This document shows positions 1 through 64,000 of a stretch of DNA of 64,000 nucleotides, piece after piece (positions within the stretch are counted from its first letter, which is position 1; every line of letters begins with the position of its first letter). The notes below the pieces were generated by a model, which was not told where the DNA came from, searched no databases, and saw only the letters and a list, made by a program, of their open reading frames with translations. The stretch lies in NCBI GenBank assembly GCA_000092065.1, contig CP000584.1; one strand, written 5' to 3'. Source of the DNA: Ostreococcus lucimarinus (lineage: Eukaryota). The position numbers were made by a program, and so were the translations under genes.

Positions 1-300
1 ATACGAAATCACTCAAGCGCAAATCCTTCAAGGAACAACACTGGGGGGACGATAGCGTTTAAGATGCTGGTAAAGAACCAAGGTAAACAAACGATAAAAG
101 AACTCAATGTCCCGGAACGCGCAGAGTTCGTCGCCAACGTCAAAGAGGCTTTGAAGGCTGAAGAAGCCGAGCTCGCCGAAGTCAAGCGAAAAATTCTTAC
201 GTCTACGTATCACGACGATGACGCGCCGGCGATCCCGGGGCCCAGAGGATGGAGACCGAACAATCGCCGCTCAGAACATAACATATCGAGACGGCTGTAG
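1..300 (+). CDS. 3' end of an unidentified gene (partial; frame open from window edge, stop TAG 298-300)
   Basis: Frame 1 is open from nt 1 to TAG at 298-300, and 120-240 is GC3-rich. It ends in an AT-rich tract that converges on the LeuRS 3' end. The A-rich codons at 64-120 are atypical, and no family was recognised. Confidence 0.2.
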   Translation: MRNHSSANPSRNNTGGTIAFKMLVKNQGKQTIKELNVPERAEFVANVKEALKAEEAELAEVKRKILTSTYHDDDAPAIPGPRGWRPNNRRSEHNISRRL

Positions 301-358
301 CTTATTAGATTTTAGGAATGTGAATTGAATGCGTTTGGTTTCTATAGTGCTAATTTTT

Positions 359-3300
359 TCATCCCAAGAGCATATTTGCGACTCCGGCGGCGAGGTCCTC
401 ATCAGACGTGACAACAAATTCAAAAGCTGGGGCGCCAGGCGTGGCGTCGTCCGCCTTTGAACCCGCGTTTTCACCAGTTGTGTAGCAAATGGTAAGAGTC
501 GATAGACTTAATGCACGCTTGATAAAGTCAATGTTCTCCTTCAAGACGTCCATTTCGTCAAAGATGATCTTCGTGTTTAACGCTGATGCGCCGGCAACGT
601 TGGCCTCATCCATTTTGAACTTGATGAACGGCATGACCATTTTCATCACGTTCTTGAAATTAGCGTCTGCGGAAAGCTCGCTGCTTTTGACCTTGGCCAA
701 AATATCCGGCACGGGAGGAAAAGTCTTGGACTTGGTGTCGTACGATTCCGCTAAGATGCTCAGACACACCGCTCGCCAACCCACAAACTCAGACGCCACG
801 ACAATAGTTCCCTCTTTGGCAACCTTAGGAGGGCCCTTCGGGCCTTTCTTCGGGGGTGCCGTGCACTTTGCGATGCCCTTACGCATGTTCGTGATGAGAT
901 CAGCCAAGTACTTGTTCGCCGCGGTGAGAGCGACATCCTCTACCTCGCCGCTCGGGAAACCTGCGCTGGTGACGCTGCCCTCCTTCTTGAGAATAGTGCC
1001 GTAGATATGCTCGCACGTATGCGGGCAAATCGGCGCGAGCAAGAGCGTTTGAACTTCAATGAATCGCTTAGTTAGATCTGCGTGCATCCCACCCTCTTCA
1101 GCGCTCATAAGACGGTACGCGTCTCTCGCCGACTGCAAGTCATAGAAACCACTCTTGAGCGCTTCGCGGAACATCATATTCTCGTAATGCTCTTGAGTCT
1201 GTGCGATGGCCGTGTTCATCGCGTTCGTGAAGACACGGTCGATAAATTTATTCGGCTCGGTCGTGCGCAGATTACCTGCTTCGATTTCAGCCATTTGCTC
1301 TTCGTACCACGTGATTTCCTTGGTCAAACGTAAAATGGCAGCGTTCGCGGTGTCGTCGACATAGTTCGCGTCTTCAACCGTGTCTCCCGCATCAGCCAAT
1401 GTGAAACGCATCGCATCAGCACTGAATTCTTCGATGGCTTGCTTAAGCGTCTTAAAGTTACCAGTAGACTTACTCATCTTTTCGTTGTTCAGCAGCAAGT
1501 GGCCGTTCGTTCTGAACGAACGCGGCCACATCTTTTCGTCTTCCCAAATCGCGGTGTGATTGTAAATCGCAAAAGTCAGGTGATTTTGGATCAGATCCTT
1601 GCCCGAAACGCGAAGATCGAACGGATACCAGAAGTTGAATTCGTTGATCATGCGATCTAACAAGTCACGCGGGAAGTCATCCTCAGAAGGCTTCGCGGTG
1701 CCCAAGAAGATAGCGTCCCAAACTTCATCCGTCAATTTGCTCGGATCCACTGACGGGCGGGCTTCACCGTACATGTCACCGCCTTGAAGCAAGTGAGCAA
1801 CGGTGTAGTACGCCATATAAATGGTAGAGTCCGACAACGATTCAATCAAATATTGCTCATCCCACGGCATGCGCGTACCCAGGCCAAAGGATCGGCTGCA
1901 AGCCCACTGCCGTAACCAACCGAGAGTGTGCTCAAATGAGTGTCGAGCTTCGTCGTGGTAGCAGTTCATGTTCTCGAGGCACTTCTCGGCCTTTGCCTTC
2001 CAAGCCTCTTCGCCATACTCGAGGTACCACTGATCGGTGAGGGCAACGACACACTCGCCACCAGAGCGCGACATGACGGTGCGCTCAGGTTCGCTATACA
2101 CCATACCCGTGTTGTCGTCGATCATCTCTTGTCTGATCAATGGCTTGGCTTCCTTCACAGGCTTACCCTTATGATTGCCAAGAATCATAACGCCTTCCGT
2201 GAAACCCTTCAAGTACGTCCGATGCTTGGCTTCATCAAGCTTCACACGGTCATTTTGTGACTGAATCTTGAGTTCAGCGCAAACCATCGGCGCGCACGCG
2301 TCGCCGAATTCGGGAATGTGCACGCAAGGGACGACTTCAAAAGGCATTACCCATTCGTCTTTGACACCAAACTTTTCTCGCAACGCAGGCTTGGCCTTCA
2401 AATCACTGAGCGCCATGAAATCATCCGGAGAATCAGACGGAACGGAGGTAACAACGCCCGTGCCCTTGTTCATGAGAATTGTCATCATGGGCAAGCAGTA
2501 AATCTTCTCGAGCTCAGCTCGCGGAGATTTGACCGCGCAACCGATCAAGGATTGACCCTTGAACGTAAGCAGGCACTTGGGTTTACCTTCTTCCGCGAAC
2601 TGTTCTTGGTAAGACAGGTTCAAAGCAGCGCGCTCACACATGACTACGACTTCACCGTTGGCGAGCTCGTACGCGCCATAGTCGCCGTCGGGCAAAATCC
2701 AGCAGTTTGTCTGACCGTACATCGTTTCCGGACGCAAAGTCGCGGCAGCCAAAAATACCTTCTTACCGGCCAAAGGTGCAAGATCACCAGTGAGGCATTC
2801 ATCGTACACAGCCATCTTAATGAGCAAATATTCTTGCGGTCCGACGCCTTCACCCGAAGCTCTGTCGTGGTCGGCGCACGGCTGTCCATCGATCGGCGAG
2901 TACACGGCGAAACGCTTCGCCTTCACAATCTTACCAATCTTCTTAAGCGTATTGAACTGCCAGCGAACGAACGCATCGTAGAACGGATTCGCGTCGGTGG
3001 TGATGAACGAACGTCTCCAGTCGACTTGACATCCCATGGCGATGACGTCGCGCTTCGCCAGCGGCGGAAAATAATTCAACCAATGCATAGATTCCGCGAA
3101 GCTCGGAATTTCCTCATCTGGGATCCCACTCGCTTGCATGATCGCCCACTGCGTCGCCTGCGTCCCCTTCTTCGCCGTCGCCTTCGATTTCTTCGCCACA
3201 AACTTTGTCGGGTCCGCCGGCCCCGCGTTCGCCGCCTCCGCCTTCGCCTTTGCCTCCGCCTCCGCCTCCATCACGCTCGCGTCGGGAAACACGGGTGGAT

Positions 3301-3645
3301 TCCCATACGCCGCAATCTCCTTCGCAATCTTATCCGCGCACGCCTTGATCGGCATCCCCGTGCAGTGAAACGCAAACGGAAACAGCGTCCGATCGCCCTT
3401 CAGCCTGTGATACGCGCTCGCAAACTCCAGCTTGCTCAGCGAGAACGCGTGTCCGAGATGCAGCAGCCCGTTCATGTACGGATACGGAAAGTTTCCAAAA
3501 AACTTATCCCTCCCTCCCTCGCCATCGCTCGCCTTCGGCGCGTCCACCTCGAACGTTTTCTCCCGCGCCCACTTCCCCTGCGCGCGACGCTGCAGCTCCA
3601 GCAACAGGTCGCGTCGCGCCGTGTTCTTTCCCGTCTCCGCCATCG
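359..3645 (-). CDS. LARS1: cytosolic leucyl-tRNA synthetase (class I; HLGHAF = HIGH-type and KMSKS motifs)
   Basis: The ~1095-aa product has HLGHAFSLSKLEFA and KMSKSTGNF signatures and an editing-domain-like region. The first ATG (ccat at 3643-3645, MAETGKN...) gives a size typical of eukaryotic cytosolic LeuRS. The upstream R-rich ORF extension to 4060 is a non-ATG artefact. Stop is TGA at 359-361. Confidence 0.9.
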
Positions 3646-3736
3646 CTCGCTCGCTCGCTCGCGCGCGCTCGTTCGTCCGCGTCCGCGTCGATTCGTCCGC
3701 GTCGCCGCGCGTCGCGTCGTGCGTCGTCGCGATCGT

Positions 3737-3737
<1 letters not shown>

Positions 3738-3766
<29 letters not shown>
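3738..3766. repeat. (CGT)9-10 trinucleotide microsatellite in the LeuRS/PRP38 divergent promoter / LeuRS 5' leader
   Basis: A direct cgtcgtcgt... run, read as a poly-Arg artefact in the ORF track. It lies ~100 nt upstream of the LeuRS ATG. Confidence 0.8.
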
Positions 3767-3767
<1 letters not shown>

Positions 3768-3955
3768 GGATAATCAATCGAATCCACCGTCGCGCGCCGC
3801 CGGGAAACACGGACCGTCGGACCGTCGCGACGGGTCGGGACTCGTCGCGACCCCCCAGACCGACGTTCGAGACGGGTTCGGAACGATGGGTCCATCGATG
3901 CGTCCATTGGCGCGATTGGATTGGCTCGAGCGCGGCGCACACGGCGACGCGCGCG

Positions 3956-4900
3956 ATGCCGAGCGACGTCGAAAACCACGGACACGCGATATGGACCCCG
4001 TTCGGGAACGCGGCGAAGACGACGGGACGGACGCACGGCGTCGAGGCGGTGCTGCGACAAAACGTGGTGAATTCAGAGTACTATCGAAAGCTGTGCCGGA
4101 GCGCGACGGGGACGGTGGACGGCGAAGGGATGGACTTCATGTCGCTCGTGGACGAGATATACGAACTGGTCGATCACGTCGAGCCGTGGATGTCGGGAAA
4201 CGCGCGAGGGGCGTCGACGGGGTTTTGCATACTGTTTCGGTTTTGCGAGAAGGAACTGAGCGATAAAGAGATTTGGCACCTGCTGAGGCACGGAGATTCG
4301 CCGTACATACGGGCGATCGGGTTTCTGTACGTGCGATACGTGAAGAATGGTCGGGAGCTGTTGAGGTGGTGCGAGGAATTTTTCGATGACGCGGAAAAGT
4401 TCTCGCCGTCGCCGGGCGGGAAGGAGGTGACGATGGGGACGTACGTGCGAGACTTGTTGCTCGAGCAACATTATTTCGAAACCATCTTTCCTAGGATTCC
4501 CGAGGTCGCCCGCCGAGAGATGGTGCAGCGAATAAAAGATTTAGGGTACTCCGACAGAGGATTAGGGTGCGGTGGTCAAGGGGGTACTCGAAGGAACGAC
4601 TCGAGCAACGGGCGACCGCAGTCGGTGAAGCACTCGCTTTCGATGCAAGTGGGACGAAAGGCGCACGGTGGTGGCGACGGCGGCGGCGATAGACCCCGGG
4701 ATGATCGCGATCGTCACCGCGATCGTCGCGATGATAGAGACGGTAGGCCCAGGGGACGAGATGATGCTAGATATAGAGACCGCTCGCGCTCGCGCGACCG
4801 CGACAGGCGACGCTCTCGAAGCCGTGAGAGAGACTCGTACAAACCGTATAGACGTGACGACAAGTACGACAAGTACGACAAGTATGATCGCCGGTACTAG
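3956..4900 (+). CDS. PRP38: pre-mRNA splicing factor PRP38 family protein with a C-terminal RS/RD-rich tail
   Basis: It aligns along the whole length to PRP38A: SEYYRKLC~SKYWKEEC, FCILFRFCEKELSDKEIWHLL~FLCLTLKMLQIQPEKDIIVEFI, YIRAIGFLYVRY~YVRMLGALYMRL, and a YVRDLLLE...ILPRIP tail. The C-terminus is RDRSRSRDRDRR and KYDKYDKYD. The ATG at 3956 is in frame; the ORF-track part 2318-3955 is antisense to LeuRS and rejected. Stop is TAG at 4898-4900. Confidence 0.85.
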   Translation: MPSDVENHGHAIWTPFGNAAKTTGRTHGVEAVLRQNVVNSEYYRKLCRSATGTVDGEGMDFMSLVDEIYELVDHVEPWMSGNARGASTGFCILFRFCEKELSDKEIWHLLRHGDSPYIRAIGFLYVRYVKNGRELLRWCEEFFDDAEKFSPSPGGKEVTMGTYVRDLLLEQHYFETIFPRIPEVARREMVQRIKDLGYSDRGLGCGGQGGTRRNDSSNGRPQSVKHSLSMQVGRKAHGGGDGGGDRPRDDRDRHRDRRDDRDGRPRGRDDARYRDRSRSRDRDRRRSRSRERDSYKPYRRDDKYDKYDKYDRRY

Positions 4901-4934
4901 AATGAATTGTGAATCAAATTGCATAAAACAGTTG

Positions 4935-6764
4935 TCAACTGAGCCAAGGATGTTGAAGCGCTTCGCTCGCACTCAAACGGGCCTCCGGGTCGACGACTAG
5001 TAACTTTTCCAAAAAATCAATGAAGACATCGTCCTTAGCGCCGAGTCTCGTTTTCAAACACGTACGCTTTGGTCGTAAAATACTCATAGTCCCGCTCATT
5101 TCCTCGATTTCGTGCAGGAATCCTTGCTTAGTAAAGTACTTGTGACTCTGCGTACCTCTGGCGAGAAGTTTGGTGTCGAAGGGCCCTCTGATGCTCACCA
5201 TGCGTGCCAGCAGCGAGGGCACGGAACTATTTCTAAACAACATACGTCCGCTATAAAGTTCGGCAAGAATGCATCCGAGCGACCAAACATCAATCTTTTG
5301 TGAATACTTGGCTCCGATGATGACTTCGGGCGCCCTGTATGCGCGCGACTGCGCGTAACTGGTCAGGGTATCCGTGGTGAAGCACGAGCTGCCAAAGTCG
5401 ATGAGCTTCACGCTACAATCGGCGTAAGACTTCATCAGAATATTTTCGGGCTTCAAGTCACAGTGAATCAGATCCAGGCTGTGCAAGAAAGTGAGTGATT
5501 CGAGGACTTGCTTCGCGATGCAACGCACGCGCGAGAGAGTGAAATACGGTGTCTCGGCGGTCTCCGCGTTGTACTTTTGGAATTCATACAGATTCGCTCG
5601 CAAAAGTTCGCTGACGATGAACAAATGCTCCTTGAAATAGAAAAAATCGAACATTCGCAGCAGTCCGTGCGTGTCGTTCGGATCCTTGGCGTTTATCAAT
5701 CGCAACAGCTTGATCTCGTCTAGTCCCTGGTCCACGTGGTCCTTGTTATTGCTCACGATCTTCAGGCACACGGGTGTGTTCGTCTGAAGATCGTGCGCTC
5801 GCACGGTTTTACTAAACGCCGCACGACCGATGCCTTCGATTATTTTGTACCTATTTGCCACCACATCGCCGTGTTTCACGATGAAATCTTTCGAGTCTTG
5901 GAAGCCAGTTTTTTTGCCTTGGTGAAACACCTTCAAGTGAAAAGCTTCAAACGCGTTGCTCGCCGCATCGCGCTCAGAATCGACCCAACCTTGTGGTATT
6001 GGAGTTTCTAGTCCATCATCTGCGTCTACCGCGGGAACGTCGCCAAACGTGAAACTTTCGCCGCGATCGAGCACTCGCGTCTTCTTCTCAGCGCTCGTCG
6101 TCTGCTCCGCGTTCGCCTTCATGTCTGGCGAAAACTGCACGTGTCCATCGACGCACTCGCCACCCGCTTCCTCCCCCCCACAGTCATCCACTACAAAAGT
6201 GTCCACCAAATGTCTCCTCACCTCGTGTCTGGGCACGTAATACCGATCGAATCCCTCATCCTCTTCATCGACGTATTCGCACGCCGTTTCCGCCTTTCTT
6301 CGCCAGTCTTCCAAGACCTCTTCGTACGACGACGCGTTCTCCAGCAAGTCGTACGGCAAGATCGCCGACACCGACCGCACGTGCGTGCGCACCTTCTCTT
6401 CTGCTTCCTCTTTCGGCACCATCGCCGCCATGGCGCCTCCGTTTACGCTCACGCTCTGCAGCCGCCGCAACAGCGACGGTTGCCAACTGGCACTGCTTTC
6501 ACCTTCGTCCTCGCTCTCATCCTCGCTCTCGTCCGCGTCACCCGCGAGACGCGCACTGACGCCCTTCGCCATCCTCTGCCCGCGTTCGTCGTCGTCGTCG
6601 GCTTCGTCGGCTTCGTCGTCGTCGTCGCCGCCGCCGCCGCCCATTCTCTCGTTCAACTCCTTCGCGAGCGCGCGCTCGCTTCCTCGCAGCTCGTGCCTGC
6701 GCAGAAACTCCAGCGCGCGTCGAAGCTCGTCCGAGTCGCTCTCTAGCGTCACCGCGCGCGTCAT
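4935..6764 (-). CDS. DYRK-family dual-specificity protein kinase (YAK1/DYRK-like)
   Basis: Kinase subdomains are present: GRAAFSKTV (Gly loop), VCLKIV, HCDLKPENIL, DFGSS. The activation loop YAQSRAYRAPEVIIG matches the DYRK YxQSRxYR signature. There is an acidic poly-D/E N-terminal region. The start is assigned to the ATG at 6764 (MTRAVTLE...); in-frame ATGs further upstream to 6842 are possible. Stop is TGA at 4935-4937, only 34 bp from the PRP38 stop. Confidence 0.85.
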   Translation of the reverse strand: MTRAVTLESDSDELRRALEFLRRHELRGSERALAKELNERMGGGGGDDDDEADEADDDDERGQRMAKGVSARLAGDADESEDESEDEGESSASWQPSLLRRLQSVSVNGGAMAAMVPKEEAEEKVRTHVRSVSAILPYDLLENASSYEEVLEDWRRKAETACEYVDEEDEGFDRYYVPRHEVRRHLVDTFVVDDCGGEEAGGECVDGHVQFSPDMKANAEQTTSAEKKTRVLDRGESFTFGDVPAVDADDGLETPIPQGWVDSERDAASNAFEAFHLKVFHQGKKTGFQDSKDFIVKHGDVVANRYKIIEGIGRAAFSKTVRAHDLQTNTPVCLKIVSNNKDHVDQGLDEIKLLRLINAKDPNDTHGLLRMFDFFYFKEHLFIVSELLRANLYEFQKYNAETAETPYFTLSRVRCIAKQVLESLTFLHSLDLIHCDLKPENILMKSYADCSVKLIDFGSSCFTTDTLTSYAQSRAYRAPEVIIGAKYSQKIDVWSLGCILAELYSGRMLFRNSSVPSLLARMVSIRGPFDTKLLARGTQSHKYFTKQGFLHEIEEMSGTMSILRPKRTCLKTRLGAKDDVFIDFLEKLLVVDPEARLSASEALQHPWLS

Positions 6765-6871
6765 CGCGTCGCGTCTCGTCGCACCGCCGCGTCGTCGTCT
6801 GCGGCCGCTCATCGTTCGTCGCGACGCGAGCGTCCCGCACACGCGGTCGCGACGGGCGTCGACACGACGCG

Positions 6872-7396
6872 ATGACCACGGTGCGCCCGTTCGCGTGCGC
6901 GGACTTGTTCGCGTACAACGACGTCAACGTCGACGCGTTGACGGAGACGTACGGGCTGGCGTTTTACCTGCAGTACCTCGCGACGTGGCCCGAGTATTTC
7001 AGCGCCGCGACGTCGACGTTCGGTGACGTGTGCGGGTACGTCATGGGGAAGTGCGAGGGCGAGGGCGAGTTGTTTCACGGACACGTGTCCGCGGTGACGG
7101 TGGCGCCGGGATACCGAAGACAAGGGCTGGCGAAGACGCTGATGAGGGAGCTGGAGCTGGTGACGGAGACGGCGCACGACGCGTACTTTGTGGATTTGTT
7201 CGTCAGGGTGTCCAACGCGCTGGCGATAGGGATGTATGAAAAGTTTGGGTACACGGTGTACAGACGAGTGCTAGATTATTACAGCGGGGACGAGGACGCG
7301 TACGACATGCGAAAGGCGATGCGACGGGACGTCGCGAAGAAATCCGTCGTTCCTTCTAAGAAGGATTGGCATCCTTGGGAGCTCGAATGGACGTGA
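6872..7396 (+). CDS. NAA20: N-alpha-acetyltransferase 20 (NatB catalytic subunit, GNAT fold)
   Basis: The 174-aa product is near-collinear with human NAA20: MTTVRPFACADLFAYNDVNVDALTETYGLAFYLQYLATWPEYF..., HGHVSAVTVAPGYRRQGLAKTLM, FVDLFVRVSN, DEDAYDMRKA. It has a real ATG at 6872 and stop TGA at 7394-7396. It is divergent from the DYRK gene with <110 bp between starts. Confidence 0.9.
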   Translation: MTTVRPFACADLFAYNDVNVDALTETYGLAFYLQYLATWPEYFSAATSTFGDVCGYVMGKCEGEGELFHGHVSAVTVAPGYRRQGLAKTLMRELELVTETAHDAYFVDLFVRVSNALAIGMYEKFGYTVYRRVLDYYSGDEDAYDMRKAMRRDVAKKSVVPSKKDWHPWELEWT

Positions 7397-7486
7397 GGCG
7401 CGCGCCGTGAATGAAACAACTCGAGTGAATATTATAGACACGCACCAATAGCCGTGGTGCGATAGCGCGCGCGTTGAAAAAGTAAT

Positions 7487-8206
7487 TCATCGAGCCCAAA
7501 ACTTGAACGAGGCCCGCCCACTCGTGGCGTTGGCGAGCCGCTCCTTCAACGTCTCCGCGACTTCTTCCTCGCACTCGATCTGTATGTGCACAGAACCATC
7601 ATCGGAGTACTCTTCGTCGATCTTCTCCGCCGCGAATTCGTCCAAGGCTAGAAATATTTTCCCCAAATCCCCCGGCGCGGCGTTGACGACGGCGTCGACT
7701 TTCGCTCGCACCTCGGTCGCTTCCTTTGCCGCCAACTCCAGAGCTGATTGCGCGGCACCTCCATACGCACGTATCAGGCCTCCCGTGCCCAATTGCGTGC
7801 CACCGTAATATCGCGTCACTAACACGACACAATGGTCCAGACCGCTCGCCGTCACGGCGTTCAGAATGGGCTGTCCGGCTGTCCCGCCTGGCTCACCATC
7901 GTCGCTAAATCTGTACTGCGCCTCCCCGTAGCGGAAAGCCCAACAATTATGACTAGCGCTGAGGTCACTTCGCTCCTTAACGAACCGCAACGCGTCGTCC
8001 GCGCTCGCACACGGCGCGGCGAGCGCGACGAAGCGCGACTTCTTTACTTCCGTCTCAACACGGCAGACGTCGCTCGGCGTGCGGTACGAGGACGCGCGCG
8101 GCGGCGCGGGGGCGCGACGCGACGCGAGCGAGCGACGGAAAATGCTTGAGCGCGATGGGACGAGGTTGAGGTTCTCACCGATCGCTCGCAAGGTTGATGA
8201 CAGCAT
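7487..8206 (-). CDS. IMPACT/YigZ (UPF0029) family protein with an N-terminal presequence-like extension
   Basis: KKSRFVALAAP, CWAFRYGE and GEPGGTAGQPILNAV are hallmark YigZ/IMPACT N-domain motifs. The N-terminus (MLSSTLRAIGEN...RSLASRRAP) is R/S-rich and looks like an organelle-targeting peptide. ATG is at 8204-8206 (minus) and stop TGA at 7487-7489. Confidence 0.8.
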   Translation of the reverse strand: MLSSTLRAIGENLNLVPSRSSIFRRSLASRRAPAPPRASSYRTPSDVCRVETEVKKSRFVALAAPCASADDALRFVKERSDLSASHNCWAFRYGEAQYRFSDDGEPGGTAGQPILNAVTASGLDHCVVLVTRYYGGTQLGTGGLIRAYGGAAQSALELAAKEATEVRAKVDAVVNAAPGDLGKIFLALDEFAAEKIDEEYSDDGSVHIQIECEEEVAETLKERLANATSGRASFKFWAR

Positions 8207-8292
8207 GTCGCGCTGTGCGGTTGGCCCGGTCTACTGTCTACGGACAACATTTCTAATGTTTGCTAATCGTACCTACTGCGTGCGTGAGCTAG

Positions 8293-10725
8293 TTAAATCC
8301 AATCATCTAATTCTTGATTGTCGCCCTGAGATGGCGTGCGCGCTGAGGCGTTGTTATGCGTCGCGAACAGCGTGTTGAGTTTGTCGTTGCCGTCGGGGCG
8401 CTTTTCACTCTTGGTGCGCGGAGAGTTTTGCTTGTAATCTGCATACCCGAACTGCGTCTCGTGCTTATTATCCATTTGAGACAGTTGGAGACTGGACGCG
8501 CCCATCGCATTCTTTACCGTCCTCGTGACGGTAGAGCGATTCACGGGCGTCGGAAAACCGAGCGGTTTAGGCATATCGGTGTTTTCATCCCTGGGTTCCA
8601 TATTTTGCATCACCTGATCGAACAGCGCCTCCGTTTGCTCGCCCGCGCTCGGTCGCCCGGTCAGCGTTTTCAGTCGTTTACTTCCAGGCGTCACGCCCGA
8701 TGCGGTGCGTGAGAGCGGTGTTTTCCCACGAGAACCAGTCGACTTGGGCATTCTACTGTCGCCGCTTGGGCTGCTCTTCGCGATCGTACTCGGCGTGGAA
8801 GGTTTCGTCGTATGCAGCGGAGATGCAGAGGGTTGTAATAACCCGGAAAGATCTTTTCCAACGACTTGAGGCGCGAAAGCTTTCTTTGCAGCCGCTTGAA
8901 TCTCCGCGTGAGTTTCACCGGCTGCAGGTTCCGCATTCGATTCGCCAGACTTTGGCTTAAATTCGGACTCGTCCACAAGCTTTCCAGATTTGATGCACGT
9001 TTCCAACCATTCGCGAGTGGCAACTTTAAGACCCCAGTTCATCGCAGCTTCATACTTCTTACCGGAAGCTACCGGTGACAATAGATGGGTGTTTTTCGCT
9101 CGACTCAGTTGGTCTGAATACTTCGCGTCAACGAGCACACACATCATGCGAATCTCACGCTTTGTATCCTCGGTATAGTTTGACGTGCTCATACGAATAC
9201 TACCCCCACTCAAACCTGGGATCGGTACGTCGCACGGAAGTGGTTTGAAAGCCACCGAATTTTCGGGAGAAAGAATGCAGCTTTGCTTCAGGCATTCGTC
9301 CAACCAAAAGCACGTCACAAGTTCCATCTTGCCCAGCGCCATCTTCCTGAGCGTCCTTCGCTCATCCGCGCTCGGCATTGATGGGCACACCATGTAGTCA
9401 GCGTTCATGAACTCTCTACCAGTACGCGAGTCAATTACTGACCCCCCACCTTGACCGATGTAATCACGTGCCGCCGAAGCCTCATCTTCTTGCAAAAGAG
9501 GAGACAACGCGATTCGCTTACCGACGAACGGAATACTATCTGACGTCGGCTGGCCAGACTCGTCCTGTCTATCGAAACGAATCGGTTCCGTCGCAGGCAG
9601 CTCTGTTCCTGTCATTTTAGACGTCTCAGGCACTTGAACTCGAGATAAATTCTCGCGCGCGAGCGGATTTTGATCTCTCGTCACGATCTCGGGTTGTCGA
9701 ATATCTTGCTTCGCGCCCGGATTCAATCGACTCGTTCGGTTACCTCGGTTACCTTCTTCGATCTCATCACGACGTTCGCTCGATAGCGACCTGGTAGATT
9801 GTATCCCTGAATCGGTTCGTCGATTTGATATGGTTTTGTTGACATTCTCCTCCCAGATTTTGTCTTCAATCAAGTAATCTTCCATCGGTAAGCACTTGCT
9901 CTCGCGTGCGCACGCCACAAGCCACGCTGCCGTCACGCAGCGATCTCGCTCCATGCGGACCCGATAATAATCAACCGCACTCGCATGCTCACTAATGACT
10001 ATGTGAGTCGCCTTGTTCATGTCTTTTGTGGTGATCCCCGCCCCTTGACGAACTAGTTTCATCTTTTCAAACGTATCCTCGTGCATGAGATTCTTCTTCT
10101 CTTGATTTCTCGTCTCTCGTTCGTGTGCGTCAAAACCGACCATGTAAAGACGACAACCGAATAGATGATTTGAGTCCCAAGGCGTGTCGTCTTCTAACAA
10201 TTGAGGAGGCACCCACTTAACCACTTCCGGTGCAACAACTCTCTGCTGCACCACCGGGTAACACGCTTCGCCGACGTTTGCCTTCGCTCTCACGCAGTCG
10301 TCCAACCATTTTTGACTCACGATTCTTATGCCCCACTTCAGTGCACTTTTATACTTGCCACCCTCCGGTTTCAACGCGATCAAATGTGTGCACTTTCCCT
10401 GGACTAAATCTGGCGAAAACGTTCCGCCGTTCTGCTCCACCTCCAACTTCAATCGCTCTCGATGCGTCAGGTCCATAAATCCCGTGATCGACACGACACA
10501 TCCCAAGAACGGTGGTACCATGAAACGATCTAGCGCTACCAACCTTTTTCCTTGCGCGCTCGCTCGCAACCAACCCACCGTGACGACCGGTTTCCTCAGC
10601 TGTCTCGCCACGTCGTACTTGAGCGTCGTCGTCGCCGCCGCCAGACACACGTCGAAGTGCGACCCGGGACGATATCCACGATCGATCGTCACGTCCAGCG
10701 CCTGCGCCAGCTGCTCGATCTCATC
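8293..10725 (-). CDS. multi-BRCT-domain protein (TopBP1/Dpb11/Cut5-like), exon 2 of 2
   Basis: There are at least four BRCT-like modules: THLIALKPEGGKYKSALKWGIRIVSQKWLDDC; ATHIVISEHASAVDYYRVRMERDRCVTAAWLVAC; GKRIALSP...ADYMVCPS...LVTCFWLDECL; TKREIRMMCVLV...NTHLLSPVASGKKYEAAMNWGLKVATREWL. Exon 2 follows an acceptor TAG|GAT at 10726-27, and an ACTGAC branch motif lies 32 nt upstream of that AG. The ORF-track 'M' at 10692 is a GTG artefact. Confidence 0.7.
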   Translation of the reverse strand, partial: DEIEQLAQALDVTIDRGYRPGSHFDVCLAAATTTLKYDVARQLRKPVVTVGWLRASAQGKRLVALDRFMVPPFLGCVVSITGFMDLTHRERLKLEVEQNGGTFSPDLVQGKCTHLIALKPEGGKYKSALKWGIRIVSQKWLDDCVRAKANVGEACYPVVQQRVVAPEVVKWVPPQLLEDDTPWDSNHLFGCRLYMVGFDAHERETRNQEKKNLMHEDTFEKMKLVRQGAGITTKDMNKATHIVISEHASAVDYYRVRMERDRCVTAAWLVACARESKCLPMEDYLIEDKIWEENVNKTISNRRTDSGIQSTRSLSSERRDEIEEGNRGNRTSRLNPGAKQDIRQPEIVTRDQNPLARENLSRVQVPETSKMTGTELPATEPIRFDRQDESGQPTSDSIPFVGKRIALSPLLQEDEASAARDYIGQGGGSVIDSRTGREFMNADYMVCPSMPSADERRTLRKMALGKMELVTCFWLDECLKQSCILSPENSVAFKPLPCDVPIPGLSGGSIRMSTSNYTEDTKREIRMMCVLVDAKYSDQLSRAKNTHLLSPVASGKKYEAAMNWGLKVATREWLETCIKSGKLVDESEFKPKSGESNAEPAAGETHAEIQAAAKKAFAPQVVGKDLSGLLQPSASPLHTTKPSTPSTIAKSSPSGDSRMPKSTGSRGKTPLSRTASGVTPGSKRLKTLTGRPSAGEQTEALFDQVMQNMEPRDENTDMPKPLGFPTPVNRSTVTRTVKNAMGASSLQLSQMDNKHETQFGYADYKQNSPRTKSEKRPDGNDKLNTLFATHNNASARTPSQGDNQELDDWI

Positions 10726-10827
10726 CTACGTCATCACACTCGTCGTTCGTGCGCACCGTCAGTCTCTCGAGGTCGTCGTCGTCGCGATGATCGTCGGCTG
10801 TCTTCTCGGATTCAAATCTCGACGCAC

Positions 10828-10872
10828 CGTTTGCTCATCCGTGAAACCGGTGATGATGACCACGGTGGACAT
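10828..10872 (-). CDS. multi-BRCT-domain protein, exon 1 (MSTVVIITGFTDEQT) joined to 8293-10725 across a 102-nt intron (10726-10827)
   Basis: ATG is at 10870-10872 (minus) and the donor is ACG|GTGCGT. Splicing removes two in-frame stops and yields VVIITGFTDEQT|DEIEQLAQALDVTIDRGY...THL-type..KY..A....VV...WL, a canonical first BRCT fold. Donor, branch point and phase all fit the intron signature seen elsewhere in the window. Confidence 0.55.
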
Positions 10873-11123
10873 CACGCGCGGCTCGAGACGCGTCTTACGT
10901 GTCGATCTCGGTTTGAGGCCGCACGTGCGCGCGAAGACGCGCGAGGCGCGATGTGGTGCGTTGCGATGTGGCAACTTCACCGGTTGAGGGACGTTTTTCA
11001 GACTGCGGTGCCAGATTTCGATTTCCATCGATTGTTTCGAAGCATGCGAGCGGGATGATGGGAATCAGCGGACAAGAAATGTTCTAGTTTTCTGAACTTT
11101 TACATGATGCGCGGCGCGCGGGG

Positions 11124-12230
11124 CTATTGCTTGGCAATTTGCGCGAACGATTGCCGTAAGCCGTCGACGGTTTTGCGAAACGAAGCGAGCTCGGCAGATT
11201 GCTTCTTTACCGTCGCTTCGAGGTCCTTGACGCGCGACTCCAGCTTGGTGATGTGAGATTTAGACCCCACATGGCTTTTGTCGAGTTCTGCATGCTTGGT
11301 TTCGAGGGTGAGAAGGGCGGTGTCGATCGCGCGAAGGCCTTCGCGCCTGTGCTCGTCGTCATCGACGACGGCTTGCGCCCACCTCTCGAGCGCGCTCACA
11401 CGCGTCGATACCTTGGTCTCGGCGGTATAAAGCATGCGCAAATGATTTTCAGCATTCTCAAACAGATGTTCAGACATTTTCCCTAGTCTGACGGGATGCT
11501 GGCATCCCAACTCAGCGTAAGGGCATTCCACTTCTCGCATGGCGCAGTCGCCTGCTGCGTGGGCTTCCATCTCTCCTCGGGCGATTTGCCGCCCACACTC
11601 CAGTCTGCAGTCGATGAGCTTGTAAGAGCATCGGTTGTCGTGTTTTTCTTGAGAATGCTTGCTGAAACTCGCGGGGCATCCTTCGTTCGAACACGAAACC
11701 GGAAGAAATTTACAGCTTATCTTGTGCTCAAACAACGCATCCTCATCCACACAAGATTTTCGACAATGCGCCTGAAAGTCCGTGTCGTAATAATCTCTTA
11801 CCAACCTAATGGCTAACTTGTGACGCTCCGCCTCGGGCCACGCGTCATCATTATCAAGAAGCAGTGTTGTCGTCGCCGCTACGCCATCCTCTGTAGAGGA
11901 AAACACACCACTCATAAGCCCTTTCTTCCCCGCCGTCCACGCGTTGATGGCGTTCGACAGGTCGACAAGCGTTCTGTTGCTCCCTTTCGCGCCTCTCACG
12001 AGCGCTTCTTCGAGTTCTTTCGCGCATTCCGTCGCACTTTTGAGTTTGGACGAAGTGGACGACAAAACGCTCGATTGAAACACAACGGCTCGAACGACGG
12101 CGTTGAACAGCGCGCTGGCGACATTGTTCGACGTAGAACAACACACGTGGTCGCACGTTAACCGTGACTCGGGCGCGGTTGACTCGAGCGCGCGAGAGGG
12201 AAGTTCGGACTCGGACGTGTCGTCGCTCAT
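11124..12230 (-). CDS. TRAF-type zinc-finger domain protein with a C-terminal coiled coil
   Basis: The Cys/His pattern FLPVSCSNEGCPASFSKHSQEKHDNRCSYKLIDCRLECGRQIARGEMEAHAAGDCAMREVECPY fits TRAF-type zinc fingers. It is followed by a heptad-rich tail (LETKHAELDKS...LESRVKDLEATVKKQSAELASFRK). Real ATG is at 12228-12230 and stop TAG at 11124-11126. Confidence 0.65.
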   Translation of the reverse strand: MSDDTSESELPSRALESTAPESRLTCDHVCCSTSNNVASALFNAVVRAVVFQSSVLSSTSSKLKSATECAKELEEALVRGAKGSNRTLVDLSNAINAWTAGKKGLMSGVFSSTEDGVAATTTLLLDNDDAWPEAERHKLAIRLVRDYYDTDFQAHCRKSCVDEDALFEHKISCKFLPVSCSNEGCPASFSKHSQEKHDNRCSYKLIDCRLECGRQIARGEMEAHAAGDCAMREVECPYAELGCQHPVRLGKMSEHLFENAENHLRMLYTAETKVSTRVSALERWAQAVVDDDEHRREGLRAIDTALLTLETKHAELDKSHVGSKSHITKLESRVKDLEATVKKQSAELASFRKTVDGLRQSFAQIAKQ

Positions 12231-12429
12231 GGTGAGCGTCGCGTCGACGAATGTGGTTGGTGGTTGGCTTTTGCCGTTCAGAAGTGCGGTCGATATTAAA
12301 ATTAAAAAACATACCGTGCATTATTATCTACGTATTGTCTACGTGCGTGCGTGTCGTGTGTCGTGTGTCGCGTATCCGGAAATTCGGGTAATATACAGTG
12401 GCGTCGGCGCAGACCTGACAGCGCGTTGA

Positions 12430-13356
12430 CTAAACTCGGAGGATCTGGAGGCTGTTTCGGAAAGCTATCGAGATCCAATCCGGTTGCGACGCGCTCCACT
12501 GTAACTGATTGATTTCTGCTCCAGCAGAGTAAGCGAGAATAGGGTCGAGACCGCCTTCGGGTGGTTGATTCATGGACGACAAATCCCAAATCAACGCCTG
12601 ACTGTCGTCGCCCGCCGTGCACATGTGGCTTGAGCTGTGTGGCGCCCACGCCAATGTATTCACGCTCGCTCTGTGACTCTGAAGTTCTGCGACCGGCAAC
12701 GTCGGGAAGCGAATATCGAGAATGATCACCGGACTATCCATGCAAATGGTGGCCATGTATCTCGGATCCTGCTTGTTCCACCCCAAACGCAGCAGCGGCG
12801 TGTCTGGAGTTTGACTCTCGTAAATGATCGTACTGTGATCCTTGTCTCTCAAGTCGAAAACTCGCACACTTCCATCCGCACTTACGCTAGCGAAAACCTC
12901 TGGACCACCCCACGCGATGTCGTACACCTCCTTATCATGCGCGATGAGCTGCGTGTCCACGCACTCGCGCTCGATGTCCCAAATCGTACACGTCGTGTCG
13001 ATCGACGACGTCCCCACTCGCTGAAGCTTGGTCTCGTTCCAATCAAAGCTCGTCAGCGGTGCGCAAAATTCGCTGCTCTTGTTATTATTCAGTAAAGATT
13101 TCATCTGCACCGTGTTATCATCCTGCACTTGCCAGATTCGCAAGTAGTCCCCCGTCGTCGCTAACAAATCCTCCTTCGTGCACTCCTTGTCCGGAATGAA
13201 CAAAATTTTCGTGCAAGGATACGGATGCGTGAACGAACACTGCGCCTCCTTCGGAAACTCCCCGGTTTCCTCGTCCAAGGTGATGATCTCAACCTTGTTG
13301 CTATACTCCTCCACGAACGAACCCAAGGCGAGGCGGAAGCGTTTATCTTGTCGAAC
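12430..13356 (-). CDS. DCAF7: DCAF7/WDR68 (AN11/TTG1-like) WD40 protein, exon 2 of 2
   Basis: [34 protein letters not shown]...[13 protein letters not shown]...[14 protein letters not shown]...TSFDWNE...TTCTIWDIE is collinear with human DCAF7. Acceptor CAG|GTT is at 13357-58, and an ACTGAC branch motif lies 22 nt upstream of it. Confidence 0.85.
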
Positions 13357-13543
13357 CTGTCGCGTTCAATTCGACGTCGTCAGTCCACGCCATTCGCGTC
13401 TTCACTCGCGCGTCTCCATTTTTAATCTCCGATCGACCGTTCGCGCGCGTCCCCGAGTCTCCTCCGTCGCGTCTCCTCCGTCGCCCCTCGCGATTCAATT
13501 CTCCCGCGCTCGCCCCCAATCCATCGCCTCGCTCGCCACGCAC

Positions 13544-13615
13544 GCTCCAATTGCACGCGTAGATCATCCACGGCGCCTCATAGGTGTATATTTCCGCCCT
13601 CTTCTCCGCGTTCAT
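13544..13615 (-). CDS. DCAF7: DCAF7/WDR68 exon 1 (MNAEKRAEIYTYEAPWMIYACNWS) joined across a 187-nt intron (13357-13543)
   Basis: ATG is at 13613-13615 (minus). EIYTYEAPWMIYACNWS matches the DCAF7 N-terminus EIYKYEAPWTVYAMNWS. The donor AGC|GTGCGT is phase 0, and the junction restores ...NWS|[11 protein letters not shown], matching human [14 protein letters not shown]. Confidence 0.75.
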
Positions 13616-13901
13616 CGTTCGCGCGCGCCTTCCTCGTCTTTCGTCGCGCGCCTTCACCGCCCGTCGGGTCCCGCGTTCGCGCTCGACGCCTTCGCGTTCG
13701 CGTCCGACGCCTTCGCGTCGCTCGAAGCGCGCGCCTCGCTCGCGTCGACCGCGTCGAGCGCGTCGACCGCGTCGAGCGCGTTCGCGTCGTCGTGTGCCGC
13801 GCGTCGTTCGCGCCGTCGTCGAATCCATCCATCGAATCCATCGATCGATGCGTCCGTCGATCGCGCGCGGCGCCGTTCGCGGCGGCGCACCCGCGCGCGC
13901 G

Positions 13902-14633
13902 ATGGACGCCGGCGCGACGTCGCGCGCGCGCACGATGCTCGACGCGTGCGAACGCCTCGGAACGTTCGCCGGCGTCGCGGGCGACGCGCGCGCGGACGGG
14001 ACGGCGCGCGACGGACGGGACGTCGTCGCGGACGTCGTCATCCTCGGCGCGGACCGCGCCGAGGGGACGAGCCCGCGGGAGACGGCGACGATGTTCGCGA
14101 GCGTGCGCGCGCGGGCGAGAGCGTGCGGCGTGGACACGGTGCGAGTGCTGTGCGTCGGGCCGAACGTGCGCGTGGGCGAGGCGTACGAGCTGGGGAGGGA
14201 GTACGACGCGGGCGAGAGGACGCGGGACGAGGCGGCGCTGCGGGTGGAGTTTCGAGCGGGATTGTATCACGAGGAAACGGTCGAGAGAACGGCGGACGTG
14301 GCGTTCGCGTTTAACGCGGGAGTGTGGGGGTACGATCCGAGCGATTGGCATCCGACGATCGAACGAGTGGTGGTGCGAGAGCGAACGCCGCTCGTGCTGA
14401 CGTCGTATAGCTTGCGAGAGGCGGAGAGCGACGAGGACGCGATGCGGGCGAGCCTGAGTGGGTTCGAGAACGTGATGTGGGAGTGGGAGGCGGAGAAAAA
14501 CGCGTCGTGCTCGAGCGAGGTGCGAGAGTTGGGATTTGATCGAACCGAGTACATGAAGAAGGACGCGAGCGGCGAGTCGTCGCAGGACGTATTGCGAGAA
14601 AATTTCGCGTGGCAATGCGTCGCCGTGAATTGA
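13902..14633 (+). CDS. conserved hypothetical protein (family not recognised)
   Basis: The first ATG is at 13902. The C-terminal 150 aa has ordinary GC3 coding character and non-repetitive composition (AFAFNAGVWGYDPSDWHPTIERVVVRERTPLVLTSYSLREAE...). The N-terminal third is R/A-rich and uncertain. It is divergent from the DCAF7 start, and stop is TGA at 14631-33. Confidence 0.3.
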   Translation: MDAGATSRARTMLDACERLGTFAGVAGDARADGTARDGRDVVADVVILGADRAEGTSPRETATMFASVRARARACGVDTVRVLCVGPNVRVGEAYELGREYDAGERTRDEAALRVEFRAGLYHEETVERTADVAFAFNAGVWGYDPSDWHPTIERVVVRERTPLVLTSYSLREAESDEDAMRASLSGFENVMWEWEAEKNASCSSEVRELGFDRTEYMKKDASGESSQDVLRENFAWQCVAVN

Positions 14634-14707
14634 AAATTTGTCGAGTTGTCGAGTTGTTGAGTAGGTTTTGTAACACGAATGATTTTGATTCTTTCTTTCG
14701 AAAGCGC

Positions 14708-16021
14708 TCACGCGGATGAACAGAAATTTTTTGTGCCCGTGATGGCGTTCATTCGCTTCGCGTGTCGTCGCACGAGATCGAAAGTTGTCTCGTCACTGTG
14801 AATGCCATACGAAGACGTAAGCCCGACGCCTCGGTCATACCAGTGCCAAAATATTGTACCAGAGAGCTTACCGTCTCGCGCAGCGCTCTCCGCAAGGTCG
14901 AATGCAGCGGCAAAGTACTTGTCGCGTTCTGCAAATCCTGTCGCGCCTTCATTTCGATCGACCTTTTTGCCAAACTCTTCCAGTACGAACGGTTTCCCGA
15001 TGCGTTCCGCGATGTTGATGCGCGATTTGATGAACTTTTGCTGTAACTCGACAGATTGCGTCGGAAACCAGTTGTCAGGCCAGACGTGAATACTGACGTA
15101 ATCGATGGAATCCATCCGCGAGTGTCGAGCCCATGATTGACCTTCACGCGAAGCCCAGTCGCTGCCTTCGCCTGGATTTGTCGCCTGCCTCTCCGCGGGG
15201 TCGTCGGAATGGAAAAACCCCTCGTATCCGAGACCAACGAGCTGATTCGGTGCGAATGATTTCAAATAAGTCGCCATTTCATCGATCCATTTCCCGATAG
15301 TGCTCGCGGGGCAATTCTGGCACCTCGCTTCGTTGACAAGATTGTAAGACATGATCGTAGCGTCGTCGCCGTATCGAACACCATTAATTGTATTCCGCCG
15401 TGTGGTGATGGTTTTTATCATGTCTTTGAAGATGCGCTTCGAATTCGAATCAGTAAAGAAATCTTGGTGTTTATCCGCCGTTTGACTCCAGGCGACGTAC
15501 TGGTCGACGCCGCCCACGGGATACCAGTTATCTGCCAACACGAGGCAGACTTTGACGTCTCGCTTTCTGGCTTCATCAAGGAAAAAATCAAGCCCACGCA
15601 GAGCATCTTCGTCCCAGACGCCTGGACGACTCTGAACCTCATTTCCTTTCGAAATTGTGTGCGCCCAAACGCGAACGACTTTCAAACCTTCCGCGACGCC
15701 CTCGTTGAGCAAACGCTGTATGTGTTCTCTGCCTGGAAGTGGCAAGTGGCGCGCCGGCGGTCCAGCTCCAGTCGCCGCCTCCATCATCTCCCACTGGTTC
15801 CATCCGGCAAAGATGAATTCTTTGCCACCGAGCTCAAACTTGTTTCCATTCACGCGAACGAAAGCATCCTTGGGTAAACACGTCGTCGCTTGTGTAGGAG
15901 AACCGACTTCCAGAGCGCCGTGTCGTCCGGCCTCAGTGGTTCGAAACCAATTCGCGTCGTGATCGGCGAGTACGCACGAAGGTAAGAGGGCGAGAATTAT
16001 TTGCAGCGTGAAGAAGCGCAT
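14708..16021 (-). CDS. secreted glycoside hydrolase family 5 enzyme (endo-beta-mannanase-like)
   Basis: It has a signal peptide MRFFTLQIILALLPSCVLA (ATG at 16019-16021). GH5 clan-A motifs are present: FIFAGWNQWE, VVRVWAHT, the catalytic acid region LVNEARC (NEP/NEAR motif), and the nucleophile region GLGYEGFF. Stop is TGA at 14708-10. Confidence 0.8.
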   Translation of the reverse strand: MRFFTLQIILALLPSCVLADHDANWFRTTEAGRHGALEVGSPTQATTCLPKDAFVRVNGNKFELGGKEFIFAGWNQWEMMEAATGAGPPARHLPLPGREHIQRLLNEGVAEGLKVVRVWAHTISKGNEVQSRPGVWDEDALRGLDFFLDEARKRDVKVCLVLADNWYPVGGVDQYVAWSQTADKHQDFFTDSNSKRIFKDMIKTITTRRNTINGVRYGDDATIMSYNLVNEARCQNCPASTIGKWIDEMATYLKSFAPNQLVGLGYEGFFHSDDPAERQATNPGEGSDWASREGQSWARHSRMDSIDYVSIHVWPDNWFPTQSVELQQKFIKSRINIAERIGKPFVLEEFGKKVDRNEGATGFAERDKYFAAAFDLAESAARDGKLSGTIFWHWYDRGVGLTSSYGIHSDETTFDLVRRHAKRMNAITGTKNFCSSA

Positions 16022-16188
16022 GTGGAGGCGAGAAGTGACACATGGCGGCGACACATGGCGGCGTTGTTGTTCCGATGTTTCAATAGTGTGAATACCGCGC
16101 CTCGCTGGCTATATCGAACACAATTTCGAATTCCGTCGAAGAGCGGGATATAACAATGGATCAATGTTGTACTAGTATGCTGATGATA

Positions 16189-17079
16189 TTACATGATGTT
16201 CATTGGCGTCAGGTCTAGTTGTGCATTGTGTCCCGTTCTCGCCTTCGTGGCGAGCGCGATAGCTTTGAGCTCTGCCAAGAGTTCAGGGAAGTGACGAAGA
16301 GGCCACTGCGTGGGGCCGTCCACAGGGGATGAGTTCGGATCATTGTGAACCTCCATAAAAAGTCCATCGACACCAGCCGCGACGCACGATCGAGCGATGG
16401 TTGGGATGAGCTCGCGCGAGCCGCCCGAAGCCACCGCGCCATCCGCGCCCGCCAAGCCCGCTGGTTGTTGGAGCGAGTGCGTAACGTCGGCGACGATCGG
16501 GCAACCTGCGTCGCGCATCAATGGAATATTTCTCATGTCTACGACCAAATCGGAGTACCCAAAAGTGCTCCCACGCTCGCATAGTAACACGTTCTCGTTT
16601 CCGGTTGAGAACACCTTCTTCGCCGAATTTCTCATCACGCTCGGCGCACAGAATTGCCCCTTCTTAATGTTAATCACTCGACCGGTCCTCCCGGCTGCGA
16701 GCAACAAATCCGTTTGTCGACACAAAAACGCCGGAATCTGCATCACATCCGCCACCGCGCTCACCGGTTCCGCCTGCTCCTCGGTGTGAATGTCCGTCAC
16801 GATCGGTACGTCGAACGTCGTCTTCACCGCCTGCAGAATCCGTAAACCGTCGTCGATTCCAGGGCCACGGAACGACGTGATGCTCGTTCTGTTTGCCTTG
16901 TCGAAGCTCGACTTGAAGATGAACGGCACGTCGAGCTCGTCGGTGACGCGCTTCAGCTCTCGACACATGGCGAAGATGTGCTCTTCGGATTGAATGACGT
17001 TCGGTCCTGCCATTAAAAAGAACGGTTGGGAGGACTTTAAGTCACCAAACAAAGCGTTACCGGCGGCGAGGTGCGCCAT
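16189..17079 (-). CDS. kdsA: 3-deoxy-D-manno-octulosonate 8-phosphate synthase (KDO8P synthase)
   Basis: The 296-aa product is collinear with bacterial and plant KdsA: FKSSFDKANRTS, RGPGIDDGLRIL, PIVTDIHT, QIPAFLCRQTDLL, INIKKGQF, LCERGSTFGY, DLVVDMR, VTHSLQ, GLFMEVHNDP. Real ATG is at 17077-17079 and stop TAA at 16189-91. Confidence 0.9.
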   Translation of the reverse strand: MAHLAAGNALFGDLKSSQPFFLMAGPNVIQSEEHIFAMCRELKRVTDELDVPFIFKSSFDKANRTSITSFRGPGIDDGLRILQAVKTTFDVPIVTDIHTEEQAEPVSAVADVMQIPAFLCRQTDLLLAAGRTGRVINIKKGQFCAPSVMRNSAKKVFSTGNENVLLCERGSTFGYSDLVVDMRNIPLMRDAGCPIVADVTHSLQQPAGLAGADGAVASGGSRELIPTIARSCVAAGVDGLFMEVHNDPNSSPVDGPTQWPLRHFPELLAELKAIALATKARTGHNAQLDLTPMNIM

Positions 17080-17145
17080 GTCGATCGTGGTGGTTTGACG
17101 CGTCGTGATGTCCGGGCGGTGTGCGCGCGCGCTGATGTTACAAAG

Positions 17146-18615
17146 CTATGTGTCGCTAGGTGGCGTCGACTCGGTGACTAGACTGTGCCGTTCTCGCTTG
17201 ACCTTCCTCACCAAAGGCTCTAGAAGTTTGAAATGACTCAATAAAATGTCTTGCTGAAGCTGTCCCATCTCCGCGATGATGTTCGCAGCGACATCTTGGT
17301 CGAGACGCCGAATGACTTCCTTTTGCGCCGTGACGCCGAGTTCGGCGAGAACTACGGCGGCGTCGTGAGGTGGTTGAGACGTCAATTGACGGGTTCGCAT
17401 TCGTAATGTCTCATGAGAATTGTTACCGCGACCGGTCGCCCGCGGACCTCGTAGGCGTCGCGATTCCATTCGTCTGAAGCTGCCATCCCTCCGAAACGAG
17501 AAGGAGCCCAAGAATTCATGCTCTTCTTCCGAACTTGGTTTCATTATTTTTTCCCCACGCAGCAGTCTACTGATCTGCGCAATCTCTGCTATCGTTTGCT
17601 CGTCTAGACGATGACTATCTTCTTTGCTATCGTTACGGTGAAGTTTCTTCGCCCAGTGCCATGTGCCCTTTGCCTCCTCTTGCGCGAGGCGAGTGTGCAC
17701 CAAGAGCTCGATTGTTTGCTTCTGGAGGTTTTCAACGTCATCTATCCCATCGTGCAGCTCGCAAATGAGCTTCAAGCATCGTGGAATAGTCTTGCAGAGC
17801 TTCTTGTTCATAAAAACGGCAACCTCGAAGAGTTCTGGGTACTCGTGGTAAACTTTTGCAACGTCCTCAATCTTCAACTTTGGCGGACACTGACGAGAAA
17901 TGTAAAGAATGGCACTCCTGACACGCGCGCGCACAGGACGAAGGAACTCTCTGCGATCTGCACGTTGTTGAGCAATGTATTTCTCCGTCGCCGTCACCTC
18001 TAACCCTAAATTCGCATCCATCGCCGAAAAATTCACCACCGGTAGGCGTTTCAATTTTCCAAACTGGCGCTCCTTCGTTCGCTGCCACTCCCAAAGCACC
18101 GGCGCTAACTCCCCGCGGTTCAACTCACCATCGCCATCGAGATCCAAAAGAGCGACTATGAAAAACACCTCTTTCGGAATTCTGTGTCCTCGCCCGTGTC
18201 CACTCGCGTACTTGTCCACTCGCGCGCCGAGTATCCCGAGTGTGGAAATGAACTCTTCAAAGCTCACTTGGGCATCGCCATCCGTGTCGAAAAAGTCCAG
18301 CAGCTTTCGCGTCCAAAGGCTCCGACGGTCGATACCGACGACCGCGCACAGCTCCTCGCGGTCGATCGTCCCCGATCTATCGATGTCGAACTTTACAAAC
18401 TGCTTTCGAATTTTTTTCAGCATTCTGGACTTCACCACCGCGTGCTCGAAACGGCTCAAAACCGGACGTTTGGGCATGTGTTTGCGGACGAATGCGATGA
18501 AACCAGCGATGCGACCGCGTGGGGCATCGACGGCGCGTTGACCGTCCTCGGGCGGGGAATCATCGGGCGGGACGACTGCCGCGTCGGGCGGGACGACCGC
18601 CTCGGCGTCAGCCAT
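17146..18615 (-). CDS. EF-hand calcium-binding domain protein (at least 3 EF loops) with a long C-terminal region
   Basis: Canonical 12-residue loops are DIDRSGTIDREEL, DTDGDAQVSFEEF and DLDGDGELNRGEL. ATG is at 18613-18615 and stop TAG at 17146-48. The C-terminal 300 aa matched no family. Confidence 0.65.
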   Translation of the reverse strand: MADAEAVVPPDAAVVPPDDSPPEDGQRAVDAPRGRIAGFIAFVRKHMPKRPVLSRFEHAVVKSRMLKKIRKQFVKFDIDRSGTIDREELCAVVGIDRRSLWTRKLLDFFDTDGDAQVSFEEFISTLGILGARVDKYASGHGRGHRIPKEVFFIVALLDLDGDGELNRGELAPVLWEWQRTKERQFGKLKRLPVVNFSAMDANLGLEVTATEKYIAQQRADRREFLRPVRARVRSAILYISRQCPPKLKIEDVAKVYHEYPELFEVAVFMNKKLCKTIPRCLKLICELHDGIDDVENLQKQTIELLVHTRLAQEEAKGTWHWAKKLHRNDSKEDSHRLDEQTIAEIAQISRLLRGEKIMKPSSEEEHEFLGSFSFRRDGSFRRMESRRLRGPRATGRGNNSHETLRMRTRQLTSQPPHDAAVVLAELGVTAQKEVIRRLDQDVAANIIAEMGQLQQDILLSHFKLLEPLVRKVKRERHSLVTESTPPSDT

Positions 18616-18665
18616 GGGAGGCGAGAAGTGACGGTGTTCGCCGTTCCGCGAGCTACGAGCGAGAA

Positions 18666-18698
18666 GCGAGCGAGCGAGCGAGCGAGCGAGCGAGCGAG
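18666..18698. repeat. (GCGA)8 tetranucleotide microsatellite in the 5' leader/promoter of the EF-hand gene
   Basis: A direct gcgagcgagcgagcga... run sits immediately upstream of the EF-hand gene ATG (minus strand). Confidence 0.75.
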
Positions 18699-18819
18699 TG
18701 GAGGCGCGTGATGCAGAATGTTTTTGAGTGAGCCAATCCGCTCAATTACACCCTCTAAGTTATCGCCAAGTGGAGAAGTCCCTCTAACAACCCCCACAAC
18801 GCACCACCACAAATCCTCT

Positions 18820-19395
18820 TTAACCTTCGGTTTCGATGGTGCCCTTCTCGCTAACGTAGATGCCATCAAGGAACTTTCTAATATCCTTTTTCTTCACCAA
18901 GCACGCCATGTGGATGAGGGCCGCCGACTTGGACACGTTGTCGATGTCGTTGCCTTCGAGGACGATGCAATCCTTCACAGACTCATCGCGGTACGACTTG
19001 ACACCTTCGAGCATGTTGCACACGCGAGTACGCTTTTCGCCAAGGAAGTTGCGGATTTCAACAACCGTCCCGTTCTTCTCAATGTTGATGTTCACGGGGA
19101 AGTGAGCGTACACAGCGCGCATCTTGTAGCGGAAACCCTTGGTGACACCGTCAAACAAGTTCGAGATGTGGCTAACGGTCGTGCGCAAGCTACCGGACAA
19201 CTTGTTGCTCGCGAACCACATCGTCGCAACGACTTCATTCTCTTCGTTGAGCGTGAGGTCGAGCTTCGGGATGTGGTGGAAGTCGCGGTGAAGCGAACCG
19301 CGCGGGCCAGTCACGCTGATCTTGCGCGCCTTGCACGCGGTCACCGTGACGCCTTCCGGCACGGCGATCTTGATCTCTCTCTTGATAAGTCTCAT
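18820..19395 (-). CDS. RPL9: 60S ribosomal protein L9 (uL6)
   Basis: The 191-aa product is collinear with human RPL9: GPRG(S/T)L(H/R)RDF, GFRYKMRAVYAHFPVNI, VEIRNFLGEK, ILEGNDI(D/E)NVSKSAALI, DIRKFLDGIYVSEKG. It is intronless, with ATG at 19393-95 and stop TAA at 18820-22. Confidence 0.92.
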   Translation of the reverse strand: MRLIKREIKIAVPEGVTVTACKARKISVTGPRGSLHRDFHHIPKLDLTLNEENEVVATMWFASNKLSGSLRTTVSHISNLFDGVTKGFRYKMRAVYAHFPVNINIEKNGTVVEIRNFLGEKRTRVCNMLEGVKSYRDESVKDCIVLEGNDIDNVSKSAALIHMACLVKKKDIRKFLDGIYVSEKGTIETEG

Positions 19396-20050
19396 CTCGA
19401 GTCTATTTCACGCGAAAACGTCATCGACACGTCAGTCTCTCGCACGCTCAATCGCCGCTCGTTCTTCGTCGCGCGCGCTCGCGCGTCCCGCCTCCCTTTG
19501 GGGTTTCTCCTTCATCCCATCGCCCCGCGTTTTCGCTTCCTCCCGCGCGCCCACGCCCACACCGCGTTCATAATCCACAACCACAATCAGCATTCAACCT
19601 TTCCTCGCCATCGCGCCCGCCCGCGATCGATCGCGCGCGTCCCGCGAGCTCCCATCGCGCGCGCGCGATCGGCCAACTAGGGCTTGCGCGCGCGGTCGAC
19701 CCGCGTGCCGTTCGCGCGCGTCGTCCCGCCCGCCGCCCTCGCGCGTCGCCGGCGCATCGTGCGTTATATCTTCCATCGCGTTCGCGCGCGCGCGCGCGTC
19801 GTCGCGTCGATCGTACCTCAGAAGCGCGTCTTGAAGAGACGGATGCCGTCGCGCCCGGCGCGGCGTCGCGCGCGCGAGACCATCGCCTCGTCGATTGACT
19901 CGTCGATTGACTCGAGACGTGGGACTCTACGTATTCAACGTCCGAAATGCGGATCATCACGGAGTGAAAATGAAAATCACACCGCGCGCGGCGCTTTTTC
20001 GAAGCGCAGCCGCCGGCGCGCGCGACGCCGCGGTCACCTCGCGACGCGCG

Positions 20051-22798
20051 ATGGATCGCCGGACGTCGCGCGCGAGCGCCGGACCGACGGGTCGCGACGT
20101 CGACGATGCCTCGCTCGAGCGCGCGGGAGAGGAGGACGGTGATGCGGCGCCGTCGAGCCGGTTGTGCGTGAAGAATGTGCCGAAACATTTGAAGGATGAC
20201 AGACTGCGCGAACACTTCGCGGCGATGGGGGAGGTGACGGACGTGAAGATCGTGCGCACGGCGGACGGGACGTCGAGACAGATGGCGTTCGTTGGGTACA
20301 AGACGGAGGCGATGGCGACGAAGGCATTGAAGTACTTTGATAAGACGTTCATCGATACGTCGCGGGTGGAGGTGCAGTACGCGCGGAGCGTGCACAGCGC
20401 GCAGATACCGCGACCGTGGTCGAAGTATAGCGCGGGAAGCTCGGCGAATAAGGAAAAAGAGACGATAAAGAGTGGGCACGGGGGAAAGGGCGAGGCGGAG
20501 GCGGATGGTGAGGGTGAAAGATGGATCGGCGCGCGAGAGGCGAAAAAGTTGGCCAAGCAAAAAGCTCGCGAGCTGCACGATCCGAGGTACAAGGCGGAGC
20601 AGCTCATGAAGGTTGATCCAAAATTTCGCGAGTTCATGGAGCTCATGGTTCCCGCGAAACAAAAGTTTTGGAGCGATGGGTTCTTCGAGGATCAAGACAA
20701 GTTGGAGGGTTATAGGAAGGATTCCGAAAAAGCGCTTCGCGAAGACGGAGACGCCGGGAGCAGCGACGACGAGTATCAAGACTTGGACGAGTCAGAAGAC
20801 GAAGAACAGGAGGAAGAATCGGACAAATCAGGGTCGGAGTCAGACTCGGAGTCTGAGTCTGAAAGCGACAAGGTGGCGAATGACGATAAAGTGTCGGACA
20901 TGGATTACTTCAAATCGAAACAATCGACGTGGAAAGACGACGAGGACGATAGCGAGGACTCCGATTCTGATGACTCCGAATCTTCTTCCGACGACGAGCA
21001 AAGCCAAAGCCCTGATGCGTCTGATGATGAAGAGAAGAGTTCTGATTCAGACGCCTCCGATGATCCAGACACACTAGAGAAGGAAGAGACAGACGCCGCG
21101 GAACCAGAATCGAAAGACGTCAACGCGGCCGACATGGAGGCGTTGTCCGAAACCGGTCGAATTTTCGTGCGCAATTTGCCTTATACTGCGACGGAAGAAG
21201 AAGTGGCGGAGTTGTTCGAACAGTTTGGCAAGCTCACCGCGGTTCACATTCTCGTCGATCGCAGTACAAAGCGTAGCAAAGGTTTGGCGTACGTGACTTT
21301 TGTCATACCCGAGGATGGCGTCAAGGCGATGGAAGCGGTGGACGGCTCAATCTTTCAAGGTCGTTTGATCCACTTACTTCCCGCCAAACGCGCGCCACAG
21401 CTTGATTCTACGATGGGTGGCGTTGGACGCACAGGTGAAGGCGAAGACGACAAGAAGGATTCCTTCAAGACGGAACGCGACGCCGAGCGCAAAGCCGACG
21501 CGGGCAACACAAAGGCGTGGAACTCTTTATTCATGCGTCAAGATACCGTGGCCGCGGCGATCGCGGCACACTACGGCGTCACGAAAGCCGAACTCCTCGA
21601 CTCTGGTGCGGATGATCTCGCAGTGCGCATGGCGCTCGGCGAAGCGCACGTCATCGCGACGACGAAGCAACAACTCGGCGAAGCTGGCATTGACGCGGAA
21701 TCGCTCGAGCAGTCTGCGGCTTCGAGTGGGGCGAAAAGTGCGAGCCGAGTCAAGCGCAGTAATTGCGTGTTATTGTTGAAAAACTTACCCTACGAAGCCG
21801 AGGAGGATGAGCTTAGAGAACTCTGCGAAAAGTTTGGCGGCGTGGCGAGATTCATCTTACCCGATACGCACACCATCGCCGTCGTGGAGTTCCTTGAAGC
21901 CTCCGAAGCGCGCCGCGCGTTCACGGGTTTGGCGTACAAACGCTATCGACATGTACCACTTTATTTAGAATGGGCGCCCGAGAATATTTTTGCCTCGACT
22001 TCAAAGGTCGACATCAAGGGCGCCAAGGCGCTAGCCGTCGCCGACGCGTCGAGCGATTTAGCCAAGGAGGCGCGAGACAAGACAAAGGCGAAAGTGGACG
22101 CGGCGAATGATCTCGCCGGTAAAACCGTCAGCGACGACGCGGTGTCGATATTCGTCAAAGGTCTGGATTTCGGTACCACCGACAAAAAATTGCGTTCGCA
22201 TTTCGCCGCGGCGGCGCAACGCGTCTCTGGCCAAATCATCGCCGCTCGCGTCGTCACCCATCGCGGGCCCGGAGGCAAGATGCTCAGTCGAGGCTTTGGC
22301 TTTGTAGAGTTTGACACTCCCATGGTCGCAAAGTCGGTTTTGACCGCTCTTCAAGGATCGTCGCTCGACGGTAAGACGCTCAAGCTGGAGTTGAGCTCGC
22401 AAGGAGGCGGCGAACGCGATGACGACAAGGCTGGGAAAGTTCCGAAGGGCTTTAGCGCGACGAAAATTGTCGTCAGAAACGTCGCATTTGAAGCGACGAA
22501 GCGCGACATTCAGAAGCTGTTCAACCCGTTCGGACAACTCAAGCAAGTCCGATTGCCGAAAAAGTTCGACGGCGCGCACCGAGGTTTCGCATTCGTCGAG
22601 TTCAACACGCGACGAGAGACGCAAGCCGCCATGGATGCGCTCCGAGGCACGCACTTGTACGGCAGACACATCATCATAGAACGCGCCGCGGAAGAGGAAG
22701 ACGGAGAGGAAGACATAGAGGCGATTCGAAAGAAAACGACGTCGAGATTCGAAGCGAACGAGAACGCGTCCAAGCGCACGCGCTTGAACTCCTACTAG
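20051..22798 (+). CDS. MRD1: Mrd1/RBM19-type multi-RRM nucleolar RNA-binding protein (5-6 RRMs, acidic serine-rich linker)
   Basis: RRM1 is RLCVKNVPKHLKDDRLREHFAAMGEVTDVKIV...MAFVGY, similar to the RBM19 N-terminus. RRM2 is RIFVRNLPYTATEEEVAELF...KGLAYVTF. C-terminal RRMs are KIVVRNVAFEATKRDIQKLF...GFAFVEF and LLLKNLPYEAEEDELRELC. A D/E/S-rich spacer spans 20760-21100. Start is the ATG at 20051 (MDRRTS...); an in-frame ATG at 19970 is the alternative. Stop is TAG at 22796-98. Confidence 0.8.
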   Translation: MDRRTSRASAGPTGRDVDDASLERAGEEDGDAAPSSRLCVKNVPKHLKDDRLREHFAAMGEVTDVKIVRTADGTSRQMAFVGYKTEAMATKALKYFDKTFIDTSRVEVQYARSVHSAQIPRPWSKYSAGSSANKEKETIKSGHGGKGEAEADGEGERWIGAREAKKLAKQKARELHDPRYKAEQLMKVDPKFREFMELMVPAKQKFWSDGFFEDQDKLEGYRKDSEKALREDGDAGSSDDEYQDLDESEDEEQEEESDKSGSESDSESESESDKVANDDKVSDMDYFKSKQSTWKDDEDDSEDSDSDDSESSSDDEQSQSPDASDDEEKSSDSDASDDPDTLEKEETDAAEPESKDVNAADMEALSETGRIFVRNLPYTATEEEVAELFEQFGKLTAVHILVDRSTKRSKGLAYVTFVIPEDGVKAMEAVDGSIFQGRLIHLLPAKRAPQLDSTMGGVGRTGEGEDDKKDSFKTERDAERKADAGNTKAWNSLFMRQDTVAAAIAAHYGVTKAELLDSGADDLAVRMALGEAHVIATTKQQLGEAGIDAESLEQSAASSGAKSASRVKRSNCVLLLKNLPYEAEEDELRELCEKFGGVARFILPDTHTIAVVEFLEASEARRAFTGLAYKRYRHVPLYLEWAPENIFASTSKVDIKGAKALAVADASSDLAKEARDKTKAKVDAANDLAGKTVSDDAVSIFVKGLDFGTTDKKLRSHFAAAAQRVSGQIIAARVVTHRGPGGKMLSRGFGFVEFDTPMVAKSVLTALQGSSLDGKTLKLELSSQGGGERDDDKAGKVPKGFSATKIVVRNVAFEATKRDIQKLFNPFGQLKQVRLPKKFDGAHRGFAFVEFNTRRETQAAMDALRGTHLYGRHIIIERAAEEEDGEEDIEAIRKKTTSRFEANENASKRTRLNSY

Positions 22799-22818
22799 AA
22801 ATTTAATCACAATAGCCC

Positions 22819-23496
22819 TCACGCGAGCCGCTTTGAAAGAATGAGATAGTGCGAGCTCCCTTCGTCCACGCTCTCGTCCGGGCTGAGTTCGTCCACGACG
22901 TAGCCCATCTTCTTCGTGTAGAACTCGTACGCCCCGACGTTCGTCTTGAGCACGGTCAACACCACGGCCTCCATCCCCAGTTTCTTCGAAACCGTCTCCA
23001 CCGTTCGCACGAGCGTCTCCCCGAGCGCCCGTCGCTGGTGCGCCGCTTCGCACTGCAACTCGTACACGTACCCCACCGGATTATCCACATCCTCGTCCTC
23101 CCTCTCGAATCTAAAGTGCACAAACGCCACCGGACGTCCACTCTCGCGCGATCGCACCAGCACAAACCTCGCCGCGCCGTTATTCAACTCCCTCCGCTTC
23201 TCCGTCGCGTCCCATCCCCACGTGCGCTCGTACGCCGCGCGCATGTTCGCCTCCGTCACCTCGAAGCACCAATCCCGATCGCTCGTCGACATCTCCCGCG
23301 CCGACGCGTAGAATTCAAACCCATACCCCTCCCGCGTCGCCCTCGCGCGCGAATCCCTCGCGCTCCGCACCGCCAGGCACGCGTCCGCGGCGCGCGGCAC
23401 CATCCGCTCGAGCGTCCCCGTCGCCGTCTCGCGCGCGTTCGCGCGTCGCAGGATCGTCGCCGTCGCCGTCGCCGTCCCGTCGCCGTCGCGGTCCAT
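22819..23496 (-). CDS. GNAT-family N-acetyltransferase, NAA40/NatD-like
   Basis: The acetyl-CoA binding region is YVYELQCEAAHQRRALGETLV (Q/R-x-x-G-x-G/A) followed by VLTVLKTNVGAYEFYTKKMGYVVDELSP. Size and layout resemble NAA40. The first ATG is at 23494-96 (MDRDGDG...). Stop is TGA at 22819-21, only 20 bp from the Mrd1 stop. Confidence 0.55.
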   Translation of the reverse strand: MDRDGDGTATATATILRRANARETATGTLERMVPRAADACLAVRSARDSRARATREGYGFEFYASAREMSTSDRDWCFEVTEANMRAAYERTWGWDATEKRRELNNGAARFVLVRSRESGRPVAFVHFRFEREDEDVDNPVGYVYELQCEAAHQRRALGETLVRTVETVSKKLGMEAVVLTVLKTNVGAYEFYTKKMGYVVDELSPDESVDEGSSHYLILSKRLA

Positions 23497-23883
23497 CGTC
23501 ACCGTCCCGTCACCGTCCCGTCACCGTCCCGCGTCGCCGTCTCGCGCGTCGCACGCGTCGCGTCGAAATCAAATCAAATCAAAACCACGTCGCGGCGTCG
23601 CGCGCGCGCGTCGACGACGCGAACCGGCGCTGGGCGTGATTCGACGGTTCGCGACCCATCGCGAGGGGGTCCCCGCGCGCCCCGCCCGAGATTTACCCCT
23701 CGCTCGAAACCCGAAAACGCGCGCGCGCGGGTCGTACGATCACCACCGAATCGCCCATCACCGCGAACGCGCGCGCGCGATCGAATCCGATCCGCGCGCG
23801 CGTCGTATCTTTCGCCGCGCGCGGCGTCGCGCGCGTCGCGCGCGCCGCACTTCGCGTCGCGACGCGCACGGGACTCGCGCACG

Positions 23884-23901
23884 ATGAACGCGCTCGCTCA
23901 G
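23884..23901 (+). CDS. psaF: putative psaF exon 1 (MNALAQ) joined to 24396 across a 494-nt GC-rich intron; hypothesis
   Basis: The psaF reading frame has no ATG between its upstream in-frame stop (TAG 24369-71) and the mature protein. ATG 23884 is followed after 6 codons by CAG|GTACGC, phase 0. An acceptor CGCAG| at 24395 is preceded 28 nt upstream by ACTGAC, the window-wide branch signature. The join gives MNALAQ|[31 protein letters not shown]..., a plausible transit peptide. The donor deviates from the GTGCGT/GTGAGT donors seen elsewhere. Confidence 0.3.
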
Positions 23902-24395
23902 GTACGCGTCGGTTCGCGCGTCGTCGGCGCGCGCGACGCGACGCGACGACGCGCGCGCGCGACGCGAGGGACGGCGCGCGCGCGATCGGCGTTCGAAACG
24001 ATCGGTCGATCGCGCGCTCGTCGCGTCGTCGCGTCGCGCGCGCGATGGACGCGCGGCGGCGATCGGGCGTCGGGTGGGGGCCGACGCGCGATCGCGCGGG
24101 CCGCGCGCGGCGCGGCGCGGACGCGCGCGAGACGCGGCGTCGATCGAGGGCGGACGCGCGCGATCGGTGGATCGCCACCGCGGGGCGTCGAGCGGGACGA
24201 CGGAGGCGGCGCGGGCGCGGGCGCGAGGCGGATTCGGGCGGCGCGCGCGACGCGAGAGGGCGCGGACGCGGTGGCGCGCGAGGTCGGGAGGGCGGGGCGC
24301 GCGGGCGAAAGGGCGCGCGCGACGACGAAGGCGAGCGCGGGGACGAGGGCGAGGCGCGAAGACTGACCTAGAACGGATTCGACGCGTCGACGCAG

Positions 24396-25076
24396 GTTCA
24401 ACTCTCCAGCAAGGTGACCGTTTCTGGTCTCAAGCAAACCGCGCGCGTGAACGCGCGCACGGTGAAGACCGCCGCGCACTGCTCCGCCGCCGATGTGACG
24501 CGCAAGGCGGCGTCCTTGGCCGTCGCCGCCGCCGTCGCGGCGACGCCGTTGGTCGTCGTCGAAGAAGCCTTCGCGCGCGACGTGCAACCGTACGCCGGTT
24601 TGACCCCGTGCAAGACGTCCAAGGCGTTCGCAAAGCGTCAAAAGACCGAAATTAAGGCGCTCCAAAAGCGTCTCAAGAAGTACGACCCGGAATCCGCCCC
24701 GGCGCTCGCCCTCAACGCGACGATCGAAAAGACGAAGACGCGATTCGCCAACTACGGCGAAGCCGGTCTCCTCTGCGGTAAGGATGGTCTCCCGCACTTG
24801 ATTGTTGATGGTAACCTCGAGCACCTTGGCGAGTTCGCCGTGCCGGGCTTGGGTTTCCTCTACGTGGCGGGCTGGATTGGCTACGCGGGCCGCTCCTACG
24901 TTCAAATGAACAAGGAAACCGCCGCCAAGCCGACGCAAGGTGAAATCATCATCGATGTCCCGAAGGCGCTCGGCTTGATGTTCCAAGCGGGTGCGTGGCC
25001 GCTCCTCGCCGGTCTTGAGCTCAAGAACGGTACGCTCACGGCGCCGGAGAGCGAGATCACCGTCTCCCCGAGATAA
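24396..25076 (+). CDS. psaF: photosystem I reaction centre subunit III (PsaF) precursor, nuclear-encoded with a bipartite stroma + lumen transit peptide
   Basis: The mature part is [78 protein letters not shown]...[19 protein letters not shown]...[12 protein letters not shown], collinear with plant and algal PsaF. It is preceded by an AFA| lumenal cleavage site, a hydrophobic h-region and an S/T/R/K-rich stromal part. 24396 is the acceptor-defined start of this exon; the ORF-track start at 24414 is a GTG. Stop is TAA at 25074-76. Confidence 0.85.
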
Positions 25077-25309
25077 GCGACATAGTAGAAACTCTCGAGC
25101 GCTTGCTGTACGATCACGAGGACCTTCCTTTATTAGTCAGAAGAAACGCGATTTGTGATTGCCAAACATAATGCTTCTTTAATCGTACACTTGTGCTTTA
25201 CATCGACGGAACGCTCGTTCCTCTGCGCCGCTATTTGTTCTTCTACGTTGCTACCGCTACTCGCTTGCGGAGGACTTCCGAGCGCCGACGCTAAGATTGT
25301 TCGCGTTTC

Positions 25310-26128
25310 CTACGCGCCGTTCGGACTCGCAGGCATGGCGAGTCGCGTCACCACGAGATCATCGCTGGTCGTCGATTCTTCCACCAAATACTCGATGAGC
25401 ATGATTGCGAAGAACGTCAGGCAAATTGCGATTCCGACGCCGACGCGCAGAAACTTTGACTGCGGTTGAACGCCGACGTTCGCACCCACCTCGGCGGCTT
25501 CCTCCGCCATGGATGCGAGCGCGGAATCAATCTGTAACAGAACCTCCTCGCGACGTTTCTTTCCAACCTCGCGTCGCTCGTCGTCACCGTTCCCCGCCGC
25601 CGCCCCTCCTCTTTTGGGCTGCGGAAACCGACGCTCCAACTCCGCGAGCGCGAGACGATTCCTCGTCTCGGCCTCGGCCTCGACCTCGGCCATCGCCCCG
25701 ACGCGTCGCGAAGACACTTCGACGACCCCCATCCCCGGTTGTTTCCCCAGTCTCCCCATCGTTCGCCGCTCGCGCCGATTTTCCTCCGCGGCCTCCGCCC
25801 ACGCGTCGAGTTCTCGCAGCGCCTCCCTCGCCTTCGTCTCCTTCGCGTCGCTCGCGCTCCCGAGCTGCAGATCCCACACCGCGCGTTCGCCCAATTCCAT
25901 CGCCCCCTGCGCGGCGTCCCGCACCGCGTCCAGCGCCTCGCGCGAGATTTTCGCCGCGCTCGCCCCCGCGAGCGCTCGGCTCGAGCGTTCGACCGCGTCG
26001 AGCGCGCTCGTGAGCTCATCCACGCTCGACGCCCTCGCGCGCACCGCCTCGCGAAGCGCCGCGCATCGCTCGTACACCTCGCTCACCGCGTCGCCGAACG
26101 GCGACGGCGGCGCGCGCGCGGGCGTCAT
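25310..26128 (-). CDS. tail-anchored coiled-coil protein, SNARE-like (family not resolved)
   Basis: A heptad-rich cytosolic region precedes a SNARE-motif-like stretch EEVLLQIDSALASMAEEAAEVGANVGVQPQSKFLR and a single C-terminal TM (VGVGIAICLTFFAIMLIEYLV). The first ATG is at 26126-28. Stop is TAG at 25310-12, convergent with psaF. Confidence 0.4.
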   Translation of the reverse strand: MTPARAPPSPFGDAVSEVYERCAALREAVRARASSVDELTSALDAVERSSRALAGASAAKISREALDAVRDAAQGAMELGERAVWDLQLGSASDAKETKAREALRELDAWAEAAEENRRERRTMGRLGKQPGMGVVEVSSRRVGAMAEVEAEAETRNRLALAELERRFPQPKRGGAAAGNGDDERREVGKKRREEVLLQIDSALASMAEEAAEVGANVGVQPQSKFLRVGVGIAICLTFFAIMLIEYLVEESTTSDDLVVTRLAMPASPNGA

Positions 26129-26382
26129 CGTGTGGCGCGCCCGCGGTCGCACTCGAAGACGCGACGCCGAGATGTCGACGAAAAAGGTGCGCGAGCGCGC
26201 GCGACGCGCACCGCGGTCGACGCGTCGCGACGCGCGCGCGCGCGGCGACGCGGCGACGCGCGCGCGATCGATGACGCGCGATTGATTACGCCGGCCCGTT
26301 TGCGATTCGATTTGGTGTTGACGGATTGAATTCGAATTTGAACGACGACCGGCGCGTGACTGACGATCGTCGACGCGTGTCG

Positions 26383-26432
26383 ATGCGCGCGCAGCGTACT
26401 CTGCTCAAGGTGATCATCCTTGGGGACTCGGG
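26383..26432 (+). CDS. RAB7: Rab7 GTPase exon 1 (MRAQRTLLKVIILGDSG, phase 2) joined across a 94-nt intron (26433-26526)
   Basis: ATG is at 26383. The donor GG|GTGAGT splits the Gly codon of the P-loop GDSGVGKT. ACTGAC lies 25 nt before the acceptor TGTAG| at 26525-26. Confidence 0.8.
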
Positions 26433-26526
26433 GTGAGTAACGCGCGCACGGCGAGGCGAAGGCGCTCGAACGAATGAACGCTCGCTCGGGACGCGACTGA
26501 CGCGACGACGATCGTCCGCGATGTAG

Positions 26527-27100
26527 GGTTGGGAAGACGTCGTTGATGGCGCAATACGTAAATAATAAGTTCTCCAAGCAGTACAAGGCGACGATCGGGG
26601 CGGATTTCATGACGAAGGAAATCGTCATCGACGACACGGTGGTGACGTTGCAAATTTGGGATACGGCTGGACAGGAGCGATTTCAGTCGCTCGGCGTGTC
26701 GTTTTATCGCGGTGCGGATTGCGTGATGTGCGTGTACGACGTCAACTCGGCGAAATCGTTCGAGTCGCTCGAGAACTGGCGAAACGAGTTTCTCGTGCAG
26801 GCGTCGCCGAGCGACCCAGAGAAATTTCCCGTCGTCGTCGTGGGGAATAAAATCGACGTAGAGGACGGCAAGGACAGCAAGAGGGTGATCAGCGAGAAGA
26901 AGGCAAAATCGTGGTGCACGTCAAAGGGTGGTTTGATGCACTTCGAGTGCAGCGCGAAGGAAGATATCAACGTCGACGCCGCTTTTGAAGCCGTCGCGAG
27001 GTTCGCCGTGCAAAACGAAGACGCCGAGGAGGACGTGTACTTGCCGGACACCGTTAGCATCGACACGCGCGGCGCCGCACCCTCCAGCGGGTGCTGCTGA
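26527..27100 (+). CDS. RAB7: Rab7 GTPase exon 2
   Basis: (G)[31 protein letters not shown]...[22 protein letters not shown]...GNKID...FECSAKE...AAPSSGCC* is collinear with Rab7. It has P-loop, switch, NKxD and SAK motifs and a C-terminal CC prenylation site. The joined protein is 207 aa, and stop is TGA at 27098-27100. Confidence 0.88.
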
Positions 27101-27277
27101 CGACTTTTACGACTTGTCACGCGCGCACGCAACCATTCAACACCTTTCGTCGTTCCCATTCGCCAACTCGCTCGTCTCGCGTTCCGCGTCCCGCTCCGTG
27201 GATAAAGCGCGCGGCTGAGATTACTCATCATCCTCCATCGTCTGTCTCCACGCCACACCTCGCCGCGCGCGCGTCCG

Positions 27278-28237
27278 ATGGCCATGCTCGCCACGTCCCG
27301 CGCGTACGCTCTCGCGCACGCTCGCCCTCGCCTCGCCTCGCCGTACCGTCATCGCGCGTCGTCGTCGCACCGCGCGGTCGCGGTCGAATCGACGTCGACG
27401 ACGGCGAGCGATCTCGGCGCGCTCGGTGACGGACGATTCTCCAAGCTCCTCGGCGCGCTGGACGTCGCGGAATTGACGTCCGTGATCGCAGGAAGCGACG
27501 AAGCGCTGACGGTGTTCGCGCCGACGGACGAGGCGTTCGAGCGGTGCGCGCGGGACAGGGCGCTGGCGTTCGAGGAACTCGCCGAACGCGAAAACTTGGA
27601 CGAGATATTGAAGTATCACGTCGTGAGCGGCGCGGTGAAGTCGAGCGATTTGAAGAGTGGACAAGTGAAGACGCTGAATGGACGCTCTGTGAAGGTTGAC
27701 GTCGCTGGGGGTGAGGTGAAGGTCGACGGCGTCAAGGTGACGGAGGCGGATAAGGCGGCGTTCGGGGGCAACGTCGTCGTGCACGTCGTGGACGAGGTTG
27801 TTTTTCCGGCGTTTTCGATCAACGCCAAAGTGCAAACGCCGCAAGAAATTCTTGCGTTCGAGGGATGGGCGCCGGAGGTGATTAACGGACGCGTCGCCAT
27901 GCTTGGGTTCGTGCTGGCGCTGACGGGCGAAATCGCCACGGGGGAGTCGTTCACGACGCAGGCGGCGAACAACTTTGGCGAGCTCACGCGCACGATGTTC
28001 GTGTGGAGCTTGGCGTCTCTTTTCCCGGCGTTCAGTTCGAACGAGGGGTACGAGGCGAACCCGTTCAAGATGGCTGACAGTAAGGAATGGGAATTTGTTT
28101 TCCGCGGTTGCCCGCCGTGGCTCGCGGTGAAGGATGTCTTTTCGCCCGAGGTTGAACAGCTGAACGGCCGCGCCGCCATGATTGGCTGCGCTTCGATGAT
28201 CGTTCTTGAAACGCTCCTGGGACACGCGCTCTTCTAG
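27278..28237 (+). CDS. plastid-targeted FAS1 (fasciclin) domain fused to a two-helix LHC/ELIP-like chlorophyll-binding module
   Basis: It has an S/R/A-rich N-terminal presequence. A FAS1 domain follows (LTVFAPTDEAFER...ILKYHVVSG...NGRSVKVD...NVVVHVVDEVVFP). Then come two CAB-type helices carrying the Chl-ligand motif E-x-x-NGR-x-AM: WAPEVINGRVAMLGFVLALTGE and SPEVEQLNGRAAMIGCASMIVLE. ATG is at 27278 and stop TAG at 28235-37. Confidence 0.7.
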   Translation: MAMLATSRAYALAHARPRLASPYRHRASSSHRAVAVESTSTTASDLGALGDGRFSKLLGALDVAELTSVIAGSDEALTVFAPTDEAFERCARDRALAFEELAERENLDEILKYHVVSGAVKSSDLKSGQVKTLNGRSVKVDVAGGEVKVDGVKVTEADKAAFGGNVVVHVVDEVVFPAFSINAKVQTPQEILAFEGWAPEVINGRVAMLGFVLALTGEIATGESFTTQAANNFGELTRTMFVWSLASLFPAFSSNEGYEANPFKMADSKEWEFVFRGCPPWLAVKDVFSPEVEQLNGRAAMIGCASMIVLETLLGHALF

Positions 28238-28364
28238 TGCGTCTTCGCGGACTCGCGCGACTTTTGTCTTTTCTTTTGTTTGGAGAGAGGCAGTGTTCGT
28301 TGGAATGTGGCGATGTTTTTTCGTTACGATCGGTAATTTTTTAGACAAATGAAGATTGTTTTAA

Positions 28365-31300
28365 TCAAAGTCGAAATCGTCGATTCTCCGCCGTCGTCTT
28401 CGAAGGCATGACTTCATCAGAGTCGGAGAAGATCGATTCGTACTCATCGTCCGAATCGCTTTCTACAATGGTCGCTTTTCTCGCTCGTGACGACCTTGGG
28501 AGCTCTAAATCAGGCGCGGCGTTGACCAACCTGTCCGAAGCGCGCGTCGCCTTGTTCCATTTGAAAGCTCGGCGAAGCGCTATGAGATGGAGACGAAGGC
28601 AACGTGCATCACTCTTTTCGTTCGATCTGTGCGAGCAGCGAAGTAGAGGAGCCATCCAGCTCCACGGCAACCAGCCAGGCTGGAGCCAATCGCTTTCGAT
28701 CGCACGCTGAAAGACGATGATCGCCGCCGCGAGCGCAGAAAGCGTTTGAGCCGACCCGGCAAGGTTTCGCCACATCGCTCGGCGCGTCTCGCTCCCGAGC
28801 ACAGAGTTAAAGGCAACGTCGGGAATTTCGCTTTCCAAGGTCAAGAATGCGGATCGAACGCGAGAAATGCCTTCGACATCATCGCTCACTCCGCTCGTCG
28901 CCCATTCGCCATCGTCAGGCCGAGAAGGCAATGCATCGACATCCTTCAAGGCTGCTTGATCCGCGCCGTATCGACGTTGCAACGAGCGCCAAAGATCACC
29001 TTCTTTTCTTCCTTTCGGATTTATGTTGTCGATCAAAACCTTAGTTTCGCTCAACGTCATAATTCCATACTCCGGCTCGACGTCATGATGCTCGTTATCC
29101 TTCGCCGCTTGCACGATGACTTCGCCCCAATTGCCCAATGCCCAGTATTTTTGTCTATGACGATCCGAGCCCAAAGGCTCCCGTCGCGGTGCGGTTTGCA
29201 GCTGGGGCACTTCGACTTCGTGCCACTTGCTTTGCCATCGCACGCGAGCTTGCGCGAGTTCTTCTTCCGTCGGCACTTTTTGTTGCTTTGTTTGCTGGGG
29301 TGCCTTTGCCTTCTTTTCCTTCTTCTCCTCGGGCTTCACCTCTTCGGCGGGCGACGCTTGCGCTTCATCAACATCCATCGGTTGGGTTTCATCCTTAGCC
29401 TTGGCTTCCTCGGCCGCTTTCGCCTCCTCGGCTGCTTTCGCTTCCTCAGCGTCACGCGCCTCACCCTTGCCATCTTCACGATCTAACCGATATTCGCTCC
29501 AAGCTTTGATGTGCTGTCTGATATCCTTCTTGGTTTCGTTGGCCAAGTTCACTCCGTTGTCAATCGAGGTTCGCAACGCGACAGAATCTAACGCTACCGT
29601 CATCAACGTCCGCAACAAAGTGACGCGAGCCTGAGGAGACAAACCATCAAAGCCGACAGCGTCGATATCGCGCGCCAGCGATCTCAATCGTCGCGCAAAG
29701 GCTCCACGGCAACCGCCTGTGTATACGGCGTCTTCGGCGGCGTTGTCGACTTTCTCCATCATGGCGTCTCGTGCGATAATCATCTCGCCCGTGGATGCTT
29801 TGTGCAACGTAGTGCCTTCGAAGGATTTGCAACAACTCACATTGGGCGCATCGTTGTTTTCCTTCTCGCGCACGCAAGTTGGGCAGAACCATTCACCTTC
29901 TGGTTCGGCGAGCAATGGAGGGTCGAGGCACTTTGCGTGGTACTCCCCATCGCAAGAATCGCACAAAAGCACAGTTCCGGCCATGACATCTAATCCGCAC
30001 ACGGAGCAGCCTTCATCCCAAGGGGTCTTCGGAAGTTCGTCGGATCCCGCCTTGGTTTGCTTGAGCGCACCTTCGACAGCCGCGATTAACTCCTTCTTTG
30101 CCTTGGCACCGTTGCCATTAGTGAGACTGGCCATGTTTGTGGCCGCTTCGAGTACGTCTGCTTTGATGAGTTCGTCCATCTCGTCTGCGTTGCTCGTCGA
30201 ATGCGCCGCTGCAGCGTACACGCCCGCGCCGAGGCGAGCGTCGAGGAGACGAATGTCCAAGCCTCTTGGATGTTGTCCCTTCACAGCAGCGCCGTCACCG
30301 CGAAGGCACACTTGGCTCATCGAATGCTGGCACGCCATGTTCCTCAGTGCACATCGAACAGCGTGAATGTGTTGCGACGATTTCGCTTCGGCAACTGCAC
30401 TCTTAGCTTTTTGTCGACGAGACTCAACGACGCGCGAAGAGGAGTCATCAGAGACGCCAGAGCCCAGTGCGTACATCTCAATCTCGGCTGCCGCCAAAGC
30501 TTCGGCGTCACTCAACGCGCAAAGAGCAGGGGAGACTCGAGCGCTGTACTTTTCGACTGCATGACCATGCCAAACTGCACCTTCCGCGTATGAAAGCGGA
30601 TCGATGCCAGCATCACCTGAACACATGTAACGAGTGAAGACATCCGCGGCTTCAGGGAGAATCGGCGGGGCATCTTTCAAGTACGGCTCGTACGCGGGCA
30701 TATCGTGGATCACAGAAGCAGCGTACAAAAATCGACGCACAAGTTCTTGCCACACACCTTTCGTATCCGAGATATGCGAATGCGCATCTGGAAGGAGCTG
30801 CAATGCGCTTGCGCTGGACTTATCCACAGACGCGGCAGCGTCAGCCACGCACGGAGCGATGAGAGCCAAGTGCAAAGAAGCCATGAACTCTTCTGATTCC
30901 TTGGGATTCGACAGCACGCGCGCCAAGGCTTGAACCGTAGGGGGTGATTTCACATCGGCGGCGGATCCAAAGAGTTCACGCTTGAAGCGATCGAGAAACA
31001 TCCAAATTTCCATGATGTCGCCCAACTCTGACTTTTCTTTGAAATCTGGTTCGATCTTCAAGTTTGGCGACATCACAGGCGGCGAGTAAGTCGTATCGGC
31101 GCTATCCGATTCGCGTTCACTCATACCAACGAGCCACTCCTTCTGTTTGTTCTCGAGTTCGTTCATCATTTTGGCGCGTTCTGCATCACGCTTCTTCTTC
31201 TCCTCGGCCTCTTTCGCACGTTTTGCCTTGTTTATCTCCTTTTGCGCTTCGCGTTCGATCGCTGCCTTGGCCTTCGCCGCTTCTCGAACAACCTTCTCCG

Positions 31301-32789
31301 CTTCCCTTTGAGCTTCTTTCTGCATTTTAGCTGCTTGCTTCGCCGCTTCCTTCTCTGCTTTGGCAGCCTCCCGCAAAGAGTCGCGATGCTGCTTCATCAT
31401 GTCCGCGAGCGTTCTTTTCGCGTCCAAACGCTCCTCTCTTTGCTTCGCACGCGTCGCAGCGCTGTCAACGCGCGATATGAGACGCTCAATCAGCTTGCTA
31501 ATGGACTTCTCGACCCTGCTCTGTGCCGACTTTTCGGTCTTTTCCTTCTTCGTCATCTCGCGAATCTTGGCGAGAATTTCCTTGGAATCGCAGAGACGCG
31601 ATTTGGAGCGGCGAACTCGTTCTTCAAACCACCCCTCACGCTCTTCGACAAATTGGTACTTGGCAGCCGCGTCAGATCCTGGCAAACTTTCGATTGCACG
31701 AACGACGCGAACATCATCAAACGAAAAGTGGTCGTGGATCCCAATGGAAACCATGGGGCCGATGGTTTCGCACATCTCAAGCCAAGCACCGAGCGGAGAA
31801 GCCGAGCACACACTCACAGTAGAACCGTCTTTTTCCGTCGACACGACGAATTCAGGCGCATTATCGGAAGCTTTCGTGACTTCACTCGTAAACGTCACGC
31901 CAGAGTCGTTCTTCCAAATCGTCTTGTAACCAAGTGGCCAAATGTGCACGTCATCGTGAAACTCATCGTTATCGCCAAGAACTTGGCCGAAACTCTCCAC
32001 AACCAAATTTTCTCCTAAATCCATCGGCACCGTCGGTTGCTCGGCTTCTCGAGCCTTCTTCACCGCCTCCTCGCGAGACAGCGGCTTGAAGTGTTCGGGT
32101 TTCTTCGCCGCGGCGGACGATTTGAGAATTTTTTGCGGCGCGAGCCCGAGCGCGCGCACCACCTCCAATCTCGATCGATACCTCTCCTTATCGGGCGACC
32201 AGTACAGCGCATCGTACGTTCCCGCGCTCGCGCCTTGTGTCCGCATCGTCGCCGTGCACGTCCAATCATCCGAAAGCTGTCCTCCGCACTTGGCCACGTA
32301 CTCTCGCAACGCCTCCAGCAACGCCGGCGTCGGATCATCCGCGCTCCGATCCGCCCGAATCGCCCCTCCTGTCGTCACCTTCACCCGTTTCGCCGCCTGT
32401 TCATCCCCACCGCTCGCCTCCGCGTTCGCCCCAACCACTTTCCCATCGACGATTTTCGCCCCGGCGCCGACGCTCGCGCTTCGTCCTCGCGTCGACGCGT
32501 GAAAGTCATCGTCATCGTCCTCCTCCTCGTCTTCGTCCTCCTCGTCGATCGAGCTCGCGTCGTAATCCGCATCCTCATCATCCTCGACCCCGTCGTCGCT
32601 CGGTCTCACCGCGCGTCCGTTCGTCGTCGTCGCGTCTCTCGTCGTCTCGGTCTCGACAGGTGTCTTTTGATCATCATCGCCCGTTCGCGTCGCCGCCGTC
32701 GCGTTTTCCCTCGTCTCTTCGCCCTCGCGCGCGTCTTCCCGCGACGCGATCGTCCTTTTGTGCATCTTGAACACTCCCGCGGCGTCCAT
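28365..32789 (-). CDS. BAZ/MBD9-like chromatin protein with MBD, DDT-like, two PHD and WSD/WHIM motifs
   Basis: An MBD core (DWTCTATMRTQGASAGTYDALYWSPDKERYRSRLEVVRALG) resembles the MeCP2 MBD. PHD fingers are CSVCGLDVMAGTVLLCDSCDGEYHAKCLDPPLLAEPEGEWFCPTC and another Cys/His cluster upstream. A K/E-rich coiled region and a C-terminal WSD-like WRNLAGSAQTLSALAAAIIVFQRAIESDWLQPGW are present. The first ATG is at 32787-89 (MDAAGVF...); the ORF-track extension to 33050 is TTG-initiated. Stop is TGA at 28365-67. Confidence 0.7.
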   Translation of the reverse strand: MDAAGVFKMHKRTIASREDAREGEETRENATAATRTGDDDQKTPVETETTRDATTTNGRAVRPSDDGVEDDEDADYDASSIDEEDEDEEEDDDDDFHASTRGRSASVGAGAKIVDGKVVGANAEASGGDEQAAKRVKVTTGGAIRADRSADDPTPALLEALREYVAKCGGQLSDDWTCTATMRTQGASAGTYDALYWSPDKERYRSRLEVVRALGLAPQKILKSSAAAKKPEHFKPLSREEAVKKAREAEQPTVPMDLGENLVVESFGQVLGDNDEFHDDVHIWPLGYKTIWKNDSGVTFTSEVTKASDNAPEFVVSTEKDGSTVSVCSASPLGAWLEMCETIGPMVSIGIHDHFSFDDVRVVRAIESLPGSDAAAKYQFVEEREGWFEERVRRSKSRLCDSKEILAKIREMTKKEKTEKSAQSRVEKSISKLIERLISRVDSAATRAKQREERLDAKRTLADMMKQHRDSLREAAKAEKEAAKQAAKMQKEAQREAEKVVREAAKAKAAIEREAQKEINKAKRAKEAEEKKKRDAERAKMMNELENKQKEWLVGMSERESDSADTTYSPPVMSPNLKIEPDFKEKSELGDIMEIWMFLDRFKRELFGSAADVKSPPTVQALARVLSNPKESEEFMASLHLALIAPCVADAAASVDKSSASALQLLPDAHSHISDTKGVWQELVRRFLYAASVIHDMPAYEPYLKDAPPILPEAADVFTRYMCSGDAGIDPLSYAEGAVWHGHAVEKYSARVSPALCALSDAEALAAAEIEMYALGSGVSDDSSSRVVESRRQKAKSAVAEAKSSQHIHAVRCALRNMACQHSMSQVCLRGDGAAVKGQHPRGLDIRLLDARLGAGVYAAAAHSTSNADEMDELIKADVLEAATNMASLTNGNGAKAKKELIAAVEGALKQTKAGSDELPKTPWDEGCSVCGLDVMAGTVLLCDSCDGEYHAKCLDPPLLAEPEGEWFCPTCVREKENNDAPNVSCCKSFEGTTLHKASTGEMIIARDAMMEKVDNAAEDAVYTGGCRGAFARRLRSLARDIDAVGFDGLSPQARVTLLRTLMTVALDSVALRTSIDNGVNLANETKKDIRQHIKAWSEYRLDREDGKGEARDAEEAKAAEEAKAAEEAKAKDETQPMDVDEAQASPAEEVKPEEKKEKKAKAPQQTKQQKVPTEEELAQARVRWQSKWHEVEVPQLQTAPRREPLGSDRHRQKYWALGNWGEVIVQAAKDNEHHDVEPEYGIMTLSETKVLIDNINPKGRKEGDLWRSLQRRYGADQAALKDVDALPSRPDDGEWATSGVSDDVEGISRVRSAFLTLESEIPDVAFNSVLGSETRRAMWRNLAGSAQTLSALAAAIIVFQRAIESDWLQPGWLPWSWMAPLLRCSHRSNEKSDARCLRLHLIALRRAFKWNKATRASDRLVNAAPDLELPRSSRARKATIVESDSDDEYESIFSDSDEVMPSKTTAENRRFRL

Positions 32790-33020
32790 GGCGACCCGGG
32801 GCGCGCGCCGGCGCGTCGTCAAGTCCGGCTGGTTTGAAATGCGAACCTCGAGCGGGGCGCGTGTCGACGGAATTCGCGCGCGCGCGGCGACACACTGGCG
32901 CGCGCGCGCCCGATCGGCGCGGTCTCGCGAGACGACGAGGCGAGGAAACGGAACGACCGCGCGCGCGCGCGAAGCGGAGGGGCGAACGCGCGCGCATCGG
33001 CGCGCGAACGGGCGATTTCG

Positions 33021-36000
33021 ATGAGCGAAAAGATGAAATCGGCGTTTCAAGCGGCCAAGTCAAAGGTTTCGAGCGCGGTCGAGACGACCAAGGCGCGGTC
33101 GAAGGCGCGACAGACGTCCGCGGGGGGGAGCATGGATGTCGATGCGTCGTTAAGGGGGGTCGGGGACGACGGAGACGCGCGCGAGGCGCTGCGCGAGGCG
33201 AGGGAACACGCGAATTCGTTGGAGCGAGCGCAGGCGGCGCTGAACGGGGAGATGCGGCGGATGGCGAATGAATACGAAAGGGTGCGCGGTGAGCTCGATG
33301 CGGTGAGCCGGGAGAAAGAAGAGGTTCGACAACGAGCGTCGGCGGCGTGGACGGAGATGACGGCGGAGATCGAGGCGTTGAAGGCGGAGCTCGAGCGGGC
33401 TCGAGGCGGGAAAGCGGAGGGCGACGCGGGAGAAGACGCCATAGATGAACTCAAGCAAAAGGCGCACTTGGAGGCGCGAGCGATTAAAAAGGTTCTTATT
33501 GAAGACAGGGAAAAGTTTGCCGCGACGGAGGCTGAGTTGAGGGGGAGAATTAAAGAATTAGAGGACGCGCTCGCGAATGTCGAGGAAGGCGCCAAGTACA
33601 CAAGCGAGGCGAACGCGGAGCTATCGTCCAACGTGCAGACGTTGGAGTCGCAAGTTTCTTCGCTTCGGATAGAAGTGAACGAGAAAAACGCCACGGTAGA
33701 GCGTTTGGAGCGAGCGAGCGCGGCGCCGTCTGAAGAAGTTGCGGCGGCACGTGCGGAGACTCGACAGACGCAAGCCCAAGCCGAAAGACTCGAGTCTTTG
33801 CTCGAGGTCACGAAGTCGGAACTCGAAAAGACGACGTCTTCGCTCGAACAAGAAGAAGCGAACGGCGCTAAAACACGCGAAGCCGTGGTGTCGCTAGAGT
33901 CTCAGTTAGCGGCGGTAACAGCAGAGCTGCAAGCAAGTACAGACGCTCAAGCGTCCACAAGCTCTGCAACAGACGAACTCAAGGCAGAATTAGCCGCCGC
34001 ACGAGTCGAGTACGGCCAAGTACGGTCCGAGCTCGAGGCGAAATCGAAGGCGCTGGAGCAGGCGCAGGCTTCAAGCGTGGCGACAAGTGAGCTCGAGGCG
34101 GAGCTGGCTTCCACGCGCTCTGAGCTCGAGGCGAAATCGAAGGCGCTGGAGCAGGCGCAGGCTTCAAGCGTGGCGACAAGTGAGCTCGAGGCGGAGCTGG
34201 CTTCCACGCACTCTGAGCTCGAGGCGAAATCGAAGGCGCTGGAGCAGGCGCAGGCTTCAAGCGTGGCGACAAGTGAGCTCGAGGCGGAGCTGGCTTCCAC
34301 GCGCTCTGAGCTCGAGGCGAAATCGAAGGCGCTGGAGCAGGCGCAGGCTTCAAGCGTGGCGACAAGTGAGCTCGAGGCGGAGCTGGCTTCCACGCGCTCT
34401 GAGCTCGAGGCGAAATCGAAGGCGCTGGAGCAGGCGCAAGCTTCAAGCGTGGCGACAAGTGAGCTCGAGGCGGAGCTGGCTTCCACGCGCTCTGAGCTCG
34501 AGGCGAAATCGAAGGCGCTGGAGCAGGCGCAGGCTTCAAGCGTGGCGACAAGTGAGCTCGAGGTGGAGCTGGCTTCCACGCACTCTGAGCTCGAGGCGAA
34601 ATCGAAGGCGCTGGAGCAGGCGCAGGCTTCAAGCGTGGCGACAAGTGAGCTCGAGGCGGAGCTGGCTTCCACGCGCTCTGAACTCGAGGCGAAATCGAAG
34701 GCGCTGGAGCAGGCGCAGGCTTCAAGCGTGGCGACAAGTGAGCTCGAGGCGGAGCTGGCTTCCACGCGCTCTGAGCTCGAGGCGAAATCGAAGGCGCTGG
34801 AGCAGGCGCAGGCTTCAAGCGTGGCGACAAGTGAGCTCGAGGCGGAGCTGGCTTCCACGCACTCTGAGCTCGAGGCGAAATCGAAGGCGCTGGAGCAGGC
34901 GCAGGCTTCAAGCGTGGCGACAAGTGAGCTCGAGGCGGAGCTGGCTTCCACGCACTCTGAGCTCGAGGCGAAATCGAAGGCGCTGGAGCAGGCGCAGGCT
35001 TCAAGCGTGGCGACAAGTGAGCTCGAGGCGGAGCTGGCTTCCACGCGCTCTGAGCTCGAGGCGAAATCGAAGGCGCTGGAGCAGGCGCAGGCTTCAAGCG
35101 TGGCGACAAGCGAGCTCGAGGCGGAGCTGGCTTCCACGCACTCTGAGCTCGAGGCGAAATCGAAGGCGCTGGAGCAGGCGCAGGCTTCAAGCGTGGCGAC
35201 AAGCGAGCTCGAGGCGGAGCTGGCTTCCACGCGCTCTGAGCTCGAGGCGAAATCGAAGGCGCTGGAGCAGGCGCAGGCTTCAAGCGTGGCGACAAGCGAG
35301 CTCGAGGCGGAGCTGGCTTCCACGCGCTCTGAGCTCGAGGCGAAATCGAAGGCGCTGGAGCAGGCGCAGGCTTCAAGCGTGGCGACAAGTGAGCTCGAGG
35401 CGGAGCTGGCTTCCACGCGCTCTGAGCTCGAGGCGAAATCGAAGGCGCTGGAGCAGGCGCAGGCTTCAAGCGTGGCGACAAGCGAGCTCGAGGCGGAGCT
35501 GGCTTCCACGCGCTCTGAGCTCGAGGCGAAATCGAAGGCGCTGGAGCAGGCGCAGGCTTTGTCAAGTGAGACGCAGCAACGGTTGGAAACCGCTCGCAAC
35601 ACATCGCAGTCGGAAGTATCCGTGCTGAAGCAAGAGCTTGTAGAAAAGAATCATGCTCTTGCGGAAGCGCAAGCGTCGAGTGTGAACGTGGAAGAAATTC
35701 AAGCCACGACTCAGTTGTTGGAATCTCAGCTTGTTGCAGTGAAAGCAGAGCTTGAAGCAAAGAGCGCAGAGCTCGACGCACAGAAGGAGGCACTCATGCG
35801 CGCCGAAGCGACGAAGAGTTCAAGCGCAGAAGAAGTCGAAACAATGAAAACGACGTTAATGTCTCAACTTGCGATGGTGCAAGACGAACTCGCGTCAAAG
35901 ACCGAGGCGCTCAAGAAGGCAGAGTCTGCGTCGAACGCTGCAGCACAAGAAAAAGCAGCCGCGAAGGAATTGTTCGATTCACAATTGAGCTCTGCGCGAG

Positions 36001-37058
36001 CGGAAATTGAATCAAAGACGAGTGAGGCACAAAGTGCATCGGACGCAAGGGACGCCCTGCAGTCCAAGGTGAGCGCCCTTCAAGGCGAGCTTCAGGCGAA
36101 ACATGAAGCGCTCGAGCTTGCGCAAGCCTCAACGGGATCAGCGACGGACGAACTCCAATCGAGCCTCGATGCGGCTCGTCAACGAGCCCTTGGTTTTGAA
36201 ACCGATCTCGAAGCGCTTCGTGCAGAGCTCGCGGCTCTTCGTGCAGAGCTCGCGGATAAAACGCAAGCGCTCACCGCGTTTGAGCAGAATGCCTCCGCCG
36301 CGAGGACGGAGCTACAAGAGAAACTCGAGAAGAGTCTTGAGCACGCTCGAGCAGAGAATCAACAAGTAACGGAAAAACACGAGGAAGTGCAGGCGACGTT
36401 ATTGACGGATGTGGAATCGCTCAAGGCGAATCTAGAGTCGGCAGAGACTCGTAATGCCGTCATGGAAGAGGAGCTTCGCTTGACAAACGAAGCGCTGAAT
36501 CGTTCATCCGTCGAAGCCTCGGGCATTGAAAGTGTTCGCACACAGCTCGCTGAGGTCAGCGAGCGTTTCAAAGAGTCCGAAATGGAAAGATCCACTCTCG
36601 AGCAAAGTCTGCGCGTCGCGAACGAGCGCCTGACCTCGTTGGAAGAACGACTCAAAGTTGCTGAGGAGAACGATGCCTCCGCCGCCGAGGCGCTCCGTGA
36701 AGCCAATGAACAAGCCGCGAAGGCGAAGGATAACGTCGCGTCCATCGCCTCCGTGAGCGCCACCCAATTCGCTCAAGAGCGTCAAATGATGAAAAATGCC
36801 CTGAGCGAGCTCCAAACCGAGCGTGACATCCTCGTCAAGATGCTCAAAACTTTTCACGCGCACGGCGTCGTGCACTCGACGAGCGAGACAGCGTCTCATC
36901 GCGACGCCAGCGAGAGCGTCTTCGGGGACGGCCCTTCGGAGTTCGCCCGGCGTTTCACCGATTCCGCGTCATTAGCTGGCGTGTTCACCCCGAGAAAACG
37001 CGCCCCGTACGTTGACCTCGACCGGCAGTCCCCCAACTCACCGCGCTCGCCCAACTGA
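33021..37058 (+). CDS. large coiled-coil protein (1345 aa) with 16.5 tandem 31-aa repeats SELEAKSKALEQAQASSVATSELEAELASTR/H
   Basis: A real ATG at 33021 is divergent from the BAZ-like gene, 231 bp away. It is a continuous A/E/L/K/Q-rich heptad protein with N- and C-terminal unique coiled-coil regions flanking the repeat block. Stop is TGA at 37056-58. No motor or globular domain was recognised. Confidence 0.75.
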   Translation: MSEKMKSAFQAAKSKVSSAVETTKARSKARQTSAGGSMDVDASLRGVGDDGDAREALREAREHANSLERAQAALNGEMRRMANEYERVRGELDAVSREKEEVRQRASAAWTEMTAEIEALKAELERARGGKAEGDAGEDAIDELKQKAHLEARAIKKVLIEDREKFAATEAELRGRIKELEDALANVEEGAKYTSEANAELSSNVQTLESQVSSLRIEVNEKNATVERLERASAAPSEEVAAARAETRQTQAQAERLESLLEVTKSELEKTTSSLEQEEANGAKTREAVVSLESQLAAVTAELQASTDAQASTSSATDELKAELAAARVEYGQVRSELEAKSKALEQAQASSVATSELEAELASTRSELEAKSKALEQAQASSVATSELEAELASTHSELEAKSKALEQAQASSVATSELEAELASTRSELEAKSKALEQAQASSVATSELEAELASTRSELEAKSKALEQAQASSVATSELEAELASTRSELEAKSKALEQAQASSVATSELEVELASTHSELEAKSKALEQAQASSVATSELEAELASTRSELEAKSKALEQAQASSVATSELEAELASTRSELEAKSKALEQAQASSVATSELEAELASTHSELEAKSKALEQAQASSVATSELEAELASTHSELEAKSKALEQAQASSVATSELEAELASTRSELEAKSKALEQAQASSVATSELEAELASTHSELEAKSKALEQAQASSVATSELEAELASTRSELEAKSKALEQAQASSVATSELEAELASTRSELEAKSKALEQAQASSVATSELEAELASTRSELEAKSKALEQAQASSVATSELEAELASTRSELEAKSKALEQAQALSSETQQRLETARNTSQSEVSVLKQELVEKNHALAEAQASSVNVEEIQATTQLLESQLVAVKAELEAKSAELDAQKEALMRAEATKSSSAEEVETMKTTLMSQLAMVQDELASKTEALKKAESASNAAAQEKAAAKELFDSQLSSARAEIESKTSEAQSASDARDALQSKVSALQGELQAKHEALELAQASTGSATDELQSSLDAARQRALGFETDLEALRAELAALRAELADKTQALTAFEQNASAARTELQEKLEKSLEHARAENQQVTEKHEEVQATLLTDVESLKANLESAETRNAVMEEELRLTNEALNRSSVEASGIESVRTQLAEVSERFKESEMERSTLEQSLRVANERLTSLEERLKVAEENDASAAEALREANEQAAKAKDNVASIASVSATQFAQERQMMKNALSELQTERDILVKMLKTFHAHGVVHSTSETASHRDASESVFGDGPSEFARRFTDSASLAGVFTPRKRAPYVDLDRQSPNSPRSPN
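34026..35562 (+). repeat. 93-bp tandem repeat, ~16.5 near-identical copies, in frame inside the coiled-coil CDS
   Basis: The unit is tc(t/c)gagctcgaggcgaaatcgaaggcgctggagcaggcgcaggcttcaagcgtggcgacaag(t/c)gagctcgagg(c/t)ggagctggcttccacgc(g/a)c. Copies differ only at ~4 positions: cgc/cac giving R/H, gcg/gtg giving E/V, agt/agc and gag/gaa synonymous. The period is 93 = 31 codons. Confidence 0.92.
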
Positions 37059-37121
37059 AATAAATAGCTCACGTTGCAACCATCGTATCTATGCCTCACC
37101 GCCGCCTCACACAGATGCACG

Positions 37122-38555
37122 ATGTCGCTCGACCGCGTGGACGCCGATGATGACCCATCATCGTCCACCGATGACGACGGTTTCCCTCCCGGCGTGTCCC
37201 TGGGCACGACGCACGGTGGCGTCCGAGTGTTGCAAATCGATGACCATCCAGAAGACAAACCAAAGTGCGCGAAAAAGCTTCAACATCCCGCGAGTGGAAG
37301 CGAAATCACGCTCATCGGAAGCGCGCACGTCTCAGAGGCGTCCGCACGCGAGGTATCGCGCGCGATTCTAGAGGGTAAACCAGATTTGGTGGTCATCGAA
37401 CTCGACGGGGACAGATTGAAGAGTTTGTTGCGGAGCGCGAGCGAAGACCGACCCGCGATGCACGCGGCGAGGCGAGTGGCGAGCGTGCGTGAGGCGTTCA
37501 ACACGCTGGTGAATGGACAATTGGCGATCGTGGCGGGGAGTTTGGGGTACTCGACGATCGGGGCGGTGTTGGACACGCGGCCCGGGGCAGAGTTCATAGC
37601 TGCGGTGGAAGCGGCGCGGGACGTCGGCGCGACTGTGGTTCTTGGAGATAGGAATCAGCGAGCAACGGTGGGGAGGTTGATGGCGCGTGTGCGACGTGGA
37701 TCAACGCTGTTCGATGAGCTGGCCAAAACTGGAGAGTTTTTGGGGGGGGAGACGGATTTGGCGCGCGCCGACGCGGCGACGAAGCGAAGCGGCGTGCAAA
37801 AGGCAAAGCATATATTGGAGAAGGCTGGATGTGAACATAGCGAGGCGGTCATTAAATCCGCGCTAGAAATTTTAGACAGCGGCATGAGAGGCATACCGGT
37901 ACGCGTGGATGATTTGATGCGCGTGCGAAAGTGTGCTCGTAGGGTTGTCGAGTACGTGCGAGTTGAGTCGTTCAATGGCAACCCGACGTTCAGTCCCGGA
38001 TTATCAAAGGTCGATAGCGCCAAAAAGATGAGCATCATGGATTGGGCGACGGCTGAAACGGTTATTCGAGAGCGTGATTTGATCTTGGCGACGGCACTAC
38101 AACGGGACCCCACGGCATCGAGTGTCGTCGGCGTTGTGGGAGCCGGTCACATCGCGGGCATCCAGCAACTCTGGGACGAAGTTGAAAGCTCGGAATCGCG
38201 CGCAAAGTTCAACGAATATCTGAACGAATGGCCGACAGACGCAAAACCAGTCGACTATACTAACAGAATTTTGTCCGGCGTGTTCGGTGCTGCCGCGTTC
38301 ACTACGATACTCCGTCGGGGATCTGCCGGGGCGGTGAAATTCGCCGGCGCGTTGGTTGGATCGATGTTGACGCTCGGCGCCGTCGGGACGTATATGGGTG
38401 CTTCTGGATTAGTCGCGCTTGGCCGTGTCGCCGTCGCGATAGAAGATGCATCAATTCGCGCGGCTGAGCTTGGAAATCGCGAAGACTCGGCTCGGGCGAA
38501 GGGAGCATTTTCAAACATGATTGTTCGAGACGCGGCTGTGCCATATAAGGAATAA
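37122..38555 (+). CDS. TraB-family (pheromone-shutdown-like) domain protein
   Basis: Family motifs are ITLIGSAHVSEASAREVSRAILEGKPDLVVIELD...R and VVGVVGAGHIAGIQQLW, with a GVFGAAAFTT... hydrophobic C-terminus. The first in-frame ATG is at 37122. Stop is TAA at 38553-55, only 32 bp from the convergent downstream gene's stop. Confidence 0.7.
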   Translation: MSLDRVDADDDPSSSTDDDGFPPGVSLGTTHGGVRVLQIDDHPEDKPKCAKKLQHPASGSEITLIGSAHVSEASAREVSRAILEGKPDLVVIELDGDRLKSLLRSASEDRPAMHAARRVASVREAFNTLVNGQLAIVAGSLGYSTIGAVLDTRPGAEFIAAVEAARDVGATVVLGDRNQRATVGRLMARVRRGSTLFDELAKTGEFLGGETDLARADAATKRSGVQKAKHILEKAGCEHSEAVIKSALEILDSGMRGIPVRVDDLMRVRKCARRVVEYVRVESFNGNPTFSPGLSKVDSAKKMSIMDWATAETVIRERDLILATALQRDPTASSVVGVVGAGHIAGIQQLWDEVESSESRAKFNEYLNEWPTDAKPVDYTNRILSGVFGAAAFTTILRRGSAGAVKFAGALVGSMLTLGAVGTYMGASGLVALGRVAVAIEDASIRAAELGNREDSARAKGAFSNMIVRDAAVPYKE

Positions 38556-38587
38556 CAGAGATTTTAATTTATGTACTTTACATCGCT

Positions 38588-41353
38588 TTAACGCGGGGAA
38601 TATCCACCCGACGTTCTCACTTGCTCTGGTGAGGCGTTTGCCAAAATCGGACTCACTCCATACGGATCTCCATACGGATCAGCCATTTCTGGGGTGTCGT
38701 TGAAAGAGTTTTCTTTATCGACAAACAATGGTGACACCATGTCGACGTTTGGCGTGCAGCCACCGTCGTACTCTCCAGTCGTATTCAGTGCGGCGACGGC
38801 ATTGAGGGCTTGACGAGCTGCTTCTAAATCATCTTGACTTCCGGCAACATCCATATCACCTGAAGCAGTTCGATCCAACTCCATGGAATCACGCCATTGT
38901 ACGCTCGTACGCAACATGGACTCCTCACCGATTGCCTCCGTCACCATGGGGTTGATTTCATCATCCTCGTTCAAATCAGCTGAGTCATCACCCATGTCGA
39001 TGTACACTTCCACTGGCTTGGGACTTCCCTTGATCATCACCGGTGTCGTTCTCGGACCTAGCGACGAGGTATTGGATACGTTACTGTCCGTCTTTCGGTG
39101 CCCAAACTCAGGCGTGTCCACTGCTTCGGCGCCCGTGTTCAGGTCGACCGATAATTTATTTTCGTTCACCGGCTCCAAAGGTGAGCGGTAAAACGGCGCA
39201 GGAGATCGTGCGACGTTATTACTAGCGCCAGGACTTTTAATCGGCGTCTTCTTTAGCCCGCTGAACAGTTGCCTTCCACCAATCGCGTTGTTGATGGCGC
39301 TGACGCTGGGGTAGCCCAAGGGCGGACCCTCGGGAACAAAAGGATTCCACAACGCGGCGGCGCTCATCCAGTTCACGGCGCTGATCATCCACAAGAAGTT
39401 GACCGCCACAGCGATGCTCAAATAGCTGTAATAGTGCTCCTCGGCGACGAGCGAGACAACGATGAGCATGATACCGGCCTCTATGGCGAGAACGCCGATG
39501 ATGACAGCGAATGGAATCAAAGCGTCTTCTCGTGTGAGCCCCCAAAAGGATTTCCTCGGGCACGACGTGGAACGCCACCAAAACTTGCCCTTGCGGTCAG
39601 TAGAGTTAGAGACGTACGAGGACGGCGGCCAGATCAAGCAAGCAACCAATAGCTTGACGTCATCGAGGACGGGCAACTTCCAAGTCCGTCCCCAAATTTT
39701 AAACTCGCGCAATTCGCAAAACTTTTCCCAAACCTTTCGGTCGTGAGTGCCCGGGAGACGGATCTTCAACAAACCGAGGATAACGCACGCGTGGAAGAAA
39801 AATACAAGCATGACATACGGACCTGTGACCGCGGCAAAAAGGCCAATTGTGCAGATTCGTGCCGCGAGCTCAAAGAAGCGGTAGCACGCCTTGGCCATCA
39901 TTTCAGACAGGTGTGCCTTGTGCATCTTCCAGTACTCTCTCCACGAGTACGCGGGCGGTTTTTCGTGCAAGTCTAACGAAACAAAACACAAGGTACCAGA
40001 GGTGATCGAACCCGCGACGGCCAGGAACAGGAGCATGTCGAATCCCTCCCGACCCGGGCAGACGCTGGTGGGAGACGAGCACGAGATTCCAATGTACGCC
40101 TGGAGCGTCGCCATGGGGAGCGTTAAGAAGATGGTATCCACGAGTTGCATCCCACGAAGATCCATTTCAGCCTTTCTCGCTCGCACATCATTCGTTCGGA
40201 GCGCACGCCAAGCGGCAAAGGCGGTGCCGAGCTGCAACATCGCGCACGCGGCACCAAAGCGCCTGACGACGACTTTGAAATCGTACTTGCTGAATCCAAA
40301 GACTTTTTGGTCCTTGCCCACACTTCCTTTCGCCGGTTTCTTGGGCATGGGATAGTGAAGCACCCAGTATCCAGTAATACACGCCGCCGAGAAGACGAAA
40401 AACGTCAAAACCATGCTGAACCACAACCAAGATCCCGCTCGAGCGAAGCGATGAAGTTCGCGCACCAACTGCGTCTTGGAGTAAAAGTCGAGCAAGATTC
40501 CAACTACGAGCATCAAGCGCTGCACGATGTTCAACGACGGACCCAGGCACTCGATACGCTCAAGAACTTGACGAGAGATTGGAATCGGGGTCATGGGAAC
40601 GACGTTCGCCGGGAGAGACATGCGCATCGCTGCCCGCTTCTTTGCCGCCGCGCTCGGACGAGACGGCGTTGCGCCGGCATCAATGGAATTTCCGAGCACT
40701 TTATTCTCGAACGGTGCCGTCATGGGCGAACCAATGGACGCCCACATGCCACCAGGCTTCATATTACTTCTCGGCTCGACGTTACTCCGACGGAACCGAT
40801 CCACCGGTGACATGAGCGGCGTTTGACTTCCCGCCGCTTCCTGTTGACTGGCTTCCTCGTCCTCATCCGCGCCCTCGGGGGTGCCGCCGAGGTTGACCTC
40901 GTCCTCGCATTCGTCTCCATCATCTCGTGCCGACGTCATCTTACGCTCCGGGGTCTCAAGTCCGTCCATATCCTCCTCCGCGCCCTCCTCAAGCTTCGCC
41001 GCCGCCTCCTCGATGGCGGCGACGCGCGCGCACACTCGCACCGGCGGTGTCTGCGTAGCCGGTCGTCCCATCCCTGGACTCTCCGCCATCGACCCCCACG
41101 CATCATCACCATCCTCTGCATCCTCAAATCCATCATCGTTCGCCGTCACGGGCGATTCCTCACCTCCGCTCGTCCTCGGCGTCCCCTCCACGCGCACCTC
41201 GCAGTCCTCGTCGTCGTCCTCGCGCGCGTCCTCGCTCGCCATCGACGACGTCACCGCGCGTCGTCCGTCGCTCGGCGTCGTCACCGGCGACGATTCTGCG
41301 TCGCACGCGCGCTTCCGAGCGCTCGCGCGCGTCGCCCGTCGCGTCGTCGGCAT
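38588..41353 (-). CDS. polytopic membrane protein (8 or more TM helices; possibly XK-related/scramblase-like; unassigned) with long disordered N- and C-terminal regions
   Basis: Multiple TM segments: WLWFSMVLTFFVFSAACITGYWVL, LFLAVAGSITSGTLCFVSL, ICTIGLFAAVTGPYVMLVFFFHACVILGLL, FAVIIGVLAIEAGIMLIVVSLV, LSIAVAVNFLWMISAVNWMSAAALW. An acidic D/E-rich N-terminal region is present. The first ATG is at 41351-53 (MPTTRR...), and the ORF-track start at 41440 is GTG. Stop is TAA at 38588-90. Confidence 0.5.
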   Translation of the reverse strand: MPTTRRATRASARKRACDAESSPVTTPSDGRRAVTSSMASEDAREDDDEDCEVRVEGTPRTSGGEESPVTANDDGFEDAEDGDDAWGSMAESPGMGRPATQTPPVRVCARVAAIEEAAAKLEEGAEEDMDGLETPERKMTSARDDGDECEDEVNLGGTPEGADEDEEASQQEAAGSQTPLMSPVDRFRRSNVEPRSNMKPGGMWASIGSPMTAPFENKVLGNSIDAGATPSRPSAAAKKRAAMRMSLPANVVPMTPIPISRQVLERIECLGPSLNIVQRLMLVVGILLDFYSKTQLVRELHRFARAGSWLWFSMVLTFFVFSAACITGYWVLHYPMPKKPAKGSVGKDQKVFGFSKYDFKVVVRRFGAACAMLQLGTAFAAWRALRTNDVRARKAEMDLRGMQLVDTIFLTLPMATLQAYIGISCSSPTSVCPGREGFDMLLFLAVAGSITSGTLCFVSLDLHEKPPAYSWREYWKMHKAHLSEMMAKACYRFFELAARICTIGLFAAVTGPYVMLVFFFHACVILGLLKIRLPGTHDRKVWEKFCELREFKIWGRTWKLPVLDDVKLLVACLIWPPSSYVSNSTDRKGKFWWRSTSCPRKSFWGLTREDALIPFAVIIGVLAIEAGIMLIVVSLVAEEHYYSYLSIAVAVNFLWMISAVNWMSAAALWNPFVPEGPPLGYPSVSAINNAIGGRQLFSGLKKTPIKSPGASNNVARSPAPFYRSPLEPVNENKLSVDLNTGAEAVDTPEFGHRKTDSNVSNTSSLGPRTTPVMIKGSPKPVEVYIDMGDDSADLNEDDEINPMVTEAIGEESMLRTSVQWRDSMELDRTASGDMDVAGSQDDLEAARQALNAVAALNTTGEYDGGCTPNVDMVSPLFVDKENSFNDTPEMADPYGDPYGVSPILANASPEQVRTSGGYSPR

Positions 41354-41651
41354 CCGCGCGCGTCGATGTCCCGGCCTCGTGTCGTTCCCCCGTTTTTCGA
41401 CGCCGCGCGCGGTCGCGATGCGGTCGTCTTCGTCGCGCACGCTCGAGCGCGAGGATGAATAATATTAATCTCTGAGCGCTCGCGCGGCGTCTCGAGTCGA
41501 GGCGTCGCGCGCGGGGACGGTGAGCGTCGCGCAGTTGCGCGGCGTCGAGAGGACCGTTTGTATCCCGCTCGAAGAATTTGATGTGCTTTACAACGTGTAA
41601 CTGTTTACCTATATACGGCATTCGGACATACGGAGTATCATGCCACACGTG

Positions 41652-41662
41652 TACATATAAAG
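41652..41662 (+). promoter_or_regulatory. TATA-like element (catataaagg) ~120 bp upstream of the RPL8 ATG in an AT-richer divergent promoter
   Basis: It is the only TATAAA-type match in the 426-bp divergent intergenic region between the membrane-protein gene and RPL8. There is no experimental support. Confidence 0.2.
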
Positions 41663-41779
41663 GCTAACGAAATAACCTACCAACATACTCGAATGGAAAT
41701 AAACTGCCCGTTCTCGAAGAGCGCCCGACGCCGCGCCGCGCGCACGCATCCGCCTCTTCGCGACGCTCGTTCACTAGCC

Positions 41780-41875
41780 ATGGGTCGCGTCATCCGAGGT
41801 TGCCGTAAGGGTAAAGGGTCGGTGTTTACCTCCCACACCCACACCCGCAAGGGCGCGGCGAAGCATCGCCAACAG
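41780..41875 (+). CDS. RPL8: 60S ribosomal protein L8 (uL2), exon 1 of 3
   Basis: MGRVIRGCRKGKGSVFTSHTHTRKGAAKHRQQ is collinear with plant RPL8 [31 protein letters not shown]. The donor is CAG|GTGCGT. Intron 1 is 41876-42139 (264 nt), with ACTGAC 25 nt before the acceptor CGCAG|. Confidence 0.88.
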
Positions 41876-42139
41876 GTGCGTCGACGACGACCGGCGCGCG
41901 ACGCCACGGGACGCGCGATGGCACCGCGATCGCGACGCGCGCTCGAGGATTGGCGCGCCGTGCGCGCGCGATCGACCGCTCGAAGCGCGGTGATGGGTGA
42001 TGGAATATGCGTGTTATCGAATCGCGTCGACGCGCGCGATGGGGACGCGTCGGCGCGCGCGCGACGGGGTGAAACGTGGATGGAGTTGTGAAAGACCTAA
42101 GACGGACGACTGACGATGGGACTCGACGCCGCGACGCAG

Positions 42140-42223
42140 GATTACGCCGAAAGACACGGTTACGTCAAGGGCGTGGTGACGGATATCATTCACGACCCGG
42201 GTAGAGGCGCGCCGTTGGCCAAG
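42140..42223 (+). CDS. RPL8: 60S ribosomal protein L8 (uL2), exon 2 of 3
   Basis: [28 protein letters not shown] is collinear with [28 protein letters not shown]. The donor is AAG|GTGCGT. Intron 2 is 42224-42409 (186 nt), with ACTGAC 31 nt before TGTAG|. Confidence 0.88.
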
Positions 42224-42409
42224 GTGCGTGTTTGCGATGTGTTCGACGGCGCTGACGCTCGATCGTCCTCGACGGGAGTAGGGCTTTGGACGCGCGAGGC
42301 GCGCGCGCGCGGAGGGACGTGCGTTCGACGCGAGGGAAGATTCGAACGCCCCTGTGCGTGTTTGAATCAGTGACTGACGATGTTATAAACTTTTTCGTGC
42401 GATGTGTAG

Positions 42410-42997
42410 ATGACGTTCCGTCACACCAAGCGTTACGGTCTCCAAAAGGAGCTCTTCATCGCGGCGGAAGGGACGTACACGGGTCAATTCGTGTACGCCG
42501 GTAAGAAGGCGCAGTTGGCTATTGGTAACATCTTGCCGATCAGCTCTATGCCGGAGGGTACGATCATTTGCAACGTTGAGTCCAAGCTCGGTGATCGTGG
42601 TACCTTGGCCAAGGCGTCTGGCGAATATTGCATCTTGATCTCGCACAACCTCGATACGGGTTTCTCCCGCATCAAGCTTCCGTCTGGGGCCAAGAAGACG
42701 ATTCCTTCCGGTTGCCGCGCGACGGTTGGTCAAGTTTCGGGTGGTGGTCGCTGCGATAAGCCCATGCTTAAGGCTGGTGCGAGCTACCACAAGTACAAGG
42801 TCAAGCGCAACAGCTGGCCGAAGGTTCGTGGTGTGGCTATGAACCCGGTTGAGCACCCTCACGGGGGTGGTAACCACCAGCACATCGGTCACGCGTCCAC
42901 CATTCGTCGCGACCGTTCGGCTGGTGCCAAGGTCGGTCTTATTGCCGCCCGACGCACTGGTCGTCTTCGTGGGGCGAAGCCTTCCGAGGCTGACTAG
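42410..42997 (+). CDS. RPL8: 60S ribosomal protein L8 (uL2), exon 3 of 3
   Basis: [36 protein letters not shown]...[13 protein letters not shown]...KLPSGAKK...[58 protein letters not shown]...[13 protein letters not shown]. The joined product is 255 aa, and stop is TAG at 42995-97. Confidence 0.9.
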
Positions 42998-43259
42998 ATT
43001 TCACCGTAATACGACTCTCTCGAGATTCCAAACCGTGCGCGCTCGTCTCGTCGCCTCGACCCGCGCGCTTCGTTCGACCAACGCAAAGATAATTACCACC
43101 CCTGAGCAGTCTATCTCACGCGTGGCAGTCTCTTTGCAACATCAACCGCTCGGCGCCTCGATCGGTCGCTCGCCCCACTCGTGGACGCGAGCGACTCGAG
43201 CGTCCCGAGCGCACATTCAACAAGCATTGCACTTTTTTCTTTTTGCACTTTTCCTTCAC

Positions 43260-44537
43260 ATGCCGGACGGCGTCACGCCCGCCGAGCGTCACGCCCGCGC
43301 GGGCGTGCGCGCGAGACGATGGTCCTCGCGAAAGCGAAAACGCGCCGCGGCGGCCGCGGTCGAGTTCCGGCTCGTGTCGTACAACCTCCTCGCGCGACAG
43401 TACACGACACAGCTCGGTCGAGCGCTGTATCGCGTCGGTCCGCATCGCCTGGAGTGGTCTAGCAGAGCGAAGACGCTGCGATGCGAGCTCGAGATGCTGA
43501 GCGGTGACGTCGTGTGCGCGCAAGAGTACGAGGAGAAGGCGTGGAGAGGGAACGAGGCGCTTTTGGGCGACGAGTACGCTCGAGCGGCGCTGTGCGAGCG
43601 TAGCGGAGAAGCGCGAGGGGAGAAGCGAGCGGAGAAGCGGGAGGGGTGCGCGATATTCATCCGTCGCGGTGCGTTCACGTGTGAAACGACAGAGAAGTTG
43701 AAGTTTGATGATTACGGGTTGGGCGATAACGCCGCATGCGTGGTGACGTTGCGACATCGCGCTCGAGACGGTTTTCGGTTGGTCGTCGCAAACGCCCACT
43801 TGCTGTTCAACCCAAAGCGCGGCGACGCGAAGGTTGGACAGGTGCGCGTGCTGCTCGCGACTGTGGCGAGGATACGCCAAGACATCGTCGATCGCGGGCT
43901 GATGGCGCATTGCGTGATATGCGGCGATTTTAATTTTTCTCCAAATTCTGCGCTCTACCATTTCTTCTCAAACGGAAGGCTTGATTTGAGCGAGGTGAAT
44001 AGGCGCGAGCTTTCGGGTACTCTCGTGGATGTTTTAGACGATAGAAACGTAGGTGATGACCAAGTCACTCGTATCGGGCGTTCGGAAACGGAAGACACGG
44101 CGATCAGAGCGTTCAATCAAGGTTGGGGCGCGTCACAGCTGGCTCTCGCGCTCGGCGACCGCAGCACGCCTTTTCCAAGCCGAACGGGCGTAGAATTAGA
44201 AAGTGCGTCTCAAAGTGCGACGCAAAAGCGGGGAACCGACGTAGAGCAAGTAAAAAATTTGATGCGCCTGACTCCGGGCGGATTTACGGTGCATCATGCG
44301 TTCGAAGCCGAACTTTCAAGCGCGTACGTCGCTGTCGCCGGCGGTGAGCCAGCGTTTACGACGTGCCACAACAAGTTTTGTGGAACGAATGATTACATCT
44401 GGTACACATCGAATCTCGAACCGACGCGTGTTCTACAGAGTCCGAGTTTAGATGACGTTCTGCGGTATGGAAAACTACCGAGCGTTCGATACGCGAGCGA
44501 TCACGTGAGCATCGGCGCCGACTTTCGAATCGGATAG
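43260..44537 (+). CDS. endonuclease/exonuclease/phosphatase (EEP) family protein, CCR4/nocturnin/angel-like deadenylase
   Basis: It has FRLVSYNLLARQY (the N-terminal catalytic Glu/Asn region typical of CCR4-type EEP), CAQE, VVANAHLLFNP, CGDFNFSPNSALYHF and a C-terminal SDHVSIGADF with catalytic His. The first in-frame ATG is at 43260. Stop is TAG at 44535-37. Confidence 0.65.
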   Translation: MPDGVTPAERHARAGVRARRWSSRKRKRAAAAAVEFRLVSYNLLARQYTTQLGRALYRVGPHRLEWSSRAKTLRCELEMLSGDVVCAQEYEEKAWRGNEALLGDEYARAALCERSGEARGEKRAEKREGCAIFIRRGAFTCETTEKLKFDDYGLGDNAACVVTLRHRARDGFRLVVANAHLLFNPKRGDAKVGQVRVLLATVARIRQDIVDRGLMAHCVICGDFNFSPNSALYHFFSNGRLDLSEVNRRELSGTLVDVLDDRNVGDDQVTRIGRSETEDTAIRAFNQGWGASQLALALGDRSTPFPSRTGVELESASQSATQKRGTDVEQVKNLMRLTPGGFTVHHAFEAELSSAYVAVAGGEPAFTTCHNKFCGTNDYIWYTSNLEPTRVLQSPSLDDVLRYGKLPSVRYASDHVSIGADFRIG

Positions 44538-44602
44538 TAACATGAGTAGCATGTTGAAATTACAGTGCGTTCGTTTCTACAACCCACATGCGCGCGAAGA
44601 TT

Positions 44603-45880
44603 TCATTCCCCACGTAGTGCAAAGTTCCTCAAGAGACCCATATCTGCGGTCTCTAGGAGAACGTCGAGTTGTTCGAACACTTTTTCGGCCACCTCCGTGC
44701 CTCGGAGAATGTCGTGCAGTTCCGCTCGAAACTTTGAAAAAAGCATTCGCGTAGATTGGCGCCTATGTTCAAGTTCCGGATTCTGTTCGAATGAGGGAAA
44801 GACGTACGAATTCAAAACTTCATCGAAATCAACGAAATCCTCAACGCCCAACAGAGGATCATCGTTCGCCGCTCCGCACGTTGGAGCATCATCGCCAGAT
44901 GCTTCAGGAGCGAGAAAGAACTCGTTATCCTCGTGCAACTGAGCGATAGATTTCGGCTCGAGCTCAGGATCCCAGCCGTAATCAAGAAATGGAAGTGGTC
45001 TGTGCGATCCGTCGCGCGGAGCTAGGCACAAGCGCCGCGCTAGATTAGCTTCCAACGCCTTGCTGTGCGTGTCGTCGTCGTCAGGAATGGGTTTAGCGGC
45101 GACGGCGTCGTCAGGCTCGTCGTCGTCACCCAGGTCTAGCTCTTTGCCTTTGCTGTTCCTCGAAGGAGCGTTAGCCTTTCTTCTGTTTCGGCCGTTTGCT
45201 TCTGGTTTCGCCGTTATCGTTGCGGCTAAAGTATCTCGACTTGCGGATGTCGTCGCCGTCTCGGCGACTGATTTGGTCGTTGCTTCATCCGCCGTTTCCC
45301 TCAACGTGTCCGAACGGTTCTTTCTCTTCCCAGAGGCTCGTTTTTTGACTTTGATGGGGACTTTCGTGTTCCCATGCGTGACTAGTTTCGTGAATGTTTT
45401 CTGTTCCTCCATTTGCGAGCCCCCGAACAAGTCCACGAGCATGCGCGCCGCGTCCTCTTGCGTCTCAACTTCCGCGGGCGCATCGGGCGTCATCGACCGA
45501 TCTTCCGCCGCGTACGCCATCACCGCCTCCGGTAACGGCACCTCCAACGGCCCCACTGGTTCAATTTGGTGCTGTACATCCGCCGCCTCCGTCCTCGCGA
45601 ACAAGTCCCGCAGCGTCCTCTCCGACACCCCGAGCGCCCGCAGCTTCCCTCGATTCACCTCGTACGACGTCGTTCCCGGTTTGATCCGAAATATCTCGCT
45701 CCCATCGCTCGCACTCACCGCTTTGTTCGCCCCCGCCATGTTCAAAATCGTCGCGAAGAACGTGTCCGGATCCGGCGCCCCGTACCAGTACGAGTTTTTA
45801 TCAAACGTCGTCCCGAAGATTGTCACCAGCATGAATTCCACTCGTTTCCTGTACGGCAGCTCCGCCCCCATGTTCCGCAT
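44603..45880 (-). CDS. hypothetical protein (conserved-looking N-terminal ~110 aa, acidic/K-rich middle, C-terminal region)
   Basis: It is a continuous 425-codon ORF from ATG 45878-80 (MRNMGAELPYRKRVEFMLVTIFGTTFDKNSYWYGAPDPDTFFATILNMAG...). It has normal GC3 codon bias and non-repetitive composition at both ends. No family was recognised. Stop is TGA at 44603-05. Confidence 0.4.
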   Translation of the reverse strand: MRNMGAELPYRKRVEFMLVTIFGTTFDKNSYWYGAPDPDTFFATILNMAGANKAVSASDGSEIFRIKPGTTSYEVNRGKLRALGVSERTLRDLFARTEAADVQHQIEPVGPLEVPLPEAVMAYAAEDRSMTPDAPAEVETQEDAARMLVDLFGGSQMEEQKTFTKLVTHGNTKVPIKVKKRASGKRKNRSDTLRETADEATTKSVAETATTSASRDTLAATITAKPEANGRNRRKANAPSRNSKGKELDLGDDDEPDDAVAAKPIPDDDDTHSKALEANLARRLCLAPRDGSHRPLPFLDYGWDPELEPKSIAQLHEDNEFFLAPEASGDDAPTCGAANDDPLLGVEDFVDFDEVLNSYVFPSFEQNPELEHRRQSTRMLFSKFRAELHDILRGTEVAEKVFEQLDVLLETADMGLLRNFALRGE

Positions 45881-46991
45881 GTGTCCGAGACCGAGAAACC
45901 TGAGCAACGATTTCGTGCGTTGCAGGATTTTCCTGCGCGTTCGAGCGTCGCGCGACGCGCGGCGGGCGATCGATCGTCAGTCGCGATTCCGTCGGTCCCC
46001 CGATCGCGTCGCGCGCGCGTCTGCGCGCGCGCCGTCTCGCTCGCGCGCGTCGCTCGCACCTGCGCTGATCCACCACGCGCGGTTTCGCTCGGTGCGATAC
46101 CATGGCGTCGCGCGCGCGTCGCTCGAGGGCGAGCGCGAGGCGATCAGTGCGGCGAAACAGGGCACTGTCTCGTGCCCAGGTTCAGCGCGGATTCGGCGAC
46201 GCGCGCGGGGTCGACCGAGGCTCGGCGCGCGCGAGCGCGGGCGCGAAACGAACGGTGGAGCGCGGCGTGGAGTGATGCGTGATTAAACGTTCGAACGCGC
46301 GCGACGCGCGCGATGGCGCTCGAGGAGGCGGCGCGGCGTCGACGACGCGTCGGACGCGAACGCGGACGACGCCGAGGCGTTCGCCGGCGCGAGCGCTCGA
46401 CCCTCGGCGAGGGCGCTCTCCAACGCCGCGCGCGAGAAACGACCGTCGCGGCCGTCGACGTCGCGCACGGTGCGCAGGGCGTTTCGCACCCCCGCGCGCG
46501 TGATCTCGGGTCGTCGCATGCGGGCGTGCTCGAACAGACCGATCCACGCCGCGGCGAGGAGCAAGAGCGTCAACGCGACGACGCGCTTTTGAGACCTTCG
46601 ACTCTGAAGCAGTAAAACCCCGAGCGGCATGACGACGCAGATCAGAAACACGACCACGAGATCGAACCAAAACGTCTCCGCGTACGTCGTCGGCATGGCG
46701 TCATGGTGTGTCCGGCGAACCGCGCGCGCCGCGTCACACAATAGTCGTCGCGTTCGGCTCAACAACGACCGCGCGCCGCGCGCGCGGTCGCGGCGCCACC
46801 GTCGCGCGCGTCGACCGAGACGCTCGCGCGCGCCGACGATAAAAATTTCCTTCGCGCGCGCGCGACGCGCTTTCGCGGCCGACGCGCGGCGCGCGCGTTT
46901 CAGACCATCCGCTCGCTCCGAACCAAACTTTGAAGTCGAAACGTCGACCAGCTGTCTGTCCGTCTGTCGCGTCAAATCGCGTCGCCGCGCG

Positions 46992-49900
46992 ATGTCCGCG
47001 CGATGGCGCGTGACGTGGACGAGGGAGCGACACAAAAAGAAACCTCGGAAGCGCGACGGTCGACTCGATGTCGACGCCGCGTCGCGCAGCGCGACGCTTT
47101 ATGACGAGAAAGAGAATGACGACGGGACGATTTCGTTTGAAGTCGTCGCGCGGGAGAAATTGCCGCCGAAGACGTGGGAAACGCTGGAGAGCGGCGTCGA
47201 GATCGCGCTGGGGGGGGTGGGGGTGTACCTGGACGATCTCGTCGACCGCGGGGGGGGCGGAGGGGCGGAGTCGGTGGAGGCGACGAAGGAGGCGACGAAG
47301 AAGGCGGGCGCGGAGCGAGCGAAGCGACATCGACACGTGAATCCGGCGTTTCAGAAGAAGTTCGTGCCGCCGATGTTGAAGCGAGCGAAAACGCGCGCGC
47401 CGATGGTGGTGAATGATGACGTGGACGATGATGCGCGCGATGGGGGGGAGAACGAACCGAAATCGGATTTGGCAAAGCTTTTGCAAATGTTCGACGGCGA
47501 CGTGGACGCGGCGATCGATATGGTCGATCGAAACGGTGGTGAGGCGAAAAAACCGATTGCGTTGAACGTGAAGGCAAAACCAGTGGTTCATGTGCCGTTT
47601 GCGACGAGACCGGCGCCACAGAGTGCGCCGGAGGCGACGACAAGTGCGCCGGCGCGGAGAGTCTCGGCGCTGGGCGCGGCGGCTGCGCCGGCGCAAATGT
47701 CGACGGATGTGTGCGTGACGTTTCCCTCGTATAATTACGCAGGCTCGGAGTTCCCCAGGGCACAGACTTTTGCGACGGTTCGTGAATATCAGGCGTATTT
47801 CGTGTCGGCCATATGTGAAAATCTGATGCTTCGCCTGCGCGACGTATCGTCGACTATGCACAAGCTGCGCACCGATGGCGCGCAGTCGGCACAGAAGCCA
47901 GATTTGCTCGCGAAAATTCTTTGGCATAGATACAAACTGCGCTATTTCACGCAGTGCGAGATTAGCTCGCGAAAATGGACAGACAAAGTAGACAACACGG
48001 AGAAGACGTGCGTGCGATTGATGGTGAAAGATTTCAAATCCATCAAGGGCCCGAAGCCGTACGCGAAGGGAGATTTCTGGATCGTGAGCACCGAGCCGTG
48101 GTTCGAAGTGAAGCCATTACAGGAGATCGGTGATCGTCATCGCGCGCCTTGGTTGGGCGTGGTCGAGTGTAAGTGGCATGGTATGGACAACGAGGGTAGG
48201 ATGGAGGTGCAATTGTTGGGACCACGACCTCCTCGGTTGCGCGACAATGCCACGATACACGTTTACGCCATGCACACGTCACTGAACGCTTTTTCGGAAA
48301 CGGATGAGCTCGAAAATATTTTGAGTCTTAGCGCTGGGCGCCCGTCACCGCTCATCGATAGCATACTAGGCAAACCACCGCCGAAGGAACTTGAAGAGGA
48401 AGCAGAGCTGTATTTGAAGGACGCAGACATTGGTGTCGCACCGTTACAAAGAAGCTTTAAACTCAACGACGACCAGGCTCGCGCGGTGTCAGGAGCGCTC
48501 GCAAGCGCGACTTCAGCTTCGCATCTACCCGTGCGTCTCATTCACGGGCCTTTTGGAAGCGGTAAGACGCACACGATTGCGGCGTTTGTCACCAAAGCCG
48601 CCGAGCTTTTGAAGTCTTCGAATGGGAGAATAATGATCGCTGCGCACACCAACGTCGCTGTCGATCGGGTGCTTCAGTCTCTTCTCGAAGCCGGTTTCAC
48701 TGATTTCATTCGTGTAGGAAGTGTTCGAAAGATTGATCCTGTGATTCTTCCGTATTCTCTTCACGTCAAGACTGGCAAAGGACCGTCGCAAGCGAAAGAG
48801 CTCGAAGCCATGCTCAAGGAAACGACTTCGGTGCGAAAAAGAGCCATTTTGCAGAAAGAAATCGAGACTCTGTCGTCAGGTAAAGTTGGGATGCGGAAAG
48901 CGTTGCTGAAAAAGTGTAGCGTCGTTGGCGTCACGTGTTACTCGTCATCTCACGAAGATCTCAAGAACATGGAGTTCTCGGTGGTCGTTCTTGATGAGTG
49001 CTCTCAGATGACAGAACCGAGCAGTTTGCTTCCGGTGGTACAGTCACGGTGCAAAACGCTCGTCGCTGTTGGCGACCCTTTGCAGTTGTCGCCAGTCGTC
49101 GCCGATGTTCCGGAAAGCAATCGATCGAAAGCAAACGTGACCCGCAACCCGCTCAAACGAACGCTCTTTTCTCGCCTGAGCGACGCTGGGCATTCCAAAG
49201 TGACGTTGCGCACGCAGTATCGATTGCATCCGGCACTTAGTGCCGTCCCAAACAAGTGTTTCTATGACGGTGTCTTAATCGACGGCATCGGTGCGAGCGA
49301 TCGGACGAGTTTGATTCGACTGACGACGGGCGGTGTTTTGTCGCCCATCGTCTGGTGGGACACGAGTGGATTTGACACAAAGGAGGGGCAATCGAAACTC
49401 AACGTTGAAGAAGCGACGCGCGTGAGTGGTGTCGTGCGATGTTTGCTCGATAACGACGTTCCGGCTGGTAGGATCGGCGTGATTGCGTTTTATGCAGCGC
49501 AGGCGTCGTGCGTGTCAAACAAGCTTGCGCACGCCCCTCACGACGTCGCTCGCGAGATGACCAACGTCAACGATGACGAGGATTTTGAATCCTTTCTCCC
49601 ATCCGACGTGCAAGTGAGTACGGTGGATGCGTTTCAAGGCCAAGAGAAAGATGTCATCATCATCACATTGTGTGGTGCACCGTTGAGTACCTTCACGAAT
49701 GCGGAGCGTCTGAATGTTGCGCTCACGCGTGCAAAGCGACATCTCATCGTCGTCGGAGCCGCAGCAGTGGCGCAAAAGTCCAACGTTTCGGCGTGGGTGG
49801 AAACTTTGAAACGTGCGAGATCCACACCAAATGGATACATTCCCTTGAGTTATGAAACCAACGCTGTGTTGCAGAAATGGAGTCCAGCCGTGAAGGAGAG

Positions 49901-50417
49901 CGTCGAACATGATGACGTTCTCCTATCCCCAAGTTCTGAAATCGCGCCTTCGCCGCGCTTTTTAAACGACCGCGAAACGCTCCTTGAACTTGGATTCGAT
50001 CAAAAGCGCTACTGGGACTTTTACTGCGCCGTCATGCGTGGTGTCAACTACGATCACAAACAAAGTCGCGCGACCGTTACCGAATCGCCGTTGCGGCCCT
50101 TCATTCAACGCGTGTTCCCGCGTGTCTTCGACGCAAACGGCGACATCGAATGGTCCAAGGCAAAGGTGAAACGCGCGCTCAGCATCGACGTCATTGGCCT
50201 ATTGCGTCGATTCATAGAATACGAACACGGCTCGGAATGGGGCACTCTGGACAAGCTCATAGACGCGTTTGAGGACCGCGAGGAATTCGAACGCGACCCC
50301 ACGGGCTTTGGTTGGATGTGCGTTCAAGAGGCGGAGGGCGCCGTCGCCGTGGGTGACTGCGGCACCGGACCCACGACCCGTTCCGACGACGCCGACGAAG
50401 ATTCCTGGAACACGTAG
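46992..50417 (+). CDS. Upf1-like superfamily-1 helicase (AAA_11/AAA_12-type) with a long N-terminal region and C-terminal extension
   Basis: Motif I is LIHGPFGSGKTHTIAAFV. Motif II (DEAD-like) is VVLDECSQMTEPSSLLPV. Also present are LVAVGDPLQLSPVV, a Q-rich TQYRLHPAL, V/VI VSTVDAFQGQEKDVIIITL and LNVALTRAKRHLIVVG. The start is assigned to ATG 46992; an upstream ATG at 46629 only adds a low-complexity R-rich 120 aa. Stop is TAG at 50415-17. Confidence 0.75.
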   Translation: MSARWRVTWTRERHKKKPRKRDGRLDVDAASRSATLYDEKENDDGTISFEVVAREKLPPKTWETLESGVEIALGGVGVYLDDLVDRGGGGGAESVEATKEATKKAGAERAKRHRHVNPAFQKKFVPPMLKRAKTRAPMVVNDDVDDDARDGGENEPKSDLAKLLQMFDGDVDAAIDMVDRNGGEAKKPIALNVKAKPVVHVPFATRPAPQSAPEATTSAPARRVSALGAAAAPAQMSTDVCVTFPSYNYAGSEFPRAQTFATVREYQAYFVSAICENLMLRLRDVSSTMHKLRTDGAQSAQKPDLLAKILWHRYKLRYFTQCEISSRKWTDKVDNTEKTCVRLMVKDFKSIKGPKPYAKGDFWIVSTEPWFEVKPLQEIGDRHRAPWLGVVECKWHGMDNEGRMEVQLLGPRPPRLRDNATIHVYAMHTSLNAFSETDELENILSLSAGRPSPLIDSILGKPPPKELEEEAELYLKDADIGVAPLQRSFKLNDDQARAVSGALASATSASHLPVRLIHGPFGSGKTHTIAAFVTKAAELLKSSNGRIMIAAHTNVAVDRVLQSLLEAGFTDFIRVGSVRKIDPVILPYSLHVKTGKGPSQAKELEAMLKETTSVRKRAILQKEIETLSSGKVGMRKALLKKCSVVGVTCYSSSHEDLKNMEFSVVVLDECSQMTEPSSLLPVVQSRCKTLVAVGDPLQLSPVVADVPESNRSKANVTRNPLKRTLFSRLSDAGHSKVTLRTQYRLHPALSAVPNKCFYDGVLIDGIGASDRTSLIRLTTGGVLSPIVWWDTSGFDTKEGQSKLNVEEATRVSGVVRCLLDNDVPAGRIGVIAFYAAQASCVSNKLAHAPHDVAREMTNVNDDEDFESFLPSDVQVSTVDAFQGQEKDVIIITLCGAPLSTFTNAERLNVALTRAKRHLIVVGAAAVAQKSNVSAWVETLKRARSTPNGYIPLSYETNAVLQKWSPAVKESVEHDDVLLSPSSEIAPSPRFLNDRETLLELGFDQKRYWDFYCAVMRGVNYDHKQSRATVTESPLRPFIQRVFPRVFDANGDIEWSKAKVKRALSIDVIGLLRRFIEYEHGSEWGTLDKLIDAFEDREEFERDPTGFGWMCVQEAEGAVAVGDCGTGPTTRSDDADEDSWNT

Positions 50418-50621
50418 ACTGTCGGTCAACTAGACGACGCACGCATTGCATGAAACATTCTTTAATTTCCGCAGCGGAAATTCCGCTCGCAGTCGCCCCG
50501 ACGCCGAGAAACAAAACGACACTTCGTCACTCGGCGACGCATCGCGCCCGAACTCAACCACCCGCGCGCGTTCGGCGCCCGAAATCCGCGCACGCGCGCA
50601 TCGGATTACACTTCTTCTAGC

Positions 50622-51458
50622 ATGCTCGCGCTGTCTCCCACCGCCCTCGCCGTCGTCAGCGACACCGACGAACGTCGTCGTCGCGCATCGAGCGCGCGAA
50701 CCGCCGACGACGCCGCGTCGACGTCTGCGCTCGAGCGCGCGCTCGCGGACGCGCGAACGCGCGCGCGCGAGTCGAGCGTGAAAGTGTGTGAGCTGGAGGA
50801 ATCGTGTGCGGCGCTCGCCATCGCAGCGGGACGCGCGGAAACGCGCGCAAAGGCGCTGGGGGAACGATTAGCCGACGCGGAACGCGGCGCGTCGTCGACG
50901 TTGGAGCGAGACGCGCTGGAGACACGCGTCAAGGCGCTGGAGACGGCAAATGAACGCCTGAGAGTGGGGTTGCGAGAGAAGAGCGAGCGCGTGGACGCGC
51001 TGGAGGCAGAGGTGCGGGAGGGGAGACGCGCGGAGGATTCGGCGGGCGACGCGGCGACGACGACGGAGACGGAGACGGCGGCTCGGAGGGAACGAGAGAT
51101 CGTGCGCTTGCGTGGAGAGTTGAGTCGACAAGCACAGGTGATTGCAGATGCGTATAGGGATGAGGTACAGCGATTGCAGCGAGAGTTGGCGATGAGCCAA
51201 GGGCGATGTGAACGCGCGGAGAAGGAGAACGCGCAGTTGAAGAAGAAACTAGCCACCCGCGTGGGCGAACGTAGGACGTACGAGTCACCGTACGCGTACG
51301 CCAAGTACGAGGGAAAGATCGATACAATCAGGCATGCATCATCGCCATCGCGAAGTCCATTGGCTCGACGATGCGAAAACGTGTTCGAACGATTGGCGAC
51401 GCCGAAAAGAATCTCGGAACGGTCGTCTCCCGCAATTTCGCCGAAGAGTTTTCGATGA
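50622..51458 (+). CDS. coiled-coil protein (278 aa), unassigned
   Basis: It has a real ATG at 50622 and a heptad-rich A/E/R/L sequence (ALETRVKALETANERLRVGLREKSERVDALEAEVREGRR...VQRLQRELAMSQGRCERAEKENAQLKKKL) with a S/P-rich tail. Stop is TGA at 51456-58. This model is weaker because the region is GC-rich. Confidence 0.4.
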   Translation: MLALSPTALAVVSDTDERRRRASSARTADDAASTSALERALADARTRARESSVKVCELEESCAALAIAAGRAETRAKALGERLADAERGASSTLERDALETRVKALETANERLRVGLREKSERVDALEAEVREGRRAEDSAGDAATTTETETAARREREIVRLRGELSRQAQVIADAYRDEVQRLQRELAMSQGRCERAEKENAQLKKKLATRVGERRTYESPYAYAKYEGKIDTIRHASSPSRSPLARRCENVFERLATPKRISERSSPAISPKSFR

Positions 51459-51523
51459 TCGGATTCTTAGATGACTACTAAAGGATTTTAATCTATGGAG
51501 CTATGCGTGTAAACACTCGTTAT

Positions 51524-54500
51524 TTATTTCCCTCGTCTCGCACGTTTCGTTTCCGCGAGGATGGAATCGACGCAAATCGCACATCGCACGTACTCGTAGA
51601 ATTTCGGGAGCTGAAAGCCAGACGGCGCCCACACTGGATGGTCGGCGATGGCGTCGAATGAGGCCCCGGAAGAACACGAATCGCAGAAAGCCCGCGAACA
51701 AGAGATGCATCGGAATGTGATGTGATTCGGTGACGCTTCTTTGAGGCACACCAAGCAACTATGTTGTGGACACTTCCAACCCTTTTGCGGAACGGTGCGA
51801 ATGTACGCGCACCCCATCGAAGTGATGCGCGGACACGAAATGCAGCGAATCTTCAAACCAGCCTTTTCCGGTGGAAGAAAGGCGGGCGGAATGTTTTTGC
51901 ACTGTCCAGGCACTCCACCACAGTACACGCAGTTGTGTTCGTGCAAAGTCCACCACGTGGGGTCTTCGACTTCTGCCCTCTTTTGCTTTCGTTCAGCGGC
52001 GGCGTCCCAGAGTTCGGCATCTTTTGAGGCGAATTCCGGAGGCACGTTCCCGTTCGCTGGAATTTTCTCGAGCGAAGACACGAGCGATTCCGGCGGGTTT
52101 GCAGATAACTTATTCAACGCAGCACCACGCTTCCACGCTATATCTTGCCCGTTGGTGCCGACGACTTTCATGAAGTACGTCGTGCGCTTCACCGGATCCA
52201 ATCCCCAAACTCTGTTCGCAATGCGCCACATGTTCATCAAATTCGGCGCACCAGAGGCGTCGATCTTACTCGAGAATTCGCCATCGAGTTGCAAAATAGA
52301 AGTAACGCCCGAAAGCAAACCTTGCTGACGTCCAAGATTGTGGAAGCTGCACAACAGAAAGGAGATGTTGTTCTCTGGCGCCATGGTGTTGAATCTCGCC
52401 GCAGAGTACAGCGCAACGCCCAAAGGCTGATCGGTTTCGTCCAAGCGAGCGTATTCTAACTTGGCCATACTCATCCCTTCCGCCGCGCTATTCAACGCAT
52501 TTTCATCCTCCGCGATGACTAGCACTTTCTGCGCCTGCTTGCGCATCGTCTGAAGGATATGCATGAGAGCGTCGACGGGATTCGTCTTCGCATCAATCTC
52601 AAACTGTAAAAACTTGGCCAGTGGCGCGGGAACGACGGGTGGTTCAACCACGCGCTCACTCGTGCTATGTACGATCAGATCTCTCCACTTTACCGGTAGA
52701 GACTTCGTACTTTGGCCCAGTCCTGGGAAAATGACGCGTCCCAAGGCGACGGCGTGAGGGCCGTCAAAGTCATCGGCTTTGCCCAACAAGAACGTGGATC
52801 CTGCTTGAAGAACTTTCTCTTGGACAGCGGAGGAAAGCGCGCCGACACTCGCCTCATTTCGCCAGTCGTCACAAATCACGCTCTTGAACATCGTAGTTTT
52901 CAACGCTTCGCATTGACTCATGCGCTCGTACGAAACGACGAGGTAATCATACGACAGTGCTTTTATCATTTGAACATTGTTCGCACTCTTTTCATCCTCT
53001 TCAGACATCAACGTGACACTACGCAGGGAAGTACACCAACGATGAAGATCAGCGATCCATAAGTGTGCTGTTTCCTTCGGGCAAAGAATCAAGTGCTGAC
53101 CCGGTTCGCGTAAGCCGTCTCGAACCCATTGAATAAAAGCGAGCGACGTGAGCCGCTTGCCCAGGCCCGTTTCAAAAGCAAGCAGCCCGTTCACGCCCAG
53201 CGAATGCAGGTTTCGCATCCAATGAATCGCGTCGATTTGATGTGACTTCAAATATTTCCAAGGCGCGAGATCCGCGTAAAGAGCTTTGCCTTGCGGAATC
53301 TTCGGCGCCAATCTGGTCAAATGATCCAACGCCGTTTTAATCTCTGCTTCCCCGAGTTCGTCACTGAGCGAATTCAAGCGACTCGCCTCTTCCGCTTCGA
53401 GATGTTTACAGGCGTCTTGCATATCCCGTAAGAGCTTGCTCGGGGCTCCTCCCTTGTGCGTCGAATCCAAGTAATGGCGCACGCATGTGATCGTCGCAAT
53501 TCGCTTTGCCTCAGCGCTCGTCGCCCGCGGGAAAACTTCCAGCGTCACATCTTTTTGCTTCTCTTCCTGCGCGCTCGGATGCGACTTTTGGGCGCTCGCA
53601 GTGCTTCTATTCGGATCCACAAATGCAGCGTCTTCCTCGTGCGATTGCGCCTTCACATCCCAAAACACATTCTTATTACGTAACATATCGCTCGTGCCAT
53701 CTTCGCGGTATCCACACGTGAGGAAACGCTGTTGCTCGAATTCGGGCGCGCTGTGCGCCTTGCAAAACACCATGGGCTGTCCTGATGCCGCTTGCCTCAA
53801 CATAATTTGTTTATCGGCACGCGCACATAGTGGATGAAACGCGGTATAACACTTGTGCATCGCGCACTGCGTGCACGCGCCTATTTCTTCACAAACCGAA
53901 CACTTCAATTTCATGCGTTTCGACTGAACGAGCAACATGTCGACAATGGGAGATTCCCCAGTCTTTTGATGACGCATGACTACTTCGGGTAAGTGCAAAG
54001 CGCACGCAAGATGCGCATGGTGACCCGGCGAAAGCCATGGTGTTTCGAATTTCGACGCTGGGACCACACGCACGAGTGCGCCACCCGGATGTGGGCACAA
54101 TGCACAGATACCCCTAGGAGTTCCACAGCTCACGAGCGGGCCTTTGGTGACGCCCTCTTTGCAACCAGTGCAGTACCAATCACCCTCAGGAAGGTTCTTG
54201 ATTCCGTAGCAAGACATGTGAACCTGAATTTCGCATCCGTCGCAGAAGACAATCTCATCCTTCGCATGCCACCAATCTGGCGCTTGATGGCCGCAGACGT
54301 GACACACATCGTAATCCTCGAGAGACGTCCTCCACAGCCTAGAAATATGCTCGGGAGGCGGCGGTGGCATCTTCCCACGTGGTCGAGTTTGATGCGGAGG
54401 GTTTTTAAGCTGACCCGGTTTCACGGGCTTTCCGTCCGGTGTCTTGCCGTATTGCAACACATGCAACTGACTCGCCAGTGCGTCAGCTTTTGCTTGCACC

Positions 54501-55117
54501 TTCGAGTGTTTCTTTCTCATCTCCTTGGCGTATGCCACGGCTCGATCAGCGGCGCGCTTTTTACTGACGGCAAACTGATACGCGCTCGCCGCCGCCGCCG
54601 CCGTCATCGTCCACTCTGGTAAAGATTCTGGCTTGCGTGCCTTGACTCGCTCGAGCACTTCGCCCATCGTTGGCGTCACGCGTCCACCATTCAAACTTTC
54701 CGGCCCGAGTGCGAACGTCTCCAAAAACGCCATTATCGACGTCGTCTTCATACTAGATTCATCCAAATCCACAATCGTCTCCGCGCGTTCGTCAAACAAA
54801 TCATCAAACTGCCCCGGCGCGTCAACTCTCGCTCCCTCCGCGTCGCTCTCGTCGTTCATCCCATACGTCCCATTCACCGTCTCTACCTCCATATCCTCCA
54901 CCGTCGCTATGCGTGCGTCTATATCCGCCATCCACGCCGGCTCTCCGTCTCCACCATCGTCTTCCTCGCCGTTCGCCGACGTCGTCTCGCCGTCGCCGTT
55001 GCCTCGCGAGCCGCCTCTTTCATTCCCGCTCCCCGCCGCCACGCGCGCCACGAGCGCCGCGATCGCGTCCTGTGCGCTCATATCCGCATCGCTCTCGACC
55101 GCGTTCGCGCCGTGCAT
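51524..55117 (-). CDS. SNF2-family chromatin-remodelling ATPase with PHD and extended-PHD zinc fingers
   Basis: The PHD is CHVCGHQAPDWWHAKDEIVFCDGCEIQVHMSCYGIKNLPEGDWYCTGC. The ePHD is GICALCPHPGGALVRV...HLACALHLPEV...LKCSVCEEIGACTQCAMHKCYTAFHPLCA. The SNF2_N is YLKSHQIDAIHWMRNL...GLLAFETGLGKRLTSLAFI...HLILCPKETAHLW. A helicase-C-like region and a C-terminal Cys-rich cluster follow. The first ATG is at 55115-17, and stop is TAA at 51524-26. Confidence 0.75.
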   Translation of the reverse strand: MHGANAVESDADMSAQDAIAALVARVAAGSGNERGGSRGNGDGETTSANGEEDDGGDGEPAWMADIDARIATVEDMEVETVNGTYGMNDESDAEGARVDAPGQFDDLFDERAETIVDLDESSMKTTSIMAFLETFALGPESLNGGRVTPTMGEVLERVKARKPESLPEWTMTAAAAASAYQFAVSKKRAADRAVAYAKEMRKKHSKVQAKADALASQLHVLQYGKTPDGKPVKPGQLKNPPHQTRPRGKMPPPPPEHISRLWRTSLEDYDVCHVCGHQAPDWWHAKDEIVFCDGCEIQVHMSCYGIKNLPEGDWYCTGCKEGVTKGPLVSCGTPRGICALCPHPGGALVRVVPASKFETPWLSPGHHAHLACALHLPEVVMRHQKTGESPIVDMLLVQSKRMKLKCSVCEEIGACTQCAMHKCYTAFHPLCARADKQIMLRQAASGQPMVFCKAHSAPEFEQQRFLTCGYREDGTSDMLRNKNVFWDVKAQSHEEDAAFVDPNRSTASAQKSHPSAQEEKQKDVTLEVFPRATSAEAKRIATITCVRHYLDSTHKGGAPSKLLRDMQDACKHLEAEEASRLNSLSDELGEAEIKTALDHLTRLAPKIPQGKALYADLAPWKYLKSHQIDAIHWMRNLHSLGVNGLLAFETGLGKRLTSLAFIQWVRDGLREPGQHLILCPKETAHLWIADLHRWCTSLRSVTLMSEEDEKSANNVQMIKALSYDYLVVSYERMSQCEALKTTMFKSVICDDWRNEASVGALSSAVQEKVLQAGSTFLLGKADDFDGPHAVALGRVIFPGLGQSTKSLPVKWRDLIVHSTSERVVEPPVVPAPLAKFLQFEIDAKTNPVDALMHILQTMRKQAQKVLVIAEDENALNSAAEGMSMAKLEYARLDETDQPLGVALYSAARFNTMAPENNISFLLCSFHNLGRQQGLLSGVTSILQLDGEFSSKIDASGAPNLMNMWRIANRVWGLDPVKRTTYFMKVVGTNGQDIAWKRGAALNKLSANPPESLVSSLEKIPANGNVPPEFASKDAELWDAAAERKQKRAEVEDPTWWTLHEHNCVYCGGVPGQCKNIPPAFLPPEKAGLKIRCISCPRITSMGCAYIRTVPQKGWKCPQHSCLVCLKEASPNHITFRCISCSRAFCDSCSSGASFDAIADHPVWAPSGFQLPKFYEYVRCAICVDSILAETKRARRGK

Positions 55118-55516
55118 ATCGCGCGTCGACGTCGCGCGCTTCCGACGAACGCAATCGAAGATTCCGCCGATTCCGAAAGATCGCGACGAATTCCCGTCGA
55201 TTCGCGCGCTCGCGGGCCGCCGCGGCGCGTCGACCGCGACCGTGACCGCGATTTCCGCGTGCGGTGCGCGCGCGGTCGCCGCGGATGTCGCGCGCGTCGC
55301 CGTGTGCGGAGCGGACGACTGCACGTCGACGCCGAATACTGTTTACCCATAGAAGACACGAAACGTCTCATTGGACGACCGAACGTTCGGTCGAACACAT
55401 CCGACACACCCGCGCGCGCGCCACGATCGCGTGGCCGCGACCGCGCGCCGATTCCAAACGCGATTATCGATCTTCCCGCCGGCGCGTCGCGGGTCGAGTC
55501 GCGCGTGGACGACGGC

Positions 55517-55724
55517 ATGCCGGCGCATCGTGAATTTGCGCTGACTGAATATTTCGTCTCAGTAGATGCGCGAAAGCGCGCGAACTGCGCGACGGACGCG
55601 GTGGACGGTTTCGTGAAGATCAACCACGGTCTATGCGTCGAGATTCCTCTCTTCGCGCGCGTGGGATTGGCGCTTACGAACGCGTTTTATTGGGTCCTGG
55701 CGTGGAAGTTGCTGCGTTCGACGG
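55517..55724 (+). CDS. CREST-superfamily (alkaline-ceramidase-like) membrane hydrolase, exon 1 of 2 (tentative)
   Basis: ATG is at 55517 (MPAHREF...LFARVGLALTNAFYWVLAWKLLRST). The donor ACGG|GTGAGG is phase 1. The 101-nt intron 55725-55825 ends in TATCAG|, with ACTGAC 27 nt upstream. Phase is restored to give ...RST-G-MFDDSQ... Confidence 0.4.
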
Positions 55725-55825
55725 GTGAGGCGCGAGCGAAGCGAAGCGAAGCGAAGACGACGCGCCGTTGGAAATGTTGCGCGAAACGTGAGACTGACGG
55801 CGGTGCGTGGAACGTGCGTTATCAG

Positions 55826-56445
55826 GAATGTTTGATGATTCTCAGTGCGCGCGTGATTTGTGTCGTTCGCACGCGTTTCACGTTTTGCTTGTTTTTGGCA
55901 TCGCGTCCGCTTCGACGGCGTACCATTTCTACCAGCTCGGTCTGGATCGAGAGATTTCGAGGGCGTCGCGCTCAGCGTGCGATTGCTTCAAATTTCGTGG
56001 ATTTACGCTACCTGGAACTGGTACGACGTCAAAGAAGGTCAAGGCTTCGCCGCTCAAGGTGACGTCGCTGAGGCAGCTTTCAGACGAGCGCGTCGGTTTC
56101 GACCGTTTACGCTCGGACTCTGCGCGAGATCTCTCTGCGAGTGCGGCATGTTCGCCGTCGCCGACGAAACCTTCGGTGACGACCATGTCTTTATATAATT
56201 ATCCCGGTGAGTTGGTGAGATGGCTGTGCGCGATGGACATAGGATGCGCAATCATCTACGGCGTATTTTGCGCGACTTGCTTCGGCGCTGAGAAGATTCT
56301 CAGCGCCGGTCGTTTGCCGACCGTATTTCTTGTCACCGCCATGATATGCCAGCGCGCCGAAAAATACTGGGCCTACGTCGTGTTACACAGCATTTGGCAC
56401 GCCCTGAGCGCCGCGCTCATGCTCGATTTCTTGCTTGCGCAGTAG
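55826..56445 (+). CDS. CREST-superfamily (alkaline-ceramidase-like) membrane hydrolase, exon 2 of 2 (tentative)
   Basis: There is a His in a TM (CRSHAFHVLLVFG, compare ACER SWCFH) and a C-terminal YVVLHSIWHALSAALML (compare ACER HAWWHILTGLG). A long Ser-rich loop separates them, and there are about 5 TM helices. It is followed by an AT-rich 3' region with AATAAA. Stop is TAG at 56443-45. Confidence 0.45.
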
Positions 56446-56540
56446 CGCGTCGAGCGAATATTGAATATTCTTTTTTTTTGATGCCCTCGTCGTCGCACCT
56501 TCTTCTGTACTCACTACCGTATTATTAATAAAATCAATCA

Positions 56541-57730
56541 CTAAAAGTGTAAAGACACGGGAGCACTCTCCTTCTCTTCCTTCTCCGCGGCCCTGCCACC
56601 TTCAGATCGGGCGTAGAACAAAATGTATCCGTGCTCGCTCCCCGCGGAGCCGCCATCCGTCGTCGAGCCAAAGACTTGTTGAAGCTGCTCTTCATCCACG
56701 ACTTCAACGCAATCGTCATCGTACAAGAACCAGCGATGATTATTCTTGGCGAAACACACGTAGTGTCCGTGATTAGGCCCGGAGCCGATGTGAACGACGA
56801 CGGCGAAAAGCTTATAACTCGCATCGGGATTCTCCGCTTCGTCTATCAAGTTGGGAATTTTCAATTCGGAAGGGAACACCACGCGATGATTCAGTTTCGC
56901 GTGCCTGCCGAGCGCCTCGATGTACTTGAACCGCTTCAAGTGTAACGACAATACTTTCGGCGCTTCATGAATCAGCATTCGCTTCTGCGCCTCGTGTAAC
57001 CCACCGCATCGATCGCACTGAAACTTGTCGTTTTTGTCCAACAACTCCTTGGCGCTGAAATTATTCAAGCACGCCGTGATGGAAGTGTTCTGCTCGACAT
57101 CAACCGACAGGTCCAAAAAGCACTCCTCTCTATTCGTCGTGTTCTCACACCATAAACACCGCGTCTGATTCGCCAGTTTCCCCTCGAACACATCGTGTAT
57201 CCACGTCTTCTTCCCCGGTTCCCACGCGCCGTCTCGCTTCAACTTCGTCTGTAAATTTTCGCAACACTCATTCAGCAAGAAGTTTAAAAACTCGTGCGCA
57301 TCCTGATGCATGTGTCCTCGAAACAACACGTTATCCTTCCTCAACCGTTCGATGAACGCCCTCGGGCTGACGTATCCCGTGCGTTTCGTTTGTCCCGAAA
57401 TCTCTCGAAACAGATCCCCGAGCGCCGCCAGCATGCTGTCGGGCGTCTCCTTTCCTCGTCCGCTCGTCGACGTCCCATCGTTCGCCGCCGCGTGATGTTC
57501 GATCAATCGTTCTCGAAACTCATCGCACGCGTACAGCGCCTGGAGCACCGAGTTACAGTAGCACGTGTTGCCAAAGTTTTCCAATCCAAAAAACTTTGCC
57601 GACGGTGGGAACGCGTCGCCGAGCGTCTTCGCGTTGACTTGCGCGCGCGCGCGTCGCCGATGACTCCCGCCCGCGCGTTCGCGTTCGGCGACGCCGCGGC
57701 GAGAGATTTGACAAAGTTTAGAAAGCCCAT
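56541..57730 (-). CDS. ubiquitin C-terminal hydrolase, USP12/USP46-like; N-terminus interrupted by a frameshift in a (GC)6-7 tract near 57641-57653
   Basis: The Cys box FGLENFGNTCYCNSVLQALY and His box GPNHGHYVCFAKNNHRWFLYDDDCV are present, with collinearity to USP12 throughout (QDAHEFLNFLLN, DLSVDVEQNTSITACL, LHLKRFKY). The catalytic-frame ORF has no ATG upstream of the Cys box. The only suitably placed ATG (57728-30, MGFLNFVKSLAAASPNANARAG...) is in the +1 frame and joins the main frame only if 2 nt are removed or 1 nt added within gcgcgcgcgcgcg. Stop is TAG at 56541-43. Confidence 0.65.
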
Positions 57731-57790
57731 GACCGGCAATGGCGAGTCGACGCGTGCGAGAGGTGAGTGCGTGAAATACAGTTGGGGAAG

Positions 57791-59875
57791 CTACGCGCGG
57801 GCGCACTCGCGAACGAAGGAGTCGAGCACGTCCTCGTACTGGGAGAGAAAGTGGTCGGCGATCATGGTGCGAGATAGGATGATCTTGCGGTAGACGTCTA
57901 AATCGACGTCGAAGAAGAGGGCGTGGCGGGACTCGCGGCGGGCTTCGTCGACGGCTTCGTCGAGGCCGGATTTGTAGACAAAGTGAAGGATTCGGCCGGC
58001 GGGGTAGAGTAAGACGGTGCCTCGCTTGGCGATGTCTTGGTCGGCGCGGGCGTCGCTTGACGCGGATTTGACGCGTTTGACGACGGGCTCGCGCTCGGAG
58101 TCGTCGCACGACGCGGTGTCGTCCATGCGCGGCGGCGGTAAGTCTGCGCCGTAGTAATCCGCCGTCATGAGCGCCTCCTCGTCTCCCAACAATTCGGCTG
58201 CTTTCATGACGGAGATGTCTTCTTGCATTGCCAGCACCTCTTGCGCCGCGTTGGCCTCAGCGCGATAAATCTTTTTCATATCGTCAGCGGTGAGCGGTTT
58301 CTGGAAGTCTTCGTCGAGCGCGATTCGAGCGCTCTCGATGTACTCCTGGAAATCGCGCTCCTCCTGCGACTTGGGCGAGGCGGCGGCGGCGTGCGCGTGC
58401 GCGAGATGGGCGTCGTGACAAATATCGGTCGCGAGCACGGTGGCAGAGATGGTGTCGCCTACTTGCTGATTCGTCTTGCTGAACTCAGTCTTGCTCTCGC
58501 CCGTCGGCTCTGCTCGCTCGAGCGTTTTCTTCTTCCTCGGTCGCGGGGGGACGATGCCGGCGATGAACGCCCCCGAGAGACTGGCTAATTTTGAACTCGT
58601 GTTACTCACGCGTTTGCCGATCAGCAGGCTTTGTCTGTACAGCGAACTCGACTCGACTAACTTATCGTGCCTTGTCTTCAATCCTTTCAGCGCGCGCAAC
58701 CACTGTGGGTACTTTTGTGGGCCGTAGTTTTGTTTTCCCAGAGCCGCGGCGGCGGCGGCGAAACGCGACGGCGTCGGTCCTCGAGCGCATTCCATCGCCG
58801 CGGTACTCTCTCTCCATTTATCCAACAATCTTTGCTCGAGCGCCGTACTCACGACTTCGCGCTGTAACTCGCTCACTTTGCTAAAACTAACCATCGGGAC
58901 TAAATCGGCGTTGTTCACGCACGTCGTTACGAAAGATCGACACGACTCGGCGAGCTCGCGACTCAGCGTCGACGGGCACGCGAAGGTGAAACAGTGCAAG
59001 CCCACTCGCTTGAACCTCGGGTCTTGTCGTAACATTTCGGTGAGCAACACCGCGACACCACCACCCAAGGAGTGCCCGACGATCTTCAGCTCGTACCCGG
59101 GGTGCGCCGCGAGCGAAGACAGCAAGTCGTCTTTAATCTTTCGCTCGAGAAATCTCGCCGTGGTGAGGAATCCGCTGTGAGCGTACCCGACGCGCAACGT
59201 CGCCTCCTCGTCATCCGACGTCGACACCATCGTGTGATGCGCGCACACCGAGCCAGTTAAATTTGTTATCATATCCTTCGCGCTGTGCGTGCCTCGAATG
59301 ACAAAAACCAACCGCTTTTCATCCTCGTCCCGAAACAACACGTACGCCGGCCGCATCATTCGCGGCGCCAAATCGCTCAACAAAATCGCCTCCTGACCCA
59401 CCCCTCCCTGCGCCGCCACCGTCTTCAAATCCGGCGCCCTGCGCAACGATTTCGAATACGTCAGCGCCATCTTTATCTCCCTCAAACTCTTCTCCCACGC
59501 CTCTTTCGCGTTCGAATCGTCCGCCGTCCTCGCCGTCCTGTTCAAACGCGCGCGCGTCCCGCGTCTCGCCACCTCTCTCGCGATCGCCCCCCCCATGTCT
59601 CGCTGCGACAGCATCCGCAGCGCCAGCACGTGATCCAACCGCCATATGTTCAACCGCGCCAGCGCTTCGCTCCAGCTCAACCGCACGACGCGCGCGAGTC
59701 GCGTCGCGCTCTCGCCCCACGTCGTCGGCGGTGGTGGCGCCGCGTCGAAAAGCAGCGACGACGCGCGCGCCGCGTCGTCGTCGCGCGCGCCGCTCGCGCG
59801 CGCGCGCACGAACGCGCAGAGCGCGCGCTGCACGACCGCGCGGTCGACGCCGCGCGCGACCCGCGCGGGGGGCAT
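57791..59875 (-). CDS. class-3 (fungal-type) lipase domain protein, sn-1 DAG-lipase-like
   Basis: The nucleophile elbow IVGHSLGGGVAVLL has a preceding YVLFRDEDEKRLVFVIRGTHSAKDMITNL (lipase_3 lid/oxyanion region) and a downstream LHCFTFACP. Real ATG is at 59873-75 and stop TAG at 57791-93. Its stop is 60 bp upstream of the USP gene start on the same strand. Confidence 0.7.
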   Translation of the reverse strand: MPPARVARGVDRAVVQRALCAFVRARASGARDDDAARASSLLFDAAPPPPTTWGESATRLARVVRLSWSEALARLNIWRLDHVLALRMLSQRDMGGAIAREVARRGTRARLNRTARTADDSNAKEAWEKSLREIKMALTYSKSLRRAPDLKTVAAQGGVGQEAILLSDLAPRMMRPAYVLFRDEDEKRLVFVIRGTHSAKDMITNLTGSVCAHHTMVSTSDDEEATLRVGYAHSGFLTTARFLERKIKDDLLSSLAAHPGYELKIVGHSLGGGVAVLLTEMLRQDPRFKRVGLHCFTFACPSTLSRELAESCRSFVTTCVNNADLVPMVSFSKVSELQREVVSTALEQRLLDKWRESTAAMECARGPTPSRFAAAAAALGKQNYGPQKYPQWLRALKGLKTRHDKLVESSSLYRQSLLIGKRVSNTSSKLASLSGAFIAGIVPPRPRKKKTLERAEPTGESKTEFSKTNQQVGDTISATVLATDICHDAHLAHAHAAAASPKSQEERDFQEYIESARIALDEDFQKPLTADDMKKIYRAEANAAQEVLAMQEDISVMKAAELLGDEEALMTADYYGADLPPPRMDDTASCDDSEREPVVKRVKSASSDARADQDIAKRGTVLLYPAGRILHFVYKSGLDEAVDEARRESRHALFFDVDLDVYRKIILSRTMIADHFLSQYEDVLDSFVRECARA

Positions 59876-60369
59876 CGCGCGCGCGTGTGCCGTCGCGGCG
59901 GTTCGCGGCGGTCGCGTTCGATCGGCATCCGCGTCGTCGTCGTCGTCGGACGCGGGAAAAAATAGGAGGCCCGTCAGTGGAGATGAACATCAAACGGTCT
60001 ACGCGACTGCGTGCGCAGAAAATCGATCCGGCGCGCGCGGGCGCGGTGGCGTCGGTGTCGTTACGGGCTTCGCCCGGGCGGGCTGGGCAGAGAAAGTCAA
60101 CAACGGCGACGGCGTCGGCGCGAGGCGCGCCCGTAATCGCGTCGAAGATCGAGAAACGAAATCGTCGACGACGAAATTTCTCGTCTCGTCATCAAGGATA
60201 AATGCACTCGTCGTCTGCAGGACGCCGACTACGTTTTTTTTTCCGCGGCGACCTCAACCGGCGTTTCGTGGCTGTCGTTTTCTCGCGTCGTCTCGACGCC
60301 TCGGACGCGCGTGACGTCACTTTACGACGCCGACGCGACGACGCACCGACGACGACGACAACGAAAACG

Positions 60370-60972
60370 ATGACGATGACGACGAAAACGATCACCGGGG
60401 CGCTCGTGTGCGCGCTGGCGCTCTCGGCGATGGTGCCAACCTGTTTTGCTAAAGACGTGACGTGGGACGCGATGGCGGACGCCGCCGCGGCGCCGGCGCC
60501 GGCGCCGGCCGACGACGCCGCGGCCCCGGCCCCGGCGCCGACGATGGACGGCGAGCGCACCGTCGTTGACGTCGCGATCGAAGATCCGAGATTCGCGACG
60601 CTCGTCACCGCGGTGGTGGCGGTGCCCGAAGTTCTGGATACGCTCGAGACGCCGGGGCCTTGGACCGTCTTCGCGCCGAGCAACGAGGCCATCGCGACGT
60701 TTTTGGCCGAAAACGGATTGACCGCCGAACAACTCTTGGCTTCGCCTGGTTTGGGTGATGTGTTGAAGAAGCACGTCGTCGCGAGCAAACTTCTCGCCGC
60801 GGACGCGGTGAACGCCGTGAGCGCTGGACCGATTACGCTGACGACGTTGAACGGCGACGTCGACGCGCGCATGGTCGACGGAACGCTGTACGTCGGTGGC
60901 GCGGCCGTCGTCCAGGTGGACATCATGGCGGACAACGGCGTCGTACACGTGATCGATCGCGTGATTCAATGA
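60370..60972 (+). CDS. secreted FAS1 (fasciclin) domain protein
   Basis: It has a signal peptide MTMTTKTITGALVCALALSAMVPTCFA. The FAS1 domain (FATLVTAVVAVPEVLDTLETPGPWTVFAPSNEAIATFL...LKKHVVASKLLAADAV...NGVVHVIDRVIQ) carries conserved H1/H2 boxes. ATG is at 60370 (an upstream in-frame ATG at 60202 would add an R-rich leader), and stop is TGA at 60970-72. Confidence 0.7.
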   Translation: MTMTTKTITGALVCALALSAMVPTCFAKDVTWDAMADAAAAPAPAPADDAAAPAPAPTMDGERTVVDVAIEDPRFATLVTAVVAVPEVLDTLETPGPWTVFAPSNEAIATFLAENGLTAEQLLASPGLGDVLKKHVVASKLLAADAVNAVSAGPITLTTLNGDVDARMVDGTLYVGGAAVVQVDIMADNGVVHVIDRVIQ

Positions 60973-61132
60973 TGATTTCACGATGATGCGCCGCGCGGCG
61001 CGATGCAAGACCCCCAACACACGACGAAACGATTTCCATGCAATACACTTTCGAAACTGACAATCGTTCGCGCGCTCCTAATTTTTGGCTACAATTCACT
61101 AAAATCTAAGGCGTCTAATGCGCCGCGAAAGC

Positions 61133-63925
61133 TCAGCTCGGAGTCGTCATGCACGTCGCGAGCTTCGTCGCGAGCGCGGCGACTTCGGGATCGACGGCGA
61201 TGCGCGCGGCGGTTTCGAGACCTTGACGCAAAGCCTCGAGGTGCGGCTCGATGGCTTTCAAAACGTCCTCGTCAGCCGCCAGCAAGGCGGTGGCGACTTT
61301 GGTGGCGCCCATTCGTGGGCCATCACCCGCGGCGTGGTCCCGAAGGATGTTTGTAACCGTTCGCACGAGCGTTACTGCGTGTGTTTCGTCCACGTCGCGC
61401 TCGGCGCCGTGGAAAATCATCATCAGCGCTTGGAGCGCCGCCGCGCGCACTTCTGGCTCGCCGCGGTGCTCGACGCAGGCGATGAGTGGAGGAAAACATT
61501 CGTCCATGAGCGAAGCCTTCTCGATCGACGGACGCCGCGCCGCAGCGATAATGACATTCATCATCGCGAGCCGCAACGACAAATCCTTCGTCAGCGCGTC
61601 GTCGACCCACTTTGGAACGCCTTCCTTTGTGTGGCACGCCAAATGCAACACGCCGCGAAGCGTCTCTCGCGCGCAATCAACGCGCTCGCGCGTGACGTCT
61701 TCATCACCATCCAACTCCACGATGAGCGCCCGACCTGAAGATGCTTTGCTTTCGTTCAGCGCGAGCAGAGGCGGTTTCGTATCGAGAAGCGCGCTCGACG
61801 TCTTCTTCTTCGCCGATTGATGAGGACTTTCCTTGCGTGCCTCGATCTCGGCGACGATGAGAGATGCCAGCGTTTCCATGGCGCCCATGTGTGCCTTGCT
61901 GAGCTCGACGTCGTCCTGTGCGTTATCGACCCACGTCAAAATGTCCATCGATAGACTCCTGACTTCGCGCCGCGAGCGTTCCGACAGTGCCGATTCTCCA
62001 CGAAGAGCGAGGGCGGAGTTGCACGAGAACATGCACGAGCGAACGCGGGCGAGATCATCGCTCACGCTTCGTGCTGTCTCTCTCAGGCGTCGCAAGTCCT
62101 CAAACAATTCTTCGTCCAAAATATTTTGCGGTAATCGTCCGAACATCTCCGAGCACACGCGGCGCACGTCTTCAAACTCACCGCGGATGTTCAACATTCG
62201 CCGTCGCATGCACTTTCGAATCGCGTCTTTGTTCTCGCTGGATTCATCCCACACCGCGACTGGAAGCACGCGCAAGAGTAAAAGTGGTGCTAAACGGTCG
62301 AAAACTTCACGCTCGTTTACGCCTTTATCGATGCTCTGCGTTGATAATTGTCGCGCGCACGCCTCGACAACGTAATCGCTCGCCGGCGGCTTTCCGATCC
62401 AGGGCGTCAGCGCCGCGACAGCCTGATGCAACGCGGACGAAGAGGGTGATCGAAAAATAGACGATGTCAACGTCTGAACGACACTTTTCCACTCATTCGC
62501 GCGCACGGTTTCAGCGAAACGTGATAGTAGCTTGACTGCGCGAGAGATTTTCTCCCCGAACGTCGCGACGTCGCTGGACATCGCCGGCGCGAGCAGAGTG
62601 GCAAAGTACGTATCAAGCGCCGCCGCGGGAGACGGTTGCTGTTGCAGCGTCGCCACGACGGCATCACCAGCTGCTGAACGCTCTTCCGAATCTTTTGACA
62701 GCAAAAGATCAACGAGCACTGGGAACACGTTCGACGGCGTCGCGTGCGCAAACACCTCGGCCGCCGCCTTGCGCGATTCCAAATCTCTGTCGCCCAACCT
62801 TGGAAGTATCGCGCGTGTCACCGTCGCGAGCGTCTCTGAGCTCAAATTCGACCCTTTCTGTCGCATGATTTCCATGAGCACGCGCAACGCGCTCACCTTC
62901 GCACTTCTCGAGCTCCCACCGCAAATCTGCAATATTCGCGTCAAGGATTCGTCGCGCGGATCTCTCGCGACTAAATCCGCGATGAGTCTCGCAAAGCCGG
63001 CGGAAATCACGTCGTCACCTTCTTCGACGAGTGGGAGCACTCCACCGAGAAGAGATTCGCTTTGTTCCGTCCATCCTAAGTGCTCGGGCGCGAGTACAAT
63101 GCGTATCAATACAGCCGCCACGCTTTGCGCGGTTTCGTTCGAGCAGCGAAGCGCCGGGAGCAGCGCAGATCCGGCGTACGTTTGCAACATCGAATCCAAT
63201 GTCGCAGCCGTCTCTTCGCTCACCATCGAAGATAAAACCTGACGATTTTCGTGATCGATGCCTATTCTCCCGAGGTGCAAACCCACCGTGATGAGTGCGT
63301 GCGCGACGCCGTCGCCCGCGCCCGCGTCGTCTGAATTCACCATCTCGCTCGCCGCGCCGAACGCCGATTCCAACGCCGTCACCATATCCCCATCCGAATT
63401 TTTAGACCTCACCGAGAGCGCAGGCACCCAATCACTCCACGCTCGATTAAACAAGCGCGATTTCACGCGCAACGCGCGCGCCGCCGCATCGTCGCCGCCC
63501 TCTACGTCGCGCGCGCTCGCCGCGAGCGACGCCAACCGCGCACGCGCCCTGTCGCAACACTCCCTAAACAATCCCGACGACCCGCGTTCGTCGACTCGCG
63601 CCCACGAGGACACGACACCGATTATTTCGTCGCACACCTCGAACGAATCCATCAACGTGCGCTCACCGCCGCTCGCACTTGCGTCCGAATCGTTCGCCGC
63701 CGCCGCTCGCGTACTCACCGCCGCGAACGCGTCCGCCGCGGCCGCGCTCAACCGCGTCGGTGACCCCGCCGCGCCCTCCCTCGCGATCGCCGCGAGCGAA
63801 ACTAAAACCCCTTTAACGTCAAACACGTCTTCCGCGCGCACGCCATCGCCGCGCGCGATCGCGCTCGTCCCCGCGCACGCCGCCAACGCCGCGCGCTTGT
63901 CCCGCGACGCGTCCAACTTCTTCAT
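61133..63925 (-). CDS. HEAT/ARM-repeat protein (maestro-HEAT-like), possibly 5'-truncated by the window edge
   Basis: It is a >900-aa alpha-helical repeat protein with recurring LLxxL/ALxxL HEAT-like units (e.g. EVRAAALQALMMIFHGAE, RKAAAEVFAHATPSNVFPVLVDLLLSKD). The first ATG within the window is at 63923-25. The frame is open up to 63979, so the true start may lie beyond nt 64000. Stop is TGA at 61133-35. Confidence 0.55.
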   Translation of the reverse strand: MKKLDASRDKRAALAACAGTSAIARGDGVRAEDVFDVKGVLVSLAAIAREGAAGSPTRLSAAAADAFAAVSTRAAAANDSDASASGGERTLMDSFEVCDEIIGVVSSWARVDERGSSGLFRECCDRARARLASLAASARDVEGGDDAAARALRVKSRLFNRAWSDWVPALSVRSKNSDGDMVTALESAFGAASEMVNSDDAGAGDGVAHALITVGLHLGRIGIDHENRQVLSSMVSEETAATLDSMLQTYAGSALLPALRCSNETAQSVAAVLIRIVLAPEHLGWTEQSESLLGGVLPLVEEGDDVISAGFARLIADLVARDPRDESLTRILQICGGSSRSAKVSALRVLMEIMRQKGSNLSSETLATVTRAILPRLGDRDLESRKAAAEVFAHATPSNVFPVLVDLLLSKDSEERSAAGDAVVATLQQQPSPAAALDTYFATLLAPAMSSDVATFGEKISRAVKLLSRFAETVRANEWKSVVQTLTSSIFRSPSSSALHQAVAALTPWIGKPPASDYVVEACARQLSTQSIDKGVNEREVFDRLAPLLLLRVLPVAVWDESSENKDAIRKCMRRRMLNIRGEFEDVRRVCSEMFGRLPQNILDEELFEDLRRLRETARSVSDDLARVRSCMFSCNSALALRGESALSERSRREVRSLSMDILTWVDNAQDDVELSKAHMGAMETLASLIVAEIEARKESPHQSAKKKTSSALLDTKPPLLALNESKASSGRALIVELDGDEDVTRERVDCARETLRGVLHLACHTKEGVPKWVDDALTKDLSLRLAMMNVIIAAARRPSIEKASLMDECFPPLIACVEHRGEPEVRAAALQALMMIFHGAERDVDETHAVTLVRTVTNILRDHAAGDGPRMGATKVATALLAADEDVLKAIEPHLEALRQGLETAARIAVDPEVAALATKLATCMTTPS

Positions 63926-64000
63926 CACCGCCTCCCCCAGCGCGCGCGCGCTCGACCGCTCGCGCGCGAGCACGACCAAAACCGTTCGCGCGCCTCGCGA

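Follow-up and report, generated by a model that had tools for sequence, protein, structure and literature searches.

A six-codon first exon and a CpG-rich phase-0 intron at the start of nuclear psaF in Ostreococcus lucimarinus

How does a gene begin when its main reading frame offers no start codon ahead of the mature protein? This is the question raised by psaF, encoding subunit III of photosystem I, in the 64-kb window of Ostreococcus lucimarinus DNA analysed here (by 'window' we mean the whole stretch under study), where the plus-strand PsaF frame is closed on its 5' side by a TAG at 24369-71, and where the frame from 24372 to 25076 has no ATG in front of the mature protein, its first methionine being an internal one ('YVQMNK'). 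The original prediction had described the frame in just these terms, and its coordinates hold on checking; it went on to propose that translation starts in a six-codon exon several hundred nucleotides upstream. The plus strand between 23503 and 24395 contains only two ATGs, at 23884 and 24045, and none at all between 23503 and 23883, so that 23884 is the first ATG encountered after the upstream gene and hence the first AUG for a transcript starting anywhere in the intergenic region. Taking all the evidence described below together, we are close to certain that this is a nuclear psaF gene initiated at the AUG at 23884, with a first exon encoding MNALAQ, a U2-type phase-0 intron at 23902-24395 and, as its product, the annotated pre-PsaF.

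The coding part of exon 1 (23884-23901, plus strand; ATG AAC GCG CTC GCT CAG, translated as MNALAQ) supplies in six codons the N-terminus of the transit peptide and reads ATGAACGCGCTCGCTCAG/GTACGC across its boundary with the donor at 23902. The coding sequence of exon 2 (24396-25076, plus strand) runs from VQLSSK to ITVSPR, ends with a TAA stop at 25074-76 and encodes the remaining presequence, to about AFA66, followed by mature PsaF. Splicing the two segments together yields a protein of 232 amino acids which, by exact-sequence look-up, is residue for residue that of XP_001417212.1 (ABO95505.1, UniRef100_A4RVV3; UniProt A4RVV3), deposited under the name psaF, PSI-F, subunit III, photosystem I polypeptide, from O. 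lucimarinus CCE9901. Compared at the protein level, there is no detectable difference from the annotated gene, and this identity means that the deposited psaF requires the same MNALAQ exon 1, 494-nt intron and exon 2; the short first exon and its intron would, on this protein match, be already known from GenBank. The family assignment comes from a match to PF02507 (PSI_PsaF) with an E-value of 1.2e-65 and 221 bits against a cut-off of 27, in which residues 57-224 align with positions 10-172 of the 172-position profile. Among structures, the PSI subunit III chain of O. tauri (PDB 7YCA_F) matches with 444 bits, residues 1-232 of the query aligning to residues 1-231 of the chain, and more than 60 further PSI F chains match at E<1e-30. 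The O. tauri protein is alike in aligning from end to end and in having a six-residue N-terminal segment that ends in Q, and differs in carrying MHAHAQ for MNALAQ and in being one residue shorter, at 231 amino acids; its N-terminus is MHAHAQAQLTSK, with MHAHAQ/AQLTSK at the corresponding junction.

The most direct evidence for the junction itself is an 838-nt contig, L013 (ENA ERZ4842641 NODE_15361), which encodes the exact 232-residue PsaF without interruption and reads cgcgcacgggactcgcgcacgATGAACGCGCTCGCTCAG/GTTCAACTCTCCAGCAAGGTGACC at the point where the two exons meet. In BLASTN alignments, positions 4-60 of the contig fall on window positions 23847-23903 and positions 45-837 on 24382-25174, and resolving these overlapping matches at the GT-AG boundaries joins 23901 to 24396, so that the aligned parts are 23847-23901 and 24396-25174 and precisely the 494-nt GT...AG interval is missing. 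Because the missing piece is exactly such an interval, L013 would most simply be a cDNA; its sample type is unstated and could be either RNA-seq of a cultured strain or a metatranscriptome. The exon at 23884-23901, the boundary at 24396 and the 494-nt intron with a GTACGC donor had each been proposed from the genomic letters, and each now has RNA-type evidence, in that L013 carries the exon, crosses the proposed junction between 23901 and 24396 and shows a gap whose ends agree with the intron termini. The evidence here is one contig with a coverage of about 6x; its first ten or so bases are slightly unlike the window, and its leading GGG, which does not align to the window, may be non-templated. 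The alignment places the psaF transcript start at or upstream of 23847 and defines minimal untranslated regions on the plus strand of 23847-23883 at the 5' end (contig positions 4-40, with two mismatches near the contig end) and 25077-25174 at the 3' end, where the alignment reaches its limit at 25174. Among JGI metagenome contigs, two scans for the exon-exon junction, using a degenerate and an exact pattern respectively, found no instance; this collection apparently lacks relevant transcript assemblies, because even the junction of the type carried by L001, a cDNA-like contig described below, was not found there.

The interval that L013 lacks has the features of a spliceosomal intron. It is bounded by GT at 23902-03 and AG at 24394-95, the acceptor context being cgcAG/GTTCAA, and its 3' splice site (CAG, 24393-24395) is marked both by the L013 junction and by the onset, between 24390 and 24408, of similarity to all relatives. 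The 5' splice site, GTACGCG (23902-23908), fits five of the seven positions of the published consensus GTGCGTG, and a branch-point motif, GACTGACc, lies at 24361-24368, with the ACTGAC core at 24362-67 and the branch adenosine (24366) 28 nt from the A of the terminal AG. Both signals are on the plus strand.

As a local standard we used four introns elsewhere in the window whose boundaries were checked by protein continuity, since a combined finder of donor, branch point and acceptor proved too noisy when run across the whole window. Two of them (26187-26394 and 26433-26526) belong to a Rab7-like gene, which reads MSTKK/RTLLKVIILGDSG/VGKTSLM... across its junctions, and two (41876-42139 and 42224-42409) to RPL8, with ...AKHRQQ/DYAERHGY...APLAK/MTFRH... 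The Pfam Ras match crosses both Rab7 junctions; the RPL8 junctions rest on the reading of the spliced translation, the Ribosomal_L2_C match (residues 98-221) lying downstream of both. The control donors are GTGCGCG, GTGAGTA, GTGCGTC and GTGCGTG, to be set beside the GTACGCG of psaF, which falls inside the range of donors seen here without being a full match to the consensus; the branch motif of the controls is GACTGACG. The distance from the start of CTGAC to the 3' end of the intron is 33 nt in psaF against 30-36 nt in the controls, so the branch-to-acceptor geometry invoked in the original prediction stands. The hexamer ACTGAC by itself is not enriched, occurring 21 times in the window against 24.6 expected. 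We rejected ACTGAC alone as splice evidence for this reason, and the information is carried by the fixed distance to the AG together with the extended GACTGACG, which is modestly enriched (10 occurrences, 4.5 expected). The psaF intron is also longer than the controls (494 nt against 94-264 nt).

These features place it close to the class described by Irimia & Roy (2008; PMC2483917) from EST-confirmed O. lucimarinus introns outside chromosome 2, for which the donor consensus is GTGCGTG, and in which ACTGAC is present in 87% and GACTGACG in 66.5%. The psaF intron shares with that class its GT-AG termini, an ACTGAC at a constrained distance, a GTRCGY-type donor and a GC-rich body, and departs from it in having GTACGCG rather than GTGCGTG as donor and GACTGACC rather than GACTGACG at the branch point. 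It is a canonical U2-type GT-AG intron.

Comparison with other Mamiellales, which had been suggested as a check on the model, places the intron identically in Micromonas, Ostreococcus and Bathycoccus. A phase-0 intron close to the start is shared, at the corresponding site, by four further Ostreococcus lineages, Bathycoccus and a Micromonas-like contig. In Ostreococcus the exon/donor boundaries and intron lengths are MNALAQ/GTGCGCG and 722 nt (L014), MNTLAQ/GTGCGTG and 841 nt (L007), MNAVAQ/GTACGTG and 553 nt (L010) and MNACVK/GTACGTC and 408 nt (L016); in Bathycoccus prasinos (L018) the boundary is MFSLVQT/GTACGAT, the intron is 532 nt long and AT-rich, and the annotated product has 227 amino acids. 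Two cDNA-like JGI contigs, L001 and L002, read MNTLAQ/AQLTSK and have lost the 841-nt intron that is present in genomic L007. The Micromonas-like Tara contig L019 has MAAMMSINAVAP/GTGCGT...GACTGACC...CAG/AKLSSK..., and its gene (1783-2590) shows two further points: its first exon has 12 codons (MAAMMSINAVAP), and a second intron lies 20 codons on, after ...SVVAK, which is absent in Ostreococcus and Bathycoccus. In a protein alignment the Ostreococcus junction, Q/V(A)QL(S/T)SK, and the Micromonas one, P/AKLSSK, share a column, which makes the intron position common to Mamiellales, and the Ostreococcus versions of exon 1 (MNALAQ, MNTLAQ, MNAVAQ, MNACVK and MHAHAQ) align with the ...NAVAP of Micromonas-type PsaF. 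We infer from this that the start-proximal intron is an ancient one in the Mamiellales, and that the Ostreococcus first exon has simply been trimmed down to six codons. Nucleotide alignments of the window with its relatives show similarity only in exon 2, from the acceptor onwards, and in an island around ACGATGAAC...CAGGTRCG; within the intron body there is no sequence conservation with these relatives beyond the roughly 70 nt next to the donor, which are themselves of low complexity.

Two other ways of starting the protein need to be weighed against this model, and we regard both as highly improbable. One dispenses with splicing altogether, an unspliced mRNA being translated from a non-AUG codon downstream of 24372, such as the GTG at 24414. 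It draws apparent strength from hundreds of metagenome gene calls that begin at this very codon (P0121, of 220 amino acids and from 489 contigs, and P0001-P0045, of 219-220 amino acids), all of them produced automatically, with the bacterial code, on genomic contigs. The spliced L013 includes the upstream ATG exon, and the sequence, phase and position of that micro-exon are kept across three genera while the intron around it is not; green algal nuclear genes, moreover, initiate at AUG. The other alternative takes the start to be the ATG at 24045, the nearest one upstream, from which a phase-0 GT eight codons on, at 24069, would be spliced to the acceptor at 24396. This route would need a donor, GTCGGGT, that fits three of the seven consensus positions, in a region that is unconserved in relatives; the segment is entirely missing from L013, and the transcript's first AUG lies elsewhere. 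The reading frame that opens there (MDARRRSG..., 24045-24371, plus strand, 108 amino acids) gives no Pfam match and lies wholly inside the excised intron; long open frames are to be expected in sequence of 80% GC, and we regard it as spurious and not a gene. That it terminates before psaF is as first noted, whereas the accompanying statement that it has no phase-compatible donor overlooked the poor phase-0 GT at 24069.

The metagenome calls deserve a comment of their own. The false N-termini among them (P0001-P0045, P0121, P0161, P0167 and P0033) include GTG starts equivalent to 24414, intronic starts and read-through of the 3' end of the intron ('...TDWLTDLTLIAIERTQ'). We considered whether the 'MCDAMQ...' proteins, P0161 and P0167, might represent a second spliced form, and rejected this, since on their genomic contigs they start at ATGs within the intron and continue across the acceptor. 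As a separate observation, exon 2 itself opens with an ATG in one Ostreococcus lineage (MNLTSK...) and has an ATG at its third codon in another (VNMTSK), as seen in L010 (4001), L003 (~160) and L006 (~88); in such lineages a nearly full presequence could still come from mRNA that is unspliced or has an alternative start.

The protein encoded across the junction would be a precursor destined for the thylakoid lumen. The N-terminal part, residues 1 to about 66, would form a bipartite presequence: as read from the sequence, it consists of a hydroxylated and basic stromal-targeting part, an RK pair, a hydrophobic core and AFA. In its first 41 or so positions the earliest acidic residue is D39, and a candidate cleavage site follows EEAFA, ahead of mature PsaF. 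Mature PsaF chains in the PDB start about two residues before query position 73. No twin-arginine motif occurs in the presequence, which is consistent with Sec-type lumenal targeting. A bipartite transit peptide had been anticipated from the outset, and its expected components (stromal part, basic residues, hydrophobic core and AXA motif) can all be recognized in the predicted precursor.

The intron is set in a CpG-rich region. Its GC content is 0.80, against 0.60-0.69 in the four control introns, making it the highest among them, and it has a CpG observed/expected ratio of 1.93, with 1.93-2.30 in the controls and 1.56 for the window as a whole; it contains 0.294 CpG per nt, so that CpG dinucleotides account for some 59% of its bases, and is G-skewed and built from degenerate CG-rich short tandem repeats. 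With a threshold of 0.22 CpG per nt in 300-nt windows, the 64 kb contain 16 CpG-dense segments, one about every 4 kb and roughly one per gene boundary, of which none is longer or more extreme than the psaF promoter and intron (23201-24450), where GC peaks at 0.84 and CpG at 0.32. Others reach a GC of 0.79 with 0.297 CpG per nt, or 0.78 with 0.287. The hyper-CpG region to which attention had been drawn is real in its composition, and the oddity that this implied is not, given 16 such segments in one window. The CpG richness of psaF lies at the far end of a widespread class, and we infer that it reflects the non-coding composition of the genome. The islands also include 13501-14250, 25851-26500, 45901-47100 and 59501-60150, and those that were checked span promoters and introns. 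CG methylation and nucleosome linkers in Ostreococcus are the subject of Huff & Zilberman (2014), as cited in PMC5728721.

A scan of 23300-25300 against Rfam gave sub-threshold noise only, and thus no known RNA, snoRNAs included, in the intron, and the 64-kb window contains no near full-length copies of the introner-element type known from Micromonas; matches of the intron to other parts of the window are CG-rich, of low complexity and at most 107 nt long. At both divergent promoters of this neighbourhood (22900-24400 and 25500-26400) the GC skew changes sign, from about -0.3 to -0.4 upstream to between +0.14 and +0.31 downstream, such that on either side G exceeds C on the non-template strand along the direction of transcription.

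Around psaF the gene arrangement is itself of interest. Divergently upstream, on the minus strand, lies the open reading frame of a GNAT acetyltransferase (22819-23502), and 2 kb downstream, on the plus strand, the Rab7-like GTPase gene (26172-27100). The order RRM protein, GNAT acetyltransferase (minus), psaF (plus), unknown (minus), Rab7 (plus), fasciclin/LHC-like is kept from Ostreococcus lineages to Bathycoccus (L007, L010, L014 and L018 compared with 22000-27300 of the window), and in the Micromonas-like L019 at least the GNAT-psaF pair is kept. The Rab7-like gene resembles psaF in having a micro first exon, of five codons (MSTKK, 26172-26186), followed by a CpG-rich intron of the form GTGCGC...GACTGACG...CAG, and differs in that its first intron is of 208 nt and that a second one, of 94 nt, follows after an exon of 38 nt. 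Both of its introns carry GACTGACG 30-35 nt ahead of the acceptor (26172-26527). In the O. lucimarinus genome it is normal for first exons to be short and for introns to be CpG-rich with GTRCGY and ACTGAC signals; the start of psaF is typical of this genome, and in this respect the result is an ordinary one.

Two short motifs were noticed in the upstream region. The 64 kb contain a single copy of CGTATCTTT(C/T), at 23804-23812, 80 nt upstream of the psaF ATG, and the same 8-9-mer is found upstream of psaF in L007 (2994), L010 (3215) and L016 (149), at -241, -215 and -142, in promoters that otherwise cannot be aligned; an exact match to CGTATCTTT is absent from L014. Possibly this is a cis-element conserved in the divergent promoter of GNAT and psaF. 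Immediately 5' of the psaF start codon, ACATCGCGAC (in the window ACTTCGCGTCGCGAC, 23848-23866) is conserved in five Ostreococcus lineages and lies where the transcript-like contigs L013 and L001 have their 5' ends, and this site may be an initiator region.

In the resulting sequence of events, psaF is transcribed from a CpG-rich divergent promoter shared with the upstream minus-strand GNAT acetyltransferase gene, giving an mRNA whose 5' end lies at or before about 23847 and whose first AUG is that at 23884. After the MNALAQ codons, the canonical U2-type phase-0 intron 23902-24395 (GTACGCG / GACTGAC / CAG) is excised and exon 1 joined to VQLSSK... at 24396, splicing thereby completing the open reading frame for the 232-residue pre-PsaF.

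Whether the intron does more than interrupt the frame is a matter on which we can be only tentative. It might have been kept for a regulatory role, through intron-mediated enhancement or an effect on chromatin or R-loops close to the promoter, instead of persisting as neutral DNA, a view that we find appreciably less probable than its opposite. Its position is conserved across Mamiellales, its length is 408-841 nt in every lineage against a species median of 111 nt in O. lucimarinus (PMC2483917, Table 2), highly expressed O. lucimarinus genes have an excess of introns (PMC2367439), and at the promoter itself the GC skew becomes positive along the direction of transcription. The interior, on the other hand, is unconserved past the donor-proximal 70 nt or so, themselves of low complexity, and its composition follows the genome background, being AT-rich in Bathycoccus.

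For the interpretation of picoalgal genomes the locus has several uses. A gene model rebuilt from raw sequence alone, down to an exon of six codons, fits both the deposited protein and the transcript evidence, which gives it value as quality control, and the metagenome data carry the practical warning that prokaryote-style calls on marine metagenomes systematically mis-start PsaF on hundreds of contigs. It is, in addition, a clean example of the constrained splice signals of Ostreococcus (GTRCGY, ACTGAC and a fixed distance from branch point to acceptor), and it illustrates that highly expressed genes of this genus retain 5' introns, where an ancient intron, unusually long for very compact genomes, might conceivably, if on present showing rather doubtfully, have been retained since it boosts or gates the expression of a highly expressed photosynthesis gene.

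Follow-up and report, generated by a model that had tools for sequence, protein, structure and literature searches.

The analysed window, a 64,000-nucleotide stretch of contig CP000584.1 from Ostreococcus lucimarinus, carries on its + strand an intron-less gene whose 319-codon frame runs unbroken from ATG to stop and encodes, in frame, a fasciclin (FAS1) domain followed by an ELIP-type chlorophyll-binding (CAB) module (Table 1). The identical 960-nt gene call was found on three independent public assemblies, and the exact sequence of the protein was matched only in read-archive and metagenome assemblies. Pfam places PF02469 (Fasciclin) at residues 53–177 (E = 4.3e-27, 95.2 bits; curated cut-off 22) and PF00504 (Chloroa_b-bind) at residues 198–311 (E = 3.5e-10, 41 bits; curated cut-off 22.3). 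Both domains thus exceed their cut-offs in one ORF, including the CAB match whose absence an earlier note on this DNA had named as grounds for abandoning its proposal, and the fusion of the two modules in a single polypeptide is confirmed. An NCBIfam scan of the 319-residue protein returned no relevant match, as expected for a eukaryotic protein. The antisense strand holds a longer ORF (27221..28348, 375 aa), which was rejected as a GC-rich artefact because it lacks any Pfam match, leaving the + strand ORF as the gene. Directly upstream lies a Rab7-like gene with an intron at ~26433–26527. The second FAS1 ORF of the window, also pointed out in the earlier note, is present on the + strand (60202/60370..60972; PF02469 at 80 bits).

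Table 1. Features of the FAS1–CAB fusion gene and its predicted product.
Feature	Residues	Position	Strand	Basis
Complete intron-less FAS-ELIP gene	319 codons + stop	27278..28237	+	ORF listing; full-length two-domain homologues
Presumed stromal-targeting transit peptide	1 to ~45	27278..27412	+	Composition, disorder, low sequence conservation
Single FAS1 (fasciclin / beta-Ig-H3) domain	53–177	27434..27808	+	PF02469
Short conserved linker and ELIP N-terminal pre-helix (...AKVQTPQEILAFEGWAP)	178–198	27809..27871	+	Alignment
CAB helix 1, motif E200-V-I-N203-G-R205-V-A-M	199–221	27872..27940	+	AF2, motif, alignment
Middle (second) transmembrane helix	233–252	27974..28033	+	AF2; alignment with ELIP helix 2
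Extended H2–H3 loop with fusion-specific ~25-aa insertion	253–289	28034..28144	+	Alignment; stromal side predicted from LHC topology
CAB helix 3, motif E293-Q-L-N296-G-R298-A-A-M	290–314	28145..28219	+	AF2, motif

The N-terminus resembles a plastid transit peptide, as the earlier note had suggested. Its first ~45 residues are basic and rich in small and hydroxylated residues (A11, S8, R6, T4), contain just two acidic residues, and are modelled as disordered by AF2 (pLDDT ~36). Mean identity in this region across the family is only 23%, yet its composition is conserved. A Kyte–Doolittle scan over 15 residues detected no hydrophobic thylakoid-transfer segment or h-region in the presequence, which peaks at 0.78 (0.5–1.4) compared with 2.47 for PsaF encoded in the same window. 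The N-terminus of LHC-fold proteins is stromal, as seen in LHCII structures. Given this topology and the missing lumenal transfer signal, we infer a stromal position for the FAS1 domain. Of the two sides left open in the earlier note, the stroma is thus the more probable, and the lumen was rejected as unlikely.

The FAS1 domain shows an α1–α2 "jaw" over a hydrophobic tunnel, as in the AstaP fold. Its mean identity within the family is 47%, and the invariant residues belong to generic core motifs only (TxFAPxxxAF, YHV, VHxVD); no family-specific FAS1 surface hinting at a defined partner was found in the family alignment. Matches in the PDB include CupS (2mxa, 6tjv) and LRC6 (6kgx, 5y6p). The linker and pre-helix that follow are better conserved (53% mean identity), with indels in Bathycoccus only, and the pre-helix of non-fused ELIPs (MAF-G-APE) has its aligned counterpart here in ILAFEGWAPE.

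The membrane module contains two E-x-x-N-G-R-x-A-M motifs, EVINGRVAM (residues 200–208) and EQLNGRAAM (residues 293–301), in agreement with the earlier note. Among 24 aligned family members, the E, N, G, R, A and M of these motifs vary little or not at all. Helix 1 is the best-conserved region of the protein (70% mean identity, against a range of 62–70% for the CAB helices), and its E200, N203, G204, R205, A207 and M208 are invariant. AF2 predicts three long helices in this part, at moderate confidence (pLDDT 51–76). The middle helix is only moderately hydrophobic, with a Kyte–Doolittle value never above 1.0 in any 19-residue window; it matches helix 2 of the canonical three-helix ELIPs column for column, and three of its residues (W243, A246, S247) are invariant. 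For two CAB helices to share one orientation, the chain between them must cross the membrane an odd number of times, which argues for three helices. The two-helix module proposed in the earlier note is therefore replaced by a three-helix one. Proteins of the SEP/LIL3 type have exactly two transmembrane helices, with a CAB motif in the first only, and assignment to this type was rejected on the two motif-bearing helices and the conserved middle helix found here. An LHC antenna protein proper (Lhca, Lhcb, Lhcp), a class marked by long N-terminal and lumenal regions with additional chlorophyll a/b ligands, was likewise rejected: the nearest non-fused relatives are ELIPs of 120–210 aa, of which the three-helix ones of 160–210 aa share the H1/H2/H3 layout, and antenna LHCs in the PDB match at the level of helices only (E of 0.018 or weaker).

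Between helices 2 and 3, all fusion members carry an insertion of the form SSNEGYxANP..SKEW..V.RG.P that is absent from non-fused ELIPs. Seven of its loop positions (S254, G257, P262, S268, W271, G277, P279) are invariant in the family alignment, and AF2 places three short helices in the loop at low confidence (pLDDT 51–61). The Pterosperma sequence P0185 combines a long loop with the lack of a FAS1 domain and is a candidate for secondary loss of the latter.

About 40 homologues share the fused architecture, and none splits the two modules between separate genes; transcript-derived sequences among them come from Ostreococcus, Mantoniella, Bathycoccus, Pyramimonas and Micromonas-like algae. Clustering at 90% identity leaves at least 37 clusters with both domains, including those of Bathycoccus prasinos, Mantoniella beaufortii and Pyramimonas. 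The O. tauri protein (CAL51589.1/XP_003078709.1) is 79% identical over its full length, and the Bathycoccus, Mantoniella and Micromonas-type proteins are 43–53% identical over at least 85% of their length. The fusion is lineage-restricted, a point that the earlier note had proposed to check. A full-length family profile run against a representative library of 1.84 billion proteins recovered four full-length fusions among its best 150 matches (P0020, P0003, P0037 and P0036); multi-FAS1 bacterial proteins fill most of these 150, so the search sets a weak bound on the spread of the fusion. A word-indexed search with the CAB half, in which 46 candidates were scored and most known fusions were missed, served to find non-fused ELIPs only. 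In a neighbour-joining tree of the CAB modules, a rough distance tree over ~135 columns with two partial sequences whose topology we do not rely on, the fused members separate from non-fused ELIPs with one exception, the partial or non-fused P0190, P0193 and P0197 sitting beside the divergent fusion P0363. The helix-3 motif is kept in all Mamiellophyceae-type members and has decayed in the Pyramimonas-type ones, where its Asn and Arg are lost, indicating that full LHC-core pigment binding is not essential family-wide.

The protein belongs to an already named family and is a re-discovery rather than a discovery. The earlier note could recall no standard, named LIL subfamily of this kind; "FAS-ELIP" was reported by Neilson and Durnford (2010, Genome 53:68–78, as cited in PMC5344333) and is also named in Cuvelier et al. 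2017 (PMC5344333) and in PMC10735309. The published architecture comprises a transit peptide, an N-terminal beta-Ig-H3/fasciclin domain and a C-terminal three-helix CAB domain (PMC5344333), and it is identical in our protein, the M. commoda FAS-ELIP and the O. tauri entries Q01B58 and XP_003078709.1. With ~50% full-length identity to the Micromonas- and Mantoniella-type FAS-ELIPs, the O. lucimarinus protein shows no substantive difference from known members and represents a distinct Ostreococcus-type lineage. In M. commoda, high light raises the FAS-ELIP transcript when combined with UV but not on its own (PMC5344333), a published response that agrees with the light-stress induction guessed at in the earlier note, and the protein increases under phosphate limitation (PMC5344333, PMC10735309). 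What we add is that the family reaches the Pyramimonadales, whose members show a decayed helix-3 motif, and that all members share the fusion-specific stromal-loop insertion.

We favour, with moderate confidence, the interpretation that the gene is the Ostreococcus-type FAS-ELIP orthologue and encodes a stress-induced, pigment-binding three-helix ELIP that uses its stromal FAS1 domain for docking. The transit peptide would bring the nucleus-encoded precursor into the stroma, from where the three helices would enter the thylakoid membrane with the N-terminus remaining stromal, as in LHC-fold proteins. The short conserved linker would then hold FAS1 at the stromal surface, beside the family-specific H2–H3 loop. 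By analogy with LHCII and ELIPs, helices 1 and 3 are predicted to cross and to be locked by the Glu–Arg bridges E200–R298 and E293–R205; together with N203 and N296, these bridges would provide the core chlorophyll a ligands, flanking two xanthophyll grooves. If O. lucimarinus follows M. commoda, high light plus UV would induce the gene and phosphate limitation the protein, and the ELIP module may transiently hold and quench unbound chlorophyll and xanthophyll while photodamage occurs and is repaired, with FAS1 placing it at a partner complex through protein docking. Several observations count against this interpretation: the M. commoda transcript is silent to high light alone, unlike those of classical ELIPs (PMC5344333); FAS1 conservation is limited to generic core motifs; and Pyramimonas-type members lack the Asn and Arg of the helix-3 motif.

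Canonical three-helix ELIPs (plant ELIP1/2, green-algal ELIP, CBR) align with our protein along the whole membrane module, through the H1 segment APEVINGRxAMLGF...GE..TG, the middle helix, the H3 segment E..NGRAAMxG and the C-terminal G.ALF, and they share the stress induction of FAS-ELIP (PMC5344333). The O. lucimarinus protein differs from them in its 125-aa N-terminal FAS1 domain and the ~25-aa H2–H3 insertion; the response of the Micromonas FAS-ELIP transcript to high light plus UV, rather than to high light alone, is a further difference. The proposed docking role of FAS1 resembles that of known adaptors. CupS of cyanobacterial NDH-1MS is a soluble FAS1 subunit that docks non-covalently, and the LRC6/LR9 linkers of red-algal phycobilisomes are likewise soluble and non-covalent, whereas FAS1 here is covalently anchored to an LHC-fold membrane module. 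Tethering by LIL proteins offers a further parallel. In plastid and cyanobacterial ferrochelatase with its C-terminal CAB helix, in LIL3 and in OHP1/2–HCF244, a pigment-binding CAB membrane element is linked to a stromal protein, or brings one in, where chlorophyll traffic takes place. Our protein shares this design and differs in partner domain and helix number; to our knowledge, none of these LIL tethers uses FAS1.

An alternative, which we judge unlikely, is that FAS1 is a water-exposed, AstaP-type carotenoid binder that would pick up or supply xanthophylls where the membrane meets the stroma and trade them with the adjacent ELIP grooves, so that the protein would be a self-contained pigment scavenger and loader. 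AstaPs are single-FAS1 green-algal proteins, induced by photooxidative stress, that bind many carotenoids, and most residues lining their hydrophobic carotenoid tunnel belong to the generic FAS1 core (PMC10147662). Xanthophyll binding is presumed for ELIPs, and FAS-ELIP is stress-induced (PMC5344333). The O. tauri orthologue OUS49375.1 is even annotated as "carotenoid binding protein", a name that probably derives from its CBR/ELIP half. Nevertheless, phmmer finds the FAS1 domain no nearer to AstaPs (E = 7.5e-11 to 4.5e-10) than to adhesion-type FAS1 proteins (5e-28 for periostin and TGFBIp), with R. sphaeroides Fdp at 6e-18. The known AstaPs (PDB 8c18, 22iy, 9wm8) are soluble and unfused, bear signal peptides and show no specific sequence affinity to this FAS1; they are secreted or extraplastidic, whereas our protein has a plastid-type presequence. 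Residue F54 of the RFS motif appears, when AstaPo1 numbering is carried over approximately through a TGFBIp alignment, to occupy the tunnel-periphery position that is Leu in AstaPo1 and Phe in the non-binder. Family members have F, L or C there, a freedom that suggests no carotenoid-specific constraint at this position. By the same approximate mapping, the putative equivalent of the AstaP pair Gln/Asn56-Leu57 is R53-F54; Micromonas-type members have N/D/E-L at these two positions, and the others vary. In AstaPs themselves, the periphery residues (Gln/Asn56-Leu57 and positions 111 and 138) are not decisive for binding, and a cyanobacterial FAS1 protein with a preserved tunnel binds no carotenoids; sequence cannot yet predict binding (PMC10147662). 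We dropped a prediction of carotenoid binding from AstaP determinants because these are weak and the equivalent position varies in the family. No paper tying AstaP to FAS-ELIP was found in the literature searched. If carotenoid binding were true, the protein would be the first case in which a soluble carotenoid carrier is joined covalently to a pigment site of the LHC fold, with a built-in xanthophyll hand-off for photoprotection or for loading repaired or assembling complexes.

We give still less credence to a stromal FAS1 domain serving as a homophilic adhesion module or spacer between thylakoids, or between thylakoid and envelope, with the ELIP mainly as its anchor; that membrane appression would be remodelled in this way under stress seems just as improbable. 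FAS1 domains are classical homophilic adhesion modules (PMC10147662). The short conserved linker keeps FAS1 close to the membrane, and the decay of the helix-3 pigment motif in the Pyramimonas clade fits a protein that is an anchor first. Against this, we know of no evidence for FAS1-mediated membrane stacking in any plastid, and a stress-induced, presumably scarce protein is ill-suited to structural stacking. The CAB helices are conserved above FAS1 (62–70% against 47%), which argues for a role of the membrane module beyond anchoring. A fusion created by mis-joined neighbouring genes, a hidden intron or a frameshift is effectively refuted: spliceosomal introns do occur nearby, as in the Rab7-like gene, and GC-rich DNA yields long spurious ORFs such as the antisense one, but the frame is continuous through both domains, the FAS1–CAB linker is conserved and gapless across genera apart from the Bathycoccus indels, MMETSP transcriptome sequences of Ostreococcus-type algae, Mantoniella and two Pyramimonas species are fused too, and the M. 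commoda protein has been seen in proteomics (Guo et al. 2018, as cited in PMC10735309).

The finding correctly re-discovers an LHC-like subfamily that is restricted to one lineage, and established knowledge is unchanged by it. Among marine picoeukaryotic green algae, the most abundant ones have FAS-ELIP as a conserved plastid protein that responds to stress. Work on AstaPs from 2013 to 2026 has established that some algal FAS1 domains bind carotenoids, which raises the same question for the FAS1 domain of FAS-ELIP. The site that has decayed in Pyramimonas is predicted to be one Glu–Arg/Asn chlorophyll site. Taken with the fusion-specific loop, this decay directs attention to the stromal face and helix 1 of FAS-ELIP, rather than to a full LHC core.

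By its sequence, the 319-residue protein belongs to FAS-ELIP, a family published before; it shows all of the family's architectural features, with a putative transit peptide among them, and is therefore of an already known kind. Cuvelier et al described FAS-ELIP as comprising a predicted transit peptide, an N-terminal beta-Ig-H3/fasciclin domain and a C-terminal three-helix chlorophyll a/b-binding domain, with a transcript strongly up-regulated in high light plus UV and not in high light alone (PMC5344333). The protein is also reported to increase under phosphate limitation (Guo et al, 2018, as cited in PMC10735309), and co-option of the fasciclin domain for protein-protein interaction or signaling has been hypothesized (Neilson and Durnford, 2010, Genome 53:68-78, as cited in PMC5344333). 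The earlier note, whose interpretation was largely right, needs correction on three points: the membrane module has three helices, FAS1 is probably stromal, and the family, which it took not to be a named LIL subfamily, already bears a name in published work. The last slip is understandable, since Engelken et al (2010) make no mention of fasciclin and the name FAS-ELIP is rarely used in the full-text literature searched.

The fusion itself is borne out by a single reading frame that needs no intron, in which both Pfam-A domains score above their cut-offs (22 bits for PF02469, 22.3 bits for PF00504): Fasciclin (PF02469) spans residues 53–177 (E=4.3e-27, 95.2 bits), and the CAB module does have an HMM match, to Chloroa_b-bind (PF00504, residues 198–311, E=3.5e-10, 41 bits). 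Both CAB motifs named in the earlier note, E200-VINGRVAM and E293-QLNGRAAM, were found. The identical protein and the same 960-nt gene call are present on three independent public assemblies. The antisense ORF over the gene has no match in Pfam and was rejected as spurious, of the kind expected in GC-rich DNA (60% GC).

Features of the window discussed in the text
Feature	Position	Strand	Remarks
PsaF (photosystem I subunit)	~24414-25076	+	two genes upstream of FAS-ELIP
272-aa gene	25310-26128	-	between PsaF and Rab GTPase gene; position from offset of L001 1383-2201
Rab7-like small GTPase gene	~26400-27100	+	Ras family, 162 bits
Antisense ORF, 375 aa	27221..28348	-	longer than FAS-ELIP ORF
FAS-ELIP gene	27278..28237	+	single ORF, 319 codons, ATG to stop
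H2-H3 loop (aa 253-289)	28034-28144	+	about 25-aa conserved insertion
Chromatin-type protein	28365-33050	-	1561-aa ORF (called elsewhere as 1466 aa); MBD, FYRN/FYRC, PHD, WSD (DDT-associated) domains
Second single-FAS1 protein	60202-60972, probable start 60370	+	PF02469, 80 bits

Among the neighbors, the chromatin-type gene converges on the FAS-ELIP 3' end, and no Pfam family is recorded for the 272-aa gene. The P-loop of the Rab7-like protein is split by a ~95-nt spliceosomal intron at about 26433-26527 (...LKVIILGDSG/GTGAGT...TGTAG/GVGKTSL...), so introns are present in this genome and the ORF at 26543 is exon 2 only.

Among 5.8 billion proteins searched, at least 37 clusters have both Pfam domains at full length; the homologues thus keep the two domains in one protein rather than in split genes. 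Named members include Ostreococcus tauri CAL51589.1/XP_003078709.1 (79% identical to the FAS-ELIP protein described here and titled 'Chlorophyll a/b binding protein domain'), OUS49375.1 (titled 'carotenoid binding protein'), Bathycoccus prasinos CAL6409295.1, Mantoniella beaufortii (MMETSP1326) and Pyramimonas sp. (MMETSP1081). When the Pyramimonas protein served as the query of another search, P. parkeae (MMETSP0058) and more environmental members came to light. Several fused homologues are transcriptome-derived. In the family alignment the interdomain linker is conserved and gap-free in all but Bathycoccus, where 7 aa are inserted. Together, the intron-free frame, the full-length two-domain homologues and the conserved linker rule out a gene-model artefact. 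Beyond the literature, the fusion extends outside Mamiellophyceae: it occurs in the transcriptomes of two Pyramimonas species and in several related environmental proteins, a minor addition. The closest non-fused CAB homologue, P0185 from Pterosperma sp. CCMP1384 (MMETSP1438), is 49% identical; its H2-H3 loop is long but differs in sequence, and its 95-aa N-terminal region holds no FAS1 domain, a state that could be ancestral or a secondary loss.

The nearest non-fused relatives of residues 185–319 are 120–210 aa long and built like classic three-helix ELIPs (for example, Tetraselmis P0189 and Sanguina P0194): ...F.G.APE(V/I)(I/M)NGR(L/V)AMLGF...GE..TGE... comes first, a hydrophobic middle helix follows, and ...E..NGRAAM(I/V)G...G.ALF comes last. 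In the window protein, helix 2 is only moderately hydrophobic (Kyte-Doolittle at most 1.0 in every 19-residue window) and aligns with ELIP helix 2, with W243, A246 and S247 invariant. In the LHC fold, as seen in LHCII structures, helices 1 and 3 share the same membrane orientation; one crossing is therefore needed between them, which makes the module a three-helix ELIP. The alignment of this conserved middle helix and the LHC-fold orientation rule out a two-helix SEP/LIL3-type identity, and with it the two-helix module proposed earlier.

No part of the protein is under stronger constraint than the CAB helices (mean identity: helix 1, 70%; helix 3, 62%; FAS1, 47%). Two Glu, two Arg and two Asn motif positions are conserved in the family alignment; their LHCII counterparts form helix-crossing salt bridges and ligate four core chlorophyll a. 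Every Mamiellophyceae-type member retains both motifs. In the Pyramimonas-type clade, helix-3 ExxNGR has become ExxVGR, ExxLGQ, ExxLGK, ExxLGY or ExxTGL, with loss of Asn, and often also of Arg, in seven related proteins (P0033, P0037, P0356, P0357, P0359, P0038 and P0358). P0359 additionally lacks the helix-1 Glu (APAALNGR), leaving one Glu-Arg bridge without either partner; apart from this, helix 1 is intact in the clade. The Pyramimonas spread, this decay and P0185 are minor points that leave the classification unchanged.

The first ~45 residues, a putative plastid transit peptide, have a high content of Ala, Ser, Arg and Thr but include two acidic residues; they are disordered in the structure model and form the least conserved region (23% mean identity), with a similar composition in all members. 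As an internal contrast we used the PsaF presequence, which is bipartite and whose gene lies about 2 kb upstream: it carries a clear hydrophobic thylakoid-transfer segment (...AFA), with a maximal 15-residue Kyte-Doolittle value of 2.47, compared to 0.78 in the window protein and 0.5–1.4 across the family, where 15-residue windows revealed no such segment. The N-terminus of the LHC fold lies on the stromal side. Together these points make a stromal position at the thylakoid surface probable for FAS1, with a linker of about 14 aa as its tether; of the two locations previously considered, the stromal one is thus favored, while the lumenal one finds no support from a transfer segment. The same topology would put FAS1 and the H2-H3 loop on one side of the membrane. 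Unlike the non-fused ELIPs compared, which lack both FAS1 and the ~25-aa loop insertion, all fused members carry the insertion SSNEGYxANP..SKEW..V.(K/R)G.P, with seven invariant residues. This constant co-occurrence suggests mutual contact, with the insertion as a candidate contact surface.

The FAS1 domain is a canonical single one. Using phmmer against PDB sequences, it matched periostin and TGFBIp (E=5e-28), Rhodobacter sphaeroides Fdp (E=6e-18), CupS of NDH-1MS (E=4e-12), carotenoid-binding AstaPs (E about 1e-10) and the red-algal phycobilisome linker LRC6 (E=1.7e-8); in Foldseek all of these fell within one order of magnitude of each other. Neither method revealed a specific affinity to a functional subclass, and the residues invariant in the family are generic core motifs only. 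The second FAS1 protein in the window had been described as secreted; its FAS1 ORF stands, its start (MTMTTKTITGALVCALALSAMVPTCFA) is signal-peptide-like, and it has an Ala/Pro-rich spacer. The two FAS1 domains are only 33% identical, so that of FAS-ELIP is not a recent duplicate of this gene.

We favor a model in which stress-induced FAS-ELIP, an induction taken from the literature, would use its stromal FAS1 as a docking module while the ELIP module may transiently bind pigment and quench. The analogy is with the FAS1 adaptors of NDH-1MS (CupS) and phycobilisomes (LRC6, LR9), and with other LIL proteins, which bring soluble partners to places where chlorophyll is trafficked. In the chief alternative, FAS1 would bind carotenoids as AstaP does; its appeal is that AstaPs, too, are algal proteins with a single FAS1 domain and are induced by stress. 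According to the AstaP structure paper (PMC10147662), however, preservation of the tunnel does not suffice, and carotenoid binding is unpredictable from sequence; the one tunnel-periphery position open to comparison varies freely within the FAS-ELIP family, and the full-text literature searched contained no link between AstaP and FAS-ELIP. We commit to the docking role, by analogy. As a discovery, FAS-ELIP is of low interest; a modest interest remains in its function and in the carotenoid hypothesis, which can be tested cheaply.

What the first reader, a model, noticed from the sequence alone, without database searches (positions are those of the whole stretch)
34026..35562. Near-perfect 93-bp x 16.5 in-frame tandem array inside a 1345-aa coiled-coil gene
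Sixteen and a half 31-codon units are almost identical at the nucleotide level. They differ at ~4 sites, including an R/H polymorphism at the unit end. At that identity the block must be evolving by unequal crossing-over or gene conversion, and copy number is probably polymorphic between strains. The encoded unit (SELEAKSKALEQAQASSVATSELEAELASTR) is a heptad-compatible block inside a longer unique coiled coil, so copy number would set rod length. Such arrays collapse in short-read assemblies, so the true copy number may differ. Antisense and alternative-frame ORFs across it (33947-35602, 33979-35793, 34087-35628) are repeat artefacts.
Basis: seen in the sequence. Interest (0 to 1): 0.6.

Follow-up and report, generated by a model that had tools for sequence, protein, structure and literature searches.

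The report
Coding tandem repeat in Ostreococcus rod protein
A real, nearly perfect 93-base repeat (16.5 copies) sits in frame inside a conserved but uncharacterised all-helical rod protein of the tiny marine alga Ostreococcus lucimarinus; it is a good example of a known kind of fast-evolving coding repeat, not a new mechanism.

Summary
There are 93 bp x 16.46 copies at 34029-35559, 98% identical, with no indels. The array is in frame in a single-exon 1345-aa ORF (33021-37058, +). The window is Ostreococcus lucimarinus CCE9901 nuclear DNA.

The gene is real. It has syntenic orthologues, conserved N- and C-termini, and dN/dS of about 0.24 against a sister lineage that is 94% identical. That sister lineage carries the same array in the same phase. 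All its units share five fixed differences from the window's units, which is textbook concerted evolution.

Short-read metagenome assemblies of the same genotype show 1.5-6.5 units, an N gap or a contig break. So 16.5 copies cannot be verified or refuted here.

The protein family appears restricted to Ostreococcus-like picoalgae, and no curated domain fits it. In every lineage the central rod carries its own recently duplicated unit (117, 156 or 210 bp). One 117-bp copy-number difference occurs between alleles that are 99% identical.

"Heptad-compatible" is inexact. 31 = 4x7+3, so the register slips every unit, although AlphaFold2 predicts a continuous helix. The flagellar or scale role is unlikely. 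This is a new member of a known kind, of modest interest.

The parts
33021..37058 (+). Single-exon gene for a 1345-aa acidic (net charge -102), all-helical rod protein. It is an orphan family found only in Ostreococcus-like picoalgae.
   Evidence: ORF and translation. Syntenic orthologues lie between a PHD/WSD gene and a TraB-like gene. dN/dS is 0.24 on both unique flanks against sister lineage L012. No curated family passes its cut-off.
33021..34028 (+). Unique N-terminal part (aa 1-336). It holds the conserved block ALREAREHANSLERAQAALNGEMRRMA (33186-33266) and heptad-periodic helix. Its last ~31 aa are an old, diverged copy of the unit (AQASTSSATDELKAELAAAR).
   Evidence: Alignments A1 and A3. 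Hydrophobic periodicity peaks at 3.52. The diverged copy was seen in the translation.
34029..35559 (+). 93-bp x 16.46 in-frame tandem array. It encodes (S)ELEAKSKALEQAQASSVATSELEAELAST[R/H], covers 512 aa, and carries net charge -3 per unit.
   Evidence: AlphaFold2 models aa 290-460 as one continuous helix with pLDDT 95.
35560..36596 (+). Post-array unique rod. It is made of older, degenerate iterations of the same EL..K..AL..A[EQ].S motif (at aa 872, 956 and 1023) and is heptad-periodic.
   Evidence: Motif scan, periodicity, alignment.
36597..37055 (+). Conserved C-terminal module. It has a near-invariant helix AKAKDNVASIAS.SATQFAQERQMMKNAL.ELQTERDILVKMLKTFH.H...HST (36717-36884). This is followed by a predicted disordered tail with an invariant VFTP motif (TPRK, 36987-36998, a CDK-type S/T-P-x-K/R consensus in most orthologues) and SP-rich end (37029-37055).
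   Evidence: Alignment A2 with 73% mean column identity. A profile search of 1.84 billion representatives finds only this family. AlphaFold2 on the orthologue gives a helix to residue 544 and then low confidence. Reading the motif as a CDK site is inference.
33947..35793 (-). Two antisense shadow ORFs (33947-35602 and 33979-35793). They are artefacts of a stop-free repeat unit.
   Evidence: Two antisense frames of the unit contain no stop codon, and both ORFs end 43-234 nt outside the array.
34087..35628 (+). A +1-frame shadow ORF (513 aa, Arg/Ser-rich). It is an artefact of the repeat.
   Evidence: The +1 frame of the unit has no stop. The ORF begins inside the array and ends 69 nt after it.
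32766..33020 (.). 255-bp divergent intergenic region shared with the upstream PHD/WSD/FYR/MBD chromatin-protein gene on the minus strand, whose start codon is at 32765.
   Evidence: Gene calls on the 99.85%-identical scaffold L004, mapped onto the window. Pfam hits of the neighbour.

Best explanation
The feature is a genuine coding minisatellite. One 31-codon iteration of an old, degenerate helical motif (EL..K..AL..AQ.SS...) has been amplified head-to-tail to about 16.5 copies. This happened inside the central rod of an Ostreococcus-restricted protein that is acidic and almost entirely alpha-helical.

Shown:
- The array is in frame and free of indels.
- The gene is under purifying selection and is syntenic across lineages.
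- The array is shared in the same phase with a sister lineage 94% identical, yet it is homogenised separately in each. It therefore turns over by unequal exchange, replication slippage or gene conversion faster than point mutations accumulate.
- The same central region has been re-duplicated independently in every other lineage of the family. At least one copy-number difference separates 99%-identical alleles.

Inferred:
- The conserved N- and C-terminal modules are the working ends. The C-terminal module ends in a disordered tail with a CDK-type TP-x-K/R site.
- The central rod is a tolerant spacer. Each unit adds about 4.6 nm of helix, so the array adds about 76 nm, and copy number sets the length of the molecule.
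- Because 31 = 4x7+3, the array is not a regular heptad coiled coil. If it pairs at all, it must accommodate one register slip per unit.
For: Array anatomy.

Organism: window ORF 27278-28237 is exactly XP_001417214.1 of O. lucimarinus CCE9901.

Real gene:
- Orthologues are 34-59% identical overall, with 73% mean column identity in the C-terminal module.
- Synteny is conserved.
- Against L012, dS is 0.13-0.15 and dN is 0.031-0.036.

Concerted evolution:
- L012 and L013 carry the same 93-bp unit, starting and ending at the same phase.
- Five substitutions (positions 42, 50, 60, 73, 93) are present in every one of their units and differ from the window's consensus unit; four are absent from every window unit, and the position-60 C occurs in 4 of the 16.
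- That is 5.4% between lineages against 1.3% within the array, and it equals the divergence of the flanks.

Array turnover: contigs L005 and L006 have flanks 99.9% identical to the window. They contain a unit with A3 and A89 together, a combination absent from the window's array.

Family-wide hot spot:
- 117-bp unit: x1/x2/x3 in proteins of 599/638/677 aa.
- 117-bp unit in the P0001 lineage: x1/x2 in 880/919 aa.
- 210-bp duplication: 660/730 aa.
- 156-bp unit: x1.2/2.2/3.2.
- L049 and L022 are 99.0-99.2% identical and differ by exactly one 117-bp unit.
- Large contigs of 53-97 kb end inside these units.

Helical rod:
- AlphaFold2 gives a continuous helix, and the orthologue is all-alpha.
- The unique rods have 3.52-residue periodicity.
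Against: - The copy number of this array is not independently verified. Every other assembly of this genotype is short-read and shows 1.5-6.5 units, a gap or a break.
- No expression data could be examined.
- The array has no 3.5-residue hydrophobic peak. Its strongest harmonics are 31/7 and 31/9, so 'coiled coil' is unproven for the repeat itself.
- The AlphaFold2 result is a single-sequence monomer model. Only one of five models had high confidence (95 against 73-80).
- Function is inferred from architecture alone. No homologue has a known role.
- The copy-number series in other lineages comes from short-read assemblies and could be partly collapse.
Confidence: 0.75

Rival explanations
1. 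The array is real, but the number 16.5 is an assembly product. The true CCE9901 copy number differs, being either collapsed or over-expanded in the reference.
For: A 1.5-kb block of units 98-100% identical is longer than a Sanger read. Independent short-read assemblies of the same genotype give 1.5, 2.5, 3.5, 3.5, 5.5 and 6.5 units or an N gap. This shows how unstable assembly of the block is.
Against: - The window array carries an ordered, non-periodic pattern of 5 variant sites, including clustered C60 units 11-13 and 15. That pattern gives anchor points for assembly.
- The first and last units agree with the metagenome contigs.
- From my own knowledge, unverified here, the reference was clone-based and finished, so insert sizes would have constrained the length.
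Confidence: 0.25
2. The expansion is neutral slippage 'junk' that a helical spacer tolerates. Copy number has no functional meaning and simply drifts.
For: - Unit length and position differ between lineages (31, 39, 52 and 70 aa).
- 1-, 2- and 3-copy alleles coexist.
- Orthologues range from 599 to 1345 aa while the termini stay conserved. This suggests weak constraint on rod length.
Against: - All arrays stay in frame and free of indels.
- Every lineage keeps a repeat-prone central rod.
- Between-lineage unit divergence shows the same synonymous/non-synonymous mix as the constrained flanks (3 synonymous and 2 non-synonymous per unit). The unit sequence is therefore not free to decay. None of this proves selection on length.
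Confidence: 0.4
3. The rod folds back as an antiparallel hairpin, like SMC or Rad50, bringing the conserved N- and C-terminal modules together. The array would sit at or near the apex and pair with itself.
For: - Both ends are conserved while the middle is variable.
- Automated annotations of fragments read 'chromosome segregation ATPase'.
- The weak NCBIfam hits are to SMC and Rad50 arms.
Against: - Those hits are far below the curated cut-offs (82 bits against 300; 44 against 729) and cover only coiled-coil arms.
- No ATPase head, hinge or zinc hook is detected.
- AlphaFold2 shows no fold-back (pTM 0.24).
- The array is not central in the window protein (aa 336-847 of 1345).
Confidence: 0.08
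4. The ORF is not a functional gene. It would be a decaying pseudogene or a chance open frame in GC-rich DNA held open by the repeat.
For: - The exact protein is not in the 15-billion-sequence collection, and no NCBI- or UniRef-sourced relative was returned.
- GC-rich DNA here produces many shadow ORFs.
Against: - dN/dS is 0.24 over 2.5 kb of unique sequence.
- The ATG-proximal N-terminus and the C-terminal module are conserved in all lineages.
- Synteny is conserved.
- The searches also missed identical JGI contig genes, so absence from the hit lists is weak evidence.
Confidence: 0.02

Closest known systems
Coding minisatellites under concerted evolution in structural or surface proteins (for example yeast FLO/ALS adhesins, streptococcal M and M-like coiled-coil proteins, trypanosomatid repeat-containing cytoskeletal proteins). 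This comparison is from my own knowledge.
   Same: Long units whose length is a multiple of three. Near-identity at the nucleotide level within an array. Homogenisation within a lineage and divergence between lineages. Copy-number changes that alter protein length without breaking the frame.
   Different: The protein has no signal peptide, wall anchor or adhesin domain, and it appears intracellular. The repeat sits in an orphan family confined to one picoalgal genus. Copy-number variation of this array itself has not been measured.
Long coiled-coil tether or spacer proteins with conserved ends (golgins, EEA1, centrosomal and nuclear-envelope rod proteins). This comparison is from my own knowledge.
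   Same: The protein is almost entirely alpha-helical. It has heptad-periodic unique rods, short conserved terminal modules and a disordered phospho-site-rich tail. Rod length is variable between species.
   Different: No GRIP, GRAB, FYVE, transmembrane or other defining end domain was found. The amplified block breaks the heptad register once per 31 residues. The 'early endosome antigen 1' labels on fragments are automated annotations.
SMC/Rad50 family ('chromosome segregation ATPase', as JGI auto-annotation names fragments of this protein)
   Same: Long helical arms, which is the only reason for the weak profile hits.
   Different: There is no ATPase head, hinge or hook. All scores are far below the curated cut-offs.
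PARCELs (palindromic amphipathic repeat coding elements) reported in O. lucimarinus and other microbes (PMC2996958)
   Same: Intragenic tandem repeats that occur in Ostreococcus genomes.
   Different: PARCEL units are about 25 residues with W/F...NQ motifs, and their DNA is palindromic. The listed O. lucimarinus examples are other genes. The unit here is an E/A/S/L helix with no such motif.

Membership tests
Coding minisatellite under concerted evolution | Head-to-tail units, unit length a multiple of 3, in frame with the host ORF, no frame-breaking indels | tested here: met
   93 bp x 16.46 copies with 0% indels, lying inside ORF 33021-37058.
Coding minisatellite under concerted evolution | Units more alike within a lineage than between lineages, with lineage-specific substitutions present in all units | tested here: met
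   L012 and L013 have 5 substitutions present in all their units. Divergence is 5.4% between lineages and 1.3% within the array. The array phase is the same in both.
Coding minisatellite under concerted evolution | Copy number differs between individuals or strains | tested here: inconclusive
   For this array, assemblies give 1.5-6.5 units, a gap or a break, and collapse cannot be excluded. For the analogous 117-bp array of another lineage, alleles 99% identical differ by exactly one unit.
Canonical heptad coiled coil | 3.5-residue periodicity of core hydrophobic residues maintained along the segment | tested here: not met
   The unique N and C rods peak at 3.52. The array peaks at 4.43 and 3.44 (31/7 and 31/9), and the best register shifts by 3 at each unit. 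The test is therefore met for the flanks and not met for the repeat.
Canonical heptad coiled coil | Continuous alpha-helix | tested here: met
   AlphaFold2 models aa 290-460 as a helix from residue 3 to 170 of the fragment, with pLDDT 95 in the best of five models. This is a prediction only.
Canonical heptad coiled coil | Parallel or antiparallel oligomer with knobs-into-holes packing | not testable with these tools
   Only monomer predictions were possible.
SMC / Rad50 | N- and C-terminal ATPase head halves, plus a hinge or zinc hook | tested here: not met
   Pfam finds no SMC_N, hinge or AAA head. NCBIfam SMC and Rad50 scores are 16-44 bits against cut-offs of 567-1000, and they cover arm regions only.
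Golgin / EEA1-type tethers | Defining terminal domain (GRIP, GRAB, FYVE, C2H2 or a transmembrane anchor) | tested here: not met
   No such Pfam hit appears even at E<=1 on the terminal segments. Golgin_A5 scores 17 bits against a cut-off of 31.7 in one orthologue.
Intermediate filament / lamin-like | IF rod domain (Pfam Filament) with conserved rod-end motifs | tested here: not met
   PF00038 scores 12.9 bits against a cut-off of 40. A CDK-type TP-x-K/R site near the C-terminus is present but is not diagnostic.
PARCEL repeats | Units of about 25 residues with W/F..NQ motifs, encoded by palindromic DNA | tested here: not met
   The unit peptide has no W, F or N. The paper's O. lucimarinus examples are different loci.
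Single alpha-helix (SAH/ER-K) domain | Balanced, dense E and K/R giving i to i+4 salt bridges and no hydrophobic seam | tested here: not met
   The unit has 6 E against 2 K plus 1 R/H, for net charge -3 per unit and -54 for the array. It also has 5 Leu/Val per unit.

The most novel reading that the evidence does not exclude
The protein could be an Ostreococcus-specific, cell-cycle-regulated molecular spacer. Its length would be an evolvable trait. Each clade keeps a recombination-prone helical module in the rod and re-amplifies it independently, and CCE9901 carries an extreme allele with about 76 nm of extra rod in a cell about 1 um across. Copy number would then tune a physical distance in the smallest free-living eukaryote, for example between an organelle or envelope and a partner bound by the conserved ends. 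Array turnover would give populations standing variation in that distance.
Probability: 0.15. Interest if true: 0.55.

Novelty: new member of a known kind. Interest (0 to 1): 0.33.

Why it matters
It gives a clean, well-bounded case of concerted evolution of a coding minisatellite in one of the most compact eukaryotic genomes.

It also marks a previously uncharacterised protein family, restricted to one genus. The central rod of this family is a recurrent hot spot for in-frame duplication and a systematic breakpoint in metagenome assemblies.

Practically, it warns that short-read Ostreococcus assemblies and MAGs will truncate, split or shorten this gene. It also offers a candidate strain-typing marker. 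It does not reveal a new mechanism.

Tried and rejected
- tRNA and Rfam scans of the window found nothing.
- The bacterial promoter/terminator scan is irrelevant for a eukaryote and stayed at chance level.
- Pfam, NCBIfam and PDB sequence searches, with the protein, its termini and a family profile, gave only sub-threshold generic coiled-coil hits. The single Pfam pass (TBCA_PH, with 0 individually significant stretches) is repeat and composition bias.
- The PARCEL hypothesis, raised by a literature hit, was rejected after reading the paper.
- A link to prasinoviruses was tested by scanning viral contigs for the unit. There were no matches.
- I could not settle whether the reference annotation has a model for this gene. 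The exact 1345-aa sequence is absent from the collection, and no NCBI-sourced relative was returned. Those word-indexed searches also missed identical JGI contig genes, so I draw no conclusion.
- I tried to confirm the sequencing method in Palenik et al. 2007, but the paper is not held.
- I looked for long-read or chromosome-scale independent assemblies through neighbouring genes. Only short-read Logan contigs that break at the array were found.
- Literature searches for this gene or repeat found nothing specific.
Full report
**1. Observation**

Tandem Repeats Finder reports one array at 34029-35559. It has period 93, 16.5 copies, 98% matches, no indels and score 2978. It is the only substantial tandem repeat in the 64-kb window. 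A 41-nt segment of the unit occurs 17 times with up to 3 mismatches, against 0 expected, and all matches lie in the array.

Printing the units in register shows five variable positions:
- G/A at position 3, synonymous, unit 7
- G/A at position 39, synonymous, unit 4
- T/C at position 60, synonymous, units 11, 12, 13 and 15
- C/T at position 71, Ala->Val, unit 5
- G/A at position 89, Arg->His, units 1, 5, 8, 9 and 11

There are seven distinct unit sequences among the 16 full units. The mean pairwise difference is 1.23 nt, or 1.3%. The array is in frame in ORF 33021-37058 (+), which starts with ATG and encodes 1345 aa.

**2. Where the window comes from**

The neighbouring ORFs carry eukaryotic chromatin and membrane domains: PHD/WSD/FYRN/FYRC/MBD, SNF2, XK-related and RRM. 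Window ORF 27278-28237 is exactly XP_001417214.1 (ABO95507.1) of Ostreococcus lucimarinus CCE9901, on a record of 930,724 bp. The window is therefore nuclear DNA of that picoalga. From my own knowledge, this reference was Sanger-sequenced and finished. I could not confirm that here.

**3. It is a real gene**

Orthologues were found in metagenome assemblies. They share the N-terminus (M..K.K.A..AK.K...AV) and a conserved N-terminal block. They also share a very conserved C-terminal module, with 73% mean column identity over about 140 residues and a long invariant stretch, SATQFAQERQMMKNAL.ELQ.ERDILVKMLKTF.

They lie in the same gene order: the PHD/WSD gene divergent upstream and the TraB-like gene downstream.

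Against a sister lineage that is 94-95% identical at the nucleotide level (L012), the two unique flanks give dS of 0.149 and 0.131 and dN of 0.036 and 0.031. That is dN/dS of about 0.24. The pseudogene and chance-ORF readings are therefore rejected.

The unit has no stop codon in four of its six frames, and those ORFs end 43-234 nt beyond the array.

**4. How the array evolves**

L012 and L013 carry the same 93-bp unit at the same place. It starts after the same flank and ends with the same 0.46 partial unit. All of their units share five substitutions relative to the window consensus, at positions 42, 50 (Val->Ala), 60, 73 (Glu->Gln) and 93.

The consensus units therefore differ by 5.4%. That is the same as the flanks, with the same mix of synonymous and non-synonymous changes. 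Units within one array differ by only 1.3%. The shared phase argues that the first duplication predates the split. The fixed differences argue for continuing homogenisation by unequal exchange, slippage or conversion.

Contigs whose flanks are 99.9% identical to the window (L005, L006) contain a unit with A3 and A89 together. That combination does not exist in the window's array. This suggests the internal arrangement already differs between very close genotypes, although an assembly chimera cannot be fully excluded.

**5. Copy number**

No independent assembly resolves the array.
- Scaffold L004 (99.85% identical) enters the array for 1.6 units, has 100 N, and resumes in the last partial unit.
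- JGI contigs L005-L008, L011 and L015 bridge it with 5.5, 6.5, 3.5, 3.5, 1.5 and 2.5 units.
- Logan contigs of two sequencing runs stop at its left and right edges.

This is what collapse of a near-perfect repeat in short-read assembly looks like. It neither confirms nor refutes 16.5 copies, and it cannot separate collapse from true polymorphism.

**6. A family-wide pattern**

The central rod in all orthologues is built from degenerate iterations of a motif, EL..K..AL..A[EQ].S. Each lineage has recently duplicated a different iteration:
- a 39-aa (117-bp) unit in 1, 2 or 3 copies (proteins of 599, 638 and 677 aa; 674 aa in a 91%-identical sub-lineage)
- another 39-aa unit in 1 or 2 copies (880 and 919 aa)
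- a 70-aa duplication (660 and 730 aa)
- a 52-aa (156-bp) unit in 1.2, 2.2 or 3.2 copies

L049 and L022 are 99.0-99.2% identical in their flanks and differ by exactly one 117-bp unit. One against two copies of a 117-bp unit is within the resolving power of k=141 assemblies, so this is probably real. Large contigs of 53-97 kb terminate inside these units.

The multiple alignment places the window's array as an insertion upstream of the segments duplicated in other lineages. The expansions are therefore independent events in one repeat-prone region.

**7. What the protein is**

No Pfam, NCBIfam or PDB sequence match passes a curated threshold. The exception is TBCA_PH, which has no individually significant stretch and reflects repeat bias. 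The JGI labels on fragments ('chromosome segregation ATPase', 'early endosome antigen 1', 'DUF3084') are generic coiled-coil artefacts.

A profile of the C-terminal module, searched against 1.84 billion representative proteins, finds only 7 clusters. Six are this family. The seventh matches only a short helical stretch. All related contigs have 54-60% GC. That range is unlike Bathycoccus or Micromonas, by my own knowledge of their GC content. The family therefore looks restricted to Ostreococcus-like algae.

AlphaFold2 models window aa 290-460, which spans the flank plus four units, as one uninterrupted helix. The best model has pLDDT 95 and the others 73-80. The 599-aa orthologue is modelled as five long helices plus a disordered C-terminal tail.

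Hydrophobic periodicity is 3.52 in both unique rods. In the array the power sits at 31/7 and 31/9, and the best heptad register moves by 3 at every unit. This is as expected, because 31 = 4x7+3.

The unit is acidic, at -3 net charge, and the array carries -54. It is therefore not an E/K single-alpha-helix domain.

The invariant VFTP (TP-x-K/R in most orthologues) and the SP-rich end look like proline-directed kinase sites. This is inference only.

**8. Mechanism proposed**

The conserved ends are the functional modules. The rod is a spacer that tolerates, and repeatedly acquires, in-frame duplications. Each 31-residue unit would add about 4.6 nm of helix and the array about 76 nm (arithmetic, assuming 0.1485 nm per residue).

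Whether length is selected or drifts is open.

**9. Comparison and novelty**

The behaviour matches that of well-known coding minisatellites in structural and surface proteins. The architecture resembles long tether or spacer proteins. Membership of SMC/Rad50, golgin/EEA1, intermediate-filament, PARCEL and SAH classes was tested and not met.

This is a new member of a known kind of feature, in an uncharacterised family restricted to one genus. Interest is modest. The useful findings are the concerted-evolution evidence, the recurrent hot spot across lineages, and the warning about assembly and annotation.

Noticed in passing
window 36987-37055 (aa 1323-1345); alignment A2: The C-terminal tail has an invariant VFTP motif; the TP-x-K/R form (CDK-type consensus, also NLS-like RKR) is present in most orthologues. 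It is followed by SP-rich motifs (SPNSPRSPN). This hints at proline-directed phosphorylation or nuclear targeting of the protein.
   Followed up: partly
L021, L025-L030, L039 (5' ends); L002/L003 start at window 35783: Large metagenome contigs of 53-97 kb from other Ostreococcus-like lineages terminate inside their own lineage-specific repeat units of this gene. This locus is therefore a systematic assembly breakpoint. Two contigs of the window genotype instead start at a small 21-bp x1.9 repeat (35745-35784), 220 bp after the array.
   Followed up: partly
L005 7115-7207 and L006 7115-7207: Environmental contigs with flanks 99.9% identical to the window have a unit carrying both the A3 and A89 variants. 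No unit of the window's array has that combination. This is either array rearrangement between close genotypes or an assembly chimera.
   Followed up: no
window 37059-37121 and 32766-33020: Gene spacing is very tight. Only 63 bp separate the stop codon of the rod-protein gene from the ATG of the TraB/PrgY/GumN-like gene (37122-38555). A 255-bp divergent region is shared with the PHD/WSD/FYR/MBD chromatin-protein gene.
   Followed up: partly
(protein collection): The exact 1345-aa protein is not in the 15-billion-sequence collection. No NCBI- or UniRef-sourced relative of it was returned, although neighbouring O. lucimarinus proteins are present with XP_ accessions. The reference annotation may lack or mis-model this gene, but the searches were not exhaustive enough to say.
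   Followed up: partly
window 60474-60540: A 33-bp x2 GC-rich (Ala/Pro-coding) tandem repeat lies inside the FAS1-domain protein gene (ORF 60202-60972). It is the only other tandem repeat scoring above 100 in the window.
   Followed up: no
window 34029-35559: Each unit contains the 12-mer GAGCTCGAGGCG twice, at positions 1 and 61. It encodes ELEA and includes SacI and XhoI sites. Even so, no out-of-register units of 60 or 33 bp are seen. GC3 of the array (0.78) is higher than that of the unique parts of the gene (0.65-0.67).
   Followed up: no

Follow-up and report, generated by a model that had tools for sequence, protein, structure and literature searches.

The introns of a 64-kb segment of Ostreococcus lucimarinus carry the published canonical splice signals of this alga

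Introduction

The closest described system to the introns reported here is the canonical intron class of O. lucimarinus itself. Among EST-confirmed introns located outside chromosome 2, ACTGAC is present in 87.15% and the octamer GACTGACG in 66.5%, and the 5′ splice site has an ‘atypical consensus GTGCGTG’ of 4.8 bits (Irimia & Roy 2008, PLoS Genet 4:e1000148, PMC2483917). The same study found acceptors to favour CGCAG and distances from branch to AG to peak broadly ‘around 20-35 bp’. In the wider group, canonical Mamiellophyceae introns favour AG/GTGCGT and NCTGAC, with GACTGACG cited for Ostreococcus (Verhelst et al. 2013, GBE 5:2393, PMC3879977). For Micromonas, a distance of 43-52 nt from the branch motif to the acceptor is reported. 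Retained introns of reduced genomes tend toward the 5′ portions of ribosomal-protein genes (PMC3488318), and highly expressed O. lucimarinus genes have more introns (Lanier et al. 2008, PMC2367439).

Here we analysed a stretch of 64 kb of O. lucimarinus DNA (the window), in which six introns with one common signature had been proposed from the sequence alone (the original prediction). Ten introns are now described in it. With the class of Irimia & Roy they share the species, GTGCGTG, ACTGAC, GACTGACG, a spacing of ~20-35 nt, CGCAG and high G+C; nothing essential separates the two, the window having one 41-nt spacing and GTACG donors in 2/10 introns. With Micromonas and other Mamiellophyceae they share AG/GTGCGT, NCTGAC, few introns per gene and the contrast with low-GC outlier-chromosome introns, whereas their branch motif lies nearer to the acceptor (20-41 nt). 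Saccharomyces and other hemiascomycetes are similarly intron-poor; their donor and branch site hardly vary, the polypyrimidine tract is weak or absent, and the introns lie at gene 5′ ends and are enriched in ribosomal-protein genes. However, Saccharomyces has GUAUGU and UACUAAC (ACUAAC) where the window has GUGCGU and ACUGAC (a G-U wobble to U2), and the window introns are G+C- and CpG-rich.

Results

The window has 58% G+C and ~31 genes per 64 kb, and its 10 introns amount to ~0.3 introns per gene. The O. tauri orthologue of its RPL8 gene is found on CAID01000004.2. On the basis of G+C, gene density and the location of O. tauri RPL8, the window is ordinary nuclear DNA and does not belong to the low-GC outlier region of chromosome 2. 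All six introns of the original prediction are GT...AG introns at the proposed coordinates, each with one ACTGAC 20-30 nt before the terminal AG; the claimed spacing of 22-32 nt is the same 20-30 nt gap when measured to the last intron base. The GenBank models of 2007 hold five of the six with exactly these junctions. A search around each of the 21 ACTGAC copies on the two strands of the window added four introns. Eight spliced proteins have identical counterparts among the GenBank proteins of O. lucimarinus CCE9901. The inventory is mainly motif-led, and introns without ACTGAC (~13% in the published set) would escape it. When ten single-exon ORF proteins were looked up, only 1/10 had an exact GenBank match, and such a look-up thus yields no independent list of motif-less introns.

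Removal from mRNA is seen for 6/10 introns, namely two in RPL8, two in Rab7, one in DCAF7 and one in gene 44603-46103 (transcript contigs L001, L002 and L009-L014). Four of the originally proposed introns, those of RPL8 (two), Rab7 and DCAF7, are among them, and their predicted removal from mRNA is therefore borne out by junctions in spliced transcript contigs. The six proposed introns are supported as real U2-type spliceosomal introns sharing one rigid signal set.

In RPL8 (plus strand), exon 1 (41780-41875) has 32 codons, as given by its translation and an exact protein match. It is followed by intron 1 (41876-42139, 264 nt; donor cag/GTGCGTCG; acceptor CGACGCAG), whose branch motif CGACTGACGA at 42109-42114 stands 23 nt from the AG. 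Exon 2 (42140-42223, 28 codons) precedes intron 2 (42224-42409, 186 nt; donor aag/GTGCGTGT), with TGACTGACGA at 42373-42378, 29 nt from the AG. A JGI transcript contig (L002) carries both junctions, 41875/42140 and 42223/42410, and the spliced protein equals XP_001417217.1 and an MMETSP ORF. Both introns are conserved in position in O. tauri (two strains; L003/L004) and in two metagenomic Ostreococcus (L005 and L007), and the orthologous introns have GTGCGT or GTACG as donor, with (G)ACTGAC standing 26-32 nt ahead of the AG. Invariant columns number only 44/341 and 39/219 in the two intron alignments. The signals are kept while the columns diverge, indicating constraint on the signals and, for most of the remaining intron, freedom to change.

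The Rab7 gene (plus strand) has two introns, the first of which had been missed. Its true first coding exon is a 5-codon micro-exon, MSTKK, at 26172-26186, given by the transcript L001 and the proteins P0016 and P0019. Intron 1 (26187-26394, 208 nt; donor aag/GTGCGCGA, or GTGCGC; acceptor GCGCGCAG) has TGACTGACGA at 26359-26364, 28 nt from the AG, and is followed by exon 2 (26395-26432). Intron 2 (26433-26526, 94 nt; donor ggg/GTGAGTAA), the one originally proposed, has CGACTGACGC at 26496-26501, 23 nt from the AG. The Logan transcript L001 joins 26166-26186 straight to 26395 onward and carries the junction 26432/26527 with 100% identity. The N-terminus MSTKKRTLLK... is found in an exact Logan protein, and the same N-terminus occurs in a metatranscriptome ORF. 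Consequently, the original 5′ model of Rab7 has to be given up, since its proposed ATG at 26383 falls inside the intron 26187-26394. The GenBank protein XP_001417213.1 (MASRRTLLK...) takes its first exon from 25335, ~1 kb upstream, inside a gene on the opposite strand, and the transcripts favour MSTKK at 26172 over this exon. For this gene the proposed intron alone is consistent with the GenBank protein, because the first exon of the GenBank model is wrong.

The DCAF7/WDR68 gene (minus strand) has a first exon of 24 codons (13544-13615) and an intron of 187 nt (13357-13543; donor agc/GTGCGTGG) with GGACTGACGA at 13384-13379, 20 nt from the AG. Four transcript contigs (L009-L012) join 13544 to 13356, and the spliced protein is XP_001417471.1. 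Gene 44603-46103, also on the minus strand, begins with an exon of 14 codons plus 2 nt (46060-46103). Its intron (45933-46059, 127 nt; donor cag/GTGCGAGC, or GTGCGA) has CGACTGACGA at 45981-45976, 41 nt from the AG and thus beyond the originally proposed range of 20-35 nt. Two transcript contigs (L013 and L014) join 46060 to 45932, and the spliced protein is XP_001417479.1.

We then consider the micro-exons recovered for the BRCT, ACER-like and psaF genes, for which the GenBank protein models are reproduced exactly. The BRCT (TopBP1-like) gene (minus strand) has a first exon of 15 codons (10828-10872) and an intron of 102 nt (10726-10827; donor acg/GTGCGTCG). Its branch motif AGACTGACGG at 10763-10758 lies 30 nt from the AG that is used, an AG at 17 nt being skipped. 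The spliced protein is XP_001417469.1, and addition of the 15-codon exon raises the N-terminal Pfam BRCT score from 16.4 (below the cutoff) to 28.8 bits and extends the matched profile from 23-77 to 10-77. The ACER-like predicted membrane protein (plus strand) is encoded by a first exon of 69 codons plus 1 nt (55517-55724), which is not ‘very short’, and what follows an intron of 101 nt (55725-55825; donor cgg/GTGAGGCG) with AGACTGACGG at 55793-55798, 25 nt from the AG. The spliced protein is XP_001417220.1. Homologues of ~50% identity (P0110-P0115) are continuous over the junction and share conserved N-terminal residues, whereas the read-through proteins P0116 and P0118 lose homology there. 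A transcript was searched for at the BRCT junction and at the ACER-like junction, and none was found. The introns of both genes are supported by spliced proteins identical to GenBank and by the restored Pfam domain or collinearity with homologues. No Pfam family matched the ACER-like protein, leaving the proposed label without Pfam support.

In psaF (plus strand), a first exon of 6 codons (MNALAQ, 23884-23901) is followed by an intron of 494 nt with 80% G+C (23902-24395). It has a non-GTG donor, cag/GTACGCGT (GTACGC), and AGACTGACCT at 24362-24367, 26 nt from the AG. The spliced protein is XP_001417212.1, and the branch and acceptor are conserved in a relative (L015). The remaining intron, in the 5′UTR of RPL9 (minus strand), comes from comparison only. 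RPL9 probably has a 5′UTR intron of the same anatomy, of 414 nt (19403-19816), with the donor gag/GTACGATC (GTACGA), a branch motif AGACTGACGT at 19436-19431, 26 nt from the AG, and an acceptor 7 nt upstream of the ATG. At three related Ostreococcus loci (L016, L019 and L020), a donor stands 414-432 nt, GACTGAC 41-43 nt and an AG 7 nt before the RPL9 ATG. Exact scans of metagenome contigs for the psaF and RPL9 junctions were empty, and the collection may simply lack the relevant transcripts. These empty scans are uninformative about splicing, because even the highly expressed psaF is absent.

All ten introns begin with GT and end with AG. ACTGAC and GACTGAC are present in 10/10, and the octamer GACTGACG in 9/10, psaF having GACTGACC. 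The donor is GTGCGT in 4/10 and GTGCG in 6/10; GTGAG and GTACG are found twice each. The original prediction counted three GTGCGT donors among its six introns; there are four (RPL8 introns 1 and 2, DCAF7 and BRCT), and the single GTGAGT (Rab7, 26433-26526) and single GTGAGG (ACER-like) were correctly counted. The gaps from branch to AG are 20, 23, 23, 25, 26, 26, 28, 29, 30 and 41 nt. The ‘fixed distance’ that had been claimed is thus better described as a constrained range of 20-41 nt over the ten introns. Splicing uses the first AG that is 20 nt or more beyond the branch motif, AGs at 2 nt (psaF) and 17 nt (BRCT) being skipped, and the acceptor ends with CGCAG in 4/10. A polypyrimidine tract is absent from the ten introns, the pyrimidine fraction between branch and AG being 0.37-0.55. 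The introns are 94-494 nt long (n=10), their G+C is 0.58-0.80 (mean 0.695) versus 0.563 for coding sequence, and their CpG observed/expected ratio is 1.93.

The introns were said to stand at the 5′ ends of genes, and each of the ten does lie in a 5′UTR or within ~210 nt of the start codon. The stricter claim, that each follows a first exon of 6-32 codons, applies to RPL8 intron 1 (32 codons), DCAF7 (24), BRCT (15) and psaF (6). It does not apply to RPL8 intron 2 and the proposed Rab7 intron, which follow exon 2, or to the ACER-like gene with its 69 codons. The concentration in 5′ regions corresponds to the 5′ positional bias typical of intron-poor genomes, a bias that is strongest in ribosomal-protein and other highly expressed genes.

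In this intron-poor genome, the splice signals have become nearly invariant. The 5′ splice site is (A)G/GTGCGT(G), with the minor forms GTGAGT/G, GTGCGC/A and GTACG. The branch site is GACTGAC(G), with the second A as the presumed bulged branch adenosine. The 3′ splice site is the first usable AG ~20-40 nt past the branch, often CGCAG, with no polypyrimidine tract. In the proposed mechanism, U1 would pair with the donor, ACUGAC would be recognised by SF1 and then by U2 (GUAGUA), and the AG would be chosen by its distance from the branch.

Is the spliceosome itself altered? The rival explanation that survives best, although we consider it very improbable, is a spliceosome that has co-evolved, or a second one, whose U1 and U2 would have become complementary to GUGCGUG and GACUGACG. 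The possibility was raised by Irimia & Roy (2008, PMC2483917), and co-evolved U1 snRNAs are known in Entamoeba (bioRxiv 10.1101/2022.06.08.495308). The snRNAs of O. tauri are canonical, with U1 AUACUUACCUG, U2 GUGUAGUA and U6 ACAGAGA (PMC7671301 Supplementary File 2), and we used these sequences, not those of O. lucimarinus, for the pairing analysis. AG/GUGCGUG forms six Watson-Crick pairs with this U1; positions +3 and +7 form G-U wobbles, and +4 is a C-U mismatch. ACUGAC and the O. tauri U2 sequence GUAGUA can be aligned as A-U, C-G, U-A, G-U, a bulged A and C-G, on complementarity only. The flanking G residues of GACUGACG form no Watson-Crick pairs with canonical U2; they face U2 A38 (a mismatch) and U32 (a wobble). 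Judged by these pairings, snRNA complementarity does not explain why the donor prefers G+3/C+4 or why ACTGAC is flanked by G, and the +3 wobble, the +4 mismatch and these flanking G residues speak for an altered U1 and U2. However, the recognition sequences of the expressed O. tauri U1, U2, U5 and U6 are all canonical, the same GTGCGT and GACTGAC signals occur in the RPL8 introns of O. tauri, and the window contains no snRNA gene. The coexistence of canonical snRNAs and the same signals in O. tauri argues against the snRNA co-evolution raised by Irimia & Roy. Alternatively, and rather tentatively, the 5′ introns may be kept in this very compact genome for a function beyond splicing, and it may be proteins, not paired snRNAs, that read the extended signals. 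This idea agrees with the G+3/C+4 donor and the G flanking ACTGAC, for which canonical U1 and U2 of O. tauri do not account, and with two features described below: a conserved 8-mer common to the 5′ introns of both ribosomal-protein genes and its near-complementarity to an element of RPL8 intron 1.

Another explanation is that the introns are copies of a mobile family, as are the introner elements of Micromonas, and share GACTGACG by ancestry. The IE-C introners of Micromonas RCC299 do have the identical extended branch motif GACTGACG (PMC3879977), and the window introns share CG-rich stretches that give weak mutual BLAST matches. However, an all-against-all BLAST of the ten introns returned only overlapping (CG)n-type matches of at most ~100 nt with 75-88% identity and no full-length similarity. 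Introners are repeated, mutually similar copies of ~67 nt, whereas the window introns are unique, span 94-494 nt and, in RPL8, occupy positions common to O. tauri and are therefore old. An origin as mobile copies is thus even less credible than an altered spliceosome.

Three other intron classes were considered and rejected for the ten introns. Only low-complexity partial matches exist among the introns and to the rest of the window, which does not suit the introner class. The class of the outlier chromosome (chromosome 2/BOC1) is 40-65 nt long, low in G+C and devoid of a branch motif, while the introns here are 94-494 nt long with a G+C of 0.58-0.80 and always have the motif. U12-type introns have an [AG]TATCCTT donor and a TCCTTAAC branch 10-15 nt from the 3′ splice site. 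No intron of the window has this donor or this branch. 

We then investigated how far the motifs alone identify introns. The donor, ACTGAC and AG had been combined in a regular expression for a genome-wide scan. As a stand-alone key to gene finding, this expression does not exceed chance: it gives 9 matches in the window versus 10.9 +/- 3.3 in dinucleotide shuffles. Seven of the ten introns are among the matches, and the two false ones, at 1749 and 54466, are both antisense to long ORFs. The three introns missed are the two with GTACG donors and the one with the 41-nt spacing. A relaxed scan (GT[AG][AC]G ... CT[GA]AC ... AG) had no discriminating value, with ~90 matches. Coding sequence has 22 copies of GTGCGT on its sense strand. 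ACTGAC is not over-represented in the window as a whole (21 copies on both strands versus 24.7 +/- 4.7 in dinucleotide shuffles), but 10 of the 21 copies fall within 2.2 kb of intron, where 0.5 would be expected. The chance of finding ACTGAC inside a 22-nt positional window is ~0.005 per intron, and it is found in 10/10. The longer GACTGAC has 11 copies in 128 kb (both strands), of which 10 are intron branch sites and one, at 49319, is coding. Thus, specificity is carried by the branch motif and not by the donor, and the discriminating signal is the extended GACTGAC(G). 

These figures also bear on the weakest explanation, by which short motifs common in G+C-rich DNA coincide by chance and some introns are unspliced: it would suit the unenriched regular expression, the many coding GTGCGT copies and the unexceptional ACTGAC total, but it can practically be dismissed, as six junctions are directly present in spliced transcripts, the remaining gene models are identical to GenBank proteins and recover a Pfam domain or the collinearity with homologues, nearly half of the ACTGAC copies are confined to the introns, and the signals are conserved in orthologues.

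Several further candidates were tried and rejected. The GACTGACG copy at 49319, in an ORF of 1269 aa, is not a branch site, since neither nearby donor preserves the frame, and it was taken as coding. An intron joining the frames of the ORFs 57791-59989 and 56541-58256 (both on the minus strand) was discarded; the upstream ORF ends in a normal stop codon, and the genes are separate. The 11 ACTGAC copies outside introns, versus 24-28 expected (mono-/dinucleotide), suggested that exons had been purged of the motif. Yet the sense strand of coding sequence has 2 copies versus 5.9 +/- 2.4 in codon shuffles, 5.8% of which are equally low. This deficit is not significant, and the idea was therefore dropped.

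The 5′ introns of the two ribosomal-protein genes, RPL8 and RPL9, have an 8-mer in common, AAGCCCTA, of which only two copies exist in the 64 kb. Four Ostreococcus lineages have it unchanged in RPL8 intron 2. It is also invariant in the RPL9 intron at four loci (the window, L016, L019 and L020), 281-297 nt before the ATG, these loci being two pairs with near-identical upstream sequence. Intron 1 of RPL8 contains a conserved AAAGACC(C)TA to which AAGCCCTA is almost complementary. RNAalifold pairs the elements of introns 1 and 2, and the variable pairs are compatible through one-sided changes, among four sequences only; two-sided compensation was not found in these four. By this structure prediction, pairing of the two elements could produce a helix with exon 2 looped out. 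AAGCCCTA could be a promoter-proximal, telo-box-like DNA element or part of an RNA structure regulating RPL8 splicing. A snoRNA in the RPL8 introns was rejected, as none of the published snoRNA sequences of O. tauri contains the conserved block. Against Rfam, the window gave no match at the gathering score; in the intron regions of RPL8 and RPL9 the only matches were bacterial and at chance level.

Discussion

The best explanation of the ten introns, which we regard as nearly certain, is that they are ordinary U2-type GT-AG introns belonging to the ‘canonical’ class of O. lucimarinus, which is found genome-wide except in the outlier half of chromosome 2. The signature of the original prediction is an accurate rediscovery: it was published in 2008, and the introns had been in GenBank since 2007. 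It is correct and ordinary. The rule is useful for the O. lucimarinus genome, where it is already in use, and its practical value is limited to the repair of single gene models. The window offers two such repairs, the first exon of Rab7 and the unannotated, probable 5′UTR intron of RPL9.

These introns also touch a wider question, why intron-poor genomes converge on rigid splice signals. To this question the window makes one small addition: the canonical U1 and U2 of the congener O. tauri, which speak against snRNA co-evolution in Ostreococcus.

Gene models and introns

The ten introns of the window are much richer in G+C than the coding sequence (0.695 versus 0.563) and have a much higher CpG observed/expected ratio (1.93 versus 1.42). 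The psaF intron (23902-24395) reaches 80% G+C and consists mostly of (CG)n-like runs.

For the 5' region of Rab7 (26166-26394 and 25335-25346), we compared the Logan transcript contig L001 and a metatranscriptome ORF with the GenBank model, XP_001417213.1. The transcript and the metatranscriptome ORF both support a first exon of only five codons (MSTKK) at 26172-26186, whereas the GenBank model starts with MASR, encoded by an exon about 1 kb upstream (25335-25346). This upstream exon has a GTCACC donor and lies within a gene on the opposite strand. As L001 and the metatranscriptome ORF favour the MSTKK exon, the public first exon of Rab7 looks mis-predicted. Nucleotides 1-276 of L001 have no match in the window and encode a SNARE/VAMP-like peptide (containing KILKIQRELDDTKVVLHKTID); L001 was probably assembled as a chimera, with the tiny 5' exon of Rab7 as the point of fusion.

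We also found a probable 414-nt intron in the 5'UTR of RPL9 (19403-19816, minus strand), recognized from sequence signals and conservation and invisible to CDS-only annotation. It has the donor gag/GTACGA, the branch sequence GACTGACG and an acceptor AG 7 nt before the ATG, all of which are kept in three related Ostreococcus loci (L016, L019 and L020).

Elements within the ribosomal-protein introns

The 64-kb window contains just two copies of the 8-mer AAGCCCTA, one in a 5' intron of each of its two ribosomal-protein genes: in RPL8 intron 2 (42279-42286, minus strand) and in the RPL9 intron (19685-19678, minus strand). No position of the 8-mer varies among the orthologous introns of related Ostreococcus (L003, L005 and L007 for RPL8; L016, L019 and L020 for RPL9), although the intron sequence around it has diverged. 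The two genes carry it in different orientations with respect to transcription. One possible reading of AAGCCCTA is a promoter-proximal DNA element resembling a telo box; we found no report of it in the literature.

In RPL8 intron 1, a conserved AAAGACC(C)TA (42092-42102) lies directly upstream of the branch site and is almost complementary to the intron 2 sequence GTAGGGCTTTGG (42279-42290). From four sequences, RNAalifold predicts that these segments may form an 8-bp helix around the 84-nt exon 2, and the variable pairs show one-sided changes only (A-U to G-U and U-G to C-G).

Other genes and transcript contigs

No Pfam family matches the 'ACER-like' protein XP_001417220.1 (55517-56445, plus strand) at E ≤ 0.01. 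A large protein search returned only unnamed marine-assembly proteins of about 50% identity, which share a conserved NAFYW..LAW block and a C-terminal HSIWHALSA motif. Elsewhere, an ORF for a 1345-aa coiled-coil protein (33021-37055) contains a tandem array (34029-35559, plus strand) of 16.5 nearly identical copies (98%) of a 93-nt unit encoding SELEAKSKALEQAQASSVATSELEAELASTR.

The 5' 1978 nt of the RPL8 contig L002, which carry a NEMP-domain ORF, match nothing in the window. Several transcript contigs extend past one gene into its neighbour: the DCAF7 contigs L009-L011 reach into the zf-TRAF gene (11124-12320), L002 extends to 43377, and L013 and L014, from the gene at 44603-46103 (minus strand), behave likewise. 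This gene-to-gene run-on is a consequence of UTRs that overlap or abut, the genome being very compact.

Follow-up and report, generated by a model that had tools for sequence, protein, structure and literature searches.

The single-base frameshift that splits a USP12/46-type deubiquitinase gene in the deposited genome of Ostreococcus lucimarinus CCE9901 is, with a probability that we put at about 0.88, an omission in the reference sequence, the gene itself being ordinary, intact and single-exon in this strain. We favor this reading because a read set of identical haplotype, which shows no mismatch to the reference over 10 kb, contains the missing base. The window, by which we mean the whole 64,000-nucleotide stretch that was analysed (contig CP000584.1 of assembly GCA_000092065.1), carries the gene on its minus strand, and the coordinates of the features are collected in Table 1.

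Table 1. Features of the deubiquitinase locus, in window coordinates.
Feature	Position	Strand	Remark
USP12/46-type deubiquitinase gene (plant UBP3/UBP4-like), ATG to stop	56541..57730	-	Two frames as deposited; 396 aa once the base is restored
True start codon ATG	57728..57730	-	N-terminus MG(F/L)L(N/S)(F/L)(V/I)KS kept in sister species
Catalytic Cys codon (Cys57 of the intact protein), Cys box GNTCYCNS	57561..57563	-	Aligned with the human USP12 Cys box
Catalytic His codon (His323), His box GPNHGHYV	56763..56765	-	Coordinates computed from residue number; aligned to USP12 GSGPNRGHYI
(GC)6+G tract gcgcgcgcgcgcg	57641..57653		Reference lacks one C (plus strand) between 57652 and 57653
Upstream neighbor, class-3 lipase gene, XP_001417482.1 (O. 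lucimarinus CCE9901)	57791..59875	-	Exact protein identity

In the deposited sequence, the ATG on the minus strand (57730-57728) starts MGFLNFVKSLAAASPNANARAGVIGDARARKSTRRR... and meets a stop after 75 codons, while the catalytic frame, phased on 57731, reads ...SHRRRARAQVNAKTLGDAFPPSAKFFGLENFGNTCYCNS (also written ...SHRRRARAQVNAKTLGDAFPPSAKFFGLENFGNTCYCNSVLQALY... from the same phase) and extends for 370 codons to the stop at 56541. Direct reading of the minus strand places the two frames 1 nt apart, as a first-pass annotation made from the sequence alone had described. Its statement that the catalytic frame lacks an ATG also holds, since ATG, GTG and TTG are all absent from that frame between the upstream stop (57791) and the TTG at 57584, and with the frameshift in place the first in-frame ATG lies downstream of the Cys box. 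The distance of about 48 codons that it gave between the ATG and the Cys box needs correction, the ATG being 56 codons upstream of the catalytic Cys57. Evidently, those who annotated the reference saw no start codon that this gene could use. The NCBI entry (XP_001417481.1 / ABO95774.1) is a “predicted protein, partial” of 344 aa that begins KTLGDAFPP and matches the catalytic frame of the window exactly. This model is truncated at both ends, as it is also short at the 3′ end, where it finishes with ...YARSEG, 22 codons before the stop at 56541 (region 56541-56610). Upstream, the lipase ORF (57794-59875, minus strand) corresponds exactly to its database protein. Only 60 nt (57731-57790) lie between the lipase stop and the deubiquitinase ATG, so that the deubiquitinase promoter and 5′ UTR must share sequence with the lipase gene or with its 3′ UTR.

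The two frames can be joined at the tract either by gaining 1 nt or by losing 2 nt. The first-pass annotation had offered both repairs, and both do rejoin the frames, but related sequences show the 1-nt gain and not the loss of a GC unit; removing a GC unit would restore the frame at the cost of a protein one residue shorter than every orthologue. The correct repair is therefore +1 nt. On the gene strand, the lost base is the first G of the codon for Gly27 (GGC), and its restoration gives gac-Ggc-gcg-cgc-gcg-caa, coding D G A R A Q; the frameshifted form of the tract is 12 nt long (gacGCGCGCGCGCGCaag) and the intact form 13 nt (gacGGCGCGCGCGCGCaag). Slippage of a GC unit, as proposed earlier, does not describe such a lesion, which consists of one missing base, a CC read as C at the edge of the tract. 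The tract itself is unremarkable because (GC)6 runs are common in the window, with nine matches against 0.61 expected from dinucleotide-preserving shuffles (about 15-fold over-represented), and the real anomaly is the frame break. Runs of (GC)6 or longer are found window-wide, for example at 19784, 26232, 32898, 32959, 42299, 59796 and 63940.

With the extra base in place, a continuous ORF of 396 aa is obtained, MGFLNFVKSL...GVIGDGARAQVNAKTLGD. Its product matches the Pfam UCH profile (PF00443) over its full length, 1-254 of 254, at residues 48-373 (E 7.8e-67; 226 bits, against a cut-off of 23.9). Among proteins of solved structure, those most similar are human USP12 (E 1.3e-103, with a phmmer alignment covering residues 22-374) and USP46 (E 1.8e-101), with the next family, represented by yeast Ubp8, well behind at E 1.9e-33. 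Cys57 in GNTCYCNS and His323 in GPNHGHYV align with the same motifs of human USP12. Judged from these matches, the product is an ordinary USP12/46 orthologue (plant UBP3/UBP4) of peptidase family C19, and the complete domain, the Cys and His boxes and the identity of the closest solved relatives all bear out the family assignment made in the first-pass annotation. Like human USP12 and USP46 (5K1B, 5K16, 5L8W, 5CVM, 6JLQ), the protein has a full UCH/USP domain, the Cys box GNTCYCNSVLQALY and the His box GSGPNHGHYV. It also has two CxxC pairs, CLWC at 192 and CDRC at 239, where USP12 has CLTC and CEEC, and it is of similar size (396 aa, compared with 331-376 residues in the solved constructs). 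Unlike the human proteins, it begins with an Ostreococcus-specific leader of 26 aa, MGFLNFVKSL..., which is conserved only among close relatives.

A comparison with orthologues had been suggested as a check on the frameshift, and it shows that N-terminus, spacing and GC tract are all retained in sister species. The orthologues of these species, which are 72-77% identical, begin MG(F/L)L(N/S)(F/L)(V/I)KS, and in every species compared the ATG frame encodes the 26 N-terminal residues. The ATG-frame N-terminus does belong to the gene, as had been supposed, and MGFLNFVKSL... is the true start, kept both in sister species and in the intact contigs described below. Spacing at the junction is exact across species (GD-G-ARAQV, AD-P-ARAQV, AD-A-ARSEV, AD-S-ARAEV). 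In one sister species, at 77% protein identity, the CGCGCGCGCGCGC tract recurs at the same length and in frame, coding P-A-R-A-Q; its syntenic locus, with fasciclin, lipase, deubiquitinase and SNF2/PHD genes, has the DNA gacCCCGCGCGCGCGCGCagg, which contains this alternating tract in frame. The tract encodes a conserved Ala-Arg-Ala and is stable in evolution. More widely, the deubiquitinase is conserved across Mamiellales and plants with its spacing intact.

Within the species, a search with the conceptually repaired protein retrieved a 99%-identical protein of 396 aa (P0001), which heads a cluster of 77 members; many of the full-length ones read ...GVIGDGARAQVNAKTLGD... The DNA was compared in 19 wild contigs (L001-L019) taken from assemblies of JGI, ENA and Logan; almost every contig represents a different sample, and identity to the window is 98.0-99.8%. 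The extra base is present in 19/19, as gac-G-gcgcgcgcgcgc-aag on the gene strand and as a C between 57652 and 57653 on the plus strand. A scan of JGI metagenome contigs that allowed tract lengths of 8-20 nt gave three matches, all of 13 nt and two of them new. With L022 and L024, which also have the extra base, the metagenome- or SRA-derived contigs number 21 in total, at 98.0-99.9% identity. Including the contig of identical haplotype considered below (L025), the base is found in 22 of the 22 contigs that cover the tract, and tract length does not vary among them. The break in frame that had been placed at 57641-57653 is thus confirmed, both in its position and by the extra base in related contigs.

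These observations bear directly on a suggestion of the first-pass annotation that the locus is phase-variable, with (GC)n slippage toggling the deubiquitinase on and off. The layout does resemble that of bacterial-type contingency loci, in that a short dinucleotide repeat separates the start codon from the catalytic domain and the frame is broken in one sequence. However, the uniform tract length in 22/22 contigs, the recovery of 13-nt tracts only when 8-20 nt were allowed, a change of 1 nt at the tract edge instead of a 2-nt unit, and the in-frame tract of the same length, encoding the conserved Ala-Arg-Ala, in a sister species at 77% protein identity all set it apart from such loci. We conclude that the deubiquitinase gene is not a member of that class, and phase variation is barely credible as an explanation of the frameshift.

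Other parts of the window show variation among the wild contigs. An (AGCGA)n pentanucleotide repeat at 55738-55757 is length-polymorphic, with one unit fewer in L008 and L011 and two fewer in L003; it lies between GTGAG and an ACTGAC...-like motif and may be inside a small intron. In L012-L014, the region at 59900-60200, which lies upstream of the lipase gene and has a G+C of 0.64-0.72, is hypervariable: small indels and substitutions are numerous there, and the coding DNA that flanks it is >99% conserved. Near-identical copies of a TRAF-type domain protein, XP_001417470.1 (an exact match to 11127-12230 of the window, minus strand), are found in metagenome sources under the misnomers “archaellum component FlaC,” “homogentisate solanesyltransferase” and “chromosome segregation ATPase.” Some of these copies are on chromosome-sized contigs of 925,621 and 931,813 bp, which indicates that public data contain further, nearly complete assemblies of this chromosome.

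The decisive comparison is with a contig of the same haplotype. The reference differs from all the wild contigs covering them (about 20) at five substitutions (59539, 58549, 58145, 55635 and 55554), two of which alter the lipase protein, where the reference has R113 and P443 and the wild contigs have G and S, respectively. The exact reference lipase protein occurs in only one other record, the Logan contig SRR1179203_90 (L025; 20,352 bp). Over 10,085 bases of this contig compared with positions 53792-63875 of the window (10,084 bases), mismatches are absent and the one gap corresponds to the same extra G. L025 carries all five reference-private SNPs, yet not the deletion, and its deubiquitinase gene is called as 396 aa. 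In the remainder of the 10 kb compared, the reference is free of error, including at a second (GC)6 tract (59796-59807), where it shows no discrepancy with this independent contig; the reference is accordingly not error-prone in general in this region, which counts against an omission. Since L025 shares the five private SNPs, the simplest interpretation is that it comes from the same clone and not just from the same species, and the five positions are genuine private alleles of the cultured clone. We infer from sequence identity alone that SRR1179203 is CCE9901; a literature search for this accession found no citing paper. The five private SNPs had at first suggested that the deletion could be one more real variant private to the strain; this is resolved by L025, in which these SNPs are combined with an intact tract. 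An independently generated and assembled read set of the same haplotype is therefore without the lesion, and the lesion is not reproduced in independent data for the strain, as far as SRR1179203 can be taken as this strain. Of the explanations put forward in the first-pass annotation, the contig favors sequencing or assembly error.

The same annotation had also proposed a strain-specific null or pseudogene allele, of which the intact contig of identical haplotype leaves only a small residual. In its remaining form, a genuine loss-of-function frameshift would be present or fixed in the CCE9901 subculture that was sequenced, with the SRR1179203 lineage and the wild populations intact, and we consider this unlikely. 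Apart from this base, the reference matches L025 exactly over 10 kb and is hence apparently accurate elsewhere, and with the first in-frame ATG located after the Cys box a frameshifted allele would be null. Cultures of Ostreococcus do gain frameshifts, as a 1-nt deletion split a glutamate-receptor-like gene of O. tauri between 2001 and 2009 (PMC4378021). Nevertheless, this reading needs a private mutation that is missing from a read set of identical haplotype and from every other assembly, at a site prone to base-calling loss, in a gene conserved in Mamiellales and plants with intact spacing. The balance of such events in O. tauri also argues against it: the Sanger-era reference of 2006 received 3,342 indel corrections after Illumina mapping (Blanc-Mathieu et al. 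2014, PMC4378021), only three genuine indels arose in 8 years of culture, and errors in the reference thus outnumber real culture indels by about 1000 to 1 (PMC4378021). There is a slim chance that the deletion is real in the reference DNA preparation, in which case a null allele of the sole USP12/46-type deubiquitinase would have arisen spontaneously and become frequent in a CCE9901 laboratory lineage. If so, the enzyme would be dispensable or even disadvantageous in culture, and the GG/(GC)6 junction would be a mutational hotspot.

Searches for the frameshifted allele found no support for it beyond the reference, in assemblies or in protein look-ups. Exact look-ups returned no match for the 78-aa ORF of the ATG frame or the 347-aa TTG ORF (each with an L or M start), nor for the 421-aa GTG ORF, and no contig is on record for XP_001417481.1; a homology search with the out-of-frame N-terminal extension gave one match, over the in-frame 27 residues only. 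These are weak negatives, as they depend on the choice of start by the gene caller and, for the homology search, extend to cluster representatives only. JGI proteins of 335 aa that start VLQALY (P0126 and P0128) were considered as frameshift products; for P0126 this was rejected, as both of its contigs place it within about 30 bases of a contig end and are truncation artefacts.

A further alternative accepts the frameshift in the genome and has expression rescued by programmed -1/+2 ribosomal frameshifting, transcriptional slippage, a non-AUG start, or a short intron or upstream exon. Near-cognate codons are available in the catalytic frame (ACG at KTLGD, “aag acg ctc,” and the TTG 57584 at GLENFG), and if SRR1179203 were RNA-seq, its extra G could in principle arise at the RNA level. 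The metagenome contigs, however, are genomic and encode the extra base in DNA, which makes recoding unneeded, and every species conserves the 26 N-terminal residues in the ATG frame. An intron separating the ATG from the Cys box was also rejected: on direct reading, no GT...AG interval between the ATG and the tract has a fitting length and phase, those present being very short (27 nt, for instance) or out of phase, and the ORFs are continuous elsewhere. The first-pass annotation had likewise argued against an intron, and this agrees with the continuous ORFs of the other assemblies. Rescue of a truly frameshifted gene is accordingly very improbable.

Returning to an omission in the reference, we infer that it arose during sequencing or base-calling, when a CC doublet (GG as read on the gene strand) next to the self-complementary (GC)6 run would have lost one of its bases. 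G+C-rich palindromes are classical sites of band compression and collapsed peaks in Sanger (dideoxy) reads. Band compression is thus a plausible, though not demonstrated, cause of the lost base; in predictions of single-strand DNA folding, the tract does not exceed shuffled controls in stability. The case is similar to the reference errors of O. tauri, in which a single-base indel breaks a conserved ORF and independent short reads of the same strain remove it (PMC4378021). It differs in scale, as the O. tauri reference had thousands of errors, whereas that of O. lucimarinus shows one discrepancy in the 10 kb compared. In the cell, translation most likely begins with the ATG at 57730, proceeds via ...GVIGDGARAQVNAKTLGD... 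into the Cys box (Cys57) and on to the His box (His323), and yields a protein of 396 aa.

There is no new biology in this locus, and the value of the finding is one of curation. The reference of O. lucimarinus CCE9901 needs one C inserted between 57652 and 57653, and XP_001417481.1 / ABO95774.1 should be a complete USP12/46-type deubiquitinase of 396 aa that starts at MGFLNFVKSL. Comparative studies that score O. lucimarinus as lacking this gene, or as having a truncated copy, would be misled.
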